Shown: positions 1 through 64,000, counted from the first letter of the stretch. The stretch is DNA of 64,000 nucleotides from Candidatus Bathyarchaeota archaeon (GCA_963775685.1 CAVZJV010000014.1:192001-256000), one strand, 5' to 3'. The notes: generated from the sequence alone by a model not told the origin. Translations and numbers: made by a program.

Positions 1-2
1 AA

Positions 3-2885
3 ACATTAGTTATCTCGATTGCAGCACTTTTAATAATTTCAATGGGAACATCAATGACACTTTTGCCCAATGCTTCGGCTCATGATCCCCCGTACGACAT
101 TCCAACCTACGCCTATATTGTTGCGGCACCTTCCCCGATTGGGGTCGGTCAGACAGCACATGTTTACATGTGGCTTGACGCTGTTTACGGCGCCGCTGGA
201 GGAAGAACTGCCATTGACCCTACGAACGGTTCTACTGCAAGCGCAGGTTTACTTTCAAACAACTACAGATTCCATAACTACAACCTAACTATAACGGCAC
301 CCGATGGCACTGTAACCACCCAGATTTTTCCAATTATCTCTGACACAACATCGTCACAATACATCACAATGACACCCGACCAAACTGGCATATACACATT
401 GAAATTCAATTTCCCAGGACAAACGTACGGTGAAAACGGTAACGGGTACGAGCAATCACCCCTAATTGGCGACCACTATCTAGATAGCTCTGCAACTACA
501 ACCTTGACAGTTCAGCAAGACCCGATCCCTCCAGCAAAAACCAGCAATCCACTTCCACAAAACTACTGGGCACGCCCAATCTACGGTGAAAACACTGACT
601 GGTGGACAATCTCGTCTAACTGGCTAGGATATGGTTCTCCCGCAGTAGGCGGATGGAGCAGCAGCGGAGGACAAGCTAACATGTACCATCAAGACGCTGT
701 AGGATCCTTGACTTCACACGTTATGTGGACTCGCCCACTTCAATTTGGAGGAGTTGTAGGAGGAAACCAGTTCCAACCTGGAGGCTCAGACCCTAATTCA
801 GATGCTTACGGAGTGGCATACTTCGAGGGTTCTTCATATGCACCAAGATTCTACTATCCGATAATAATGCAGGGAATACTCTACTACACTGAAACTGCAT
901 CTTTCACAGGATCCCCGATTTTGGGTGGTAGCAGCACAGGACCAACCGTCGCTATTGACCTTCGCACAGGAAAACAACTCTGGAGCAATCAGTTTATACC
1001 CCAACTTTCATTTGGATACCTATACAATCTTTGGGACCCTGACCAACATGGTGTCTACCCCGCAGTCCTAGTTGCAGTTGTATCAGGCAACTGGAATTTG
1101 TACGATGCAAACACAGGACTTCCTTTATTCAACGTAACAGGCGTTCCAGGCTTCGGAGCAGTGACAGTAATGGGCCCAAGTGGTGAACACTTAAAGTACC
1201 AACTGACAAACTATGGCACATCTGTGAATCCCGCATACTATTTGACTGAATGGAATTCATCCAAACTGTGGCTCTACGACGTTAACCCATACACTGGCGG
1301 TGGAAGTTTATCACCATCCATCATTAATGCAAGCAACAGAGCCCTCATTCAACAACTGCCTCTTCCAATTACAGGTACAACTGGGACTCTACCAACAGGT
1401 CAAAGCACACCAGCACCTTATGGTTCTACATTGATTGTCAATGGAAACATCCCTATTAACAGCGAAACTCTCGGTTTGACAGGCAAATACGCACAAGCAA
1501 TTACCACTTATGACTGGAACATTTCGATGCCTTGGGCCAACACCATGACTCCAGCACCATCTATCATCGCAGTTAACTATGGTGATGTGATGCTTTGCAG
1601 AAGTGGCAATTTACCCACTGGTTTCGCAGCAACTGGAACAGGCACAAACCAAGATCCATACCAATACTTCACTGTCAACCTCAACGCATCTAAAGGCGAA
1701 ATCGGCAGTGTACTGTGGACAAAGACATATACTCCGCCAGCAGGCAACCTTACTGTCATAGCAGAACCAACTGATTTCATTAACCGTGTCTTTACCTTCA
1801 GCTACCAAGAAACTATGCAATGGGTGGGATACAACCTTGACACAGGCGAAAAGATGTGGGGTCCAACCGATTCTCAAGCAGCCTTTGACTACTATGGCAA
1901 CCCAGGACAACCAACACTATTAGGTGTAATTGCTTACGGCCACCTCTACGTCGCATCATTCTCAGGAATTACCTATGCTTACAACGTTTTAACTGGCAAT
2001 CTAGACTGGACATATGGAAACGGCGGCGAAGGAAACAGCACAAACGCAGGCTTCAACGTCTTCTACGGTGACTACCCAACCCAGATACAATCAATATCTA
2101 ACGGAGTAATATACGAAGCAACCAACGAACATACTGTACCTAATCCAATCTACAAAGGCGCAGTAGTAACCGCTCTCAACGCCACCACCGGGGAAGAGAT
2201 ATTTAAACTCTCAGACTACCCAAGTGAATGGGCAACCGCTGGAACTGCATGGGCAACAGCAGACGGTTTCTTAACAATGATGAACGGCTATGACCAACAA
2301 ATCTACTGCTTAGGCCGAGGACCAAGCCAACTAACTGTTACTGCCCCCGATTTAGCAGCAGCATCAGGACAAGCTGTAGTGATACGAGGAACAGTCACGG
2401 ACATAGCGGCAGGCACACAACAAAGCCAGCAAGCATCAAACTTCCCCAACGGCGTACCATTAGCATCTGACACAATCATGCAAGATTGGATGGGCTATGT
2501 TTATCAACAGATGGCATTCCCAACCAACTTTGAAGGCGTACCAGTAACTATATCGGTTGTCGACTCTAACGGCAATTTCCGAGACATCGGTATCGCAACC
2601 TCAACCTCAAGCGGCACATTCAGCCTAACATGGACACCTGACATTGCAGGCGACTACACAGTCATTGCAACTTTCGCAGGCAACAATGCTTATTGGCCAT
2701 CATCCATGATGACTTCCTTCAACGTCATGGAACCACACCCAACAGTTGCACCCACAGCAGCGCCACCTGCATCAAACACTGACACATACCTATTGGCTTC
2801 ATCAGCAGCAATAATCGTCGTCATCATCATAGTCGGCGCATTAGTAGTGCTAATGAATCGAAAAAGAACAATCCCCGTCGTCTAA
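3..2885 (+). CDS. Large secreted PQQ-like beta-propeller surface protein with C-terminal TM anchor (5' end runs off the window)
   Basis: Frame is open upstream of ATG 42 with a hydrophobic signal stretch (LVISIAALLIIS). Repeated 'A.dl.TG..lW' blades, and C-terminal TDTYLL...hydrophobic helix + RKR. Confidence 0.75.
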   Translation, partial: TLVISIAALLIISMGTSMTLLPNASAHDPPYDIPTYAYIVAAPSPIGVGQTAHVYMWLDAVYGAAGGRTAIDPTNGSTASAGLLSNNYRFHNYNLTITAPDGTVTTQIFPIISDTTSSQYITMTPDQTGIYTLKFNFPGQTYGENGNGYEQSPLIGDHYLDSSATTTLTVQQDPIPPAKTSNPLPQNYWARPIYGENTDWWTISSNWLGYGSPAVGGWSSSGGQANMYHQDAVGSLTSHVMWTRPLQFGGVVGGNQFQPGGSDPNSDAYGVAYFEGSSYAPRFYYPIIMQGILYYTETASFTGSPILGGSSTGPTVAIDLRTGKQLWSNQFIPQLSFGYLYNLWDPDQHGVYPAVLVAVVSGNWNLYDANTGLPLFNVTGVPGFGAVTVMGPSGEHLKYQLTNYGTSVNPAYYLTEWNSSKLWLYDVNPYTGGGSLSPSIINASNRALIQQLPLPITGTTGTLPTGQSTPAPYGSTLIVNGNIPINSETLGLTGKYAQAITTYDWNISMPWANTMTPAPSIIAVNYGDVMLCRSGNLPTGFAATGTGTNQDPYQYFTVNLNASKGEIGSVLWTKTYTPPAGNLTVIAEPTDFINRVFTFSYQETMQWVGYNLDTGEKMWGPTDSQAAFDYYGNPGQPTLLGVIAYGHLYVASFSGITYAYNVLTGNLDWTYGNGGEGNSTNAGFNVFYGDYPTQIQSISNGVIYEATNEHTVPNPIYKGAVVTALNATTGEEIFKLSDYPSEWATAGTAWATADGFLTMMNGYDQQIYCLGRGPSQLTVTAPDLAAASGQAVVIRGTVTDIAAGTQQSQQASNFPNGVPLASDTIMQDWMGYVYQQMAFPTNFEGVPVTISVVDSNGNFRDIGIATSTSSGTFSLTWTPDIAGDYTVIATFAGNNAYWPSSMMTSFNVMEPHPTVAPTAAPPASNTDTYLLASSAAIIVVIIIVGALVVLMNRKRTIPVV

Positions 2886-2922
2886 GACAGGGAAAAACCA
2901 ATTTCTTTTTTCTTTTTTATTG

Positions 2923-3342
2923 TTAATTTTTGAGTGTTGGCAACCTTACTATATGTAGGCTTACTCCCAAAGCTATTAGTAGCAGAGCAACTTGCGCTAT
3001 GAAAATCTCGTCTAAAGCAAAAAAGGCAGAATAAATTATCCCAGTCCAAAGAACCGTCATCGCCAAGATTTTTGTTTTCAATGGAATCCCCCGTCCTTCT
3101 TGGTAATTTCTTATGTATTCTCCAAACCAACTGTTTCCCAGAAGCCACTTATGCATACGTTCTGAACTTCTTAAGTAGCAGGTGGCAGATAGCAGAAGGA
3201 AGGGAGTTGTTGGCAAAATGGGCAGAAATATTCCGATTGCACCTAAAGTAAGTGAAATTGTGCCTGCAACAAGTAACAATGCTCTGACTAGTTTGTGTTT
3301 CCTGTTCTTTTGTGCATTAATGTGCTCAATCGTGTTTTTCAT
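2923..3342 (-). CDS. YbaN/DUF454 family membrane protein
   Basis: GIFLPILPTTPFLLL...RSSERMHKWL signature. Confidence 0.9.
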   Translation of the reverse strand: MKNTIEHINAQKNRKHKLVRALLLVAGTISLTLGAIGIFLPILPTTPFLLLSATCYLRSSERMHKWLLGNSWFGEYIRNYQEGRGIPLKTKILAMTVLWTGIIYSAFFALDEIFIAQVALLLIALGVSLHIVRLPTLKN

Positions 3343-3459
3343 CGCTGTCTCGTTGCTTTAAACGCTTATCGTTAATAAAAAACATGCGTTACTTTGTTTA
3401 TGGATGGAATTTTTATAACTAACCTCAACCAACATAGGTATCCTAAACGGTAGAGCAGC

Positions 3460-4308
3460 ATGGACAAACTTGGCGGCTTCATAAAGTTAATGCGACCAGT
3501 CAACTGCACAATGATGGGTTTAGCCGTCGTTGTAGGCGCTGTTCTTGCCTCTCCTCATTTGGACGACCTTAACTGGCAAAGCATCCTGTTCGGGTTCCTA
3601 ACTGGATTTACCTTCTGTGCAGCTGCCATGGTGATCAACGACTATTATGATCGCAAAATCGATGCCATTAACGAGCCCCAGCGCCCCATTCCAAGCGGTA
3701 CAATAAAGCCTCAAGAAGCTTTGATATTTGTCGGGTTTCTTGCTGCAGTTGGCTTTGTCTTTGCTGGATTGGTTAGTGTTCTATGTTTTGCTGTAGCAGC
3801 AGCGTCTTTGGTGATAACTGCAACTTACATTACTGTAGGCAAACGGAGTGGGTTGCCTGGAAACTTTTTAGTCAGCATTTGTGTTGCTATCCCTTTCATT
3901 TATGGTAGCATAACTGTCCTGGGAGCAGTTGGGTTAAATGTGCTGTTGTTTGCATTCATGGCTTTTCTCTCTAATACGGGCAGGGAAATAACCAAGGGGA
4001 TTGTGGATGTGAAGGGTGACAGCGCTGAAGGCGTTAAAACAATCGCAGTGAGGTTCGGAGAAAAGAATGCGGCTTTTGTGGCGGTGGTATTCTTTGTTTT
4101 TGCTGTTGCCTTAACGCCTGTTACGTGGTTTCTGGGGTTAGTTGGCGTATGGTTTATTCCATTTGTTTTAGTCACAGATATTGGGCTAATTGTGTGCTCG
4201 TTACTGTTGCTCTTGGATCATTCACGGGAAAAAGCACGAAAAATCAAGAAAGTTGTTCTGTATCTGTTCTTGATGGGTTTGCTCGCGTATATCTTTGGGG
4301 TTATTTAA
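3460..4308 (+). CDS. UbiA-family prenyltransferase, probably digeranylgeranylglyceryl phosphate synthase
   Basis: RPVN, NDYYDRKIDAINEPQRPIPSG and REITKGIVDVKGD motifs; multiple TM helices. Confidence 0.85.
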   Translation: MDKLGGFIKLMRPVNCTMMGLAVVVGAVLASPHLDDLNWQSILFGFLTGFTFCAAAMVINDYYDRKIDAINEPQRPIPSGTIKPQEALIFVGFLAAVGFVFAGLVSVLCFAVAAASLVITATYITVGKRSGLPGNFLVSICVAIPFIYGSITVLGAVGLNVLLFAFMAFLSNTGREITKGIVDVKGDSAEGVKTIAVRFGEKNAAFVAVVFFVFAVALTPVTWFLGLVGVWFIPFVLVTDIGLIVCSLLLLLDHSREKARKIKKVVLYLFLMGLLAYIFGVI

Positions 4309-4322
4309 ATACATGAAGGCAA

Positions 4323-5003
4323 TTAGGCATGTGTGGGTGAACCGCATTTCTTGCAAAATGAAGCTTTGTTTTTATTCTCAGCTCCGCAAGAACTGCAAAT
4401 TAACCCGGCGTAATTGTTAATTTCATCTTTTATTTTCATGCCGCAACGTTCGCAGAATAATGCGTCAGAGTCATTTTTTGAACCACAGTATTTACAGTTG
4501 AGAGTATTTGATTCTTCTTGGGGAGTCCTCAATCCTGAATTGCCTAATATTGAGGTTTTACCTTTCAGCATTTCGAAAGTTGGCAAGAAATCTAATAGTT
4601 GCATAAACTGTTCTTGATTTGGCGCAAATTTTGAAACACACTCTTCGCTTAAAATAATAAACTTTGGTTTCTTTCCTGAAATTAGTTTGACTTCTTCTAT
4701 TTCTTCGTATGTGTAAAAGCAGCTTTTTTTGCTGAGTTCTAGTTTTTTGTTAAGAGGTAAACTGTTGATTTCTTCTTCCATCTTTTGTCGGTTGATCTGT
4801 TTATCGTTGGTATTAGGCAAGGCGGTCGGTGCAATCCCATAGAGTGAAGAAGGATACCCATCTATATGCTCGAAACGACTGCTGTGTCCCATACAAACGA
4901 TTGCAATACGCTTGTCAGTAAAAACGACATCATACCGCGTGGGATTATCGAGCGGTAACAGAATATCCTTAATAACTCCAAGTTGGCGTTCAGAATCTGG
5001 CAT
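4323..5003 (-). CDS. Double zinc-ribbon domain protein
   Basis: C-terminal CKYCG..FCERCG and CSSCG..FCKKCG. ATG at 5003 preferred as start. Confidence 0.7.
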   Translation of the reverse strand: MPDSERQLGVIKDILLPLDNPTRYDVVFTDKRIAIVCMGHSSRFEHIDGYPSSLYGIAPTALPNTNDKQINRQKMEEEINSLPLNKKLELSKKSCFYTYEEIEEVKLISGKKPKFIILSEECVSKFAPNQEQFMQLLDFLPTFEMLKGKTSILGNSGLRTPQEESNTLNCKYCGSKNDSDALFCERCGMKIKDEINNYAGLICSSCGAENKNKASFCKKCGSPTHA

Positions 5004-5238
5004 GGTTAAAAGCCTCAATACAATATTGCCTATTTACTTTTTTAAGCTTTATGAGATTGGACCATTAACTTACTCTTCTACTCTACTGACATCCGAAGGC
5101 TGGTGTATTGGACGTAACCCGGCTTTGGCTTAGTAATTTTCTACTACTTTCCCTCATTGTTATCCCTGATGTCTTGATACTGAATATCTAGTTATAAATT
5201 TTAAGGATTATCGTTCTATAAAATCAATTAAAAAACTG

Positions 5239-5366
5239 TTAGCATCCCTTTTTGAATTCATTTCCACATTTGTTACAACTGTAAACTTCCAAGCAGAAGT
5301 AAGAGTTCGCTATTTTTCTTTCTGGCTTAGATACACCATTTCCGCATTTGGGGCACAGGCAAGCAC
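5239..5366 (-). CDS. Small CPxCG...CxxCG zinc-ribbon protein (not in ORF track; start uncertain)
   Basis: Manual translation: CPKCGNGVSKPERKIANSYFCLEVYSCNKCGNEFKKGC*. The GTG at 5366 is out of frame, suggesting an indel. Confidence 0.5.
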
Positions 5367-5536
5367 TGAGATACCTTTAAATCTAGAATATTTAGAAAAA
5401 TATGGTTTCTATAAAAAGTATTGTTGTCACAACGGAAAAAACAAAAGTTCGTTTTCTGGCTAAACTAAGTTTCAACGGTTCTTTCTTTGAACGTACCAAA
5501 GAGGTTATATGGTAAACCCCCAAATATACGCTATAC

Positions 5537-5765
5537 GTGACCTTCTTGGATAGACTTGAAGCAATGGCGATGCTAAAACAGTTGATGGATAGCGATTTAG
5601 TCGAACCTTCTTATGTTTCAATGGTTCAAGTAAAGCCTAACCAATTCCAGATTCAAATTAAGTGTGATTACAATAAGCAACAGATACACGAATTTTCAAA
5701 AAAAAAATGGCTTAACCATAACAGAAGATAAAGACCCAAAATACTTTGTTATCTTTAAACCATAG
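5537..5765 (+). CDS. Small hypothetical protein, frameshifted in an A10 run
   Basis: Removing one A at ~5698-5707 extends the frame as ...FSKKNGLTITEDKDPKYFVIFKP*. Confidence 0.5.
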
Positions 5766-5820
5766 CTGTCCAACTCTAAGTGTGCAGGATGACTTTGAAT
5801 AGCTGTATTCTAAACTTTTC

Positions 5821-5944
5821 TTCGCAAGGTTTTCTTTCCCATACAAAACTGTCCGAAAAAAATTTTCGTTTAAATTTCTATGTTCGCAAGGTTTTCTTTC
5901 CCATACAAAACTATCCGAAAAAAACTTTCGGTTAAATTTCTATG
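5821..5944. repeat. Tandem 62-bp direct repeat, 2 copies (59/62 identical)
   Basis: 5821-5882 and 5883-5944, TTCGCAAGGTTTTCTTTCCCATACAAAACT...AAATTTCTATG. Confidence 0.95.
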
Positions 5945-6023
5945 TATATATCTGTATATCAACAGATTGGTGATTTCCCCACCCTTGCCAATCAAACCCC
6001 TTTTTCTTTTTTTGGAGGCTTCT

Positions 6024-6224
6024 ATGTTAAGTGAAGCCGAGTTTACGGTTTCGGGTTTTAAATCGCGTAAGCATGAATACCGAGCCGACAAGGGTAAAAA
6101 ACATAGTTATCCAGAGCAGAGAGCAGCGCCCTATACGTATTGTAGTAAGAGGCGTTTAGGGAAGCGGAACGACAAAAACCAAATTCCTATTTACTATTAT
6201 TTACCGCGCGGAAGCTACGCTTAA
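6024..6224 (+). CDS. Small basic hypothetical protein
   Basis: GGAGG Shine-Dalgarno (SD) site just before ATG 6024; K/R-rich, 66 aa. Confidence 0.5.
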   Translation: MLSEAEFTVSGFKSRKHEYRADKGKKHSYPEQRAAPYTYCSKRRLGKRNDKNQIPIYYYLPRGSYA

Positions 6225-6246
6225 AGAAAAGGTTCGTGGATTTATC

Positions 6247-6558
6247 TCAGTCAAGAAGTCCTCTTTCCACTCTGTAATTACGACCTTTTTTCTTCTGCAT
6301 CTTCTTCTGTAACGGTCTCATAGGCGCTTTTTTGGATGCTTTAGATTCAACATAAAGATGTTCTCTTCCTTTAACAGCATCAAAATCGTATCCGGTTTTC
6401 CTAGTCGTTGTAGTGTAACCAGCCATAGCATATTTTACTTCATCAAGTTTCTGTTTGCCTAAACCAATTTCTCTATTTTGATTAACCCGAATCCTTTTTG
6501 CCACTTTGCTTGGGTTAGAGCGCTTCTTTTTTCTTCTTTTTTGAACCAAACAAATCAA
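6247..6558 (-). CDS. Small basic PD-(D/E)XK nuclease-like protein (DUF3883/Hjc-like)
   Basis: GY....GYDFDAVKG....YVESKA pattern followed by a 'MRPLQ' helix. Confidence 0.6.
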   Translation of the reverse strand: MICLVQKRRKKKRSNPSKVAKRIRVNQNREIGLGKQKLDEVKYAMAGYTTTTRKTGYDFDAVKGREHLYVESKASKKAPMRPLQKKMQKKKGRNYRVERGLLD

Positions 6559-6766
6559 AGTCGATGCTCATAATAACGCTTCTATATCTTAGAGATTTTG
6601 TTTATAACTCTTGCTATTAAAAGGTCACTTGTAATCGAAAGAAGACTGAAAAAAAACTAAAAGCCTAATAATAGAACATACTCTCTTTTTCTTTTTTTGG
6701 AGGCTTTTTAGTTGTTTAGCGAATTAACCAAAGCTTAAGAGTGCTATCAGTAGACAACAGTTAACG

Positions 6767-7051
6767 GTGAATAAAATGGAACTGGGAAAGGAACTAGAAG
6801 AGTATGTTCGTTCTGTATGCACTAACATTCAAAATGGGATAACAGACGGGCTGATGCTTGATGGTGCGATAGAGTTTGAGTTAGCAGTTGTAAACACAAA
6901 AGAGGTTGGCGGGGGTTTGAAGCTATTTGTTTTGGATGCAAGAGGTGACTACAGCAAAGAGGAAATCAGTAAAATCAAGTTCAAAATCGCTAAAAAACCT
7001 CGACCCCCGAAAGTGGGGGGTGGGTCTGTGCCGAGTCTGTTCGATAGATAA
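6767..7051 (+). CDS. Trypsin-co-occurring (Trypco2)-like small protein
   Basis: LEEYVRSV..I..G...IEFELAV..TKE.GGGLKLFVL...S.IKFKI pattern. Confidence 0.55.
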   Translation: MNKMELGKELEEYVRSVCTNIQNGITDGLMLDGAIEFELAVVNTKEVGGGLKLFVLDARGDYSKEEISKIKFKIAKKPRPPKVGGGSVPSLFDR

Positions 7052-7079
7052 TTCTCTTCTTCTATTTTTCTAATTTAAT

Positions 7080-7197
7080 GTCCATGAAGTCAATTTTCTT
7101 AGAAGTATTCTGTATTAGGATTATCCACTTGTTTTTGCCTTCAATTGTTATTCCACAGCTTCGCTTGGGGTTTTGCCGTCTAAGGCTTCATGCGGTC
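7080..7197 (-). pseudogene. C-terminal remnant of an archaeal DDE (IS6-like) transposase
   Basis: Manual translation across one frameshift: PHEALDGKTPSEA/CGITIEGKNKWIILIQN. Confidence 0.65.
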
Positions 7198-7334
7198 AAA
7201 GAAAGCGTATGTTTAGAAAAAGCAGCTCAACCGAAGGAAAACAAATAGACAATTGTTTAGATTGACTACTGCTATTGGAATTTATCCTTAAACCCTTCAA
7301 GCGGTAAAATGACTGTGAGGCTGAAGAGTAGAGA

Positions 7335-7511
7335 ATGAAGCCAAAAGTCACAAAGAAAAAACGTGCTAAAATCTTAATGACTGAATTGGAATTGGCAAAC
7401 AGTGCCTTACTAAATGAGCAGCTCTACAAGGACCTAGGCGCTTACAAGGAACATAAGAAACTGCAAAGACAAATTCATCAACGTCAAGGCTGGATGGAGT
7501 ACATCCGATAA
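7335..7511 (+). CDS. 58-aa basic hypothetical protein (not in ORF track)
   Basis: MKPKVTKKKRAKILMTEL...WMEYIR*; TAATG overlap with the next ORF. Confidence 0.55.
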   Translation: MKPKVTKKKRAKILMTELELANSALLNEQLYKDLGAYKEHKKLQRQIHQRQGWMEYIR

Positions 7512-7675
7512 TGAGACGCATTTTCTATGTTATGCGTCAATCCACAGTAACCCGATGCAACAACCCAGAATCCCCAGTTTGCCATGTCTTAATCAAAAAG
7601 GGCGACATAGTTTTTGTTTCTGCAACCGGAAAAATCAAGCATCAAACCTGCTATGAGAGGTGCCTTATTGACTAA
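7511..7675 (+). CDS. 54-aa Cys/His zinc-finger-like protein (not in ORF track)
   Basis: MRRIFY...RCNNPESPVCHVLIKKGD...KHQTCYERCLID*; overlaps neighbours at both ends. Confidence 0.55.
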   Translation: MRRIFYVMRQSTVTRCNNPESPVCHVLIKKGDIVFVSATGKIKHQTCYERCLID

Positions 7676-7970
7676 CCCCGCAAACAAGTGGGCTAAACAC
7701 CGCAAACCCGATTTAATCCGTAAAGTTTTCCCTAGCAAACATGGCTGTCAACACCGAGGATGCAAAGAAAAACGCGTAAGCAAACTTCAATTCGCACACA
7801 CCAAACAAACCCCTTTAAGCCGCACAGGTCCACGCGGCAGAAAAGAAAAATTCGCAGACATCAACAAGCATCCAGAAGCCTACAAAGTTGAATGCCATAA
7901 ACACCATTTAACCGATAAAGCCCCTGCGAAACATGACGCAAGAATGCGGCGCTTAGGGAAGCGAAGGTGA
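7668..7970 (+). CDS. HNH-like (His-Me finger) basic protein
   Basis: C-x4-C...LQFAH...YKVECHKHH arrangement; GAGGTG SD before TTG 7668. Confidence 0.55.
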   Translation: MTNPANKWAKHRKPDLIRKVFPSKHGCQHRGCKEKRVSKLQFAHTKQTPLSRTGPRGRKEKFADINKHPEAYKVECHKHHLTDKAPAKHDARMRRLGKRR

Positions 7971-8043
7971 TTGTATGGCAAGACAAAAAATAAGAATTCA
8001 ACAAGCAAGAAAAAAGAAACCCTACTATTAAGGAGAAAACAAA

Positions 8044-8532
8044 ATGCGACCTCGAATAAGTCAAGATGAAGCGCAATACATTGTATCTCTACTAGATGTA
8101 AGTAGCTATGTTCTAACAGAAAAAGAAAAAGAGATAAATCGTTTATCAGTTGAGGTAAAGCAGCTTCGAGATATGATTTTATTAGACACATACAAAGCAA
8201 GCCAAGTTTTTAAAATCCGAGAGAAAAAAGAACGTCTAAAAAAATTGGAAATACTAAAGTTTAATCTCTATTCAAATATTGAACTTCACATAAAACTTAG
8301 AGAAAAATACCTGGCTATCGCAGAAAACAAACCCCATGACGGCCGCTATAAATCCTTGTCAACAAAAAAGCGTTTTAGATATACGGATTCTAAGTCTTTA
8401 ACTTCTTTAGCGTTGACTGATACCTCAATTAATGCAGAGGAAGAAAAACAAATCTCGGAATATTACGAGAAATATATTAGAGGTCATGTTCCAAACAAAA
8501 AGTTCTTGGGTGGAATAGGAGTTTTCAGATGA
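8044..8532 (+). CDS. Hypothetical coiled-coil protein
   Basis: GGAG SD; 162 aa, K/E/L-rich. Confidence 0.65.
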   Translation: MRPRISQDEAQYIVSLLDVSSYVLTEKEKEINRLSVEVKQLRDMILLDTYKASQVFKIREKKERLKKLEILKFNLYSNIELHIKLREKYLAIAENKPHDGRYKSLSTKKRFRYTDSKSLTSLALTDTSINAEEEKQISEYYEKYIRGHVPNKKFLGGIGVFR

Positions 8533-8630
8533 AATTAATTAAAAGAATTAGCTTTAATTGTTTTTTATTATTTGGTAATTCAAAGTTAATTATCTATGGA
8601 AAAAAACTAATTAGGAGTAATTAGAAAAAA

Positions 8631-9338
8631 ATGCAGGAATACCATAGATTAAATGTTTATGATTATGTTAACGAGTTTTGCGGTTGGGCCGCCTTAGAAG
8701 AATTAACAAAGTACGCAGGTTCTCCAAGAAACGAATTATATCTATTAGGTTTGATTAAAACAAGTGGCAGAGCTACAGAGGTTTTATGCCTTGAAAAAGA
8801 AAACTTTAATGTTATTCCTAAAAAGAAATACATCTTAGTTCAAAACATGAAACTTGAAAAGCGGTGGCGCAAAGTAAAGCTGCAGGATGGTTCAAGCGTA
8901 AGAGAACACATGGAAGCAATAAGAAAACCTTTCCCAGTATTATTGAAAGAACCATTAAGTCAAGAGCTTTTAGAACATTTAGAAGCAAGCAAAGACGGTG
9001 GTTTATTTGTTAGCCCATACAAAGCGCATAAACCATTAACGCGAGATTGGGGCTATAAGCTGATACGAAGAATAAATGATGATATTCCAAGATCGCTGTT
9101 CAATCGGTTGGGCTTGAATATTACGTTTAGGGATAGAGTAACGCAGGCAGCTACAGCAGACATGATTCATTTATGGCAACATTGGTTTAGAAGTAAAAGA
9201 GCCAGCCAGCTAAGAGCCGAATATGATTTTAGTGAACCCGACTTAATGGAGTTCTTTGGTTGGCTTGACTATAAGACAGCTCTGCATTATAGCAAGTTGG
9301 GCGCGTCTAACTTAGCTAAAAAGATGCTAAAAGCCTAA
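8631..9338 (+). CDS. Minimal tyrosine recombinase (catalytic domain only)
   Basis: TSGRATE (R), LEK (K), HWFR (HxxR), FFGW and HY catalytic residues; 235 aa. Confidence 0.85.
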   Translation: MQEYHRLNVYDYVNEFCGWAALEELTKYAGSPRNELYLLGLIKTSGRATEVLCLEKENFNVIPKKKYILVQNMKLEKRWRKVKLQDGSSVREHMEAIRKPFPVLLKEPLSQELLEHLEASKDGGLFVSPYKAHKPLTRDWGYKLIRRINDDIPRSLFNRLGLNITFRDRVTQAATADMIHLWQHWFRSKRASQLRAEYDFSEPDLMEFFGWLDYKTALHYSKLGASNLAKKMLKA

Positions 9339-10034
9339 CCTTAGAAACCTTGTTTTCCTTGTTTTACTAGGGATAATTATTTAATCATACTAAATAGAGA
9401 TAGAATTAGGCTCTTTAAACTCTATTTAATGTTGATTATTCCATAGAGATGAAAGGAATAATTAACATGGTACTAAACCAAAAGGAGCGCAATCTATTCT
9501 TTATTTGTATCCTAATTAATTTATATACGTGGAAACCCCCGTTTTTTAAGGGTTTGCGGTACCAAAAATAAAAAAAAGATAGGTTTAATGCGGCTTCATT
9601 AAGCATACACGGCTTTGCGTAGCTTACTAACCACATACCTATAAGGCATGTCCAGCCATTCATAAACGCGGTGTACAAGCACCAAGATATAGATAAGTAC
9701 CTTAGCCCACTTTGACAGCACATGTTTAGAAGCTGGTAAGTTGAATAAGTTACAGCTACAATAACGCGCACTGTTAAAGTCTATGTGTTTATGATAGCCA
9801 AATCTACATCTATAAAAACGGTTGGCTTTAGTGCTAAGTTTCTCTTTACGCAGCCCTTACAGTTAACGCATACCCAATCTTGCTTCGCGCCGAACGGTCG
9901 ATCAGCGTCAGCTCCCCAATTAGCCTGTTTAAGCATCTCACTTGAAGATTGAGTTAATGTGCGAACCTCAAAAAACAACTTTGCAGCTTTGAGGGTATAT
10001 GGTTAAATTTAAAAAATCTCTTTAATATTGCTAA

Positions 10035-10550
10035 TCATTCTTTAGCAGCTTCCTTCTCTGCATCCAACATTATAACAAGCGCAAGTTTACCTTCACGCGG
10101 TTTTAGTCCGAAGAAAGCCTTTAGAAATCTTAGAGCAACACCGCTAAGTATAGCTTCGACCTTTTTCTCAAAAATCTCTCTAGGTTGATCGTGAGGGTTT
10201 GTTATGAAAGCAGCGACTAAAAATTTTCCATCAGTTTTATATTTATAAACCGGCTTAGGAATACTTTTGATAAATCTTATTGCTTCATACTTTCCAAGTT
10301 GTGTTTCAACATCTTTAGCATTTTCCGCTTTTATTCTATACCATTGGCTTCTTCTATCCCCAGCCTTATCAAAATGTTCAATTTTTCCTTGTGATTCTAA
10401 TAGCTTGACGTATTCTGCTTAGTCTGTTGGTTCCGATACGTGTAATCCTTCTCTTAATTGTTTGAAATTTAGCTCTTTACGCTTTGTGAGCAAAGATTGA
10501 AGTTTTAAAAGGTTATCGTTACGGTCATTTTTTGCCCAGATGTTTGTCAA
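10035..10550 (-). CDS. Winged-HTH (MarR/ArsR-like) regulator with an in-frame TAA at 10419-10421 (error or pseudogene)
   Basis: AGGTGA SD + TTG 10550. Manual translation: LNFKQLREGLHVSEPTD*AEYVKLLESQGKIEH...DRRSQWYRI, open to TGA 10035. Confidence 0.7.
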
Positions 10551-10557
10551 ATCATCA

Positions 10558-10597
10558 CCTAAGTTACTTAACTTATCCTAAGCTATTATATATATTT
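10558..10597. promoter_or_regulatory. Divergent promoter with palindromic operator candidate
   Basis: TAAGTTA-CT-TAACTTA (10560-10575) next to TTATATATATTT, between head-to-head regulators. Confidence 0.5.
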
Positions 10598-10616
10598 TAT
10601 CACAATATTGTTAGCC

Positions 10617-10853
10617 ATGCCAATCTTAAGGAAAATATTGAATGTTGGCGATAGCCAAGCCGTAACACTTCCAAAGTCATGGCTACGGACCGCAGAAGAA
10701 GCAGAAGGAAAAAAAGCCATAGCCGTTGCAATGGAAGTTGACGGATCAATTACCCTAAACCCTGTTTTTGAAAAAGAACAAAAGGCTGGAGTGACCCCCC
10801 GAGAAGGAAACCACGCCAGCCAGCAACCCCGGAGGATTGCCAATAATGAATAA
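10617..10853 (+). CDS. AbrB/MazE/SpoVT-family DNA-binding protein
   Basis: RKILNVGDSQAVTLPKSW signature. Confidence 0.85.
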   Translation: MPILRKILNVGDSQAVTLPKSWLRTAEEAEGKKAIAVAMEVDGSITLNPVFEKEQKAGVTPREGNHASQQPRRIANNE

Positions 10854-11080
10854 TTCTTATTCTACACTTAAGAATTTTGCTACTACGCGACCAACAGCAA
10901 GCCGTTTTGTAATAGTAGCAAAAATCTATCTGAGCAACAGCAAAAAAACCGTCAAGATTCTTGACTTAGACGGTCGCCTTTTAGGCATCGCATTACGCAA
11001 CGAAATTTCTAGATCTTTTAGCTGGAAAAGTCAGCCATGTAAACGTAGTTAAACCCCAACATGGAGCGCCAACACAATGA
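10846..11080 (+). CDS. Hypothetical protein, probably frameshifted near 11005
   Basis: Alternative frame ILDLLAGKVSHVNVVKP...TQ* ends in an ATGA overlap with the primase start. Confidence 0.45.
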
Positions 11081-12042
11081 ACTCCGAGCTATTAAGCGCG
11101 ATCTACGCATATCACGACATAGGATTAGCCATTATTCCATTCTACATAAACAAAGAAGGAAAAAAACGACCAAACTTAGACGAAGGCGAAAAATGGGAGC
11201 AATGGCAAACACAGCCACAAACAAAAGCAGAATTAGAAAAGTACATACCCCGCATACTTGAAAAAGAATTATTCGGAATTGTCACCGGAACACCTATCCA
11301 AGTTGACGGAGAAACCTATTATTACCAAATCATAGACCGCGACATAAAAGACCCTGATTTAACCGAGGAAATCAAAGAGAAAAGCAAACAAGCCATAAAC
11401 TTAATGCGAACAACTAAAACCATAAGAACCCTCAGCGGCGGCGACCACTTAGATTATTATAGCCGAACCCAAAGCAAAGGCAAAAAACTAAACAAAGTAG
11501 GCATGGAATTTTTAGCTACCGGGAACTTGTGTGTAATGCCACCTAGTAAAGGCTATTCACTTGTCAACGATAATTTACCCGCTATCGTTGATAACGTCGA
11601 AGATATGTTTTTTGATTGTATAGAAAAAGCTGGACTAGCCACCCAACAATTAACCACAAAAACACTAAAAGCCTTAGAAACACCCAAAACCTACAGAAAA
11701 AAGAATTTGCGCCCATGCTTCTTAAAACTGATGGAAAAGGACCACCTAGAACACTTAGAAAAAGTTGCTTTAATTTATGAATTGTATTTTTGCGGCAGAA
11801 CCGACCAAGAAATAGCGGAGTTATTCCATGAACACCAAGCATGGGAACCAGCGCCAAGACACCATTACAACCAAATAGAAACAGACAAAGCAATACAAAC
11901 CACCTTAGACTATGCCAAAAAAGACTATTTCAGATATAAGAAAGAAACCTTAGCAGGCTTAGGGATATGTAGCGCAACTTGTGAATATATCCAAGAACCC
12001 GATTGCCGCGAAAAATCAAGAAACAGTCAACCGACAACATAA
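11077..12042 (+). CDS. Bifunctional primase-polymerase (Prim-Pol) domain plus PriL-CTD-like Cys-containing region
   Basis: GLAIIPF, KRP..W..WQ, GIVTG, DRD, TLSGGDH and VMPPS motifs; then RPCF..H.EK..L and CxxxC. Confidence 0.8.
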   Translation: MNSELLSAIYAYHDIGLAIIPFYINKEGKKRPNLDEGEKWEQWQTQPQTKAELEKYIPRILEKELFGIVTGTPIQVDGETYYYQIIDRDIKDPDLTEEIKEKSKQAINLMRTTKTIRTLSGGDHLDYYSRTQSKGKKLNKVGMEFLATGNLCVMPPSKGYSLVNDNLPAIVDNVEDMFFDCIEKAGLATQQLTTKTLKALETPKTYRKKNLRPCFLKLMEKDHLEHLEKVALIYELYFCGRTDQEIAELFHEHQAWEPAPRHHYNQIETDKAIQTTLDYAKKDYFRYKKETLAGLGICSATCEYIQEPDCREKSRNSQPTT

Positions 12043-13628
12043 ACCCAATAGCAGATATAGCCAAGATCATTGAGAAAAAATACAGTTTTGCAGTAGAAAA
12101 AAACACAGAGATCCTTTATGTATTTGACACCGAGCAAGGCATCTATACAAGTAAAACAGAGCCACTAATCAACACTGAAATCTGTATCTTACTGGATGAT
12201 GAAACCCGCGTTAAATACTTCAAAGATGTTGACAACTGGATAAGAAGCAACCCAAAAACGCCAAGAGTAGAATTTAATGCCGACACAAACATAATAGCAG
12301 TTAAAAACGGAATATTGCATTTAGACACCAAAACTTTAGAGCAAATTGGGCCGCAATTCTACCTAACAAACAAGATACCACACAACTTTAAACCAAACGC
12401 AGAATGTCAACCAATAAAAGACTTCTTAGCTGTATCAATGCCAAACGAGAAACACCGCCTACAACACCAAGAATTTTTAGGCAAAATCATAGGCAGAGAA
12501 AACCACCATTTCCACGAATACGGAATAATGCAAGGTGAGGGAAATAATGGCAAATCAGTCTTAATTGACATAGACACCTACTTTTTAGGAAAAGACAACA
12601 TAAGCAGCCAAACACTACAATCCTTAATTTATGACAAATTCGCAACTGCCAAACTAAAAGATAAATTTGCCAATTTTTGCGCAGACCTACCTAGTACAAT
12701 GCTTAAACACATGGGAACAATAAACATGATTGCAGCAGGCGACCGCATAACCTCACAAAACAAATATGGCGATCCGTTCGACTGGAAACCAAACTTAGGC
12801 ATGATGTTTAGCTGTAACGAAGCCCCAGCCATAGACCCCTCAGAGGACCACACAGGCACTTATAGACGCATCTTGATATGGGATTTCCCAGTGACGTTTA
12901 GCCCGAATGACCCCGACCCAACACACCGCGAAGATAAAATGCTTAGGGATAAGCTGATGAATGAAGATCTTTTGGAGGGCTATCTCAACTATGCTATCGA
13001 AGGCTTAGAACGCCTAAAAACACAAGAAGATTTTACCGCAAAGTTAGCACCACAAGAAACCCGAATAGCATACATTAAACGATCAAATAGCCCACAAGCC
13101 TTTATAATGGAATGTTGCCAAGACACCGACGACGAGAACGACATAGTATTTGCAGACGACCTTTTTAGAATGTATATAGCGTATTGCGTAGCCAAAAAAC
13201 TAACAAGACGAACCAAAGGAGAACTAACAAAAGCATTATACAACTATGCCCCAGGCGCGGAAAAAACAAAAGCTAAAAAAGACCCTGAAAATAAGCAATC
13301 CCCCAGAGTTTATGCGTTTAGATTCCTAAAAGTGCCTAACTTGGACAACTTGGACAACCACTTTTCAAAAGTATTAAAAAATAATTCTCAACAACAAAAA
13401 ATAAAAGTTTTAGAAAATGGTTGTCCATCTTATCCATCTGAGACAAAAAAATTGGCGCTAGGGGAAAACCGAACTTGTTTTCCTGAATGTAAAAACTATC
13501 ATCAAGCGGCTTGTGAAAAAGAGAATTATGGAATGTTACTACCTAACACTTCTATTTTTGGTTGTAAGAGTTTTGCAGCTCATAACGAAGAGAGGAGGTT
13601 TTCCAATAATGGAAGCCCAAACCGTTAA
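12003..13628 (+). CDS. D5/P4-family SF3 helicase, probably fused to the upstream Prim-Pol
   Basis: D5_N-like IAVKNGIL, Walker A GEGNNGKS, FSCNEAP, YRRILI. Confidence 0.85.
   Translation: MPRKIKKQSTDNINPIADIAKIIEKKYSFAVEKNTEILYVFDTEQGIYTSKTEPLINTEICILLDDETRVKYFKDVDNWIRSNPKTPRVEFNADTNIIAVKNGILHLDTKTLEQIGPQFYLTNKIPHNFKPNAECQPIKDFLAVSMPNEKHRLQHQEFLGKIIGRENHHFHEYGIMQGEGNNGKSVLIDIDTYFLGKDNISSQTLQSLIYDKFATAKLKDKFANFCADLPSTMLKHMGTINMIAAGDRITSQNKYGDPFDWKPNLGMMFSCNEAPAIDPSEDHTGTYRRILIWDFPVTFSPNDPDPTHREDKMLRDKLMNEDLLEGYLNYAIEGLERLKTQEDFTAKLAPQETRIAYIKRSNSPQAFIMECCQDTDDENDIVFADDLFRMYIAYCVAKKLTRRTKGELTKALYNYAPGAEKTKAKKDPENKQSPRVYAFRFLKVPNLDNLDNHFSKVLKNNSQQQKIKVLENGCPSYPSETKKLALGENRTCFPECKNYHQAACEKENYGMLLPNTSIFGCKSFAAHNEERRFSNNGSPNR
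13338..13436. repeat. Inverted iteron-like repeats around an AT-rich core (putative ori)
   Basis: AACTTGGAC x2 + AACCACTTTTC ... GAAAATGGTTGTCCATCTTATCCA, with an A/T-rich spacer at 13367-13412. Confidence 0.6.
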
Positions 13629-14776
13629 GGTTGTTTGCCCCGAATGTGGCAGCAAGAGTTTTCAAAGATGGCTTTAGGGAAGCACCTTTAAACTCTGCTT
13701 CAATTGAGCCAATTCAACGCTACCGATGTGCAGATTACGGTCACCGCTGGAGCGAACACATTGTTTTAAATACTGTCAAAGCCAATAAAGAAACTAACCA
13801 TTTCAGCGCATCCGGAGCGAAAAAAATGGTTTCCATGCAAAAAACAAAAATTTGCATGGGTGAGGAAAGAACACCAACCGCTAACGAAATTAAAGCAGCC
13901 CCACATATTGAACGGTTAGCAACCCAACTATTCAACGATGGCAGAGACAAATTAACAATACGGAACTATCGCACATACTTATCGTATCTTTTAATCAACG
14001 GCGCAGACTTGTTTGATCCCGAAAGCACAAAAGCAGTCTTAGCAAAGCTACCTATGAAGAAAAACACAAAACGCCTAATCGTCAGCTTACTTAAAACCTG
14101 GTATGAATTCCACAATATAATGTGGAAAGCGCCAATATACAACCGAGACAACGAAATACCCTATATTCCAACTGAAGCAGAGTTAAATGAGCTTATAGCT
14201 GGATTAGGAAAAGTACTTGCTTGTTTCTGCTCAATTTTCAAAGATACAGGTGCAAGAAGTGGCGAGATTGCGCGGTTAACATTGAAAGACATTGACTTTA
14301 ACACGCATACTATCAACATCAAAGGTGAGAAACGCAGCAACGGCCGAATTCTACCACTGACAGAAAGAACCCTTTGCACGTTAACCAATCTGAAACGTAG
14401 AAAAGACGGAAAAATCTTTAGTAGCGTAGTAAGCCTAAGAAGCAACTTCAATATTTCACGGAATAAAATCGCGGAAAAAATCGGAAACCCCAACATCTTA
14501 AAGGTTCATTTCCATACTTTCAGACATTGGAAAGCAACAACTGAGCTTCATAACTACCATGACCGCGAGAGAGTACAAATAATACTAGGGCATAAAAGCG
14601 CAGATTCAACAGAAACTTATGTTCACATTGACAAAATGCTATATCTTAACTCAGGAACGGACCAGTTTGTTTGCAAGGTTGCTGATACCTTGGAAGAAGC
14701 GTTAAAGCTGATTGAAGTCGGCTATGAGTTTCACGTTGAGATGCAGGGGCATAAAATATTTCGGAAGCGGAAGTAA
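13609..14776 (+). CDS. Tyrosine integrase with N-terminal zinc ribbon (frameshift near 13655)
   Basis: GGAGG + ATG 13609 gives MEAQTVKVVCPECGSK/RVFKDG..QRYRC. TGARSGE, HTFRH, LGH and TY motifs; ends FRKRK. Confidence 0.9.
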
Positions 14777-14880
14777 CATGCAGAAATTGCTAACATACCG
14801 ATTTTTACGTATATATATCTGCATGTTAACAAGTATTAAGTACTCCATGCCGCTGAATCAATATTCAAGAGGATATTTAC

Positions 14881-15528
14881 ATGTCTGAACGTTTCGCAAA
14901 GAAATGGGAACAAAAAAGAGAAGGGGACTCATTAAGTAAAACATTGCTTAACACAATCCAGCCGGCTCCAGCACTAAAAACCGCTTTAGACCATGCTTGC
15001 AGAAAACTAGACTTGCAAATCAACAAATTAGACCAAGCAAATGAACGCTTCACACAAAAAGACAAAGCCCTGTTCGCCAAAATCGTTGACGCCTACACTA
15101 AACATGATACTGCACATGCAAACATTTACTCAACCGAATTAGCTGAAATCCGAAAAATGTCAAAACTAATCATGAACGCAAGACTGGCACTAGACCAAGT
15201 AGCACTAAGAATACGTACAGTGTCAGAACTAGGCGATGTAGTAGCTGCACTAGGACCATGCGTTGGGGTTCTACGCAGCGTCAGCACAGGATTAGGCGGA
15301 GTTTTGCCCGAAGCAGAAGGCGAACTAGGCGACATCGGCAACATGCTAAGTGGTTTAATGCTCGAAGCAGGCTCAAGCGGCGGAATGTCACTCAACTTTG
15401 ACTCAGTAAACGAAGATGCCTCAAAAATTCTGTGCGAAGCAGCAACAGTAGCAGAGCAAAGAGTCAGTGCAAACTTCCCCGATCTACCCCCTGGAATGCC
15501 CGGAGCATCCAACAAATCAAAAGCTTAA
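14881..15528 (+). CDS. cdvB: ESCRT-III / Snf7-domain cell-division protein CdvB homologue
   Basis: Snf7 helical core (A.IY..ELAEIRK...L.QV.LR..T..ELGD); C-terminal FPDLP MIM2-like motif. Confidence 0.85.
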   Translation: MSERFAKKWEQKREGDSLSKTLLNTIQPAPALKTALDHACRKLDLQINKLDQANERFTQKDKALFAKIVDAYTKHDTAHANIYSTELAEIRKMSKLIMNARLALDQVALRIRTVSELGDVVAALGPCVGVLRSVSTGLGGVLPEAEGELGDIGNMLSGLMLEAGSSGGMSLNFDSVNEDASKILCEAATVAEQRVSANFPDLPPGMPGASNKSKA

Positions 15529-15845
15529 GCTTAAGGGTCCTTGCTTTGTGTTTTCGCAGAGGAATTCACTGCAATCAAAGCAGTGTGTCACGGCTTTGGT
15601 ATAAGCGCAGTTAAGCTTAAACAAACCTTCCCCTTTCATCATTTTTTATTTTTTAATTTTAAAATCTGAAAATTTATAGAGACCCTATTTCTTTTATAAA
15701 ATTCAATTTATGAATTATCTGATCTAAACATTGCTTAGTTGCTTAAAACATAAACTGTGCAATGTCGATTAAGTTGAAAGAACAACTGTTCTAATGATTG
15801 GACTTATATTTACCCTACAAACTCATTAGGGCTGAGGTTACGCGG

Positions 15846-16292
15846 TTGAATGGGGACAGCGAAACAGAGCTTGAATACTCACTACGCGGCAAGGCCTGGA
15901 AGGTCTACTGGTTCCTGCTGAAAACAGGGAGCTCAGTTGGAGTCCGCGAAGTTCAGCGGGCTTTACATTTTAGCAGTCCCAGTATAGCTTTTCATCACCT
16001 TGAGCAGCTGCGGGAGTTGGGATTGGTTGAAAAGCAAAATGTCGGCGGCCACTACATATTGGTTGGCCAAGTAAAAATCGGCGTTCTACGCCATTATGTA
16101 AAGTTGGGCAAACTCTTGTTTCCACGTTTCTTCTTCTACGCCCTGTTCTCAAGTATATTCTACGCAGCTTATCTGCTGATAATCGTTCACAGTTTAAGCA
16201 GGGATAACCTGTACATCATTTCCTTTGGTGCCATAGTCTGCGCAGTTTTTTGGTATGAGGCTTATCGTGTGTGGGAAATGAGGCCATTCTAA
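15846..16292 (+). CDS. wHTH regulator with two C-terminal TM helices
   Basis: GVREVQRALHFSSPSIAFHHLEQL HTH; GAGGT SD before TTG 15846. Confidence 0.8.
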   Translation: MNGDSETELEYSLRGKAWKVYWFLLKTGSSVGVREVQRALHFSSPSIAFHHLEQLRELGLVEKQNVGGHYILVGQVKIGVLRHYVKLGKLLFPRFFFYALFSSIFYAAYLLIIVHSLSRDNLYIISFGAIVCAVFWYEAYRVWEMRPF

Positions 16293-16341
16293 ATGTTAGA
16301 ACAGGCTGTTCGTGGGCTTAGCATAAAATAGAAACTCGCCT

Positions 16342-18363
16342 ATGTATGTCAAGGAGATAAACAGTATGGTTCAGAAAGAAGTTAGAAAAAAAACTAAAAT
16401 TTACGGAACAGTAGCAGTGCTCTCAGCTATCGTGCTAGTTTCTATGGTTTATGCGTTCGGCACCTCCCCGACAATTTTGCCATTCAACCAACCGGTCACT
16501 GTTTCAGGCATGAAGACGTTTCCATCGATGGAGGTACTCCAAGATTACTTGAACACAACTTCGGTAAGTAGTCTACCAGAAATGTATTGGGGGCGTCCAA
16601 TGGTTACTACTTCATCGCCAACTGCGGCAGCACCGGGCATCTATGGAGTCAACAACGATTATTCCTCCACAAACATCCAAGTTGCAGGGGTAGATGAGGC
16701 TGACACGGTAAAAACAGACGGAAAATACATCTACACCATTTCTACAACTCAGAACAGCTTGTTTTATAATTCTGGATATGGTTCACAAACCAGTAACAAC
16801 GTATACATTATAAGTGCCGACCCGCAAAGCGCCAAAGTAATCTCAAGAATCACCCTTGATAATGACTTAAGCCCTGATGGGCTGTTCCTTAACCAAGATA
16901 GCACAAGACTCATCGTTATTTCAAGCAAATACCAATCATACTCTGCTGCCTCAAATGGTATCATGATTATGCCCTACTACAGCGATGTCTCAACATCCCT
17001 ATACGTGTATGACGTTTCAAACAAGGCATCTCCGGTTTTGGATAGAAACGTTACTGTTAGTGGAAGTTACTTTAATTCCCGCATGATAGGCAATTATATT
17101 TATGCAGTTACTAGCCAAAATGCCTACGTATTTAATGGTGCCGTGACAGTTCCAGCCGTTTACAAAGAAGGAATAGCTTATGCCGCTTCGCCCACAAGCA
17201 TCTACTACGCTGACATGAACCAATCCTACAGCTACTCATTCACCAGCTTCTATGGCATCGATGTGGCAGACAACCAACAGCAACCCACAAACATGACGGT
17301 TCTAATGAGCGGCGCAAGCACAATGTATGTTTCACCAGATAACATCTATGTGGCCTATCCAAACTGGGTTAACGGCAGCGATGTCACATCCATTTATAGA
17401 GTAAAAATCGACGGTTTACAATTGACTTTGGAAGCTCAAGGAGGTGTTCTAGGCTACACCATAAACCAGTATGCAATGGACGAATACAATGACAACCTGC
17501 GAATAGCAACCAACATGCAAAGAATAGACCCAGGCAAACCCTTTATGGGCACAGAACAAGGTACACAAGTCAACAATGTCTATGTGCTCAATCAGAACCT
17601 GTCTTTAGTAGGCAAATTGGAAGGGCTAGCGCAGGGCGAGAACCTCCATTCAGTCCGCTTTATGGGCGACAAATGCTACCTTGTAACTTTCATTAGAACC
17701 GACCCTTTGTTCGTCATCGACCTTAGTCAACCAACAAACCCCATAGTGCTAGGCGAACTCAAAATCCCCGGCTACAGCGACTACCTGCACCCCTATGACG
17801 AGACACATTTAATTGGAGTCGGCAAAGAAACCGTTGAAGCACAGGAACAAGATTTCGCTTGGTACCAAGGCATAAAGCTATCTCTCTTTGACGTAAGCAA
17901 CGTAAATAGCCCTATTCAGCTGGCAAATTTCACAATTGGCGACAGAGGCACAGACTCTCCAGTCTTAACAGAACCCAAAGCTTTCCTGTTTGATAAGACA
18001 AAAAATCTGCTGGTGATCCCAATAAGTTTGGCATTGGTGGATAACTCTACGCTTCAAGAGTTTCAAAAATATGGTCAATCGGCGGCGTCTGCTTATGGCA
18101 CAACGGTTTGGCAAGGCGCTTATGTCTTCAGCCTCTCCGTGGACGGCGGCTTTACTCTGAAAGGTACCATAACACATATAGACCCAATATTGCTAAACAG
18201 CGAGGGATACCTAATCGACAACGTAGATTACTGGAACACCCAAAACCAATGGATCACAAGGTCGTTCTACATTGGCAATACGATATACACAATATCCAAT
18301 GCAGAAGTCAAACTCAACAGCCTTACCGACATGACCCAAATTGCCCAAGTTAGCCTCCAATAA
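16342..18363 (+). CDS. Secreted beta-propeller domain protein (COG4880-like)
   Basis: YSSTNIQVAGVDEADTVKTDG, DPLFVIDLS, GELKIPGYSDYLHP. Confidence 0.9.
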   Translation: MYVKEINSMVQKEVRKKTKIYGTVAVLSAIVLVSMVYAFGTSPTILPFNQPVTVSGMKTFPSMEVLQDYLNTTSVSSLPEMYWGRPMVTTSSPTAAAPGIYGVNNDYSSTNIQVAGVDEADTVKTDGKYIYTISTTQNSLFYNSGYGSQTSNNVYIISADPQSAKVISRITLDNDLSPDGLFLNQDSTRLIVISSKYQSYSAASNGIMIMPYYSDVSTSLYVYDVSNKASPVLDRNVTVSGSYFNSRMIGNYIYAVTSQNAYVFNGAVTVPAVYKEGIAYAASPTSIYYADMNQSYSYSFTSFYGIDVADNQQQPTNMTVLMSGASTMYVSPDNIYVAYPNWVNGSDVTSIYRVKIDGLQLTLEAQGGVLGYTINQYAMDEYNDNLRIATNMQRIDPGKPFMGTEQGTQVNNVYVLNQNLSLVGKLEGLAQGENLHSVRFMGDKCYLVTFIRTDPLFVIDLSQPTNPIVLGELKIPGYSDYLHPYDETHLIGVGKETVEAQEQDFAWYQGIKLSLFDVSNVNSPIQLANFTIGDRGTDSPVLTEPKAFLFDKTKNLLVIPISLALVDNSTLQEFQKYGQSAASAYGTTVWQGAYVFSLSVDGGFTLKGTITHIDPILLNSEGYLIDNVDYWNTQNQWITRSFYIGNTIYTISNAEVKLNSLTDMTQIAQVSLQ

Positions 18364-18519
18364 CCTCTTCTTATTTTTTTATTGTTTATGGATAGTGCTT
18401 TTTATATCATTTATTCAACGCACATTAAATTAACTTTTTAAAAAACATATGCTTTGGGATGCCTATCCCTATTTAATATGTTGAAACAACTGCTCAATGA
18501 ATTTTTCATATAACTTTGT

Positions 18520-19707
18520 TTAGGTTATGGTTTGGTTCCAGTAGAAGACTTCAGTATAATTCTTCAGCAATGAAGCAATCACTTTCGGGTCGTCATAGAG
18601 AATGTCAAAGCGGGAACCATACTTGACCGGGAGAACTATGTTTGTGTCGCTGAAAATTTTTGAAGATAGTTCATCTGGCGGTTTTAAACCCCAGATGGTA
18701 TCGGTGGCTCTTCGGAAGCCAAATCCGTAGTCTTTAGGCACTATGTAGGCGACTTCAGCTTTGTTTGAGCCTAAACTGGCGGGGTTACTGTGGAGTGTTT
18801 TCCAGAATTTTTGCAGCGCCTCAAAATGCTCATCCTGTAAGGTGCCATATTGGTTGTTAACCGGGTATGTCGGATAACTAAAGACTATTCCATACTTGAC
18901 TCCAGCACTGTAAGCTAACGATAGATCAGCATAAAGTTCATTTCCAGATTCAAGGTATGGGGAATGATTGTATTTCCAGTCAATTATGGCACCCCAATCC
19001 CGGTCTGAAGCTTGGGCGGCTCCCCTATCAAGTGCTATGATGCGTTCTCTGCTTTCATTGCCGACAAACTCAGCGTAGATTGAGGTATAGTTTGAATTGT
19101 AGTCAAACCAGAATAGTCCGTAGTCTGAAGTTGAGAGGTTAACATGGCCTAAATTTTTGTAAAAGTTTACCATGTAACTTAGGTTACCCACGTAGTTGTC
19201 TGCTATGGCGCTGTAGCTTGCATCAGGGCTGATTACGGTCTCGTTGATTAGTTGCGATGGCGTGTTATCTATTTGGTTTCCTCCAGGTTCATCATACTTA
19301 TAGATTTCTAGGAGCCTATCGCCGTACCTATCTTTTGCTTCAAACATCCACTGAACAATGTTATAAGTGTAGTAATTTCCGCCCGTGAATAAAATGATAA
19401 AGTTCAGTTTAGAATTATTGTAGATGAAATCGCATGCCTCATTCAAAGCCGTCTGGTTGAAAGTCAAGCTCACATCACCCATCACTAACAAGTTCGTGTA
19501 ATCCTTAACTCTGTTTACTAAAGCTTGAATTTGGGATATCTGGAATTCTGCAGTTTGGTTGTTACCATAAGCGTATTCGACGCCTACGTAGAATGGCCTC
19601 CCCGGAGTTTGGGTTTGGTCACTGAACGCGTTTAGGGCTATAATTAGCGATAAGACAATAAGCACAATGAGAATAGAGGCGAATACGACGGGAAGTTTGC
19701 GGTTCAA
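18520..19707 (-). CDS. Membrane-anchored hypothetical protein
   Basis: 395-aa ORF, N-terminal TM helix, YDEPGG motif. Confidence 0.7.
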   Translation of the reverse strand: MNRKLPVVFASILIVLIVLSLIIALNAFSDQTQTPGRPFYVGVEYAYGNNQTAEFQISQIQALVNRVKDYTNLLVMGDVSLTFNQTALNEACDFIYNNSKLNFIILFTGGNYYTYNIVQWMFEAKDRYGDRLLEIYKYDEPGGNQIDNTPSQLINETVISPDASYSAIADNYVGNLSYMVNFYKNLGHVNLSTSDYGLFWFDYNSNYTSIYAEFVGNESRERIIALDRGAAQASDRDWGAIIDWKYNHSPYLESGNELYADLSLAYSAGVKYGIVFSYPTYPVNNQYGTLQDEHFEALQKFWKTLHSNPASLGSNKAEVAYIVPKDYGFGFRRATDTIWGLKPPDELSSKIFSDTNIVLPVKYGSRFDILYDDPKVIASLLKNYTEVFYWNQTIT

Positions 19708-19805
19708 GTCTGCTCAACCAATCGGAAAATAATCATTAGAAATAGTATTTAACGTTTGAAGTACCGCTAAGGAAAACAGGGAATGAAACCAATGCTTTCA
19801 GGAAT

Positions 19806-20246
19806 TTATCTGTCGTAACGACCTATTAATTCGCCCTTAGCAAGAATGTGCCCCTGCATGGCTTTCTCAAGGTCTCTTTTACTTGATTTGACGCTTAAAC
19901 CTAATTCTGTATCCAACGCATAAACCTTAAAGAAGTATCTATGAGTGCCTGAAGGTGGACATGGACCAGTATAACCCAGTTGCATTGAGCTATTCAGCCC
20001 TTCAGTTCCTGGAACCGAGTGCTCAGCTATTTTGGTTGTTGAGGGCGGAATGTTCCAAACTACCCAGTGGTCGTATGTTCCGCTGGGAGCATCGGGGTCA
20101 TCTATAATCAGCACTAGACTTTTAGTTTCTTTAGGCGTGCCTTCAAGTGTTATAGGTGGATTGATGTCTTCTCCGTCACAACTGTATTTTTTGGGGATTA
20201 AGCTGTTAGGTTGAAACTCCGGGCTTTTAATTGTGAGTTCTTTCAT
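19806..20246 (-). CDS. YbhB/YbcL (PEBP) family protein
   Basis: DPDAP, HWVVWNIP, GPCPPSGTHRY. Confidence 0.95.
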   Translation of the reverse strand: MKELTIKSPEFQPNSLIPKKYSCDGEDINPPITLEGTPKETKSLVLIIDDPDAPSGTYDHWVVWNIPPSTTKIAEHSVPGTEGLNSSMQLGYTGPCPPSGTHRYFFKVYALDTELGLSVKSSKRDLEKAMQGHILAKGELIGRYDR

Positions 20247-20860
20247 AAAAATCCTCAAAAAACAATGTTTTGTCGGCTAGATAAAGTTGATGAATAATAA
20301 GTTGTTACAACAAACAATTTTTAAAGTCGCTAAAGTTGGAGGGTTGTTTTAGCTGGACGCGTGTATTTTTGCTCCGCGGGTTCTGTCCTTATTGCACGTC
20401 CATTTTATATTCCCTTAGCTTCAGGCGCTGAAAACTCTGATTTGAAGGTGGAGCAACATAGGTTTCAGGTCTTCTTTTGTTCTTCTTGGCAAACCAACCT
20501 TTCTAAATTACTTTACGATTTGCGGCTGCAATCTATCTGCAATTATCGAAATGTAATGAAGTATTATTAAAGTGGAATTTTGGTGTTTAGAGGTTTCTTC
20601 TGGTCATTTCTCTGCGTTCAATCTGCCGTCTTTGGAGCTGAAATAAACTTGACGGGAATTGACCCGTCGCATTTAAGGGGAAACATGCTGTCATCTAAGC
20701 GCGAACTGGCAGTAAAGAAAGGTAGTTATCGTCTTTTCTTCTAAGTTGTTCCTTTCCCTCATTAACCAAAGTAGATTAACACACGCAAGTTAACGTTGTC
20801 TAATTATTTGTCTTTAAAGTTGAATGTTTTGTAAGCAAAAATATGAAGGGCTGTTCATTT

Positions 20861-22558
20861 TTAGGTTTCAGCATTTCGTATGAGTTCTGCAGCGCTGTTG
20901 ACGTTTACCTTGTAGAAGACGGCTGATATAACGGCGGCGATTACTGCACTGATCCCCAGAGATATGATGAGGTTTAGGTTGCTTACTGGACCAGTGGCAA
21001 ACAAGCCTGAGAGAAGGGCGCCTATGACATACGGCAGTAGTGGCGCTATGATTGCTAACCCCGCAATGGAGCATACTCCTAAGCTTATGAGTGACCATTT
21101 TTGGCGAATCATCCTTGCCCTTCGACTTGCAGTGAAATCGGCGCCTTTAAAACCGATTGCAAGACCAATTGAACCTAAAGCGAGAACCAAAAGGAAACCT
21201 TCTATGAAACCAGTAATTATTACTCTAATTGATGGGTGGTAGAATACACTTCCAACTATCACGGTTAGAAGAAGAATAAGTACTGAGAGAGAGATGAGGA
21301 AGAACAACTTGCTTTTTACGAGGTTTTTGGGGGAAATGGGTGAAGCGTAGATTCTCCACACCGCTTGCCCTTCTTCCCCAATCAGCATGTTCCCCAGTGA
21401 CATAGCCATGATGGAAGCAGGCAACAGAAAGGTCATGCCTAAAAAGAGTAGGTTGATTTCACCCGGTGTGTTTGGGTTGCTTGTGATGCCTATTGATTGC
21501 ATTATTGGTATTATTATAAAGACGATAGGTACGATGAATATGCTGATGAGTTCTCGACGTCTGGTGAATGCTCGAGTGTCTTTGTTTATGAGTGCTACTT
21601 CTGCGCTTGAGAATCCAATTTTTCCCAGAATACCGATTTTTGGCGCGTAAATAGTGCCGCTTTTTTGAACAGTGATAGCTGGAGGCTCATATAATCCAAA
21701 ACGCTTGTTTAATGAGATGGCAAGATAGTAAATACCTGCTATGAATAATGACGATAAAGCAACAAACACGAATCCCTGAACGAATACACCACTCAAGAGG
21801 TAAAAGAGGGTAACGCCAAGCCAGACGAAGGGTATGAACCAAACGGTGTTTTGGGCTTGTGCTAAACCCTGCACGAAGGCAGCCGTCCCTTGCGTGAGGG
21901 AGAAATATATTATGTAGAATACCAGGAAAAACGCCAAGGTTCCGATGAATCTTACCCAGACAGCGGCTTTGCCGCTTGATTTGTAAACTGCACCTGTAAA
22001 GCGAACTTGGACGATACGTAGAATTTCTGTAGTGGAACTTGCCATAAACGCTGCGGCAAATAGCGCAAGCGTCGTTAACAATGCAGGCACGATTAAGCCG
22101 TTGAAAGCTGAGAAAGCAATAACTCCAGAGGCAAACGCTATCACTGTTGCAAGGGGAATTCCAAACAGATTAGCTAGAATCGAAGCTAACGTGTGTTCCT
22201 GCCATGTTAAAGGTAACCAGTACATTATTTGCCTAGTTGCTTTAACTCCTGCTAACTGGATTTGCTGCAGCATGGTTAGGACTACGCTTAAGATAAGAAT
22301 GAGTGTCGGCAAGGAAACAAAAAAGCTAAGGGCTGAGTTAGATAACGAAGGCAAACCGGGGACCTCGCCACTTGAGTAGATCGCCGACACTGCCCAATTA
22401 GCTAGTAAACCGCCGACAACGCCGATGATGGCTGCAACCCAATATGGCCAATAAGCCAGAATGCCGCTTTCGCGGTATCTCGTGGTTTTTACACCTCGAA
22501 TTAGCCTGCCTGATTTTCTTTCTACGCGTAACAGGTAGAGGACATTTTTCCAGTTCAT
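20861..22558 (-). CDS. ABC exporter permease, multi-TM
   Basis: Highly hydrophobic; overlaps the ATPase stop codon. Confidence 0.75.
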   Translation of the reverse strand: MNWKNVLYLLRVERKSGRLIRGVKTTRYRESGILAYWPYWVAAIIGVVGGLLANWAVSAIYSSGEVPGLPSLSNSALSFFVSLPTLILILSVVLTMLQQIQLAGVKATRQIMYWLPLTWQEHTLASILANLFGIPLATVIAFASGVIAFSAFNGLIVPALLTTLALFAAAFMASSTTEILRIVQVRFTGAVYKSSGKAAVWVRFIGTLAFFLVFYIIYFSLTQGTAAFVQGLAQAQNTVWFIPFVWLGVTLFYLLSGVFVQGFVFVALSSLFIAGIYYLAISLNKRFGLYEPPAITVQKSGTIYAPKIGILGKIGFSSAEVALINKDTRAFTRRRELISIFIVPIVFIIIPIMQSIGITSNPNTPGEINLLFLGMTFLLPASIMAMSLGNMLIGEEGQAVWRIYASPISPKNLVKSKLFFLISLSVLILLLTVIVGSVFYHPSIRVIITGFIEGFLLVLALGSIGLAIGFKGADFTASRRARMIRQKWSLISLGVCSIAGLAIIAPLLPYVIGALLSGLFATGPVSNLNLIISLGISAVIAAVISAVFYKVNVNSAAELIRNAET

Positions 22559-23328
22559 TTCAGTAGTTCCTCAACAACAGGTTTTAGGTCGCCCGTTCCA
22601 GTGAGTTTGAGGAATATATCTTCTAAACCTGAACCCGGCAAACTTGCTTTTTCTCGGAGTTCGCCCATATTGCCTAAGGCTAAGATGTTCCCTTGATACA
22701 TTATGGCTATACGGTCACATACTGCTTCCGCGATTTCCAAAACATGTGTTGAGAGTATTGTGGTTACTCCTTGTGTTTTGAGTTGGTTAAGGTAGTCTTT
22801 GATTATTCTGGCGCTTCGAGGGTCAAGTGCGTTTAGGGGTTCGTCTAAAATTAGCAATTTAGGTTTGTGCAAAAAAGCAGAAATAAGGCTGATTTTCTTT
22901 TTCATGCCATCTGAGTAACTGTTTATCATGTCGCCTTCTCGGCCTTCGAGCTGGAGCGCTTTCAAGTATTCGGTTATACGTTTCTGCTTCTCAGTTGATG
23001 ATATGCCGTATATGTCGGCGATGAAGTCCAAGTATTCGAGTCCTGTCAAAAACTCGTAAACGTCAGGTGATTCAGGAACGTAGCCTACTTGCCTTTTAAT
23101 TGCGACGGGGTCTTTCTGTACATCTATGCCTAAGACGTTAACTGAGCCTGCAGTTGGCTGAAGCAAACCCAGCAACATCTTAAGGGTCGTGGATTTTCCC
23201 GAACCGTTAGGTCCCAAAAGCGCAAAGATTTCACCCGTGTTTATGGTTAGGTTCATGTTGTTTACAGCTACTATTTCGTTGTAGCGTTTGGTAACGCCAC
23301 GGATATCAACTGCATACGGACTGCTCAT
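22555..23328 (-). CDS. ABC transporter ATP-binding protein
   Basis: GPNGSGKST, YSDGMK, LDEP. Confidence 0.95.
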   Translation of the reverse strand: MSSPYAVDIRGVTKRYNEIVAVNNMNLTINTGEIFALLGPNGSGKSTTLKMLLGLLQPTAGSVNVLGIDVQKDPVAIKRQVGYVPESPDVYEFLTGLEYLDFIADIYGISSTEKQKRITEYLKALQLEGREGDMINSYSDGMKKKISLISAFLHKPKLLILDEPLNALDPRSARIIKDYLNQLKTQGVTTILSTHVLEIAEAVCDRIAIMYQGNILALGNMGELREKASLPGSGLEDIFLKLTGTGDLKPVVEELLK

Positions 23329-23737
23329 GTTATCGAAGCCCCAAATGCAAATAGAAAAGCCTCGATATTTAAGGTTAATGCGTAGGCTAAACGGGGTTTT
23401 AGTTATTTTTTTTTAAACAATTTTTTTCCAACGAAAAAAAAGAAAAAGGCGAAAAATTGATAAGAGACCTTTTAAAGCTATCTCTTTTTTCCGGTCCAAT
23501 GAGGATCTTAAAACTCTTCTATCCTCTCTTCGCAAACCAGGGTAAAGGCAAGGCGTTTGATTTGGTGATTTGCGGGCGAACACCTGACGTTCAAGACTGC
23601 ACAGTATCTGTAGTTTGTACAAAGGCGATGGTTTAGGCTTAATCGTAGAACTTCCAGCGCTATGGAGAATTGTTTGGATTGAGCCAAATAAACCTTAAAT
23701 CTTGCTTTCTTTCATTTGCTCAAGAGAAAAATCCAGA

Positions 23738-24727
23738 ATGACATTTGTAATTCAAACTCGCCAACTAACAAAAGTCTATAATTCGATCAAGGCAGTTGAT
23801 GACCTCAACATTAATGTTGAAACTGGCGAAATTTTCGGATTGCTTGGTCCAAACGGAGCAGGAAAAACAACAGCCATTTCTATGCTTTGCACTATTCTTA
23901 GGCCTTCTTCAGGGACAGCTACAGTGAGTGGATTTGATATTGTTCGGGAAGCCAACAAAGTTCGAAAATCCATAGGCATAGTTTTCCAGGAACCCAGTGT
24001 CGACGACCGCTTGACAGGCCGAGAAAACCTCTACATGCATGCAAACCTTTATGGTGTCCATGCTTCTGAGCAGAGAGAGCGTATAAATCATGTGTTAAAA
24101 CTCGTCGAACTTGAGGACCGGGCAGATACTTTGTTGCGCACCTACTCGGGCGGTATGCGTCGCAGGCTTGAGCTCGGTCGAGGCTTGATTCATTATCCTA
24201 AAGTGCTATTTTTAGATGAGCCAACGGTTGGATTAGACCCTCAAACAAGAGACCACATTTGGAAATACATTAAAGAACTAAAGGATGCTCAAGACATCAC
24301 CGTGGTTTTAACGACACATTACATGGATGAAGCAGATAGGCTCTCCGACCGCATTGCTATAATGGACCATGGCCAAATCATAGTTTTAGATTCACCATCA
24401 AAACTCAAGGAAACTCTCGAAGGCGACGTAATAATTGTAAGAGCAAACAACCTCAAAGAACTCTCAGAACTCATCAAGTCCTCATTAGGGCAAAATCAAA
24501 CCCAGATAATCGATGGGGCCTTGGAGATTACGGTTCGCAACGGAAAAGCAGTAATGCCCCGAATCATGGAGATAGCTACCCAAAACAACATTTACGTTGA
24601 GTCGTTACTTTTACGTGAACCAAACCTCGAAGACGTGTTCCTCCATTACACTGGCAAAACAATTCGTCACGACACAACCAGAGAACTGCATGGTTTTGCT
24701 GCAATCCAAAGGAGAGGAATAAAATGA
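23738..24727 (+). CDS. DrrA-like ABC ATP-binding protein
   Basis: GPNGAGKTT, YSGGMRRR, LDEPTVGLD. Confidence 0.95.
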   Translation: MTFVIQTRQLTKVYNSIKAVDDLNINVETGEIFGLLGPNGAGKTTAISMLCTILRPSSGTATVSGFDIVREANKVRKSIGIVFQEPSVDDRLTGRENLYMHANLYGVHASEQRERINHVLKLVELEDRADTLLRTYSGGMRRRLELGRGLIHYPKVLFLDEPTVGLDPQTRDHIWKYIKELKDAQDITVVLTTHYMDEADRLSDRIAIMDHGQIIVLDSPSKLKETLEGDVIIVRANNLKELSELIKSSLGQNQTQIIDGALEITVRNGKAVMPRIMEIATQNNIYVESLLLREPNLEDVFLHYTGKTIRHDTTRELHGFAAIQRRGIK

Positions 24728-25497
24728 GTGAAATTCGCGGAATCTACACCCTTTGGCTTAGGGAGCTTAAGCGGTTCATGCGAGATAGGACACGGCTGAT
24801 TAGCATGTTCGTTCAACCATTGCTTTGGCTGCTAATATTTGGTGCAGGATTCGGTTTGCGGTTTACTATTCCAGGGTTAAGCTACCAGCAAGTGATTTTT
24901 CCAGGAATTATTGCGCAAACACTGCTTTTTACGTCCATGTTTATGGGCATAAGCGTTATTTGGGATAAAGAATTCGGGTTTATGAAAGAAATTCTTGTTT
25001 CTCCTGTCTCGCGCTTCAGCATTTTTCTGGGAAAAATGTTGGGCGATAGCTCGTCGGCATTTCTTCAAGGAATAATAGTTTTGTTCGTCGGAATCGCATT
25101 AGGTATATCGATTGACCCCATAACTTTCCTGTACGCGCTGCCAATTATGGTTTTAATTACGTTCGGTTTAGTCAGTATCGGCTTAACAATCGCCAGCTTC
25201 ATGGGAAGCTTGGAAAGTTTCGGAGCTATTCAGACCTTCATTAATTTGCCCTTGTTCTTTTTGAGCGGCGCATTGTTTCCCCTTAAGGGACCAGGAATAA
25301 ACCTTCCTAATTGGCTAACAACCGTCGCCGCATGGAACCCACTAACTTACGGTGTTGACGCTTTAAGAAGTTTAATTTTAGGCTCAGCATGGACGCCTCT
25401 TCAAATTCAGCCCGTATGGATGGACATAGGAATTATCGCATTGTTTGATGTAATAATGATCGCAGTTGGAACTTGGGCGTTCAGCAAAATGAAGTAA
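24724..25497 (+). CDS. ABC-2 type permease
   Basis: FLSGALFP and NPLTYGVDALR motifs. Confidence 0.92.
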   Translation: MSEIRGIYTLWLRELKRFMRDRTRLISMFVQPLLWLLIFGAGFGLRFTIPGLSYQQVIFPGIIAQTLLFTSMFMGISVIWDKEFGFMKEILVSPVSRFSIFLGKMLGDSSSAFLQGIIVLFVGIALGISIDPITFLYALPIMVLITFGLVSIGLTIASFMGSLESFGAIQTFINLPLFFLSGALFPLKGPGINLPNWLTTVAAWNPLTYGVDALRSLILGSAWTPLQIQPVWMDIGIIALFDVIMIAVGTWAFSKMK

Positions 25498-25561
25498 CGC
25501 ATTTTTTGGCGTTTTCTAACATTTATTTCAAATGAAAAGAAGCGGAAAGATGAAGAAATTC

Positions 25562-25846
25562 TCACTTATTGGTCATTTCATTGATTTGTTGCTCCATCGC
25601 ATGTCCACGGCAGAAAACAACGGCTTTTTTTACGCCTGGAACCGACTTTGCAGCGTCGCGTAAATCTGCTGAAAGCTTGAATGCGATAGGACAAAATGGG
25701 CTGGTGGGAACGAATTCAACGGTTACTGATCCCGGTTCGGTTTCCTTTACGCTTTGAATCATCTGCATTTCCTCGAAGCTTTGCCCTGTCTCGGGATCTA
25801 GCACTTTGCCAACTTCCACACGCACTTTATCTTCAAGTTCAGTCAT
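25562..25846 (-). CDS. DUF59 / Fe-S cluster assembly protein
   Basis: V.DPE...PTSPFCP motif. Confidence 0.85.
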   Translation of the reverse strand: MTELEDKVRVEVGKVLDPETGQSFEEMQMIQSVKETEPGSVTVEFVPTSPFCPIAFKLSADLRDAAKSVPGVKKAVVFCRGHAMEQQINEMTNK

Positions 25847-25936
25847 TTTTTAAACCTCTCAATACGTGAAAGAATAAGAAGATTAAAAGGCATATAAACC
25901 GATTGATAAAGTCAAAATGCCTTCAAGAGGCTCAAT

Positions 25937-26356
25937 ATGTCGTTCGATGAATCTTGCATATTCTGCAAAATAGTCAAAAGACAAGCATCTTCAAGCATCG
26001 TCTATGAGGACGAAGCAGTAATGGTTTTCCTTGACATAAGACCCTTAAACAAGGGACATACCCTTGTTATACCCAAAGCTCACTACGCAGACATCTTTGA
26101 TATCCCTGAAGAGTTGCTCAGCAAGATCCATAAGGCTTCAAAGCAAATTGCCCTCGCAGTCAAAAAAGCCACTGGTGCTGATGGCATCAGCATCATCCAG
26201 CAGAATGGTAAAGCTGCTGGGCAAGATATATTCCACATACATGTCCATGTAGTTCCGAGGTTTGAGGGGCAAAAACTGCCGCCTTTTAGTGAGCTTAAAG
26301 AAGTAGAAAGAGTTAAGTTAGATGTTATGGCAAAGATGATAAAACAGCATCTCTAA
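25937..26356 (+). CDS. HIT family hydrolase
   Basis: CIFCKI and HIHVHVVPR. Confidence 0.95.
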   Translation: MSFDESCIFCKIVKRQASSSIVYEDEAVMVFLDIRPLNKGHTLVIPKAHYADIFDIPEELLSKIHKASKQIALAVKKATGADGISIIQQNGKAAGQDIFHIHVHVVPRFEGQKLPPFSELKEVERVKLDVMAKMIKQHL

Positions 26357-26417
26357 AAAGAAATCCTTGAATATATATTTTAAAAAGGGAGGGCGCCTGC
26401 AAGATTTTCAGGCTTTT

Positions 26418-26860
26418 TTATATTGGTTTTTCCGTGACCGCCATCTTGGGCATCAAAACTTTATCTATGGCGTGGCAAACGCTGTTATCCACGACTAAAT
26501 CTGGTTTAATTATGTTTGCACCCTTAACCTTCATGTTCCTATGCGATGCCAACTCTTCGAGTCTATCCTGAGTTCTCCACCTGAAACTGCCTGCAAATAC
26601 TCATGCTTAGCCAAATCAGATGCCATAAGCTTACCTTCAACCACATGAAAAGTTAAAACTTCTTTTAGTTTATCAGTGTTTTTAAGCAGCATGTTGAATT
26701 CGTTTTTGGGTATTTGAGCAAAAGCATCATCGGTTGGCGCAAAAACTGTGAATGGACCTGGACTTTTTAGGGTATCGACTAATCCTGCAGCCATTACAGC
26801 TTTCACAAGAGTGCTAAACATACCTGAGGCGATTGCGGTATCAATCTGGCTAAATTTCAC
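26418..26860 (-). CDS. Fasciclin (FAS1) domain protein, frameshifted near 26535
   Basis: FTVFAPTDDAF; alternative frame continues NSVCHAIDKVLMP. Confidence 0.85.
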
Positions 26861-27080
26861 CTCCGCTATGCAAATTCTTGAAAAACCCTATTAATACAAA
26901 GAAACAAGACATACTATCAAAGTTGCTAAAACGTAAAAGCCAATTTGCGAACCCAATCCGGTATCTCATTTCGTATCTTGTTTGGTTTGTTTGTTAATTA
27001 CGTTGTTTGCTTTTTCAAGAATAGTTAAATTGGTTGTTGCTCCCGTTTAATCAACATCTTTGAGGTTGTTTAAGAAAAAC

Positions 27081-28214
27081 ATGGTTTTTCGACCAAAGGT
27101 AAAGTTGCACAGCATGACTTACATAATTATGGTTGCGGCAGTAGCATTTGCTGTTGCTTTGTTTGCGACGCCTGTCTTTTCGTTGTCTTCAAACCAGTGC
27201 AGTTCATGCCACGGCTCAACATACAATCAACAATTAGATATCTTGGAAGGCAACAGCCAAAATATACTCCCCTCGACAATAATGGTGGGGCAGACAGCAT
27301 CCGTTGCCGTGGCTATACAAAACATAAACAACGCTCCACCACTATACAATCAGTTTTCAAGCGTTACTGCAACACTAAGTTCTCAGAGTGGCCATTTTTC
27401 AGTCAGCAACCCAAACTTTAACATAGGCAAAATGCCCACAGGTACATCTATCGCAACTTGGCAAATAACAGGTGTTTCGCAAGGGTCTGATGTGTTCTTA
27501 ATTTCATCTTCCGCTAAAACTATCCATGAGAATCTTCATTTTTCAGACGTTTACTCACCTAGCCTATCGATAACCATCACTTTTAATCCCGATCTGACAC
27601 CTACCCCAACTCCAGCTCCAACAACAATTCCAACATCCACACCCATGCCTTCTCCAACCCCCCCGTCACCCTCCAACCCAACCGCCAAACATACGCCTAC
27701 ACAAACTCAAACACCAACACAACAACCCACAAACTCCCCATACACCCAAACCCCAACACCAACTTCAAACTCAAACCCATCTGCAACGCCAATTACCCAG
27801 TCGCCAAGTCCGACATCATACTCACATTCCCTTGACTCCCAGATGTTTTACATTCATCCACCAATAGCGATTTTCGGTTATGTGCTCATCTTTCTATTTG
27901 CGTTTCTTGTGCTAAAGAAAAACTACTTGGAAAGACGAATAACAAAGATAACGGGCATGGGGTTATGGCTCTTCACTCTACTTGGCTTACTCACTGGCAT
28001 GTTATGGGCACAACTTGCCTGGGGAAGCTACTGGTCGTGGGGCCTAAAAGAAACCCTGACACTGGTACTGTTCTTAACAGCATCCGTTGGGCAAGTTGCA
28101 TTCTTCGAAAAGAAATTCGACACTGCAAAATGGGTTGCGGTCTTCTGCTGTATACTAGTTATCATAACTGGGCTAAGCAGCTTTATCATCGCAGGACTCC
28201 ACTCTTACACCTAA
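27081..28214 (+). CDS. Fusion of exported CXXCH domain, Pro/Thr linker and CcsA/CcmF-like cytochrome c assembly domain
   Basis: Signal peptide, CSSCH, PT-rich tract, IHPP, WAQLAWGSYWSWGLKE, GLHSY. Confidence 0.8.
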   Translation: MVFRPKVKLHSMTYIIMVAAVAFAVALFATPVFSLSSNQCSSCHGSTYNQQLDILEGNSQNILPSTIMVGQTASVAVAIQNINNAPPLYNQFSSVTATLSSQSGHFSVSNPNFNIGKMPTGTSIATWQITGVSQGSDVFLISSSAKTIHENLHFSDVYSPSLSITITFNPDLTPTPTPAPTTIPTSTPMPSPTPPSPSNPTAKHTPTQTQTPTQQPTNSPYTQTPTPTSNSNPSATPITQSPSPTSYSHSLDSQMFYIHPPIAIFGYVLIFLFAFLVLKKNYLERRITKITGMGLWLFTLLGLLTGMLWAQLAWGSYWSWGLKETLTLVLFLTASVGQVAFFEKKFDTAKWVAVFCCILVIITGLSSFIIAGLHSYT

Positions 28215-28232
28215 AACCTATCCCTTTTTTTC

Positions 28233-29315
28233 TTAGGGGCTAAGCGCTGTTTGAGTGACACTTAGAATTATAAATTCTGCCGGTTTAGTTGCTGCCACAC
28301 CGACAAGAACGATCAATCGCCCGTCATCAATATCTGACTGGCTCATCGTTGTCCGATCACATTTGACAAAATACGCCTCTTGCGGGGAGCTGCCCATTAG
28401 CATGCCGTTTTTCCATGTTAGCATTAGAAAATTCTCGGTTAAGGCTTTCACTTTAGCCCAAGTCGCCTCGTTGTTTGGTTCAAAGATTGTCCATGTCCGT
28501 TCCCTTCTTGATTGAATGCTCAAGATAGATAAGCAGCCTGCGGAAACTGACGTATTTTGATAGGGGATCACTGGATAATGTCTTAGCACCCCAAACCCGG
28601 ATGCCTCTACCCTGAAAGCTGCGGAATGCAGTTGACGCCTTGGGGGATAAGGATGTCCTGTTGCCTGCTGCTCAATGTACACTCTATATCCACAGCGCCC
28701 TTGACTACCTCGTTTGCGGGTGCCTTTTGAACGCCTACTTCAAGGTCAGTTCTAGCATAGATTCCTGCAACATAGCCCCCTGGCGGAACTAGACAATATC
28801 TGTCCCGTTCCTGATTGTTTCACGTAAATCCATGGGTAGTATAACGCGGCAAAGGTTGATTCCTTTGGTTTAGTTATTCTTGAAGAGTTCTCGCCTTTGA
28901 CCGAATCTAAAATCGCAAACCGATACCTTAACGATTCACAATGCCCAATCAACAACTCCACAAGTCCAGGCGAGGCTTGGGTATTTGGAGAATAAATAAT
29001 TGAAACATCCTCAACTACTTCGAGCTTAGCAAGAGCACCCGCATAATCCGTGGCCGTTATTCTGCAAACGTAACATCTTTGACCACCATTGAGAAAGAAA
29101 CCCTCAATCGCATAAGGTAGATATTTGTCTTCGCCGAAATAGCCTCCAAATACCCTCTGATATTCAGCAAAACTAGTAACGAGTGTTGGCATTTTTGGTC
29201 CTGTTTCTGCTTCACCTAAAAACGCAGCGGTGCTTGTACTTACACCTTCGATTGGCTGAGGCTGAATCCTGATGTTTTGTACAAATACGCCTGGTTTTAT
29301 GGTGATGCGGCTCAT
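28233..29315 (-). CDS. Contractile tail sheath protein (eCIS/Afp-like), several frameshifts
   Basis: PGVFV..IEGVSTSTAAFLG, AALYYPW, GIRVWGAKTL (manual frame), FEPN, YFVKCD, KPAEFI. Confidence 0.85.
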
Positions 29316-29324
29316 TAGATAAGA

Positions 29325-29732
29325 TTATGTTGGGGGACGTTTTTGTGTATATTGGTATCGGCGGGGTTTGCCTATTCGGGTTAAGATGTTGTCTTTAACA
29401 AGGTCGACTAGGGCGTGAGCGACTGCGGTGCGGTCGTAGTGGAAGCCCTTGCGTGCGAGTTCAGTGTGGACATCATCTAATGCTCGAGGTTCGCTGAACC
29501 AGTTTTCTTCCCAGAGTTTTTGGATTACTCCTCGGCAGGTTTCGGCACGGGGAAGGGATGCATGGCGGTCTGTGGGTTGGGTGAGGTCGATGGCTTTTGA
29601 GTGTTCGGTGACGGTGGAGAGTATTTGGTTTACGGCGGTTTGGATTTGGTCGGGTTGAGCTTCGATTTCAAATTCTATGTCGCCGATTTTCATTTTTACG
29701 CGTATTGGTGGGCTTTGCGGGTTTTGTGTCAA
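29325..29732 (-). CDS. Hypothetical protein with C-terminal wHTH
   Basis: GGTGA SD + TTG 29732; WFSEPR.L..V..EL...G.HY....V..AL..LV...L.R.G...Y.Y. Confidence 0.7.
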   Translation of the reverse strand: MTQNPQSPPIRVKMKIGDIEFEIEAQPDQIQTAVNQILSTVTEHSKAIDLTQPTDRHASLPRAETCRGVIQKLWEENWFSEPRALDDVHTELARKGFHYDRTAVAHALVDLVKDNILTRIGKPRRYQYTQKRPPT

Positions 29733-29825
29733 CTCTTCACCTATTGTATATTGTATTGTGCAAGATGCACATGCACAATACTTAAATATTTCACCAATAA
29801 AGATATTGAATATTGGTGAATCAAC

Positions 29826-30901
29826 GTGATTGAACAATATACAATTACTAACAAATATAACTTTCCACAACCAACAATCGACTCCATCCTTCCCCAACGC
29901 TTCTTCGAACAAAGCATCAAAACTCTACAACAAATCCAACACCACCCCCTCCAACTAAACCAGCAAATCCAACAACTAACTAACGAACAATACCCACCCA
30001 TCCTCCAACTAAAACCCATCCCAATCACGCTAAAACCAGACCACCAAGAAACCCTAGTCGCCGCAGTGGACACCTCAACAATAAAAATCGGCGAAACCCA
30101 AACTGGCATCATCGTTGCCGTAAGGGGTGCAACAACATGGAAACAAAACGGCTCTTACAAGTACACGCGCCTTGGGCCATTTATTTTTCACATAACTGAG
30201 GAAAACAAAAACCAACTCTGCAGTACACTCGAACACGCATATTTCAGCACAACATACGGTAGCAGTCACCAATCCGCGCCAAACATCATGCAGATGCCCA
30301 CGCGCCTTGCCAGTCTGCTGGAGCGTTGGCTGCAAACTATGCTTGCAAAAACCGATAAACCGTGGCGTCCTGCTCTTCGACGGGTCATCTAACGTGCGGT
30401 ACTCCTGAAACTCCCACTCAGCGCCTCAGAGAAATCCTTGGTTACGCAAGAAGAAATCAAAGCACGGTTCTGGCGTTTTCCAAAGCTACTACTCTTAGGG
30501 CTAATGGTTTGTTGATTACGGAGCAGCTTCCAAACCACGACCCGCCTTACCTGCTTGAAACCACAGGGTTGCATTCTAAGCCGCCTATGATGCTTATGGG
30601 CGATGTTTACGTTGCGAGGCTTAACAAGGCAAACTTGGCGTTCAGACTGGACGTTGACCGGGAAACACCTATTGAGCAGCGGCTGGATGCAATCCAGAAA
30701 CTTTTGGGCAACGACCTCTACACCCAAAGCTACCCTGAAACGTTGCGGCTTTCCCACATCCTTTGCACATTTACCGCCAACGAAGTTTTAGCAATCAAAC
30801 ACTTCATAACTCGAAAACACGGCATCCAAATCGTCAACCGACCCGACATGCACGAAGTCCTCTTCGGCTCCTATGGCTTTAAAGGAGAAAATTACTCATG
30901 A
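29826..30901 (+). CDS. NurA-like nuclease, frameshifted near 30355-30390
   Basis: VAAVDTS, LLFDG (intermediate frame), AFSK, YPETLRLSH. Confidence 0.7.
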
Positions 30902-32360
30902 AACTCTACAGAAAAGAAGGCAATGTGCTTGCAAGTCATCAGCTTCCCAACTGAATGCGCTGAAAAAGGCGACTACCTGCTGGTTGAAGATGCCGATGCA
31001 GCAAAGGCATTAATCGCCCAAGTAATCGATGTGCAATTTGCGGCTGTTCCCGGCGTTCTGGAGGAGCTTTTGCGGACGTTACCTGACGGCGGCGAATCGC
31101 TACAGGGCGAAGACATCGACCCCATGGAAATTGCGCCGCACATCACTTATATCCAAGACGCAAGCCTGCTCATCTGCAAAATCCGTGCTACTTTGGAAAA
31201 CGAAATGCTCAGCCCAAGCAGCAGTTGGCTCCCTTCCCGTTCGCAATCCACCATAAAAAAACTCTCCATACCCATGCTGATGAAACTGGCAAAAGTCGAC
31301 GGCAAATTGCCAATAACTTTAGGGTGGAACCAAAGACTCCTCACTTTTAACCATCGACGCCTCCTCAATCGACGGTACCTTAAACATCATAACGGGCAAG
31401 AAGGGCTGCGGCAAATCCCACCTCTCCAAACTCCTAATGGTTAACCTCGTCGGCTACAAAGCAACCGTCGTCATCTTCGACTTAAACGGCGAATATAGCA
31501 GCCTGGGCATGACCAACGATGGCAAACGCAACATGTACTACGACAAAATCCACACCCTCACTCCCAGCCAAAACTTCAAGGTGGCGCTTGAGCAGCTGCC
31601 ACTGAACACATTGATGGGCATACTTATAAACGCCTTGCATTTGCCGGGAACCTCTGCCCGGGAATTTCAGGCGACTATGGAAGATGCTTAAGGAGCAGGG
31701 AAAGCTGAACATGCAGAATTTGGGTGAGGCAATCCGTGATTTGAATTGTAATCAGCATGTGCGGGATGCGTTGGCTTCAGTTTTCATTCGTTTGCTAATT
31801 CTGGTTTTTTTACAGACTGCATCGGCGAAGCTACACTCTTGGATGAGAGTATCTTTAAAGCCAGAGACACAGGCGGCGCTATTGTGGTGAACCTCAAAAA
31901 TACCAGCAACATCGACCGTCAAATCGTCGTCGAATACGTCCTAGGTAAACTCGTCGATTCCCTCTCCAACTGGAAACTCAAAGCCGCCTTCCTCTTCGCC
32001 GAGGAAGCCCACCTCTATCTGCGCGAGACTTACTGGGATGACATCGTCACCCGGATGCGTCACTACGGCTTATTCACCACATTCATAACAAACCAGCCTG
32101 ACACCATCCAGGAAACAATTTACCGCCAAGCCGACAACATATTTCTCTTCAACTTCACCAACGAACATGACCTTGACGTGGTTTCAAGGGCGGCACGTGT
32201 GGATGCAGAGACAGTTAGGTCAATTGCCCGTGATTTGCCACCCCACCACTGCTTAACTTTAGGCAAAGTGGTCAGGGACTTTCCCATAGTTGCCCGCGTC
32301 AGAGCCTTAGATATCAAAACTCTGGGAGAAACTCGCCTGTTTTTTAAGGATACGAATTAA
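30898..32360 (+). CDS. HerA-like (DUF87) ATPase, multiple frameshifts
   Basis: ATGA overlap with NurA. Walker A ITGKKGCGKSH (manual frame), IFDLNGEY, FAEEAH, RMRHYG, ITNQP. Confidence 0.8.
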
Positions 32361-32788
32361 GTTCTCTAATTTTTTCCTGTTTTGCCTGAAAAAAAGCCTA
32401 AAAGAAGCTGTCAAATTGTAGGTCTCCACTTCTTCAAATGGTACCCAACGCAATTCCTGCGGCGTCGCTCGCCGCTTGGATAATGCCGCTTTTACATGGA
32501 CAAGGTAGTCGATGATGACGTAGTGGTATTTGACTTTGCCCTGCTCATCGAGGTCAACGTTGCCGACAACATCGATTAGCTTTGGGTTTTCCACGTCCAA
32601 GCAGGTTTCCTCTTTGGCTTCCCGGATAACGGTTGCCTCCACGCTTTCGCCCAGTTCAACCAAGCCGCCGGGGATGGTCCATTTGCCCTTGCTGGGTTCA
32701 TTACCGCGCTTAATCAGGGCAATTTGCAGTCGTGTACGATTACGACTCCTATGCCTACGATTGGTTGGTCAGGATACATTCTCTTCAT
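32307..32788 (-). CDS. NUDIX hydrolase, frameshifted
   Basis: YPDQPIVGIG start; PGGLVELGE...REAKEET Nudix box. Confidence 0.85.
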
Positions 32789-32880
32789 GCGGAAACATCT
32801 CTGAGAAATTAATGATTTCGTATCTTAAAACTTGTATGGAACAAAGAAAAATAAAAAAAAAGAAAATCGGTTGATTGCGC

Positions 32881-34224
32881 TTACTCGTATCTTAGCGCTT
32901 CAACCGGCTTAAGCTTTGATGCACGCCAAGCTGGGTAGAGGGCAAAGATTACGCTGACTCCAACTCCGAACGCCAACGCGCCTATCAATACTTCAGGAGT
33001 CAGTAATGGAATTATGGTGAATCCACCTCCTCCTCCAAATGCTCCTGAACCCAAGATGCTAGCAGTAATGTTTGCTAAGATCCAACCTGAGACTATGCCG
33101 ATGACCGCGCCTAACAAGCCAATTATTATTGATTCGCCGAGGAATATGGTCAGGACTGTTCTGCTTTTCATTCCTAATGCTTTGAGTATGCCGATTTCGC
33201 GTGTGCGCTCGATTAAGGAAACTATCATGATGTTCATTATTCCTATGCCTGCAACTAATAGTGAGATTGCTGCGATTCCTCCCAAGAATAGCTGAAGGAT
33301 GCTGAAGATGTTTGTGAGTAAGCTGAGCACTGCGGTTGCGGATATGACGGATACTTGGTTGCTGAAGTGGTCAGTTATGGCTTTGGAAACGTTGGTTATG
33401 GTTGAGTTGTCACTGTTTTTGAGTTGAACAATTATCATATCACACTGGGCTGTCCCAAAAAAGCTCTCTGCTTTGTCAATCGGAATGTAAACGCCCGTAT
33501 CAGATGGTCCGCCGATGCCGAAGCCACCGATTTTTCCAAGCACACCTGTGACGTCTGCAGTGTAAGTTTCGTTGACTGGTGGTAGGACTGTTGCGTTTGT
33601 CCAGGTCACATTGATTGTGTTGCCAGAGTCAAAGTAGATTGTTCCGTTTTGTCCAGGCTGGTTTACTCGTGTGCCCACTACTGCTTGGTTTTCAGATGGG
33701 CTGGTTGGGATTGTTCCGCTTGTAGCAACAAATGTTGTGCTGTAGAGCTGGGCGTACTGGTTGAAGTCGACACCGTAGATGGTGACCGTGCGGTTAAGAT
33801 TTTCTGTTTGAACGTACCCAGTTCGGCTTATTATGGCCATTGAGCTAACAATATCTGTTGATAAAGCTTCGATTTCATTTGTGTAGTTTACGTAGAGCTT
33901 GAAGCCTGAGTTGTCGTTTGCTCCTCCGCTGAAACCTCCGCTATCTGTGCCTCCACCAAAGCCTCCTCCCGCACCTGATCCGCCGCCGGAGCCTTGGCCC
34001 CCCCCGCTTAAAAAGCCGCCACTGCCAGGTGTCACAATCAGGGTATCAGCCGATAAACCTTGGTTGAGTTGATGGGTTAAGGTTGCCTGTAAACCCTGCG
34101 TTATCGATAACAGTGCTACTATGGCGGCTATGCCTATTACAACTCCAAGTGTGGTTAGGGCTGCTCTGAGTTTGCGGAGTTTAATAGCGCTAAAGGAGTA
34201 ACCGAAAATGTCGATTGTTTTCAT
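32881..34224 (-). CDS. MacB/FtsX-like ABC permease
   Basis: LTTLGVVIGIAA; GIMNIM..S..ERTREIGILKALG; PAWRASKL.PVEALRYE. Confidence 0.95.
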   Translation of the reverse strand: MKTIDIFGYSFSAIKLRKLRAALTTLGVVIGIAAIVALLSITQGLQATLTHQLNQGLSADTLIVTPGSGGFLSGGGQGSGGGSGAGGGFGGGTDSGGFSGGANDNSGFKLYVNYTNEIEALSTDIVSSMAIISRTGYVQTENLNRTVTIYGVDFNQYAQLYSTTFVATSGTIPTSPSENQAVVGTRVNQPGQNGTIYFDSGNTINVTWTNATVLPPVNETYTADVTGVLGKIGGFGIGGPSDTGVYIPIDKAESFFGTAQCDMIIVQLKNSDNSTITNVSKAITDHFSNQVSVISATAVLSLLTNIFSILQLFLGGIAAISLLVAGIGIMNIMIVSLIERTREIGILKALGMKSRTVLTIFLGESIIIGLLGAVIGIVSGWILANITASILGSGAFGGGGGFTIIPLLTPEVLIGALAFGVGVSVIFALYPAWRASKLKPVEALRYE

Positions 34225-34225
34225 G

Positions 34226-34921
34226 TTAGTTTTCCACCTGAGTTGTGATTAGGCCATCAAACATTTGCACGGTGCGTTTTGCTTCATGAGCCAATTTCTG
34301 GTCATGAGTAACCATGATAATGCTGACTTTATTATCTACGTTTAATTTTTTAATTAACTCCAAAACTTCGCTTGCCGTTTTAGAGTCGACGTTGCCGGTC
34401 GGTTCATCCAGCAAAAGAAACTTGGGGCTGTTTGCCAAAGCACGTGCAATAGCGACACGTTGTTGTTGTCCTCCGCTTAATTCGGCAGGCTTATGGTTGA
34501 TTCTGTCTTTTAAGCCCACAGTTTCAAGAAGGTCGGTAGCTCGTTTTCTTCTCTCTCCTTTACTCGTGTTGGCAATAGACATGGCTAATTCAACATTGTC
34601 CCTTGCGGTTAATCTTGGAATTAAGTTGAAGAATTGGAAGACGAAACCTATTTTAAGCCTGATTTCGGCGAGTTCGTTGTCGTTTAGTTCAGAGATGTCT
34701 ACGCCATCGATTAGGAGTGTGCCAGCAGTTGGCTTATCTAGGGCACCGATGAGATTAAGCATAGTTGATTTGCCGCTTCCTGACGGTCCAAGGATGGATA
34801 CGAAATCTCCTCCCTCAACTTTGAGGTTTACACCCCGGAGAGCTTCAACTGGGACTTTACCCAGCATATAAGTCTTTTTAACATCAATCGCTTCTATAAC
34901 AGGTATATTTTTTGTTGACAT
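34226..34921 (-). CDS. LolD/MacB-type ABC ATPase
   Basis: GPSGSGKST, LSGGQQQR, DEPTGN. Confidence 0.95.
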   Translation of the reverse strand: MSTKNIPVIEAIDVKKTYMLGKVPVEALRGVNLKVEGGDFVSILGPSGSGKSTMLNLIGALDKPTAGTLLIDGVDISELNDNELAEIRLKIGFVFQFFNLIPRLTARDNVELAMSIANTSKGERRKRATDLLETVGLKDRINHKPAELSGGQQQRVAIARALANSPKFLLLDEPTGNVDSKTASEVLELIKKLNVDNKVSIIMVTHDQKLAHEAKRTVQMFDGLITTQVEN

Positions 34922-34980
34922 TCTTTTCTCGCGCTTCTATTGCATTTGATTTTTACCTTTATTTAAAGACTAGTTAAATC

Positions 34981-35580
34981 TTAAAAAAGAAAAAATATTA
35001 AGCTGATTGATTTTTGTCTTATTTGTTTTGGTATCTCCATGACAATCCAACACAGATTGCTGTGACGATGACTGCAAAGGTTCCCCTCGAAAGCAAAGTC
35101 AAGAGTTAGTGGTCCAAAACCGTCGCTAAAAACAATAAGTCTTCTTACCGCGTCGATTGTGTAGAAAATTGGGTTTATACTTGCAATCGCTTGTAACCAG
35201 CTGGGCATTTGGGCGATGGGGAAGTATGCGCTGCTTGCAAACATTAGTGGTAGTGTTATGAGTTGGAAGATTGCTTGAGGCATTTCCATTCTTGTTGCTC
35301 TAAGTGTGAGGGCGGTGAAGAACGATGACTATACCGATGCTGATTAGAAATACAATTGCGAATGCGCCGAATATGCTAAGCGCGCTAAAGTTGCTTCCAG
35401 TGATAAGTCCCAATGCGAACGCGATTAGGGCAACGATTGCTGATCGGAAGATTACGCGGATGCTGGGAGCTAAGACCTTGGAGAGAATTATGGGTGATCT
35501 TGCTACTTGGGTGCTTAGGACCTTGTTCAATAAGCTCTACAAGGAAGTTATAGAAAAAATCCCGCCAGATCGTATCGTGC
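34981..35580 (-). pseudogene. Fragmented, 5'-truncated ABC-2 permease
   Basis: LPLMFASSAYFP..MP.WLQ..A.INP spread over several frames. Confidence 0.7.
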
Positions 35581-35636
35581 AAAAATGTAAGTTTAAATCT
35601 ACACCCAATTAATATTCAATTATGGAGCATCATTAA

Positions 35637-36443
35637 TTGTCTTACGTCTTCAATATACCCTATCGTAGCAACCTAAGACTTAAAGCTGTAATGGAAAGAG
35701 TTAAAGACGACAAAAAACTCAAAACCTATTGGTGGTGCGCAAATGTTATGGCGATTGAGCGCATGGGATACACTGACCATGGACCAACCCATGTGAAAAT
35801 TGTAGCCAACCTCGGTCTTAAGCTTCTTCGGATTCTAACGGAAAAGAAACTCATCACTCCCAGCATAGTAGAAAATTACAATATGAAAAACGAGGATGCT
35901 GAAGTGGTTGTTGTGTTGGGCTCAATTTTTCACGATTTGGGAATGATTGTGCAGCGGAATAACCATGAAAAATACAGTGCCTTCTTGGCCATGGAGTTCT
36001 TCGAAAAGTTCCTGACCCCAACCTACACTGAGGAAGAAAAAGCAATAATCACATCTGAGGTCCTCCACGCCATCGTAACCCACGAAGAATCGCCCAACAA
36101 TCAGCCAACAAACAGGATTTTAACCAAAGAAGCAGGAATCGTAGGAATCGCTGACGCTTTAGATATGGAATCTGGAAGGGCCAGGATTCCCTTTCAATCA
36201 GGAAAAGTAGATATTCACGCGGTTTCCGCCCTGTCTATAGAAAAAGTAGACATAGAGTTAGCAGAAAAAGGAGTAAAACCAATCAACATTAAAATCAAAA
36301 TGTCCAATTCCGCTGGGGTTTTCCAAATCGATGAGCTCCTAAAACCAAGAATTGTTAACTCAGGGCTCGAACAATTTTTCCATGTTATCGCAGAAATAAC
36401 AGGCGAAAAGGAAACGAGAATTATAGAAAAATTCGAAATCTAA
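35637..36443 (+). CDS. HD-domain phosphohydrolase (COG3294-like)
   Basis: DHGPTH, FHDLG, ADALDM..GRARIP. Confidence 0.9.
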   Translation: MSYVFNIPYRSNLRLKAVMERVKDDKKLKTYWWCANVMAIERMGYTDHGPTHVKIVANLGLKLLRILTEKKLITPSIVENYNMKNEDAEVVVVLGSIFHDLGMIVQRNNHEKYSAFLAMEFFEKFLTPTYTEEEKAIITSEVLHAIVTHEESPNNQPTNRILTKEAGIVGIADALDMESGRARIPFQSGKVDIHAVSALSIEKVDIELAEKGVKPINIKIKMSNSAGVFQIDELLKPRIVNSGLEQFFHVIAEITGEKETRIIEKFEI

Positions 36444-36465
36444 CACCTCATTTTGGAGAAAAAAC

Positions 36466-38190
36466 ATGATTCATCAATACGATGTTGTTGTCATCGGAGG
36501 CGGAATCGCAGGATTATATGCCGCCCTAACTGCTCAAGAAAATTCCAAAGTCGCAGTAGTAAGCAAGGTACATGTTACTCGTTCCCATTCGGTTGCTGCA
36601 CAAGGCGGAATCGCGGCAAGCCTTGGAAACGAGGAGGAAGACCATTGGGAATGGCACATGTATGATACAATCAAAGGCAGTGATTTTCTCGCCGATCAGA
36701 ATACAGTGGAGATTTTAGCAAAGTCAGCCCCAACGGCTATCTGGACGCTCGAGCACATGGGAGTTCCCTTTAGCCGAAACAAAGAAGGCAATATTGACCA
36801 ACGCCGATTCGGAGGACACACCAAAAAATTCGGCGAAGCACCGGTCAAACGTGCATGCTACGTTTCAGACCGCACAGGAAGAGCAATAATGGATACCCTC
36901 TACGACAGCTGCATCCAAAAAGGCGTAATCTTCTACAATGAAATATTCATTCAGCATCTGCTTTTTGAATTAAACAACTGTTGTGGAGCTGCAGGGTACG
37001 ACGTGGCAACTACGCAGCCTCATGTTTTTCATGCTAAAGCGTTAGTGCTCGCCACAGGAGGAAGCGGAAAAATCTACAAAACCACGAGCAACGGCTTTGC
37101 ATCAACGGGCGATGGCTTCGCATTAGCGCTCGAGGCAGTTTTGCCGCTTGAGGACATGGAGTTTGTGCAGTTTCACCCAACAGGCATCTATGGATTGGGG
37201 ATTCTCATAAGTGAAGCGGCAAGAGCAGAAGGCGGCGTTTTAAGGAACGGTCTTGGTGAACCTTTCATGGAGCGGTATGCGCCCACGCTCAAGGATTTAG
37301 CGCCTAGAGACATAGTTTCACGTGCAATCCTTAGTGAAATAAGCGAGGGCAAAGGTATAGAAGGCAAAGACTACGTTTACCTGGATTTGACAAGCATCGG
37401 TAAAGAAAGTCTAAACCAGAAGCTACCAGAAATAACATCTTTCGTTAAAACCTACTTGGGAATTGACCCAAGCCAAACGCCAATTCCTGTTGCACCAACC
37501 TGCCATTATACGATGGGCGGAATCCCAACTGATGTTGACGGACATGTATTGGCAGACAAAGTTGGGACAATTCTGCCAGGTTTGTATGCGGTTGGAGAAT
37601 CTGCATGCGTGAGCGTTCATGGAGCAAACCGTTTAGGTTGCAACTCACTGATTGACTTGGTTGTTTTCGGGCACAGAACGGGTTTAAGTATTCTAAAAGA
37701 GATTAAAGCAAAAATCATTCATCCGCTTCCTTTACAAGCCGAAAATATCGTAATAGATAAAATAAGCAGTTTACTAGAATCTGAAGGCAACGAATGTGTT
37801 GCAGTCTTGCGGGAAACATTGCAGTGCTTGATGACAGAGCAATGCAGTGTCTTTAGGAACGGGCAAACCCTTAAGAATGCGCTTGTGCAAATTCGCCACT
37901 TAAAAAAACGTTACATTAACATTAACGTAGCTAACAAGTCCAAAGTCTTCAACTATGAGTTGCAAGAAGCCTTAGAGTTAAGTAACATGCTTAGGGTTGC
38001 TGAGGTTATTGTTTATTCAGCGCTTCTGCGCACTGAAAGCCGGGGAGCCCATTTCCGAAGCGATTACCCAGAACGAAACGACGAAGAATGGCTCAAACAC
38101 ACTTTCGTTAACCAAACCCCAACCAGCCTGCAAGAAAACTTCAAACCTTTGCTACCGGGCAGGTTTGAGCCCCAATTGCGGAGGTATTAA
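36466..38190 (+). CDS. sdhA: Succinate dehydrogenase/fumarate reductase flavoprotein
   Basis: GGGIAG, RSHSVAAQGGI (covalent-FAD His), QFHPTG, HGANRLG. Confidence 0.93.
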   Translation: MIHQYDVVVIGGGIAGLYAALTAQENSKVAVVSKVHVTRSHSVAAQGGIAASLGNEEEDHWEWHMYDTIKGSDFLADQNTVEILAKSAPTAIWTLEHMGVPFSRNKEGNIDQRRFGGHTKKFGEAPVKRACYVSDRTGRAIMDTLYDSCIQKGVIFYNEIFIQHLLFELNNCCGAAGYDVATTQPHVFHAKALVLATGGSGKIYKTTSNGFASTGDGFALALEAVLPLEDMEFVQFHPTGIYGLGILISEAARAEGGVLRNGLGEPFMERYAPTLKDLAPRDIVSRAILSEISEGKGIEGKDYVYLDLTSIGKESLNQKLPEITSFVKTYLGIDPSQTPIPVAPTCHYTMGGIPTDVDGHVLADKVGTILPGLYAVGESACVSVHGANRLGCNSLIDLVVFGHRTGLSILKEIKAKIIHPLPLQAENIVIDKISSLLESEGNECVAVLRETLQCLMTEQCSVFRNGQTLKNALVQIRHLKKRYININVANKSKVFNYELQEALELSNMLRVAEVIVYSALLRTESRGAHFRSDYPERNDEEWLKHTFVNQTPTSLQENFKPLLPGRFEPQLRRY

Positions 38191-38191
38191 A

Positions 38192-38914
38192 CTGAAAGTT
38201 ACCTTCAAAATTTACCGCTTTAGCCCGGAAACCGATGTTGGGCCTCACTACGACATCTTTAACATAGACGCAAAGCCAAATGAACGAATACTCGACTGCC
38301 TAAACCGAATCCGTTGGAAACAAGACAGTACACTTTCTTTTCGTATGTCGTGTGCTCATGGAATCTGCGGTTCAGACGGATTAACAATCAACAACCAATC
38401 CGCTTTGGCTTGTCAAAAACTAGTCAAAGACTATGACTTTTCCAAAGAAATTCTTGTTGAACCGCTAAGGTACTTTGAGGTTATTAAAGACTTGATTGTT
38501 GATTTAAAGCCTTTTTTTGAAAGAATCAAATCAATCACACCTCAGTTAGAACAAGAAAACATACTTGATGCACTTGAAAAGGAGCGAAACCAAAGCTTTG
38601 AGGAACGCAGCCGATTCGACGATGCCCTTAAATGCATTTTATGCGGTTGCTGCTATGGCGCTTGTCCAGTTATGACTGAACAGGATCACGAATTTGTAGG
38701 TCCAGCAGCAATCCTTAGGGCACAACGCTACATTTTTGATTCAAGAATAACTGATGCGAATAAACGTTTGCAAATCATTCAGAAGCCTCATGGAGTTTGG
38801 GGCTGCAAAAGCTACTATGTGTGCACGATAGTTTGTCCAAAGCACATTAAAGTCACAGAAGCCATACTTAAAACTAAAAAGAAAATAATCCAAGAAAAAC
38901 CCAAAACCCAATAG
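38192..38914 (+). CDS. sdhB: Succinate dehydrogenase/fumarate reductase Fe-S subunit (probable CTG start)
   Basis: SCAHGICGSD, CILCGCCYGACP, CxxxxxCxxxCP; GGAGGT 6 nt before CTG 38192. Confidence 0.9.
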   Translation: MKVTFKIYRFSPETDVGPHYDIFNIDAKPNERILDCLNRIRWKQDSTLSFRMSCAHGICGSDGLTINNQSALACQKLVKDYDFSKEILVEPLRYFEVIKDLIVDLKPFFERIKSITPQLEQENILDALEKERNQSFEERSRFDDALKCILCGCCYGACPVMTEQDHEFVGPAAILRAQRYIFDSRITDANKRLQIIQKPHGVWGCKSYYVCTIVCPKHIKVTEAILKTKKKIIQEKPKTQ

Positions 38915-38931
38915 ACAGGAGAACAAATCGC

Positions 38932-40317
38932 ATGGAAACCAGAAGAGAAATCGACCCCTTAGGCGAAAAAGCAATTCCCAAAAACGCGTATTTTGGCATA
39001 CAAACCTTCAGGGCGACTGAGAATTTCCCTGTCAGCGGGATAAAAGAGCCAGAAGTGTTCATCAAGGCTTATGTTCTAATAAAAAAAGCCGCTGCCACCG
39101 CTAATATGCAAGTCGGTTGGCTGGATAAAAAAACTGGAATGGCAATCATCGAAGCATGTGATGAGGTTCTCGCCGGTAAGCTTCTGGACCAATTTGTAGT
39201 TGATGTTTTCCAAGCTGGCGCAGGAACATCGTTTAACATGAATGTTAACGAGGTTTTAGCTAACAAGGCATTGGAAATTCTTGGAAAACCGAAGGGTGAT
39301 TACAAGAATGTTGGTCCAAATGACCATGTTAATATGGGGCAATCCACAAACGATACATTTCCCACGGCTCTTCATGTTTCAGTTTTGATGGCGTTGAAGC
39401 CTTTGCTTGTTGCTTTGGATGGCTTGGCAAAGGCTTTTAAGGATATAGGCAAACAGACTGCCCACGTTCTAAAATCAGGCAGAACTCATCTTCAAGATGC
39501 TGTTCCAGTAACCATTGGGCAAGAGTTTAGCGCTTATGGTTCAGCAGTTGCTAACGCTTGTAACGAGTTGCACAAGCGGCAAGAAAACTTATATGCGGTT
39601 GCTTTAGGTGGAACAGCCACGGGAACAGGGGCTAACACGCATCCAGACTACAAGCGAATCGCCATCTATGAGTTGGCAAAGTTAGCGGGCTTCCCCCTTA
39701 AACCAGCAAAGAACAACTTTGAGGCACTCCAAAGTCACAGGGCAACGCAAACGGTTTCTAGCGGGCTAAAAGAGCTGGCGCTGGAGCTTATTCGCATAGC
39801 AAATGACTTGCGGCTTCTTTCTTCTGGTCCGACAACTGGGCTTAACGAGATTACTTTGCCACCTGTGCAGCCTGGTTCATCGATTATGCCTGGGAAGGTG
39901 AATCCTGTAATGGCAGAGTGTCTTGACATGGTGTCGTTTCAAGTGGTTGCTAACGATGCAGCTGTGGCGTTGGCTGTTCAGGCTGGACAACTTGAGCTTA
40001 ATGTTATGACACCAGCGATTGCATACAACATATTGTTCAGCATTCAAATCTTGAGCAACTACCTCCCATCCTTCACAGATAAATGTGTCAAAGGCATAAC
40101 CGTTGATGAGAAACGCTGTGAGCAATATCTGGAAAAGAACCCGTCGTTGGCTACATTGTTGGCGCCTAAAATCGGTTACTTAGAAGCTGCAAAAATCGCA
40201 AAGCAAGCCCAAGCTGAGAACAGAACAGTAAAAGAAGTCGCTCTTGAAAAAGAACTGCTAAAACCTGAGGAACTGGAAAAGATTTTTAGTCGCAAGAACC
40301 TACTAAACGAGCTATAA
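38932..40317 (+). CDS. aspA: Aspartate ammonia-lyase / class II fumarase family
   Basis: GRTHLQDA, GSSIMPGKVNP, FQAGAGTS. Confidence 0.8.
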   Translation: METRREIDPLGEKAIPKNAYFGIQTFRATENFPVSGIKEPEVFIKAYVLIKKAAATANMQVGWLDKKTGMAIIEACDEVLAGKLLDQFVVDVFQAGAGTSFNMNVNEVLANKALEILGKPKGDYKNVGPNDHVNMGQSTNDTFPTALHVSVLMALKPLLVALDGLAKAFKDIGKQTAHVLKSGRTHLQDAVPVTIGQEFSAYGSAVANACNELHKRQENLYAVALGGTATGTGANTHPDYKRIAIYELAKLAGFPLKPAKNNFEALQSHRATQTVSSGLKELALELIRIANDLRLLSSGPTTGLNEITLPPVQPGSSIMPGKVNPVMAECLDMVSFQVVANDAAVALAVQAGQLELNVMTPAIAYNILFSIQILSNYLPSFTDKCVKGITVDEKRCEQYLEKNPSLATLLAPKIGYLEAAKIAKQAQAENRTVKEVALEKELLKPEELEKIFSRKNLLNEL

Positions 40318-40430
40318 CATAGCCTAGACTTAGTCGTGAATTTTTTCCATATATCCTCATTAATGGTGGAGACCGCGCTTGAGAGGACCGTTGCTGTGGG
40401 CGATCTCCCTTGCTTGATTAAAGCAGATTG

Positions 40431-41810
40431 TTAACCCGCAGTTCCATAACCGCTAACTTTAACGGTTGCATCTGTGGAGGTAGAACTCGTTTTCGCATCA
40501 ATTAAAATTGCCCAGATCACGCTTTGTGAGGGAAGCAACTGCATCATGTCGTCGTCGGATAGCCATACTGAGCTCCTGTTGGCAAATGTTCGAATGACGG
40601 GCGCTGAGATTATGTTGTCTACATATTCTATTCGGACTCTAACGGTTACTGTTTCGTTGTTGCTAAAGCTTCCACTGCTTTCAATTTTTGGTTTGAAAGA
40701 AAAAATCGTCAGCGGGCGAACCTGTATGATCTGGGCTATTCCGTATTGATTATTGGTGCCTACAGGAACGTTAACATCTTCACGTTTAAACAAGGTGCCT
40801 TTCCCAGATAACCAAATGCCTTGGGAATCGTGCACTTTAGCTGTCCAGTTGCCCAAGAAACTGACGCCGCTGTCAAGAATAGGCGCAGGATTGCAGTTGT
40901 CGCCAATATCGATACCGAACAAGTAGACGGGATCAGAGGCAAACGACTCGAACACTACGCCAAACAGCAACGTCTGATACATGGAACCATCAACATAGAG
41001 CCCTGTTTGGTTTGCTCTGCCGTTTTCACCAATCCAAAACCTGACATCTTGAATTTGGCTATCGGATAATTCGGCTAACTTTTCAACCTTGATGCCCTCC
41101 GAGAAGTCCCTGAGGTTAAAGGAGCACCGTTCGATAATTGAACTCGCATATGACCCTGTGGCGTTGATTGTTGCGCCTTCCGTGAGATTAATTATTGGTG
41201 TTCGGAAAGCTATGCCTTCGTTGGCGTTGAGGAATTGGCAATCTTCGACTTTGTTGTATTCGCTCCAGGTATTTGTGTTGGCGAATTCGATCCCTGTAGA
41301 GGTGTTTTCGAAAACTGAGTTTTGAATGGTGGTTCCAAAAGAGTTTTCAACCTTAATTGTGGCGTTGATTAATGTCAGTCCTGAGACAAGGGCGTTTTGT
41401 GAGGCTGTGTAGTTGTCGCCGTAAATTACTATTTTTTTTCCGTTGCCAATTATGGTGGCGTCGGTGTTGCTGACGATTTTGGCGTTTAACTTGTTTGAAA
41501 TGACAACATCGTCGGTTAAGAAGTAGGTTCCTGAATTAATGTAAATAGATTTTCCTTCCGATAAAGCGGAATTAAGCGCTGACGAAGCGCTTTTTGTTTG
41601 CTCCGAAACATAGCCGGTTAACATATTCTTTAACTTGTAATTGTTTCCGTCTCGAGAAAGAACGTAATCGAAATTCACTGCGTTGGTGCTCAATGATGAT
41701 TGAGTTCCTGCAAAAATCAGGTAAGTATTGAATGCCGACAAAACAAGCAGGACTGAAATAAGAATGGCGATGGCGCGTTTGGAGATGATTTTTGTGAGGG
41801 CATCTTTCAT
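40431..41810 (-). CDS. Membrane-anchored right-handed beta-helix-like protein
   Basis: N-terminal TM, A.N.AL..G..IYI..GTY, N/G/I-rich repeats. Confidence 0.6.
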   Translation of the reverse strand: MKDALTKIISKRAIAILISVLLVLSAFNTYLIFAGTQSSLSTNAVNFDYVLSRDGNNYKLKNMLTGYVSEQTKSASSALNSALSEGKSIYINSGTYFLTDDVVISNKLNAKIVSNTDATIIGNGKKIVIYGDNYTASQNALVSGLTLINATIKVENSFGTTIQNSVFENTSTGIEFANTNTWSEYNKVEDCQFLNANEGIAFRTPIINLTEGATINATGSYASSIIERCSFNLRDFSEGIKVEKLAELSDSQIQDVRFWIGENGRANQTGLYVDGSMYQTLLFGVVFESFASDPVYLFGIDIGDNCNPAPILDSGVSFLGNWTAKVHDSQGIWLSGKGTLFKREDVNVPVGTNNQYGIAQIIQVRPLTIFSFKPKIESSGSFSNNETVTVRVRIEYVDNIISAPVIRTFANRSSVWLSDDDMMQLLPSQSVIWAILIDAKTSSTSTDATVKVSGYGTAG

Positions 41811-42009
41811 TTTTGAGGGCTCGGCGGTTTAAGGTACATTTAAGAAGTATTGTTAATTAAATTTATTGATAAACTGCTTCGGAAATCCCCTGCTTTTTTT
41901 TGATGGAGTTATCTTTAGTAAATAACTTTGAAGCAAAACTGGCAACTTCTCATTTAAATATCACTTGATTGTAATATTGTTACAAGAAAGCTGGTTCTGA
42001 GGTTTTTTA

Positions 42010-44025
42010 ATGAAGAGAAATATCTGCATTTTCTTGGTTGCTATCCTTTTTAGCTTGCTATTTGCAGCTACATCTTTTCAAGGGGTATTCTCGCAGACTC
42101 CTACCCAATTAGACCCCAATGCGATCCCCAAGTGGAGCAACCAACTCGCCCAGGCTCCGCCTATCTACGTAGCAAACAACATGACTGACAGCTCAGGCAA
42201 ACTGGTTCGCCAAGAATATGTCGTAAGAATTAAGGAATTCCAGCAACAACTCTTGCCTATTGCGGATTCTAATGGAAATCCAACAGGGTTTGGGTCTACT
42301 ACAGTTTGGGGATTTGAGGGGGAAGCTAAAGATTCAGTAACAGGAGAAAGTCTTGGTTTAGTTCAAAGTACTCCAGGCTGTTCCTTCGAAGCTATCAGAG
42401 GTGTTCCAGTTCAGGTTAAATGGGTTAATGACCTTGTAGACGCTTCTGGGAATCCCTTGCCAAACCTGTTTGCGGTTGACCCAACTTTTCTGTGGGCTAA
42501 CCCAAACGGCATCCAGACGCCTAATCCAAGTTCCGTGCCGCAGGGTAGTTATCCGCAAGCTCAAAGCCCAGTTCCAATCTCAATACATCTTCATGGCGGA
42601 GAAACTCCATCGATTTCAGATGGAGGGCCTGACGCATGGTGGACTCCAAATGGTTTGCATGGACCAGCCTACAACACAGAGGTGCCCACTGATGATAATT
42701 CGGCAGTTTTTGTTTATCCTAATGAGCAGCAAGCCACAGCACTCTGGTACCATGATCATGCCATGGGTATTACCCGCCTAAACGTCATGTCGGGGCTCGC
42801 TGGGTTTTACCTCATACGAAGTCCTGACGACCAAGTTGCGCAGTTGCTACCTAAGGGCGAGTTTGAAGTTCCCCTCGCCATTCAAGACAGAAACTTTCTC
42901 TCAGATGGCTCCCTCTACTACTCCAGTCAAGGTACCGATCCCTCTGTGCATCCATATTGGAACCCTACATTCATGGGCAACACGATCATGGTTAACGGAA
43001 TGGTTTGGCCAAACATGGACGTTAAACAGGGGCAATACCGCCTAAGAATTCTAGATGGGTCAAACAACCGATTCTACACGTTACATTTTTCAAACGGCAT
43101 GAGTTTTACCCAGATAGGTAGCGACGGCGGGTATCTCAAAGCTCCAGAGGAACTTACTTCTCTTACAATCTCGCCAGCAGAGCGAGTAGATTTGCTCGTA
43201 GATTTTTCAAATGTTCCCGCGGGTGAGAAAGTAATCCTTCAAAATTCAGATCTATCATTGACCCCTAATGAAAAACAGGCTGTGGGGCAAATCATGCAGT
43301 TTACTGTCGGCAACGAAAAGGGCGCTTCGCCGCAGAATCTGCCCTTAGAATTGAATCCGACGTTAAAAGGAGACTTCCCAAATTTACCTACTCCCTCAAA
43401 GAATAGAACTTTAACATTAATTGAACAAGGAACCGCCCCAAACACAGTAGCGATGTTGCTGGACGGTTTGCCTTACGAAGCGCCAGCCACCGAGAAGCCT
43501 CAGATTGGAACTACCGAGGACTGGGTTATAGTTAACCCCACGATGAACTCGCACCCAATTCACTTACACCTGATACAATTCCAGCTGGTGGAGCGCCAAA
43601 CAATTGCTTCAACGCAATACCTGTACGATTGGGAAAAGCTAAACGGAAACCTCCCCTTAAACCACACCGCAAAAAATGTCGACTTGAATCGGTATCTTGA
43701 AGGACAACCGGTCAAGCCTACACCAAATGAACAATGCTGGAAAGACACAATCCAAGTCGACGCAGGCATGGTCACCATTATTAGAGTGCGCTTTGCTCCG
43801 CAGGATGGCTCAAACTACGGGTTTGACCCAACAAGCGGTCCAGGGTACGTTTGGCACTGCCACATCCTTGAACACGAAGATAACTCTATGATGCGTCCTC
43901 TTATCATTGTAGGCTCTAATAACCAAACAGCGCTTCTGTTAGTTGCTACCGCTATAATCGTGATAACTGTAGTGGCTGGCCTGGTTGTTTTCAGACGATT
44001 CCGAAGGAAAGCAGGCAGAAAATAA
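42010..44025 (+). CDS. Multicopper oxidase (CotA/bilirubin oxidase type), exported and C-terminally anchored
   Basis: HLHG, WYHDH, HPIHLHL and WHCHILEHED..M copper motifs. Confidence 0.95.
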   Translation: MKRNICIFLVAILFSLLFAATSFQGVFSQTPTQLDPNAIPKWSNQLAQAPPIYVANNMTDSSGKLVRQEYVVRIKEFQQQLLPIADSNGNPTGFGSTTVWGFEGEAKDSVTGESLGLVQSTPGCSFEAIRGVPVQVKWVNDLVDASGNPLPNLFAVDPTFLWANPNGIQTPNPSSVPQGSYPQAQSPVPISIHLHGGETPSISDGGPDAWWTPNGLHGPAYNTEVPTDDNSAVFVYPNEQQATALWYHDHAMGITRLNVMSGLAGFYLIRSPDDQVAQLLPKGEFEVPLAIQDRNFLSDGSLYYSSQGTDPSVHPYWNPTFMGNTIMVNGMVWPNMDVKQGQYRLRILDGSNNRFYTLHFSNGMSFTQIGSDGGYLKAPEELTSLTISPAERVDLLVDFSNVPAGEKVILQNSDLSLTPNEKQAVGQIMQFTVGNEKGASPQNLPLELNPTLKGDFPNLPTPSKNRTLTLIEQGTAPNTVAMLLDGLPYEAPATEKPQIGTTEDWVIVNPTMNSHPIHLHLIQFQLVERQTIASTQYLYDWEKLNGNLPLNHTAKNVDLNRYLEGQPVKPTPNEQCWKDTIQVDAGMVTIIRVRFAPQDGSNYGFDPTSGPGYVWHCHILEHEDNSMMRPLIIVGSNNQTALLLVATAIIVITVVAGLVVFRRFRRKAGRK

Positions 44026-44047
44026 GTACCATTCATTTTTTTTAAAA

Positions 44048-44344
44048 TTAAAGTTTTACTATTTGCGCATGCGGTACTCCTTCAATATTCAGCACAGCTT
44101 CAGGATGAACAAAACCTTCCTCAATAGCTTTTTCCACACAACACTTGCCTATAAGATTAACAATGTTGGAGTTGCCAATCAAGCCCACTGCTTCGTCAAC
44201 GGTTGCTTTTCGCCCATTGTAGAACTCGTTTTTTATGTGGAAGACAATTTTGCCTTCCCTGAGTGTTCGTCCCAGCAATTCGCAGTCGCATACTGCAAGG
44301 AGCACGTTTTGCCCCATCTTTTTGATGTTGAGGTAAACTTCCAT
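44048..44344 (-). CDS. DUF424 family protein
   Basis: LAVCD.ELLG, FY.G, NLIG..V..A, GVPHAQ. Confidence 0.9.
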   Translation of the reverse strand: MEVYLNIKKMGQNVLLAVCDCELLGRTLREGKIVFHIKNEFYNGRKATVDEAVGLIGNSNIVNLIGKCCVEKAIEEGFVHPEAVLNIEGVPHAQIVKL

Positions 44345-44352
44345 TTAAGTCC

Positions 44353-44763
44353 TCAAAGCTGTTTAATGGATGATTTCGCGCCGCAGGCGTTGCACACCAG
44401 AAAAGACAGGCGTTTTTCCTTCACAATTCTGGTATCTGGACGTTTACAGACTGGGCATATGACATAACCCTCTAGGTACCTTTGCAATAAACGGTCAAAG
44501 CTATCGCGCTGGAACTTGCCTTGAAAAATAGCGCGTGAATCATGGAAAGTTGCTGCTGTCGCCATTTCTCTGGTTAAGAACTTTAGAATGTGTTGAGGGT
44601 CGCGATCTAAGGAGTCGGCAACTTCTTTGAAGTTTGAAATTATTGTGCGCATTCCAACTGTGTTTACGTATAACCTTGGTAACTCGAGACGTTCTCGTTT
44701 TTCGGACACTTGGGGCATTTGAGCGCAGGCTCGCTTTAGCAAGTCATCATAGTTGAAGGTCAT
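44353..44763 (-). CDS. eif2b: Translation initiation factor aIF-2 beta
   Basis: Y..LL.RA, NF..V...L.R, YVICPVCKRPDT, CNACGA. Confidence 0.95.
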   Translation of the reverse strand: MTFNYDDLLKRACAQMPQVSEKRERLELPRLYVNTVGMRTIISNFKEVADSLDRDPQHILKFLTREMATAATFHDSRAIFQGKFQRDSFDRLLQRYLEGYVICPVCKRPDTRIVKEKRLSFLVCNACGAKSSIKQL

Positions 44764-44925
44764 GTTTCCATCTCACCTCAATCAAGGTGGTAGCACATAT
44801 TTAAAATTATAACGTTAAAAATAACATTATGATGGGCGTTGAATATCTATAAATAAAAAAGTAAACCAATATAAATTCGGAAAGCAAAGCTAAGGTATCA
44901 ACTCTCGACTTACAGAGGCTAACGT

Positions 44926-45873
44926 GTGACAGAGAACCAAAAAAGCCAAGAAGGAAACATTAACCTCCAAATTGATAAAATAAAAAAGCAAATTGCAGAA
45001 GCAAACAATCAAATCAAAAAGTACGTTGAGAAGAGAAACCAGCTGCATGAGCAAGTACGTAAATCCCGCGAAGAAATCACACAGATGAAAACTGAAAGGG
45101 ATGCTTTGAACGAAAAGGTAAAGTTGCTTAAGGAACAAAGAAACATCATTAGAGCCCAAGCAGCCCCAATCATGGAAGAAGTAAAGGTCATCGATGAAAA
45201 AATCGCTGAACTAAAAAAGAATGTGCCACGGGTGAGTCAACGTGAACTGCAAGAAGAGCTTGATGCGATTGAATGGAAGATTTCGACAACTTCACTTGAC
45301 ATACAAGATGAGAAAAGACTCGTTGGAGAAGTAAAAGAACTTGAGCTCCAACTGAAGGGTTACAAGAAAATCGATAAAAAACACCAAAAGATCAAAGAAT
45401 TAATTACACAACGCAAAACCATCGATGCTCAAGCTGACGTGTTCCATCAAGAATTAACCGATTTAGCTAAGAAAAGCCAAGATTTACACGCAAAGATGAT
45501 TGAAAAAGTTAACGCCGTGAAAAGGGATAGGGAGGAAGCAGACAGTTTGCATCAAGCGTTTATTAAAACTAAGGAGCAAAATGCTCTCTGGTATGAACAG
45601 ATAAAAATGCTGATGGATCAAAGCAGGGGCATTTGGGTTACAAACCGGCAATTTGATTTAGCAAAGCGAAAGGAAGAAGATGCTAAAAGGCAAGAAGAGC
45701 AGATTAAATGGAAAGAGCTACAAGCCCAAAAGGTGGTTAAAGAGAAAGAGATTAAAGAGAAAATCGGGGCAGAAGCCAAAGAAAAATTGAACCGAGGCGA
45801 AAAAGTGAATTGGGAAGAGTTCCAGCTGATGCTTGGCGGGGAAGAAGAGGACGATACAGAAGCACAAACTTAA
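44926..45873 (+). CDS. Archaeal coiled-coil protein (COG1340-like)
   Basis: Long coiled coil, EW..ST..L...EK; ends KL.RGEKV.WEEF. Confidence 0.8.
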   Translation: MTENQKSQEGNINLQIDKIKKQIAEANNQIKKYVEKRNQLHEQVRKSREEITQMKTERDALNEKVKLLKEQRNIIRAQAAPIMEEVKVIDEKIAELKKNVPRVSQRELQEELDAIEWKISTTSLDIQDEKRLVGEVKELELQLKGYKKIDKKHQKIKELITQRKTIDAQADVFHQELTDLAKKSQDLHAKMIEKVNAVKRDREEADSLHQAFIKTKEQNALWYEQIKMLMDQSRGIWVTNRQFDLAKRKEEDAKRQEEQIKWKELQAQKVVKEKEIKEKIGAEAKEKLNRGEKVNWEEFQLMLGGEEEDDTEAQT

Positions 45874-45908
45874 AGTTAAGAGTCCATAATAAGAGATAGA
45901 GATTCGCG

Positions 45909-47138
45909 ATGGCTAAAAAGGAAACGGCTGCCCAGACGCAAAAGCGTATCCTAATTTTGTGTGTTGATAGAGATGGCGATCTGGAAGTCAAAGCAGGAAT
46001 AAAGACGCCGCTTCTTGGAAGAACAGCCAACCTTGATGGGGCTGTTGCTTTAGCCCTCAAGGATCCTGAGGAGCCAGATGCAAACGCTATGTTTGAAGCC
46101 GTGCGCCTATACGACCGATTGCATGATGAAAAGCAACCTGAGGAAGTTTTTGAGGTAGCCACAATTTCGGGGTCGGATCTTGGAGGGGTTAGTGCTGATA
46201 GAAAGTTGGTTTCTGAATTAAATAATTTACTTGAATCTTTCAGTGCAAATGAGGTTATCTTGGTTTCTGATGGTTTTTCTGATGAAGCAGTCTTACCGCT
46301 TGTGGAATCAAGAGTGCCTGTCTCATCTGTTCGCCGCATAGTTATAAAGCATAGCGAGTCAATCGAAGAGACCGCGGCTGTCTTCACAAAGTACATTCGA
46401 TTATTGGTGGATAATCCAAGGTATGCACGTATGGCGTTGGGTTTGCCTGGACTGCTGGTTTTTATCTTCGGAGTTCTTTGGGCAATCAATAACTATGTCT
46501 ACCCGGGAGCCATTTACTTCTACGGCATAGCAATTGTTATAGTCGTAGGCGGGTTCTTGCTTTTCAAAGGTTTTGGCGTTGACAGAGCAACCAAAGGCTT
46601 CTATGAATGGGCAAGAGATTACTCGCCGCCCTCACTTCCGATGCAGATTTCAAACTATACGGTTATCGCCGGAATATTATGCATTGCTGTTAGCGTTTAC
46701 CTGGGCATAGCAAACGTTAACATAAACGTGGCACCTGCCGCCGATTTAGGCGGCTGGCTCAGCATGACTCCACGAGTAGCATATTACTTTCTCACTGGAA
46801 TTATTGACCTTTTAGTAGCTGGTATATGTATCGTTCTGTTAGGGAGAAGTGTACGGTTATATGTTGAGCGCAATTCACGTCTATTGCGAAACGTTGCGTT
46901 AATCGTTACAGTGGCTTGGTCCCGTTGGGTCCTGACAGCAACAGCAAACGTCATAAGTCACTACTACAACGACACAACAGCAGTCGTCGGGTTGGGTGAC
47001 TCAATTTTCTCTGGTTTTCTCTTCACCATCATAGTGGGCATTCTAATCGGCGTAGCTTCAGTTCTACTAATTTACATCGTTAACAGGTCTGCTAAAGACT
47101 TCTTTAAGAAAAGAGAAGAACAACTAGACGAACTCTAA
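45909..47138 (+). CDS. DUF373 family membrane protein
   Basis: LILCVDRDGDL..K.G..TP..GR, DPEE.DAN, VSDG..DE. Confidence 0.9.
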   Translation: MAKKETAAQTQKRILILCVDRDGDLEVKAGIKTPLLGRTANLDGAVALALKDPEEPDANAMFEAVRLYDRLHDEKQPEEVFEVATISGSDLGGVSADRKLVSELNNLLESFSANEVILVSDGFSDEAVLPLVESRVPVSSVRRIVIKHSESIEETAAVFTKYIRLLVDNPRYARMALGLPGLLVFIFGVLWAINNYVYPGAIYFYGIAIVIVVGGFLLFKGFGVDRATKGFYEWARDYSPPSLPMQISNYTVIAGILCIAVSVYLGIANVNINVAPAADLGGWLSMTPRVAYYFLTGIIDLLVAGICIVLLGRSVRLYVERNSRLLRNVALIVTVAWSRWVLTATANVISHYYNDTTAVVGLGDSIFSGFLFTIIVGILIGVASVLLIYIVNRSAKDFFKKREEQLDEL

Positions 47139-47257
47139 AAATATCCTATATGTTATTTTATGTTAAGAGTAAGCTTTAATTTAACCCTTCAAAGCTTTAG
47201 CTATATGCACAGTAAAAATGGACGTGCAGAATCCTGCAGACATAAGAGGTCAGCTTA

Positions 47258-48052
47258 GTGCTTAAGAGATTTCTTTTCGTCATCGGCGCCTACAAAATAT
47301 ATGAGAAATGGCTATGGCTCCAAGTTAAAAACGGCATCAAACCCGAACACATAGCCATTATTCTTGACGGAAACAGACGCTGGGCAAACGACCAGGAAAG
47401 TAATCCTTGGCTAACAGATAAGTGGGGTCACAAACAAGGCGCTGACACGGTTGAACAGCTACTTGACTGGACCCAAATGGTCGGTGTCAAATATGTTACT
47501 CTATATACTTTTTCAACAGAGAATTTTAGCCGGAACCCTGCCGAAATCGAAAAAATCATGCAGATTGCTGAGGAAAGATTTCGCAAATTATTGACTGATG
47601 AGCGGGTTCATGAAAACAAAGTTCATGTCAAAGTAATAGGCAGAACTAACATGTTGCCTGAAGGCTTGCGGAAGAGCATCGCAGACGTGGAAAAGGCGAC
47701 AGCAGATTATAATAATTTCTTCTGGAATTTCGCTTTTGCGTACGGTGGTCGAGCAGAAATCGTGGACGCAGCTAAAACCATAGCGCTGAAAGTGAAAAGC
47801 GGCGAAATAAACGTCGATGACGTCACTGAAAACACCTTTGAAAAGTATCTTTACACTTCACACATGACTAAGCAGGACCCAGACATGATTATACGCACTT
47901 CAGGTGAAGAACGATTAAGCGGGTTCTTGCTGTGGCAAGCTGCCTACAGTGAACTTCTTTTCCTGGACGTTTACTGGCCGGATTTCCGCTTTATCGACCT
48001 GTTAAGGGCGATAAGGGTGTTTCAGCACCGCAAACGCCGCTTTGGAGTATAA
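47258..48052 (+). CDS. uppS: cis-prenyltransferase (UppS family)
   Basis: HIAIILDGNRRWA, FSTENF.R, RTSGEERLSGFLLWQ. Confidence 0.95.
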   Translation: MLKRFLFVIGAYKIYEKWLWLQVKNGIKPEHIAIILDGNRRWANDQESNPWLTDKWGHKQGADTVEQLLDWTQMVGVKYVTLYTFSTENFSRNPAEIEKIMQIAEERFRKLLTDERVHENKVHVKVIGRTNMLPEGLRKSIADVEKATADYNNFFWNFAFAYGGRAEIVDAAKTIALKVKSGEINVDDVTENTFEKYLYTSHMTKQDPDMIIRTSGEERLSGFLLWQAAYSELLFLDVYWPDFRFIDLLRAIRVFQHRKRRFGV

Positions 48053-48058
48053 AAAGGG

Positions 48059-49288
48059 TTAAGAACGCTTTTTGGAACTGACAATTGAGATGACATCTCG
48101 ATCTTTTAGGATGGCATCTTCACCGATTCTTCTTTTGTCTCGAGCGTCTACGGCGTATAGGAAGCTTTCGCCAAGTTCGCTGTGGATTATGTAGGCGAAT
48201 AGATGGGCGGTGGTGCCTTTTGGAACAAGGTAAGTGTCGGGTAGAACGCGTCCGTTATGGTCGGCTAAGTGCTCAAGGTCTTCTACTGGATAAACGGTTA
48301 TCATATCTAAAAGTTTGAAGTAAGCGGTGTTTATGGCTTCTTGTACACCAGTGGAGCCGTTGGTTTTAAGGATTTTATCTTTTACTTGTTCAAGTGCCTT
48401 AATCTGACCTGCCGACAGCTTTTCAGGCTGCGTTATTTTAAAGTCCTTATCTCCTGGCTTATAATCGATGAACTGCTTCTCCGCTGCACGTCGTAGCACC
48501 AACTCCGCTTCTGCTGAGCAGGGAATGACGACGTAATCGAGTTTTTTCATCCTTTCAACATTTGCTTGGGCGGTTGGTAAATCAATTTTGTTGGCAACAA
48601 TCAACAGAGGCTTGGAAATGCGTCGTAAATTATCTACAAAACGGTAAAAGTCCTCATCCGTCCAAGACGCAGGTTTATCAAGGTTCAAGTTTGCTCTCCG
48701 AACAGCCTCACCTATACATTGACGTTTTATGCTCAAACCCGTTAAACGGTCCTCAAGATGATGAGCAATGCCCTTTTTGTCCGCTTCCGCAGTCCGCGCA
48801 ATTTTTGACCAATCTTTTTTGAGAATGCTAACCATCCACAAGGTTATTTCGCGTTCCAAAAACTGCACATCTTCCAAGGGATCATGCTCGCCTAGTTTGC
48901 AGGTTTTTCCTTCGCAATCGGTTCCTCCTGAAGCGTCAACTACGTGTATAAGGGCGTCTGCTCGTCGGATTTCGTCAAGGAACTGGTTACCTAATCCTCG
49001 TCCTTCCCAGGCGCCCGGAACGATGCCTGCAATGTCGATTAACTCTATTGGGACAAGCCTGACGCCGTCGAGGCAAAGCGAGTTTCGCGGGTCATCTTTG
49101 ACTTTGAATTCTTCATGGACGCATTGAGTTCGGACGTAGCCGACGCCTCGGTTTGGTTTGATGGTGGTGAAGGGGTAATTAGCGATTTCCGCAGTGGCCA
49201 AGGTTGTTGCGCTAAAAAACGTGGATTTGCCTGTGTTTGGTTTTCCAACTACTCCAAGTAAACGTGAATAAGACTTTTGCATTGACAA
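48059..49288 (-). CDS. ychF: YchF/Obg-family translation-associated NTPase with TGS domain
   Basis: GKPNTGKST, NYPFTTI.PN, DIAG, ANKID. Confidence 0.93.
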   Translation of the reverse strand: MSMQKSYSRLLGVVGKPNTGKSTFFSATTLATAEIANYPFTTIKPNRGVGYVRTQCVHEEFKVKDDPRNSLCLDGVRLVPIELIDIAGIVPGAWEGRGLGNQFLDEIRRADALIHVVDASGGTDCEGKTCKLGEHDPLEDVQFLEREITLWMVSILKKDWSKIARTAEADKKGIAHHLEDRLTGLSIKRQCIGEAVRRANLNLDKPASWTDEDFYRFVDNLRRISKPLLIVANKIDLPTAQANVERMKKLDYVVIPCSAEAELVLRRAAEKQFIDYKPGDKDFKITQPEKLSAGQIKALEQVKDKILKTNGSTGVQEAINTAYFKLLDMITVYPVEDLEHLADHNGRVLPDTYLVPKGTTAHLFAYIIHSELGESFLYAVDARDKRRIGEDAILKDRDVISIVSSKKRS

Positions 49289-49438
49289 TTCAATTCACTT
49301 ACCTTATTGTTGCAGCGTGTAGAGCTATATTATTTGCGCTTCAATAAAGAGTGTACATTGGGAAGCGAACACACCAACACTATAATAAACTTAAAACTAT
49401 AACTTTAAAAGAGATTGAATGAGAAATAGCTGAGAAAA

Positions 49439-51886
49439 GTGGGTCAAATAGGAACAAAAAACATCGTATTCAATGTTATTTTATTGCTTATAGTAGGTGC
49501 TATTGTACAGGTTCAAACCCAAAACTTGCCTGTACGGGCAACTGACGAATGGATCGCTCATCCACTGTTTATTTCTCCATTTGGCGGCTCCCAAACCCCA
49601 GTAGGTTATTCTCCTCGCCAAATTAGAACAGCGTATAATCTCCCCACATCAGGAGGGAACGGAACAACTATCGCCATAATCGACGCCTATGATACACCAA
49701 ATATTCTAACTTGCTTCAACATTTTTTCAAATCGATTTGGGCTTCCTGATAATAGCACAGGGAACTTTTTGGTCCACAAAATGGCTCAAAACATGCAAAC
49801 CTATGGCGACTGGGCTTTGGAAACTTGTTTAGATGTTGAGTGGGCTCATGCTATCGCTCCAAACGCAACAATACTTCTAGTGGAATCAGTTAGCCCAAGT
49901 ACCTCAGCTCTTCTCTCAGCCATCGATTATGCAACAAGTCAACCAGGAGTAGTTGCTGTTTCAATGAGTTGGGGTGACGATGAATTCTCATTTGAAAAAA
50001 ACTTTGATAACCACTTTAACATACCAGGCATAGCCTTTTTCGCAGCCTCAGGTGACGATGGCACAAACGTAATATGGCCTGCCGTGTCAGCAAATGTTGT
50101 TAGTGTGGGCGGAACAACCCTTAATCTCAATTCGGAAGGGAAAGTAATTTCTGAAGTTGCTTGGAAAAACAGTAGTGGTGGAATAAGCAATTATGTCGCT
50201 AGACCATTATATCAAACAAATTTTGGCCTCACTTATGCTAATCGTGCTATTCCTGATGTTTCATACAACGGCAACGCTTCAACAGGAGTGGCAGTTTACA
50301 ATGGCACATGGTGGAAAATAGGTGGCACAAGTGCAGGTGCTCCACAGTGGGCCGCTATACATGCCCTCGGGCTCTCCGCTTCAAACACTAATCTCTACAA
50401 TAGAGCAAAATCCGCATATTCCTCGTATTTCCGAGACATCGCTGAGGGGTCTAACTATCATTACTCCTCAACCACAGGATACGATTTAGTTACGGGACTG
50501 GGTAGCCCGCTGACCACTAATTTCGGCACTGAAATCACCATTACTCCGACTGGAGGTCCACCAAACGGTTCTGTAACACTCAATGGAGTGGGCTTTGTCC
50601 TAAGTAGTTCAGTGAATATTTCCTATAGAGATTCACAGAATTCATCTTGGATTGCTTTGTTCAGTAATTTGACGGTTACTTCGGACACGTTTTCTTACCC
50701 TTTTAAAGCACCTGACTTGATGCAGAACAATATAGCAGGAGATAGCCAACCCAAATTTGAAGACATTATTTTCCGAGTTGTGGACAACTATAACCGATCG
50801 GTCATCACAAGTGAGCCTTATACTGAGTGGCGGAGAGGTATAGTTCAAATCGGCAATTTAACTGCTACAGGATTGTACGGTAACAGCACGAATCTGGCAA
50901 CCAATGTTTTTGTCCAGAACGGCAATTCCGTACCCTTTGCAGGTCAATGGTTTGTTCCAGGAAACATATCGATATTCTGGGATAACACCCCAAACTTGGC
51001 TGTAATCTCTACTGATGCCTCAGGGTCTTTCAACACCACAATTACTGTACCTACCACTCTTGCGGGACAACATACTCTTACGTTAAACGATGGAGCAGCC
51101 AACTTTTGCCTAATCCTAACCCGACTGCCAGAAGTAACCAACAATTACCTGGATATATGGCACACGTCCATTTTCACTATAATCTTGACGCCTGATTACG
51201 CTGTGAATGAAACCTTCTACCGAATAAATGATGGTCCAGCTATGAACGTTACAGCTAACGGGCAGCCTGTAATCACAACGGAAGGCAGTGGCAACAAACT
51301 TGAATATTGGAGCACATGGGACCTTTACGGAACAGACATCGTGGATCTTCCGCATATAACTTTAACGGATATTAAATTGGACAAAACTCCGCCAATGGGC
51401 TCGATAACATCCAGAAGCACAAGCGTTAACACAACGAAAATCACGCTTGATTTGAATGCAGTTGACGACGTTAATGTTGAGCAGATGCGATTTTCTAATG
51501 GAAACAACGACTGGTCAGATTGGGAACAATATGCAACGTCGAAAACTTGGCTCCTGACAGACGGCGACGGTTCAAAAACGGTGAATGTTCAATTTATGGA
51601 CGCTGCAGGTTTATCCTCATCGATTTACAGTTGCACAGTTACCCTCGAGACGTCCACACTTACCCCAAATCCAACAGTTTCTCCAACAAAAAAACCATCC
51701 ACCACAGCAAGTTCCACGAATGCACCTACTCTTTCCTTTGATCCAACAGCTTCACCAACAATTCAGCCTACACCAACACCCACAGTTCCAGAATCCAACA
51801 TTGAAATGGTCCTTATCGTCCTTGGGATTTGTCCCCTCATACTGACACTAATCTACAAAAGAAAACATGAAATGGAAAGAAGTTAA
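49439..51886 (+). CDS. S53 (sedolisin) protease with Ig-like domains and C-terminal VPE + TM sorting-like signal
   Basis: ETCLDVE, ASGD.G, GGTSAGAP, GYDLVTGLGSP; PT linker, VPE, TM helix, KRK. Confidence 0.9.
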   Translation: MGQIGTKNIVFNVILLLIVGAIVQVQTQNLPVRATDEWIAHPLFISPFGGSQTPVGYSPRQIRTAYNLPTSGGNGTTIAIIDAYDTPNILTCFNIFSNRFGLPDNSTGNFLVHKMAQNMQTYGDWALETCLDVEWAHAIAPNATILLVESVSPSTSALLSAIDYATSQPGVVAVSMSWGDDEFSFEKNFDNHFNIPGIAFFAASGDDGTNVIWPAVSANVVSVGGTTLNLNSEGKVISEVAWKNSSGGISNYVARPLYQTNFGLTYANRAIPDVSYNGNASTGVAVYNGTWWKIGGTSAGAPQWAAIHALGLSASNTNLYNRAKSAYSSYFRDIAEGSNYHYSSTTGYDLVTGLGSPLTTNFGTEITITPTGGPPNGSVTLNGVGFVLSSSVNISYRDSQNSSWIALFSNLTVTSDTFSYPFKAPDLMQNNIAGDSQPKFEDIIFRVVDNYNRSVITSEPYTEWRRGIVQIGNLTATGLYGNSTNLATNVFVQNGNSVPFAGQWFVPGNISIFWDNTPNLAVISTDASGSFNTTITVPTTLAGQHTLTLNDGAANFCLILTRLPEVTNNYLDIWHTSIFTIILTPDYAVNETFYRINDGPAMNVTANGQPVITTEGSGNKLEYWSTWDLYGTDIVDLPHITLTDIKLDKTPPMGSITSRSTSVNTTKITLDLNAVDDVNVEQMRFSNGNNDWSDWEQYATSKTWLLTDGDGSKTVNVQFMDAAGLSSSIYSCTVTLETSTLTPNPTVSPTKKPSTTASSTNAPTLSFDPTASPTIQPTPTPTVPESNIEMVLIVLGICPLILTLIYKRKHEMERS

Positions 51887-51899
51887 TGCTGAATTTGTT

Positions 51900-52380
51900 T
51901 TCTTGTTAATAATTTGGGTCGCAGGCGATTTTTATTGCCTCAGAGGGTCGAGAAAACGGCTGTCAAGATGCAGAGGAAGGCGGCAAATATGAAGGCTGTG
52001 TCAAGGCAGATATAAGCTTAGGAACGTTGCAATGTTTCCAGCGGCGAAGTTTCGGTTCGTCACCAGATCAAGGCGGAACATAAAGTCGGGAACTTTGCGT
52101 TCGATGATCGGAAACACAGCCAGCCGGGATAGACTATTAGCCATTGAGGCTATCGCTCAGGGGTTGCTCCAGTCCACCGGCGATTGTCGTAGGGTGTTAA
52201 ACCATAAGTAATAACAAGTAAAATCGGGGTTAAGCGGTCTCCAAAGCTGATGTTCCCAATGTGTCAAGTTTCTTTTTTCTTCTATGGATGTGTTGTTACT
52301 TAGTTTCCAGTCTGACGAAGCTGTGTCGATGATGCCAACAGGAACGCCGATTAAGAAGACCAGCCGCCAATCATAAACCC
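51900..52380 (-). pseudogene. Degraded MFS (EmrB-like) transporter fragment
   Basis: WRLVFLIGVPVGII-like segment, then broken hydrophobic frames. Confidence 0.45.
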
Positions 52381-52401
52381 TCTACAAATCTAAAAAAGGG
52401 T

Positions 52402-52596
52402 TTAACCCTCTTTTAGAACAACCGCTTTAGCCTCGCATTGAGCAACGCAGTCACCGCATCCACGGCAGAAGGTTGGATCCACAATGTTGGGTTCTTCAGT
52501 GCTTATGCGGAAGATGGCTTTAAGGTGGCAAGCCTTTGCCGCATTGCACTTGTCACATCGAACGCATTTAAGTGGGTCAATATAGGCTATAGTCAT
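52402..52596 (-). CDS. 4Fe-4S ferredoxin-like protein
   Basis: CxxCxxCxxxxxC and CRGCGDCVAQC. Confidence 0.85.
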   Translation of the reverse strand: MTIAYIDPLKCVRCDKCNAAKACHLKAIFRISTEEPNIVDPTFCRGCGDCVAQCEAKAVVLKEG

Positions 52597-53065
52597 GTTT
52601 TACCTAGCTGAAAGGTTCAGATAAATATCATTTGCCCTTTTGCTCGAACAATCAGGGTGGAGGCAGTAATTTGCAGTATCGATACTTGCAACAATAAGCC
52701 TTCAGGCTTAAACGCAACAAGCTCGGGATTACCGTTAGAACCACGTACATGATGACTGCCATACTATAACTTGAGCTTTTGCTTGTACCGGGAATGCCGT
52801 TGCTTCCCAATGTTAGTTTTGAAAGTTAAGCGAACCCTTTAGTCCACGATTTACAGTAATAACAAGAATTGCATAGTAATCTCCAAATCACAATTAAGAC
52901 TACAAAAGCTGAAAAACCCAGAAAAAGCCTTCCAAACAACTCATTAATTAGCCAAATAGAAAGGGACTAAGTAACCCAAATAGCGAGTGTAAAGGCACCA
53001 AAAAAAGCAGAGATTTTGTGGCTTCAATTTTCTCGTTGTCATAAACGGTCAAATGTAGCACAGCC

Positions 53066-53400
53066 TTACTTCTCTTTTTTCAAGAAAGGCTTAAACTTGG
53101 ATTCAATGTATGATTTGGGACAAGCCCTTATGATGGTTTCTACTGCTATGCCGTTTTTGAGAACTGCCAAAGTAGGAATGCTCAGGACTCCTAACTTGTG
53201 TTGGACCATCCTGGTTTTCGTCAGCGTTCATTTTTCCAAACGCTGCCTTCCCAGCATATTCCCCCGCAAGTTGCTCATTCAAAGAGCCAACCATTCGACA
53301 AGGACCGTATCATGGGGCCCAAAAATCAACAACCAAAAGATCGTGCTTTGCGGCCTGCGAGAAAAAGTTGCTTTCAGTTAAGATAATAGGTTTGCTTGTG
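53066..53400 (-). pseudogene. trxA: Thioredoxin pseudogene
   Basis: VVDFWAP*YGPCRM (WCGPC corrupted) plus frameshifts. Confidence 0.8.
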
Positions 53401-53601
53401 CTATCTTTTGCGGATTGTCCTGCTGAAGAATTTCAGCGATTTTTTTTCTTTGGATTTTCTCCAGTTCAGGGTACGTTTGGCGAATTTATCATACTTTTGC
53501 TCGTTTTGTGCATTCAACCATGCTTTTCGAGTTTTCCATGTTGGTGAACCGCAACATTCTTCTTCGGGTACGCCCAAGGGGCATTCAAGTTTTTTCTGCA
53601 T
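53401..53601 (-). CDS. Small Cys-containing hypothetical protein
   Basis: 66 aa with CP...CCG, in tandem with the thioredoxin remnant. Confidence 0.35.
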   Translation of the reverse strand: MQKKLECPLGVPEEECCGSPTWKTRKAWLNAQNEQKYDKFAKRTLNWRKSKEKKSLKFFSRTIRKR

Positions 53602-53709
53602 TATTTTTCACCTTTTTGATAATGTTATATGTGTTGGAAATTATGAATATGTTGTGGTATTGTCAATACCACACAATATTTGTATTTTGGCAACAGCGAG
53701 TAATAAAAT

Positions 53710-54100
53710 ATGGACAGCATTCAATTCCTTACTTTTCGGAAAGAAGTTACAAGCCAAGACACATCAGTTGCCTCTACAACCTAAAACCCATAGATCTGGA
53801 GGTATTCGTCGAAGTAGCAAGAAATCAATGGGGCCCCTTGACCAAATCGCAAAAAAGGTGCAAAGAGACCGAAGCTCTACCCACCGCTGCCTAGCAAAAC
53901 TTGTCGGTGCAGGTCTTCCGCAAACAATCCCGAGGTCTACAGGGGGAGGCTACTACCACGTTTATACAATAGTTGAACCCGCCAAAATCAAACAGCAAGC
54001 AAAGGAAAAAGTAAAAGACATAACAGACAGCCTTCAAGCCCTAATCGAAAACTTTGACGCTGACCTCCAAAAGCACCTTTCAAGTAGCACGCCAGCCTAA
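53710..54100 (+). CDS. TrmB-like HTH regulator (COG3355-like), frameshifted
   Basis: CLYNLKPIDLEVF / LDQIAKKVQRDRSSTHRCLAKL...GGYYHVY. Confidence 0.75.
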
Positions 54101-54119
54101 ACGGTGTTTTCTCAGTGTT

Positions 54120-54929
54120 TTACTTTGAGCTTTTAGTTGGCATAATTTTGTCTTTGATGAGTTCTTTTAAGGTTTTATGACAATTGCTGCATTCAAACAT
54201 CGAATTGCCGCATTCGGGACAGAACACCTCTTGGTTTATCATCCGTTCCAAAAGCGCCAGCAACTCAGCCTTATTATGAACTTCACGTGGCGATTCCTTC
54301 CCTCCAAGGACACCATGTGCATCTTCTGTTTTAGGTTGTGGATTTTCACTGGAGACGATTTCCTGGTAAACCTTCGATATACTGGTTTTTCCTTCCCTAA
54401 GCTTTTGCTTCTCGTCTTCGCTAGCTTTCTCCATGATCTTTTTGCCCCGCTCGAGGGTTCGAGTAGAAATGCCCGCTTTTTTGGCTACGACTTCCGTGGC
54501 TTTTGCTTTGAGTTCGAGTTCCGGCGCTGTGTCAGTGTCTTCTTGCGCTAACCCCAACTGTAAAGCTCGACCGTTTTTGCCACCTTTTACTTGCCGTTTC
54601 TTGGCAAGAGCTTTCTCTATCTCAAGCAACGGCACAGCTAATTCTACAAGCTGGAAGTTATTGAGGTGGCGGCGCCTAAGGTTTGCTTCGATGACGAATT
54701 TTTTCTCTAAAAGTTTGTCGTCAAATTTGCGGACTTCAAAGTCTGGTTCGAGTCCCAGATCGTTGCAGGCTCGAAAGCGGTGGTGCCCATCTAAAACTTC
54801 TAAGTTTTCATTAACGATAATGGGGTAGTGTTGTCCTTCGTTTTGGATTGAGCTTTTAAGTTGGGCGAATTCTTCTTCAGACATTCTTGGCAATAGGTTA
54901 TCGTATTCAGGGTTAATGCGTAGGCTCAT
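54120..54929 (-). CDS. ParB/Srx N-terminal domain protein with HTH and C-terminal zinc ribbon
   Basis: L..SI..EG...PIIV....VLDGHHR; N..RRHL; CPECG..CSNC. Confidence 0.85.
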   Translation of the reverse strand: MSLRINPEYDNLLPRMSEEEFAQLKSSIQNEGQHYPIIVNENLEVLDGHHRFRACNDLGLEPDFEVRKFDDKLLEKKFVIEANLRRRHLNNFQLVELAVPLLEIEKALAKKRQVKGGKNGRALQLGLAQEDTDTAPELELKAKATEVVAKKAGISTRTLERGKKIMEKASEDEKQKLREGKTSISKVYQEIVSSENPQPKTEDAHGVLGGKESPREVHNKAELLALLERMINQEVFCPECGNSMFECSNCHKTLKELIKDKIMPTKSSK

Positions 54930-56570
54930 GGATACCCTATTGTTCTTTGTCGGTTTTGTTATTTAAGTTGAAGGGTTCTAAACGGTTTCACTTAGCGCAT
55001 AGTTCTGCATTGTGGGTTCAGATTGCAGTCACATATTCTTTTATTTTTACTCTGGCTTTTATATGACATGCGTATGAAACCCGAACCCGCGTAGAAACGT
55101 TTGACGGCGTAGCATTTAACCAAAATGCGGCTTGTTCTCTCCTCTCTCTCCCTCAACTTTTGCCGCACCAAGTTAAAAAAAGGCTGTTCCGTCAAACCTC
55201 CTTTTCTACTAACTGAACGAACATTAACTTCTTCATTCTTGGAGACAAAATTTGTTGATCCACAAACACGAACAATAAGTAAAGGGTCTACATGGGTTTA
55301 TAGTGTCCTCAAAGTTTTATTGTGGAACCATCATACCTACGATGCGACTGTTGACTATGCTTTTTACACGGATGATTTTATGATTGATATTACAGAGAAG
55401 GGAATATACTCAGACAGTTTTTACATTTCCACATGTAACATTGCTTCAATCTACAATAATTATTCAATGGACTTACAAAAGATTCCTTTGTGGAATATTT
55501 TTTTATACAAATGTAACAAAAATAAATTGACCCCCATTAATCCAAAAAATTATTTTGCCATTAGAAGTTCTTGTTGATTGCTATCAGTGATATAGGACTA
55601 TCATAACTCTGACCCCTTTCATTTTTGCTATTCGAGCTGGAGGCGTGATTATGACATTTGGAATTATAATTTCCACGTCAACCTTACTTGTTGGAGGAAT
55701 TCTTCGGTTAGCCAGTGTTTTTTCATATGAGTTTTTAGGCTCCTTCGAAAAAATTAATGTTGTTACAAGAGTATTAACGAAGGCTGTGGCTATTTCAGTT
55801 TTATACTTATAATTAGTTATAACAGGGATAAGTTGGCTTCATTTCTTGTCTGGGCTTCGATTAATAAGTTATGCAGTAGGGCGGGGCTTCACCGGAGCGT
55901 TATCAATCGAAAATAACTTGGTTTAAGAGTTTTAGTTCTGCTATAGGTGTTACAATCGGAGTCTTATCCATTATTGCTATTTGCTATTTTCTTTTCATTG
56001 GTTCCTATCTCTTTAGGGGGCTAAATACCCAAGTTACATGACCTATGGTTATTTTGAAAGAATAGTTCTTACCTGATAGGGGTTGATTGTTTGGCATCAG
56101 CAATCTTCGACATTTTTCTAAGAAGGCAAAAATAGATTCTTTAATTGCAAAAAGTGCTGAGATTGAGCACCCATCTGAATAGCAATGTACTATATCTATA
56201 GCAAGTCCCTTCTTAATAGAGTGCATTTCGTCTCTTCTTCATCGGACCACCGTATCAAGCAAAGACTGAACAAACATGATAACCTTTTCTCTCTTCAGAA
56301 AAGCATTCCTTGATTTCTCTTGAGCTTTTCTAAGGAGAAAATGGGTTTATAAGAATAAGGAAAAGAGGAGAGAAATGATGAATCTCTTATCGTTACCCAG
56401 AAATGTATGAATTAAGCGCCATTAATCTAAAACCACAAGTATTATTAGAAAGCTTGCAACTAAATTCTAAATCAGTAGTAAAGTTAAAATCTCATCATTG
56501 CGCGAAAAACTCGCATTAGTGTGATTAGCCAGTATCAAATAAGTATAATTTACATAGGAAGTGCACACTT

Positions 56571-57755
56571 ACGGGAACATCCCAAACATTTACGATAAAG
56601 TACGTTGTACATGCTAAATTTGAAATTGAAGGTGTAGTTGAAAAACCCGACGTTATAGGAGCAGTTTTTGGTCAAACAGAAGGCCTTTTCGGCCCAGAAC
56701 TAGACTTACGCGAACTGCAGAAAACCGGGCGCATCGGAAGAATCGAAATAGACCTACATTCCAAAAACGACCGAACTAACGGTTCAATTACCATACCCAC
56801 AAGCCTAGATCGCGTATCCACAGCCCTCATCGCAGCAAGCGTAGAGAGCATAAACCGTGTTGGACCCTGCTCAGCCAAAGTTCTTCTCGAAAAAATTGAA
56901 GATATCCGTGAAGCTAGGCGAAAAATAATAATCGATCGCGCCAAAGAAATTCTTCACCGATGGAACATCGAATCCATGCCTAGCGTCGATGAAGTCTACA
57001 AAGAAATCAGCGACACCATGAAAGTAGGCAAAGTCGAAAAATACGGACCCGAAGACTTGCCAGCTGGACCAGGATTAGAAGGCGCCAAGGAAATCTATGT
57101 TGTCGAAGGTCGGGCAGACGTCATTAACTTGATGCGATGCGGAATATTTAATACCGTGGCCCTTGAAGGTGCAAAAGTCCCTGACTCTATAAAGAAGATA
57201 ACAAAAGAGCGAGTAGCCACTGCGTTGCTTGATGGCGACCGAGGCGGCGACCTAATCCTAAAAGAGCTCATGCAGGTAACCAACGTCAAGTTTGTCGGTC
57301 GCGCTCCCAGAGGTAAAGAAATCGAAGAATGCAACTGCAAAGAAATCAGCGAAGCCATAGAAAACAAGCTTCCAATATCTGAAGCAGGCGGCAAACCAGC
57401 ACCAGTCCCAACACCGCCAAAGAAGGTAATTCAAGTACCAGAGCGAGTCAAAATTGACGTCCCAGACACCATAACTCAAGCCGCAAAAGCCTTGGTGGGC
57501 ACACTCGAAGCTGTCCTGCTAAATGAGAAACTTGAATTAATCGAACGTCTCCCAGTGAGTCAACTCGCCGAAAAACTCAGCCAAGTAAAAGACGTCGAAA
57601 CATTGGTTTTCGACGGCATCATCACCCAACGAATCGTTGACATAGCCGCAGACAAGAACATCAAACGCATCGTTGCTTCCAGAGTCTCTGAAGCAGTCAA
57701 ACCAGCCCTTAACGTTGACTTGATAACGTTCAAAGATGCGATACCGGCAGCCTAA
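56571..57755 (+). CDS. dnaG: Archaeal DnaG (TOPRIM) protein; frame open from ACG 56571
   Basis: Manual translation KY......EGVVEKPDVIGAVFGQTEGL...LRELQKTGRIGRI is in frame with VVEGRADV and DGDRGG. Confidence 0.93.
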   Translation, partial: TGTSQTFTIKYVVHAKFEIEGVVEKPDVIGAVFGQTEGLFGPELDLRELQKTGRIGRIEIDLHSKNDRTNGSITIPTSLDRVSTALIAASVESINRVGPCSAKVLLEKIEDIREARRKIIIDRAKEILHRWNIESMPSVDEVYKEISDTMKVGKVEKYGPEDLPAGPGLEGAKEIYVVEGRADVINLMRCGIFNTVALEGAKVPDSIKKITKERVATALLDGDRGGDLILKELMQVTNVKFVGRAPRGKEIEECNCKEISEAIENKLPISEAGGKPAPVPTPPKKVIQVPERVKIDVPDTITQAAKALVGTLEAVLLNEKLELIERLPVSQLAEKLSQVKDVETLVFDGIITQRIVDIAADKNIKRIVASRVSEAVKPALNVDLITFKDAIPAA

Positions 57756-60145
57756 ACATAATCCATTAGGTTCCGGATTTCTTCTGTTTCTTTCGCTTCT
57801 TTTTGCAACTCCGCTTTTGTTACGTCGAAAAACGCGAGTATCCGCGAGGCTGCAGGCAACACCTGGTTAGTTATGTAGTAATCAACATCAACTTCCTTGG
57901 ATTTAGCAAAAACATATGGCTTCACCCTGTTGTAGAGACGCCCTTTTCCTTCAAGAATAACATAGCCCACTTTGTCGCCGCCCGTCAGCCGCCAACCTTT
58001 TTCCTTGAGAATTTTTGCCGCTTCCACATGCGGGGCTTTTATGGCGTATGAATCGGGGGCTTTGGTAAGTGTTTTCCAAATAACTAAGTCATGTAGAGGG
58101 ACCTTGTGGTGTTTTAAGTCCTCAACCACCCCTCGTACATAACCAACTGCGTTCTTGGCGGACTGCTCTCTCAGGATTATGTTCAAAACGTGTTCTTGCA
58201 CCTTCTTAGCTACCTCTGCCCAGTCGCCGCGGATAACCTCCAAGCCCACGATGTCTAAGCTGCCATCCTGTCGCAAGCCAGCGTAGCGTTTTTTTGCTTC
58301 TGTGAAAAAAATCCGCTGGTATTTCTCGCCAATTTCCACATCCAGTTTAAGGTCGCGTTTAATTTCCTGTTCCAACTCTGCAACTTTGGCTTGGTCGTAA
58401 CTTAGGAACAAGCTGTCGGTGTCCCCGTAAACAACCGATAGACCTGCTTTTTCAGCCATCTTGCTCGCGGTCAAGATGATGTGTCTGCCCCATGCGGAAG
58501 CTGCTTCAGCGACCGGCTTAACGTACCATCTGGCGCCCACCCAGCCAGCATAGCCGTATGCTGCGTTTGTTATGACTTTTACGGCTTTCTGGCGTGCATC
58601 CAGAACTCTGTATTCAACGGTGGTTGGTTTTATAGTTTTCATTCGATGGCGTATAGTTCCTCTTACGTTGATTAGATAGGTGAGTGATTCCTTGTAAAAT
58701 CCCGCCGGTGATTTACGGAACTTATGGCCCACTTCCGGCGCCACGTAGACGCCGCTTGAGGGTTCAGGTTCGTCGGGAGCTATGTAGGTGTCTGGGGAGA
58801 GGTTGTAGTTTATCATGATGTTTGGGTACATGGACTTGAAGTCTAAAACAGCGATATTCTCATGTAAACCTGGCTTTGGTGAAAGCACAAGTCCTCCTAC
58901 ATATGGTATGTAGGTTTGCTCGAGCCGTTTTGGTACGAGTTCACCGATTTTCTGTCCCTGCTTAATGAGGAACCACTCCACGCGGAAACCCACAGCTGCT
59001 GTCATCACATGGTCAAGAAGCAAGCTCGTTAAACTGGAAAGTTGCAAGGCAAAATCCAAAAGTAAGATAATTGCACCCTGTACTTTGCAGGCGCTATCCA
59101 ATCCAAACCTACACAGCTCTTCGCGGTGTTGTTTGTCATCCCAATAGTCCGCAAACTCAACATCTTCAACGATGGTCTGCTTGTCTTTCATGACACCTAA
59201 ATGGTCGGCCAAATTCCAAAGTGTTTTAACTTTAACCTCAGGAAACACATCCATGAAATCAGCCAAATCAATGTTAACAACCCCTGTGGTAGAAACATGC
59301 CCGTAAACGCTTGTGTGAGGTTCCCGTTTGGCTCTGTCAAAGTTTAGTTTTAATTTCAATTTTCGGGACCTGCCCTTGAGATACGTCCAGTCGACCGTGT
59401 TGGCACCATAGCTTGTGATGATGTCTGGGTCAAACTGGCAGATGTAGGCGATGAACGCTTCGATGACAGTTTTGTCGTCCTTGTCCTCTTTTGCGATGAA
59501 CTGTTTTTCTTCGCCGCTATTTGCTGCGGTTGAGATGATTAGCACAGGGTTGCGATCAGGTTTGGGTGAGCCCTCGCGGCTATAGCATATCATTGAGAAA
59601 CCAAGGATCCTCAACATTGGAACCGAGATATCTTCGATTTGTTTGGGCGGTGAATAGGCAGTATAAACCTTAGTTACCCTTACCCCTTCAGGGTTAGCTT
59701 CTTCCTCTGCCTCGACTTTGTGCCAATTGCAAGGAACCACATCGTTGTCAATTAGGTATCGCATGGCAGCGCGAAAGTCATCTTCGAGGCAATCTTTCAC
59801 TCCTTCGAAGCTTCGAAGTGAACTGGCTACCTTGCCAGTTTCAGTTGCGACCCTGCAATAAACTTTTATTGTCTTTACTGGCTTGCCAAAGAAGCGGCGA
59901 GAGGCAACCTCCGTCTTCACAATTGATGAAGCAAAGCTTTTCATGATGGCTTCTGCAACCTTCGACGCGTCAGACCCTTCCATCAATACAGCATAAAAGT
60001 AAGCCGTAAAGTTACGGTCAATAACGAGAACCCGATTACCATTACCGTCAATTCCCCAAAGCCACAACTCAAGTGTGCCCTTGTCCTTGTCGATTTTAGG
60101 GTTAATATCCAGCAGCCAGAAAGTCACATTCACAAACAACGCCAC
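57752..60145 (-). CDS. polB: Family B DNA polymerase (PolB3-like)
   Basis: DFKSMYP, K...NAAYGY, YGDTDS, KKRYAG; ExoI degenerate. Confidence 0.93.
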   Translation of the reverse strand: MALFVNVTFWLLDINPKIDKDKGTLELWLWGIDGNGNRVLVIDRNFTAYFYAVLMEGSDASKVAEAIMKSFASSIVKTEVASRRFFGKPVKTIKVYCRVATETGKVASSLRSFEGVKDCLEDDFRAAMRYLIDNDVVPCNWHKVEAEEEANPEGVRVTKVYTAYSPPKQIEDISVPMLRILGFSMICYSREGSPKPDRNPVLIISTAANSGEEKQFIAKEDKDDKTVIEAFIAYICQFDPDIITSYGANTVDWTYLKGRSRKLKLKLNFDRAKREPHTSVYGHVSTTGVVNIDLADFMDVFPEVKVKTLWNLADHLGVMKDKQTIVEDVEFADYWDDKQHREELCRFGLDSACKVQGAIILLLDFALQLSSLTSLLLDHVMTAAVGFRVEWFLIKQGQKIGELVPKRLEQTYIPYVGGLVLSPKPGLHENIAVLDFKSMYPNIMINYNLSPDTYIAPDEPEPSSGVYVAPEVGHKFRKSPAGFYKESLTYLINVRGTIRHRMKTIKPTTVEYRVLDARQKAVKVITNAAYGYAGWVGARWYVKPVAEAASAWGRHIILTASKMAEKAGLSVVYGDTDSLFLSYDQAKVAELEQEIKRDLKLDVEIGEKYQRIFFTEAKKRYAGLRQDGSLDIVGLEVIRGDWAEVAKKVQEHVLNIILREQSAKNAVGYVRGVVEDLKHHKVPLHDLVIWKTLTKAPDSYAIKAPHVEAAKILKEKGWRLTGGDKVGYVILEGKGRLYNRVKPYVFAKSKEVDVDYYITNQVLPAASRILAFFDVTKAELQKEAKETEEIRNLMDYV

Positions 60146-61639
60146 TAAAACATTACAAACAGCTCACTTTAAACCATTTTCTCAAAACCCTATCTCGCCT
60201 CTGCTGGGTTAGTATATTGGGTCCTTTAGAAACATCACTAATAGGTTTGGTTACTTGCTATGAGTGAAGTGAAAAAGTTCGTTGTTTTCATAGACGAGTT
60301 TTTAGAATCTACTTCAATGGATCCACTTTTTGTTTGATATCGGTATTCTGAAGTTAAAAAGTTAAAATCGACAAGGGTAACCTGAAAGAAATTGCCGTTG
60401 TTCAAATACCATTGAATATAGGAATCAATTTTAAAGGTAAACGATAGGCGATATTAGGCAGTGATAGCATCGGCACCAGGAAAGTCTATTCTTTGAGCAT
60501 AAACGATTTTTATCTAACTTCACATGATAATCCCCTATAAACCTACATAGTAAACTATGCATCATCAAACAATTATACCCCGTACACGTGGAAAAAGAGT
60601 GTTGAAGATTTTTGAATTCACCGAGAGGTAACGGAATAACTGCCTATTAGTATGCAACGGAACAAGTGCATTAAATTATTTTGCAACCCCCAATAAACAT
60701 CAAACCTTCTTTAATTCAGTTAGGCTTGTTGCTTTATATACCGGGTCTAAAAGTGTTCTGTCAGGTCTTCAGTTATCTTTTTAAAATGAAGACTTTAGGT
60801 TAAAGGCGTTAAAAGTGGAGAGTATCATTTAGTTCCGCTACGACTAAATGGGCTATATACTCAACTCTGCAAAAACACTTGGGATGACGAGCAATATGCT
60901 TTTATCTGTTGATTCATTCAGAATAAGGTGTTCGAGTAGCCAGATGCCTCCTGCTGAAAATATAAGAATGATGCCAGCAGTAAAATAATCCAAAGCTTTT
61001 GATTTATTCAGTTATCGTTATACCAGCTAACAAGTGACTTTGCATAAATAATTTTTGATAGAGAAGACTAAATCACTCCATAATATTGTAACACATCTTT
61101 GAAATAAACAATTTTTTCTTTAGTACAACGATTTTGTTTATCTCATTTTTTGATTAAACGGTTGACCGTTTAACAAAAAGACTTTTGGGTTGATCGCGTT
61201 TTTTGCTCAAGTGCATTTGGGCCTCTATTTTTATTCAATGTTTGCTTGTAGCGGCGAAAAGTAAGTTACCGTTGGTGGATTAAGACTATTTCCAAGCACA
61301 CAACTGACTGATTCTCTCTAAGATAAAAGATAGCAACCTTAATTTCGAGTTTTAAATAACCCTAATTTCGTGCGAGAAAATCAACTTCTTATTCTAATAA
61401 CTTCTACCACTGCTGTCATTTTGTTATTTATAGCTTATTTGTTAGTTAATTTTAGTAATGGACAGACAATGCCAATGATGACTTCTACGCCCACTCCTAC
61501 TCCCCGCGGCAAATAACTCCGAGTAACATTTGTTTTAGTTGGAACGGCAATCATCATATCCGTAGCTGTTGTTGTAATTTATTTTTTCTATTTAAGAAAA
61601 AAGAAAAGCATATTTTCTGAATCCAAATTCTCGCCAAGC

Positions 61640-62124
61640 ATGGGAAGTCAACCAACAGGTGGTTTAAAAATAGATTCAAGCGACAAAGTCTCACTCCCTT
61701 TCGAGGTCTTTCTTTGCTACAAAAAGAGTTCAGGAAGAGATTATGCTGACCATTTGAAATCAGGTTTAGAAGAGCTTGGATTGCACACGTTCGAGGACTG
61801 TAAAGATATACCTCAGACTGTTGACACAGAAGAAGGTTGGGCATGTTCTCGTGATAGAGCGTTGGAGGAAAGTAAGTATTTTGTTGTTATCCTGACTCCT
61901 GGTTTTGAATTGTCACGTGAGGTGGTTAACGAAATTGGATGGCAAGAAAGCAAGCCAATAAAACGTTTGTTTATTTTAGGCATCGAAGCATGGGCAGAAA
62001 CATAGTGGTTAATTTGGGGGATGAGGTTTTAGATATCGGAAGACTTGAACAAGTCTCTTTTGAGACCAAAGAGGAATTGTTGCGGATTGCGCATAATATC
62101 CTTTTAAAGACTAACACAATGTAG
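61640..62124 (+). CDS. Stand-alone TIR-domain protein, frameshift near 61939
   Basis: VFLCYK....DYA..L...L...G...F.D; AL..S..FVVILTP...S..V.NEI/.MA. Confidence 0.75.
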
Positions 62125-62273
62125 ATTCCATTAACATACCACTTACAATATTCTTTAATTAGGGTAGTTATTATTTTGTTGGATGAAAAATTGGGGCAGC
62201 CTGACATAGGTTTTTAAGTAATCCACTAACAAATATTTTGACCGGGAAAATTAGGCAACGTTTGCTTCTTGGG

Positions 62274-62621
62274 TTATCCTACTTCTCTTCTTGTTGTTCC
62301 ACAATTTGTGCATCTGAAGAGGGTGATAGTTGAGTGGCTGGTCTCGTTCGCCGTTTCCACGTTCCAAGTTTCGCTTTCGTTGTAACCGCACTTTGAACAA
62401 ACGACCTTAACTATGGATAGTTGTCTTAGCGAAGCTGCTTTTTTGTCTATGACCACAATTTCTACTAATTTTTTACTGGGTACATTTATTTTTTGTTTTG
62501 TTTCTTCTTTGTTTAGAGGTTTTTGATATTTACATTTTGGGCATCTAAATGAAGGAGAGCCCTTCCTGACTACTTGGAGTAATGCCCCGCATTGTGGACA
62601 AAAGTTCAATGTGGTCACCAA
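62274..62621 (-). CDS. TFS/RpoM-like double zinc-ribbon protein lacking the ADE catalytic hairpin
   Basis: FCPQCG.LL...CPKC.Y and CSKCG...FRCTNCG; ETANETSHST replaces QTRSADE. Confidence 0.8.
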   Translation of the reverse strand: MVTTLNFCPQCGALLQVVRKGSPSFRCPKCKYQKPLNKEETKQKINVPSKKLVEIVVIDKKAASLRQLSIVKVVCSKCGYNESETWNVETANETSHSTITLFRCTNCGTTRREVG

Positions 62622-62634
62622 TATGGAGGCTTTT

Positions 62635-63170
62635 CTAATTGTAAATGCTTTTTATGTCTTGCGACTTTATGCATTTGGGAATGCAAAAAACAATCCATCT
62701 ATAGCAACCCTCAAAGTTAATTGGAATCTTGGATTGCTCGGCAATCTTTGCATATAACGCTTGATAGTATTCTACTTTGGCGTTTTGTTTTTTTAGCCTA
62801 AGAGAATCTACTATCCCATGAACAACCTCAAAACCCACTATCTTCTGCTAATTGAGCCTCATTCAGAAACGCTTCTCGCCCAAACGAACAAACCCAAATA
62901 TGACCATCGACAATGCTGAATTTAGCATTTTTGAATCCTAAATAGCCAAAACAGGTAACCAGGATCCATTTAAGAGCCTTTGCCGCTTATCATAAACCTC
63001 CATAAAGTATGCTAACTAAACGTTCAAGGTCTGCTGTTGTTCCTGAAACATGGATTTTGGGTTGGAATTTGTCGATTAGGCGGATGCGTTCGTCCTTTTT
63101 CGCTTATGATCTATACAACTACTTCCCCTTCATCACCAGGATAAACATCAAGATCCTGCCCTTAACCTGC
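62635..63170 (-). pseudogene. Internally deleted polB2 remnant
   Basis: ERIRLID.F.P...VSG joined to ALKWILVTCFGYLGFKNAKF and GFEVVHGIVDSL, with stops and frameshifts. Confidence 0.75.
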
Positions 63171-63784
63171 TAAACCTCCAAACAATCTGAAACTTTTTTT
63201 CATAGTTAATCTTGTGAGCACAAGCATCAGCTCAAATCCATATAAAACAAATGGACAAAACTTCTTAGCGTAGAAGTGAAGGGAAGTATGACAGTGAAAT
63301 TCCCAAGCGCGAAAAGTAGCCTCAATTTCTCAATATCAATATTTTTATGGTTTCAATTTAGTACTGTTTAGTAAACCTTTTAAGCATCTGAATATATCAA
63401 GACACACTATATAATACAAAAACAAGGAAGTGACAGACCATGGATCGCCCATATACACTCCCATGCCAGAAAGCAAGCTTTAGCAGCTGTGAAGGATGTC
63501 CAAAAGAAGACTGCCATTCAAAGCATTACCTAAGCATGGAACCACAAAAAATTTACGCATAACTGATGAAAGATTCCATAACATCATCTACAATTAAAAG
63601 TGTTTTCTGAAAATGATCAGAAGAGGAAAATTAAACCGAATTTGACCGCAAAGGAACTTCACTTTAAATGTTAGGCGTAAATAGCAATTAACAAGTATTT
63701 TTAATGAAGGTTCGCTAACTTAATTTCTACCTTTACGCTTCAATTTCTTACTTGTTCAAAACTGCTGTGGAAAAAACGCAAAAG

Positions 63785-64000
63785 TTAGCTTATGATTGTT
63801 CCAACGTTTCCGCCCTCGATCGCAATTAAAATGTTTTCAGGCTTAAAGCCGTTCACGACTACCAGTTTTAGCCGTTTGCGTCTGAGAACTTTAATGGCTT
63901 CAGGATCAATAATTTGGTGAATTCCTGCTTTGTGCTCGCAGTGTTCAAAGACGGCAGCTAAATCCTCAAGCGATAAACGGTCAAATTTCACCGCATTTGG
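63785..64000 (-). CDS. pyrH: UMP kinase, C-terminal part (runs off the window)
   Basis: PNA.KF..L...AG...IIDP.A.K...R......VVNG...........VGT.I. Confidence 0.8.
   Translation of the reverse strand, partial: PNAVKFDRLSLEDLAAVFEHCEHKAGIHQIIDPEAIKVLRRKRLKLVVVNGFKPENILIAIEGGNVGTIIS

Follow-up and report, generated by a model that had tools for sequence, protein, structure and literature searches.

The window, our name for the whole 64,000-nucleotide stretch analysed here, carries an 8.9-kb insertion at 5945-14831, in the promoter of the cell-division gene cdvB of a Bathyarchaeia archaeon. We consider it very probable that this is an integrative, plasmid-like replicon, a 'cryptic integrated element', and it represents a new family within an established type of mobile element. 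Three of the features by which an iMGE is recognised are present: an integrase, flanking att direct repeats and absence from the same site in relatives. The core of the original prediction, a capsid-less integrated replicon, therefore holds, and the ORF and domain listing reproduced its gene order (Table 1).

The insertion is apparent from comparison with related genomes. The original prediction had suggested looking for an empty site between the left flank and cdvB, and one exists in the congener G010, where 186 bp separate a zinc-ribbon gene from a cdvB that is 91% identical to that of the window. The blastn homology of G010 to the window ends at 5060 and restarts at 14812. The element is also absent from the cdvB site of G001 and G012, which have other fillers there. 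No integrase was found within 1.5 kb of cdvB at any of 11 congener loci, and a search of 30 other genomes gave cdvB matches in all but one. The GC content of the element is 38.3%, against 42.4% for the genome.

Table 1. Features of the inserted element and its flanks, in window coordinates
Feature	Position	Strand	Evidence or remark
Variable host-side spacer	5061-5944	.	Absent from G010 (blastn homology limits); outside the element
attL	5945-5964	+	Left copy of a 20-nt imperfect direct repeat; repeat finding and pattern search
'Left-end' protein, 66 aa, basic	6024-6224	+	Coding-type conservation in G102, G127 and other copies
Very basic ORF, 103 aa, 30% K+R	6247-6558	-	No family match
94-aa ORF	6767-7051	+	Weak Trypco2-like match, Pfam E 1.8e-3, below cut-off
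IS transposase 3'-end fragment (relic)	7107-7200	-	Many congeners have stretches at 80-90% identity
Two small ORFs, 58 aa and 54 aa (Cys-rich motif)	7335-7675	+	Travel with the 105-aa gene downstream
Basic protein, 105 aa	7653-7970	+	Conserved across the element family; homologues in L053, L056, L057, L075, 50-89% identity
162-aa ORF	8044-8532	+	Homologues in L053 (38%) and L059 (32%)
Minimal tyrosine recombinase, 235 aa	8631-9338	+	PHROG, invariant residues, AF2 model
Stretch of ~700 bp without convincing gene	9339-10037	.	ORF list
Leftward wHTH regulator gene	10038-10550	-	Translation; in-frame TAA at 10419-10421
Divergent control region, 57 bp	10551-10607		Between wHTH and AbrB-like genes
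AbrB/MazE-like gene (81 aa) and 71-aa ORF	10608-11052	+	Open the rightward operon; AbrB Pfam E 9.5e-4, below cut-off
Replicase	11077-13628	+	PrimPol (AEP) domain 11077-12042 and D5-type superfamily-3 helicase 12003-13628
Tyrosine integrase with N-terminal zinc ribbon	13609-14776	+	Phage_integrase PF00589, E 5e-18; main ORF 13631-14776
attR	14812-14831	+	Right repeat copy, the conserved cdvB promoter motif; homology to empty sites restarts exactly here
Host cdvB/ESCRT-III-like gene	14881-15528	+	Snf7 E 1.7e-4, below cut-off; gene of the target promoter

The two att copies are identical at 17 of 20 positions and differ at three, a level of identity that none of 300 shuffles reached. The exact core is just 10 nt, and a chance 10-nt match arose in 30 of 300 shuffles, which counts against these ends. 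The surrounding sequence nevertheless fits them. The 11 nt GTATATATCTG at 5944-5954 differ from attR at a single position, TTCTATG to the left of attL is flank of the host type, and 17 nt on the attL side, TTCTATGTATATATCTG, recur unchanged in the empty site of G001; attR retains the host flank on its right. The right end had been placed exactly, at 14831, while the left end had been put at 5821 and belongs at attL.

The 884 bp left of attL (GC 34.2%) are outside the element, and their absence from G010 counts against the element reading. A 62-nt tandem duplication at 5821-5944 (TRF: two copies, 95% identity) abuts attL on the host side of the repeat. The spacer also holds a small gene (5537-5769) of a multicopy family, with a frameshift in an A8 run; it has a 72-aa paralogue on contig C10.

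The original prediction was right that no tRNA target is visible, and no tRNA gene was found in the window. The att core lies within a TATA-rich motif upstream of cdvB that is conserved in all 11 congeners examined, which makes the cdvB promoter the 'missing tRNA target'. The integrase ORF is contiguous with the element, and the att repeat begins and ends about 35-55 nt past its stop codon (14776). In the circular form, attP would lie past the integrase gene and ahead of the small left-end gene. In G103 the 3' end of int is followed without a break by the right arm, the core and the left arm, an arrangement like that of an attP or a tandem junction. It seems likely that the XerA-like zinc-ribbon integrase recombined attP with the TATA-rich motif, which would have left a 10-20-nt repeat at either end and reconstituted a copy of the promoter before cdvB.

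The roles of the element genes in replication and regulation rest on homology. The PrimPol and helicase domains appear to belong to a single gene interrupted by a frameshift at about 12009-12027: they occupy two frames in the window and are fused in five relatives (G100, G038, G003, L051 and L056). The PrimPol domain named in the original prediction falls below the Pfam cut-off (E 4.5e-4), but is 53% identical to the N-terminal portion of the fused 844-aa primase-helicase of G100, to which the helicase is 67% identical. The D5 helicase was correctly named, matching D5_N and DUF5906 (Pfam E 2.6e-9 and 1.3e-15). The repeats that had been read as origin-like, 2.3 copies of a 9-nt unit and a 73%-complementary inverted repeat, both lie inside the helicase ORF and provide no evidence for an origin.

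The replicase, as a fused protein, would copy the element in its episomal state. Its operon seems to open with the AbrB-like gene and to face the divergent wHTH regulator. Its AbrB/MazE-like match does not reach the Pfam cut-off; AbrB homologues occur upstream of the replicase in G003/L041 and are present in L059, and L056 and L057 contain homologues of the 71-aa ORF. The leftward wHTH gene is where it was predicted to be, but is interrupted by a stop codon; its homologues cover residues 3-166, and four of the five are uninterrupted.

Over residues 90-335 the integrase matches archaeal XerA structures (E 4.5e-13), and its R, HxxR, H and Y residues line up with theirs, in agreement with the family that had been predicted. 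Its zinc ribbon, however, is not in frame: protein alignment with seven relatives and DNA alignment with two place a 2-nt deletion near 13654, so that the first CPxC knuckle (13609-13677) and the integrase ORF are read in different frames.

The second tyrosine recombinase that had been proposed is also real. The 235-aa protein is a divergent member of the group, having both the fold and the R...HxxR...H/W...Y set, with R47, H184, R187, W211 and Y220 invariant in 20 homologues. It matched PHROG integrase families (E 2.9e-5 and 2.4e-4), and found no match in Pfam or in a PDB profile search. Structure models were made for two proteins of the element; the AF2 model of this one (pLDDT 84) has tyrosine recombinases as its best listed Foldseek matches, at least four of them at E<=1e-3, with TM 0.40-0.47. 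It is the best-conserved gene of the element family, 61-75% identical in loci where the integrase is just 31-35% identical. We found no target site for it, and it most likely acts on a site within the element, for instance in multimer resolution. The gene-poor stretch that follows is a candidate place for such a site or for an origin. It contains a possible 65-aa Cys-rich ORF on the minus strand (9781-9978), had no Rfam match near threshold, and has a 72% DNA match in G114 at 9741-9898.

The left half of the element is made up of small genes. The left-end gene has GGAGG as its ribosome-binding site and, upstream, the conserved motif TTGGTGATTTCCCCAC; its homologues are always just inside attL, the G102 copy being a 64-aa ORF, and its product had no PHROG match. 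A second, truncated copy with a duplicated leader lies at 6685-6740. The 94-aa ORF has a 94% identical copy in G102:C13, and 7189-7949 is 88% identical in DNA to G102:C2. The fragment at 7107-7200 is an IS relic within the element: its counterparts in G013 and G049 form the 3' ends of ORFs of 379-381 aa whose final part reads ...PHEALDGKTPSEA..., and it occurs once in G000. The 162-aa ORF, which adjoins the small recombinase in relatives, had no Pfam, PHROG or ESM Atlas match.

The original prediction assumed a working element, but three of its genes carry lesions: the wHTH stop codon, the replicase frameshift and the 2-nt deletion in the integrase zinc ribbon. Judged from these, the window copy is probably immobilised, locked in the chromosome and decaying. 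One of the element's frameshifts adjoins an A5 run and a fourth lesion, outside the element, is in an A8 run, so the pattern could reflect assembly error rather than true lesions.

The small recombinase marks a family of Bathyarchaeia elements of roughly 8-11 kb with the same gene order. L051 is 8.0 kb long and sits at the 5' end of tRNA-His between copies of a 17-nt repeat; it has the order recombinase, regulator, replicase, integrase seen in the window, as does L056. The G102:C2 element is 9.15 kb long, with an 11-nt TATA-like repeat as its bounds, and the window element matches the termini of relatives on both sides. That an integrase closes the replication operon had been pointed out as unusual. 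The arrangement is real and is a family trait, as the integrase also directly follows the helicase match in L051, L056, G003/L041 and G014/L083.

The original prediction also allowed for a virus satellite, which would lack virion genes and be mobilised by a helper virus of Bathyarchaeia. We think this unlikely. Bacterial PICI/SaPI satellites combine an integrase, divergent regulators and a primase-helicase replicon in about 10 kb without a capsid gene, and are defined by packaging or capsid-redirection genes (terS, cpm/ppi) and by helper induction. The element shares the first set of traits: it is small, its divergent regulator pair adjoins the replicase, no capsid or transfer family was found among its ORFs in Pfam or PHROGs, and no membrane protein was found. 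Its gene order differs, however, the integrase coming last and reading in the same direction as the replicase, and Pfam and PHROGs revealed no terminase, no capsid-remodelling gene and no other gene for packaging. One possible exception is the conserved 105-aa protein, in which C32, C37, H49, C81, H84 and H85 are invariant. Small HNH proteins assist cos packaging, and this protein gives HNH leads as in tailed viruses, its ESM feature matches to viral HNH clusters scoring 0.94. It is possibly a small HNH-type nuclease, but the assignment is weak: the best Foldseek and VIA-align matches are HNH domains at E of at least 2 and Z of at most 3.4, and neither Pfam nor the PDB gave a sequence match. 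No helper was found, and a search with the small recombinase gave no relatives in IMG/VR viral contigs. A scan of G000 found no CRISPR array.

A small virus, with its capsid protein among the unrecognised small ORFs, is less probable still. About eight of the element's ORFs could not be placed in a family, sequence comparison fails to detect many archaeal virus capsid proteins, and the size range of the family overlaps that of small archaeal viruses. Against this, PHROGs gave no structural matches, the 8.0-kb L051 has still fewer spare ORFs, and no ORF has a transmembrane-type hydrophobic segment at the usual threshold (maximum KD19 1.58, in the integrase). Spindle-type major capsid proteins are described as pairs of hydrophobic helices (PMC10541130), so the lack of such segments argues against a capsid of that type. 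Derivation of the element from a larger provirus through loss of the structural genes is very improbable, for although its lesions, IS fragment, duplicated leader and truncated left-end gene suggest past rearrangement, the repeat-bounded relatives are similar in size, their ends agree with both of its own, and the insertion fits within one att pair.

An integrative plasmid-like replicon thus accounts best for the element, and several known systems resemble it in part. The replicases of the pRN1 type reportedly join an N-terminal PrimPol and a C-terminal S3H helicase in one protein; the relatives of the element fit that description, whereas the window gene is split by its frameshift and its helicase is of the D5_N/DUF5906 type. 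The Sulfolobus plasmids pSSVi and pXZ1 carry integrases of the split SSV type and target tRNA genes; pSSVi is a fusellovirus satellite, and pSSVx and pSSVi are mobilised by helpers. The element is likewise a small integrative archaeal replicon in which virion genes were not found, but the likeness originally drawn to these plasmids is not supported, the att site here being outside the integrase gene. The 'suicidal' integrase shared by pSSVi, pXZ1 and pTN3 is ruled out by that position beyond the stop codon.

Integration splits the int gene of pSSVi, and likewise the gene of the 'suicidal' pTN3-type integrases, according to Badel et al. 2021 (PMC8371274). The same review places the attB of pTN3-like Thermococcales plasmids on the 5' side of the gene they target, and calls targeting of the 5' half of tRNA genes unique to pTN3-type integrases in archaea. 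Compared with that account, our elements are similar in using a 5'-side target for which the element supplies the upstream context, L051 at the 5' end of tRNA-His being an example, and differ in having att outside the integrase ORF and, in the window, a protein-gene promoter in place of a tRNA.

The closest comparison is with the CIE of Thaumarchaeota. According to Krupovic et al. 2019 (PMC6563490), these are mostly under 20 kb, have att repeats of 8-26 bp, lack virion and conjugation genes and share no signature gene beyond the integrase; some insert in intergenic regions, and AEP-S3H replication proteins occur among the thaumarchaeal iMGE. Measured against that description, the element is CIE-like in its tyrosine integrase, in its short att repeats (10-20 nt) and in that virion and conjugation genes were not found. 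It differs in that its host belongs to another archaeal class, its target is a promoter or the 5' end of a gene with the integrase abutting, and members of its family have in common, beside the integrase, the highly conserved small recombinase and the conserved left-end gene.

The window carries a well-bounded, integrated plasmid-like element beside cdvB, the host's ESCRT-III-type division gene. cdvB was matched in 30 of the 31 genomes searched, counting the carrier G000 (3.06 Mb in 14 contigs, with the window at C14:192001-256000), and the empty site that the original prediction looked for in relatives is present in three of them, G010, G001 and G012. In G010, whose cdvB is 91% identical, 186 bp on a single contig separate the zinc-ribbon gene from cdvB; in G001 the distance is 1.1 kb, and in G012 the UbiA gene adjoins cdvB directly. 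When window positions 2501-17000 were compared with these loci by blastn, homology stopped at 5060/5061 and resumed at 14812; G010 has 63 bp between the two limits, and G001 has 992 bp of unrelated DNA there. None of the 11 congener cdvB loci has an integrase homologue in the 1.5 kb on each side. The GC content of the element is 38.3%, compared with 42.4% for the genome.

The ends are marked by a 20-nt direct repeat, found by a repeat finder and identical at 17 of 20 positions, at 5945-5964 (attL) and 14812-14831 (attR). Shuffled sequences gave a 10-nt exact match in 30 of 300 cases and a 17-of-20 match in none of 300, but the position of the repeat is a stronger argument than these statistics. 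Homology to the empty sites resumes at the first base of attR, which has an element-type left flank, while attL has a host-type flank: TTCTATGTATATATCTG matches the G001 empty site over 17 identical nt. A single insertion of 5061-14811 would include the 884 bp at 5061-5944, which are also missing from G010; these lie outside the repeat and contain a small multicopy gene. We rejected that insertion and prefer 5945-14831, given the repeat, the host-type flank of attL and, in three contexts, homology of the left arm beginning immediately inside the core. The original prediction had the right end exactly and began 124 nt too far left.

The att core lies within a motif, TATATAT..CATGTTAGCAA..ATTAA, that 11/11 congeners keep some 60 nt before the start codon of cdvB. 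The region is a conserved promoter. A promoter of this kind, conserved and serving an ESCRT-III division gene, is an unusual target for a tyrosine integrase, and the locus might let one ask whether such elements change division-gene expression. At a relic locus in another genome (L073, G103:C5, 9929-10195) the last 30 nt of an integrase gene run directly into the right arm, core and left arm, and then into a left-end gene in degenerate form. This is the arrangement that attP, or a junction of tandem copies, should show; no element protein was found within 10 kb of it.

Features of the element and its flanks (window positions)
Feature	Position	Remarks
UbiA gene	3460-4308	left neighbour of region
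Zinc-ribbon gene	4323-5018	minus strand
Small gene of multicopy family	5537-5769	ORF 5537-5731; frameshift in A8 run; intact paralogue of 72 aa on G000:C10
Tandem duplication, 62-nt unit	5821-5944	
Small ORFs	6024-8532	
235-aa ORF (small recombinase)	8631-9338	
About 700 bp with no convincing gene	between 235-aa ORF and wHTH frame	
wHTH frame	10038-10550	leftward
AbrB-like gene	10608-10853	rightward; followed by 71-aa ORF
PrimPol	11077-12042	
D5-type helicase	12003-13628	
Integrase	13631-14776	
cdvB	14881-15528	right neighbour

Several arrangements were noted around the left end. The two 62-nt units are 95% identical and in perfect register, end exactly at the attL core, each contain a 6-bp hairpin with a T-rich tail after it, and were seen in no other genome. 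The A8-run frameshift in the small gene reflects decay or else a homopolymer error of the assembly. The stretch 5098-5205, upstream of the zinc-ribbon gene, has copies of 77-91% identity in many congeners and one other copy in G000 (C14:323646-323690); a promoter, a small RNA and a repeat are candidates. Near the left end of the element, a 22-nt exact repeat (6000-6021 and 6685-6706) spans the leader of the left-end gene, a conserved 66-aa ORF, together with its ribosome-binding site. After the second copy comes only a truncated 5' part of the gene, a possible trace of an earlier rearrangement or of a tandem copy since lost. The tandem-copy hypothesis was rejected on finding no right-arm relic inside the element, only the leader duplication.

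Pfam cut-offs were exceeded by the helicase (D5_N, E 2.6e-9; DUF5906, E 1.3e-15) and the integrase (E 5e-18); matches for PrimPol (E 4.5e-4) and AbrB/MazE (E 9.5e-4) fell below them. ARAGORN found no tRNA genes in the window, and an Rfam search of 4500-15500 gave two matches only, both at chance level. The "ori-like repeats" of the original prediction lie inside the helicase gene and were rejected as evidence of an origin.

The 235-aa protein had no match in Pfam or in a PDB profile search, and its residues 22-234 match PHROG integrase families (E 2.9e-5 and 2.4e-4). Its structure model (pLDDT 84.1, pTM 0.82) gave four matches at E<=1e-3 with TM 0.40-0.47; the top matches listed were the Tn1549 integrase, XerA, XerH, Cre and the HP1/P2 integrases. 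There are 42 database relatives including the protein itself, 11 named "integrase" by JGI and 2 with PF00589, and R47, H184, R187, W211 and Y220 are invariant across 20 aligned sequences. The gene can serve as a marker with which some 40 related sequences can be collected.

Scans with the small-recombinase alignment found four loci in genome contigs and eight in metagenome contigs, and no relatives in the viral contigs scanned. We compared ten loci, leaving out L060 and L062 as too short or too weak; two of the loci, L054 and L055, are near-duplicates. The small recombinase is 61-75% identical in the compared loci, the integrase has a homologue in five of the ten (31-35%) and the helicase in four (26-49%). 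That the recombinase is so much better conserved than the integrase or replicase might, on a tentative reading, point to a second, family-wide recombination on a conserved site, such as resolution, inversion or a switch. One locus (L056) has the order of the window element: HNH-like gene, recombinase, leftward genes, 71-aa ORF, a fused 949-aa replicase and integrase. Another (L051) is an 8.0-kb element, again of the same gene order, with a 17-nt exact repeat (E 1.6e-4) at both ends that covers the 5' end of tRNA-His.

Further relatives were found in other genomes. An element on G102:C2 (L075, 4202-13354) has an 11-nt TATA-like repeat at its ends, its attR lying 54 nt upstream of a 448-aa gene. 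It shares with the window element the left-end gene, a 58/54/HNH-like block (88% identical DNA) and an integrase of 58% identity, and is without replicase and small recombinase. It carries as cargo three secreted proteins that have in common a PSVPEFSWL...hydrophobic C-terminal tail resembling a sorting signal. On another contig of that genome (L074, G102:C13) the left-end gene region occurs as three copies or fragments within 20 kb (1016-1094, 16992-17047 and 18778-19042), a possible hot spot with several element relics. The integrase stop codon lies 84 nt ahead of the 5' end of tRNA-Val in G014 and 43 nt ahead of a P-loop kinase gene in G076; att repeats sought for these two gave 10-nt, chance-level matches only, and the G076 contig is too short. 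The helicase was matched at <=35% identity in 12 genomes, G000 counted, of a 61-genome draw of the genus. A fused replicase in G100 (53%/67% identical in its PrimPol/helicase parts) was found later, outside that count, and a genome-contig search with the helicase alone gave 19 pattern matches, none confirmed.

Within G000 the helicase and small recombinase are single-copy, and the integrase has 14 weaker matches (<=38% identical). Besides the window copy, about ten zinc-ribbon integrase paralogues, 29-38% identical and some with internal stops, were noted, for example at C14:1513577, 822993, 333949, 40578 and 41642 and at C4:41. G000 probably holds several other integrated elements.

The copy in the window is damaged. 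A TAA at 10419-10421 interrupts the wHTH frame within the span that homologues cover (residues 3-166); four of five homologues are uninterrupted. PrimPol and helicase are in different frames, with a frameshift at about 12009-12027 next to an A5 run; in G100 the orthologue is a continuous 844 aa. A CPxC knuckle opens all seven integrase relatives, and in the window it lies in another frame (13609-13677), DNA alignment with two relatives showing a 2-nt gap in the zinc ribbon near 13654. Judged by the changes themselves, decay seems a likelier source of these lesions than artefact: homopolymer errors do not typically take the form of a nonsense substitution or a 2-nt deletion. The element is probably inactive in G000. 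The locus, with its clean ends and an empty site in relatives, is therefore of use chiefly for defining the family and less so as a working element. Separately, 7107-7200 (94 nt) derives from the 3' end of an IS transposase gene that encodes about 380 aa in congeners; most congeners listed have one or two 80-90% identical sequences, and G000 has the fragment only.

The original prediction allowed for either a capsid-less replicon or a virus satellite. No structural, packaging or transfer families were found in Pfam or PHROGs, no ORF reached the usual threshold for transmembrane-type hydropathy, and the 105-aa conserved protein gave weak leads to HNH nucleases and no match in a PDB profile search; the ESM Atlas held nothing usable for the 162-aa ORF. 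The satellite, for which there is no positive evidence, is thus only a possibility. A k-mer scan of G000 found no CRISPR arrays, only a plain intergenic tandem repeat of three identical head-to-tail 61-nt units (C14:438842-439025).

The window element represents a new family of a known kind, made moderately interesting by its promoter target and conserved second recombinase. Tentatively, and with more doubt than confidence, we suggest an undescribed Bathyarchaeia family of 8-11 kb integrative replicons whose non-suicidal integrases aim at promoters and gene 5' ends with TATA-containing cores, the integrase gene reading into the target, and which all keep the conserved minimal tyrosine recombinase; they may also be virus satellites using the small HNH-like protein. 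If so, the element would take over upstream control of a host gene, here cdvB.

Bathyarchaeia mobile elements other than viruses are hardly described, and the papers listed by our literature search included none on integrative plasmids of this class. The Bathyarchaeia virome study, in its account of four virus families, includes no such element (PMC10541130). A review of archaeal tyrosine recombinases, where it treats target choice, describes targeting of the 5' half of tRNA genes as unique to pTN3-like suicidal integrases; unlike these, the Bathyarchaeia family appears to hit 5' ends and promoters with an unsplit integrase (PMC8371274). The closest described kind is the cryptic integrated elements of Thaumarchaeota, which, as their survey describes them, have short att sites, lie in intergenic regions in 15 of 68 cases and include AEP-S3H replicases among the iMGE (PMC6563490).
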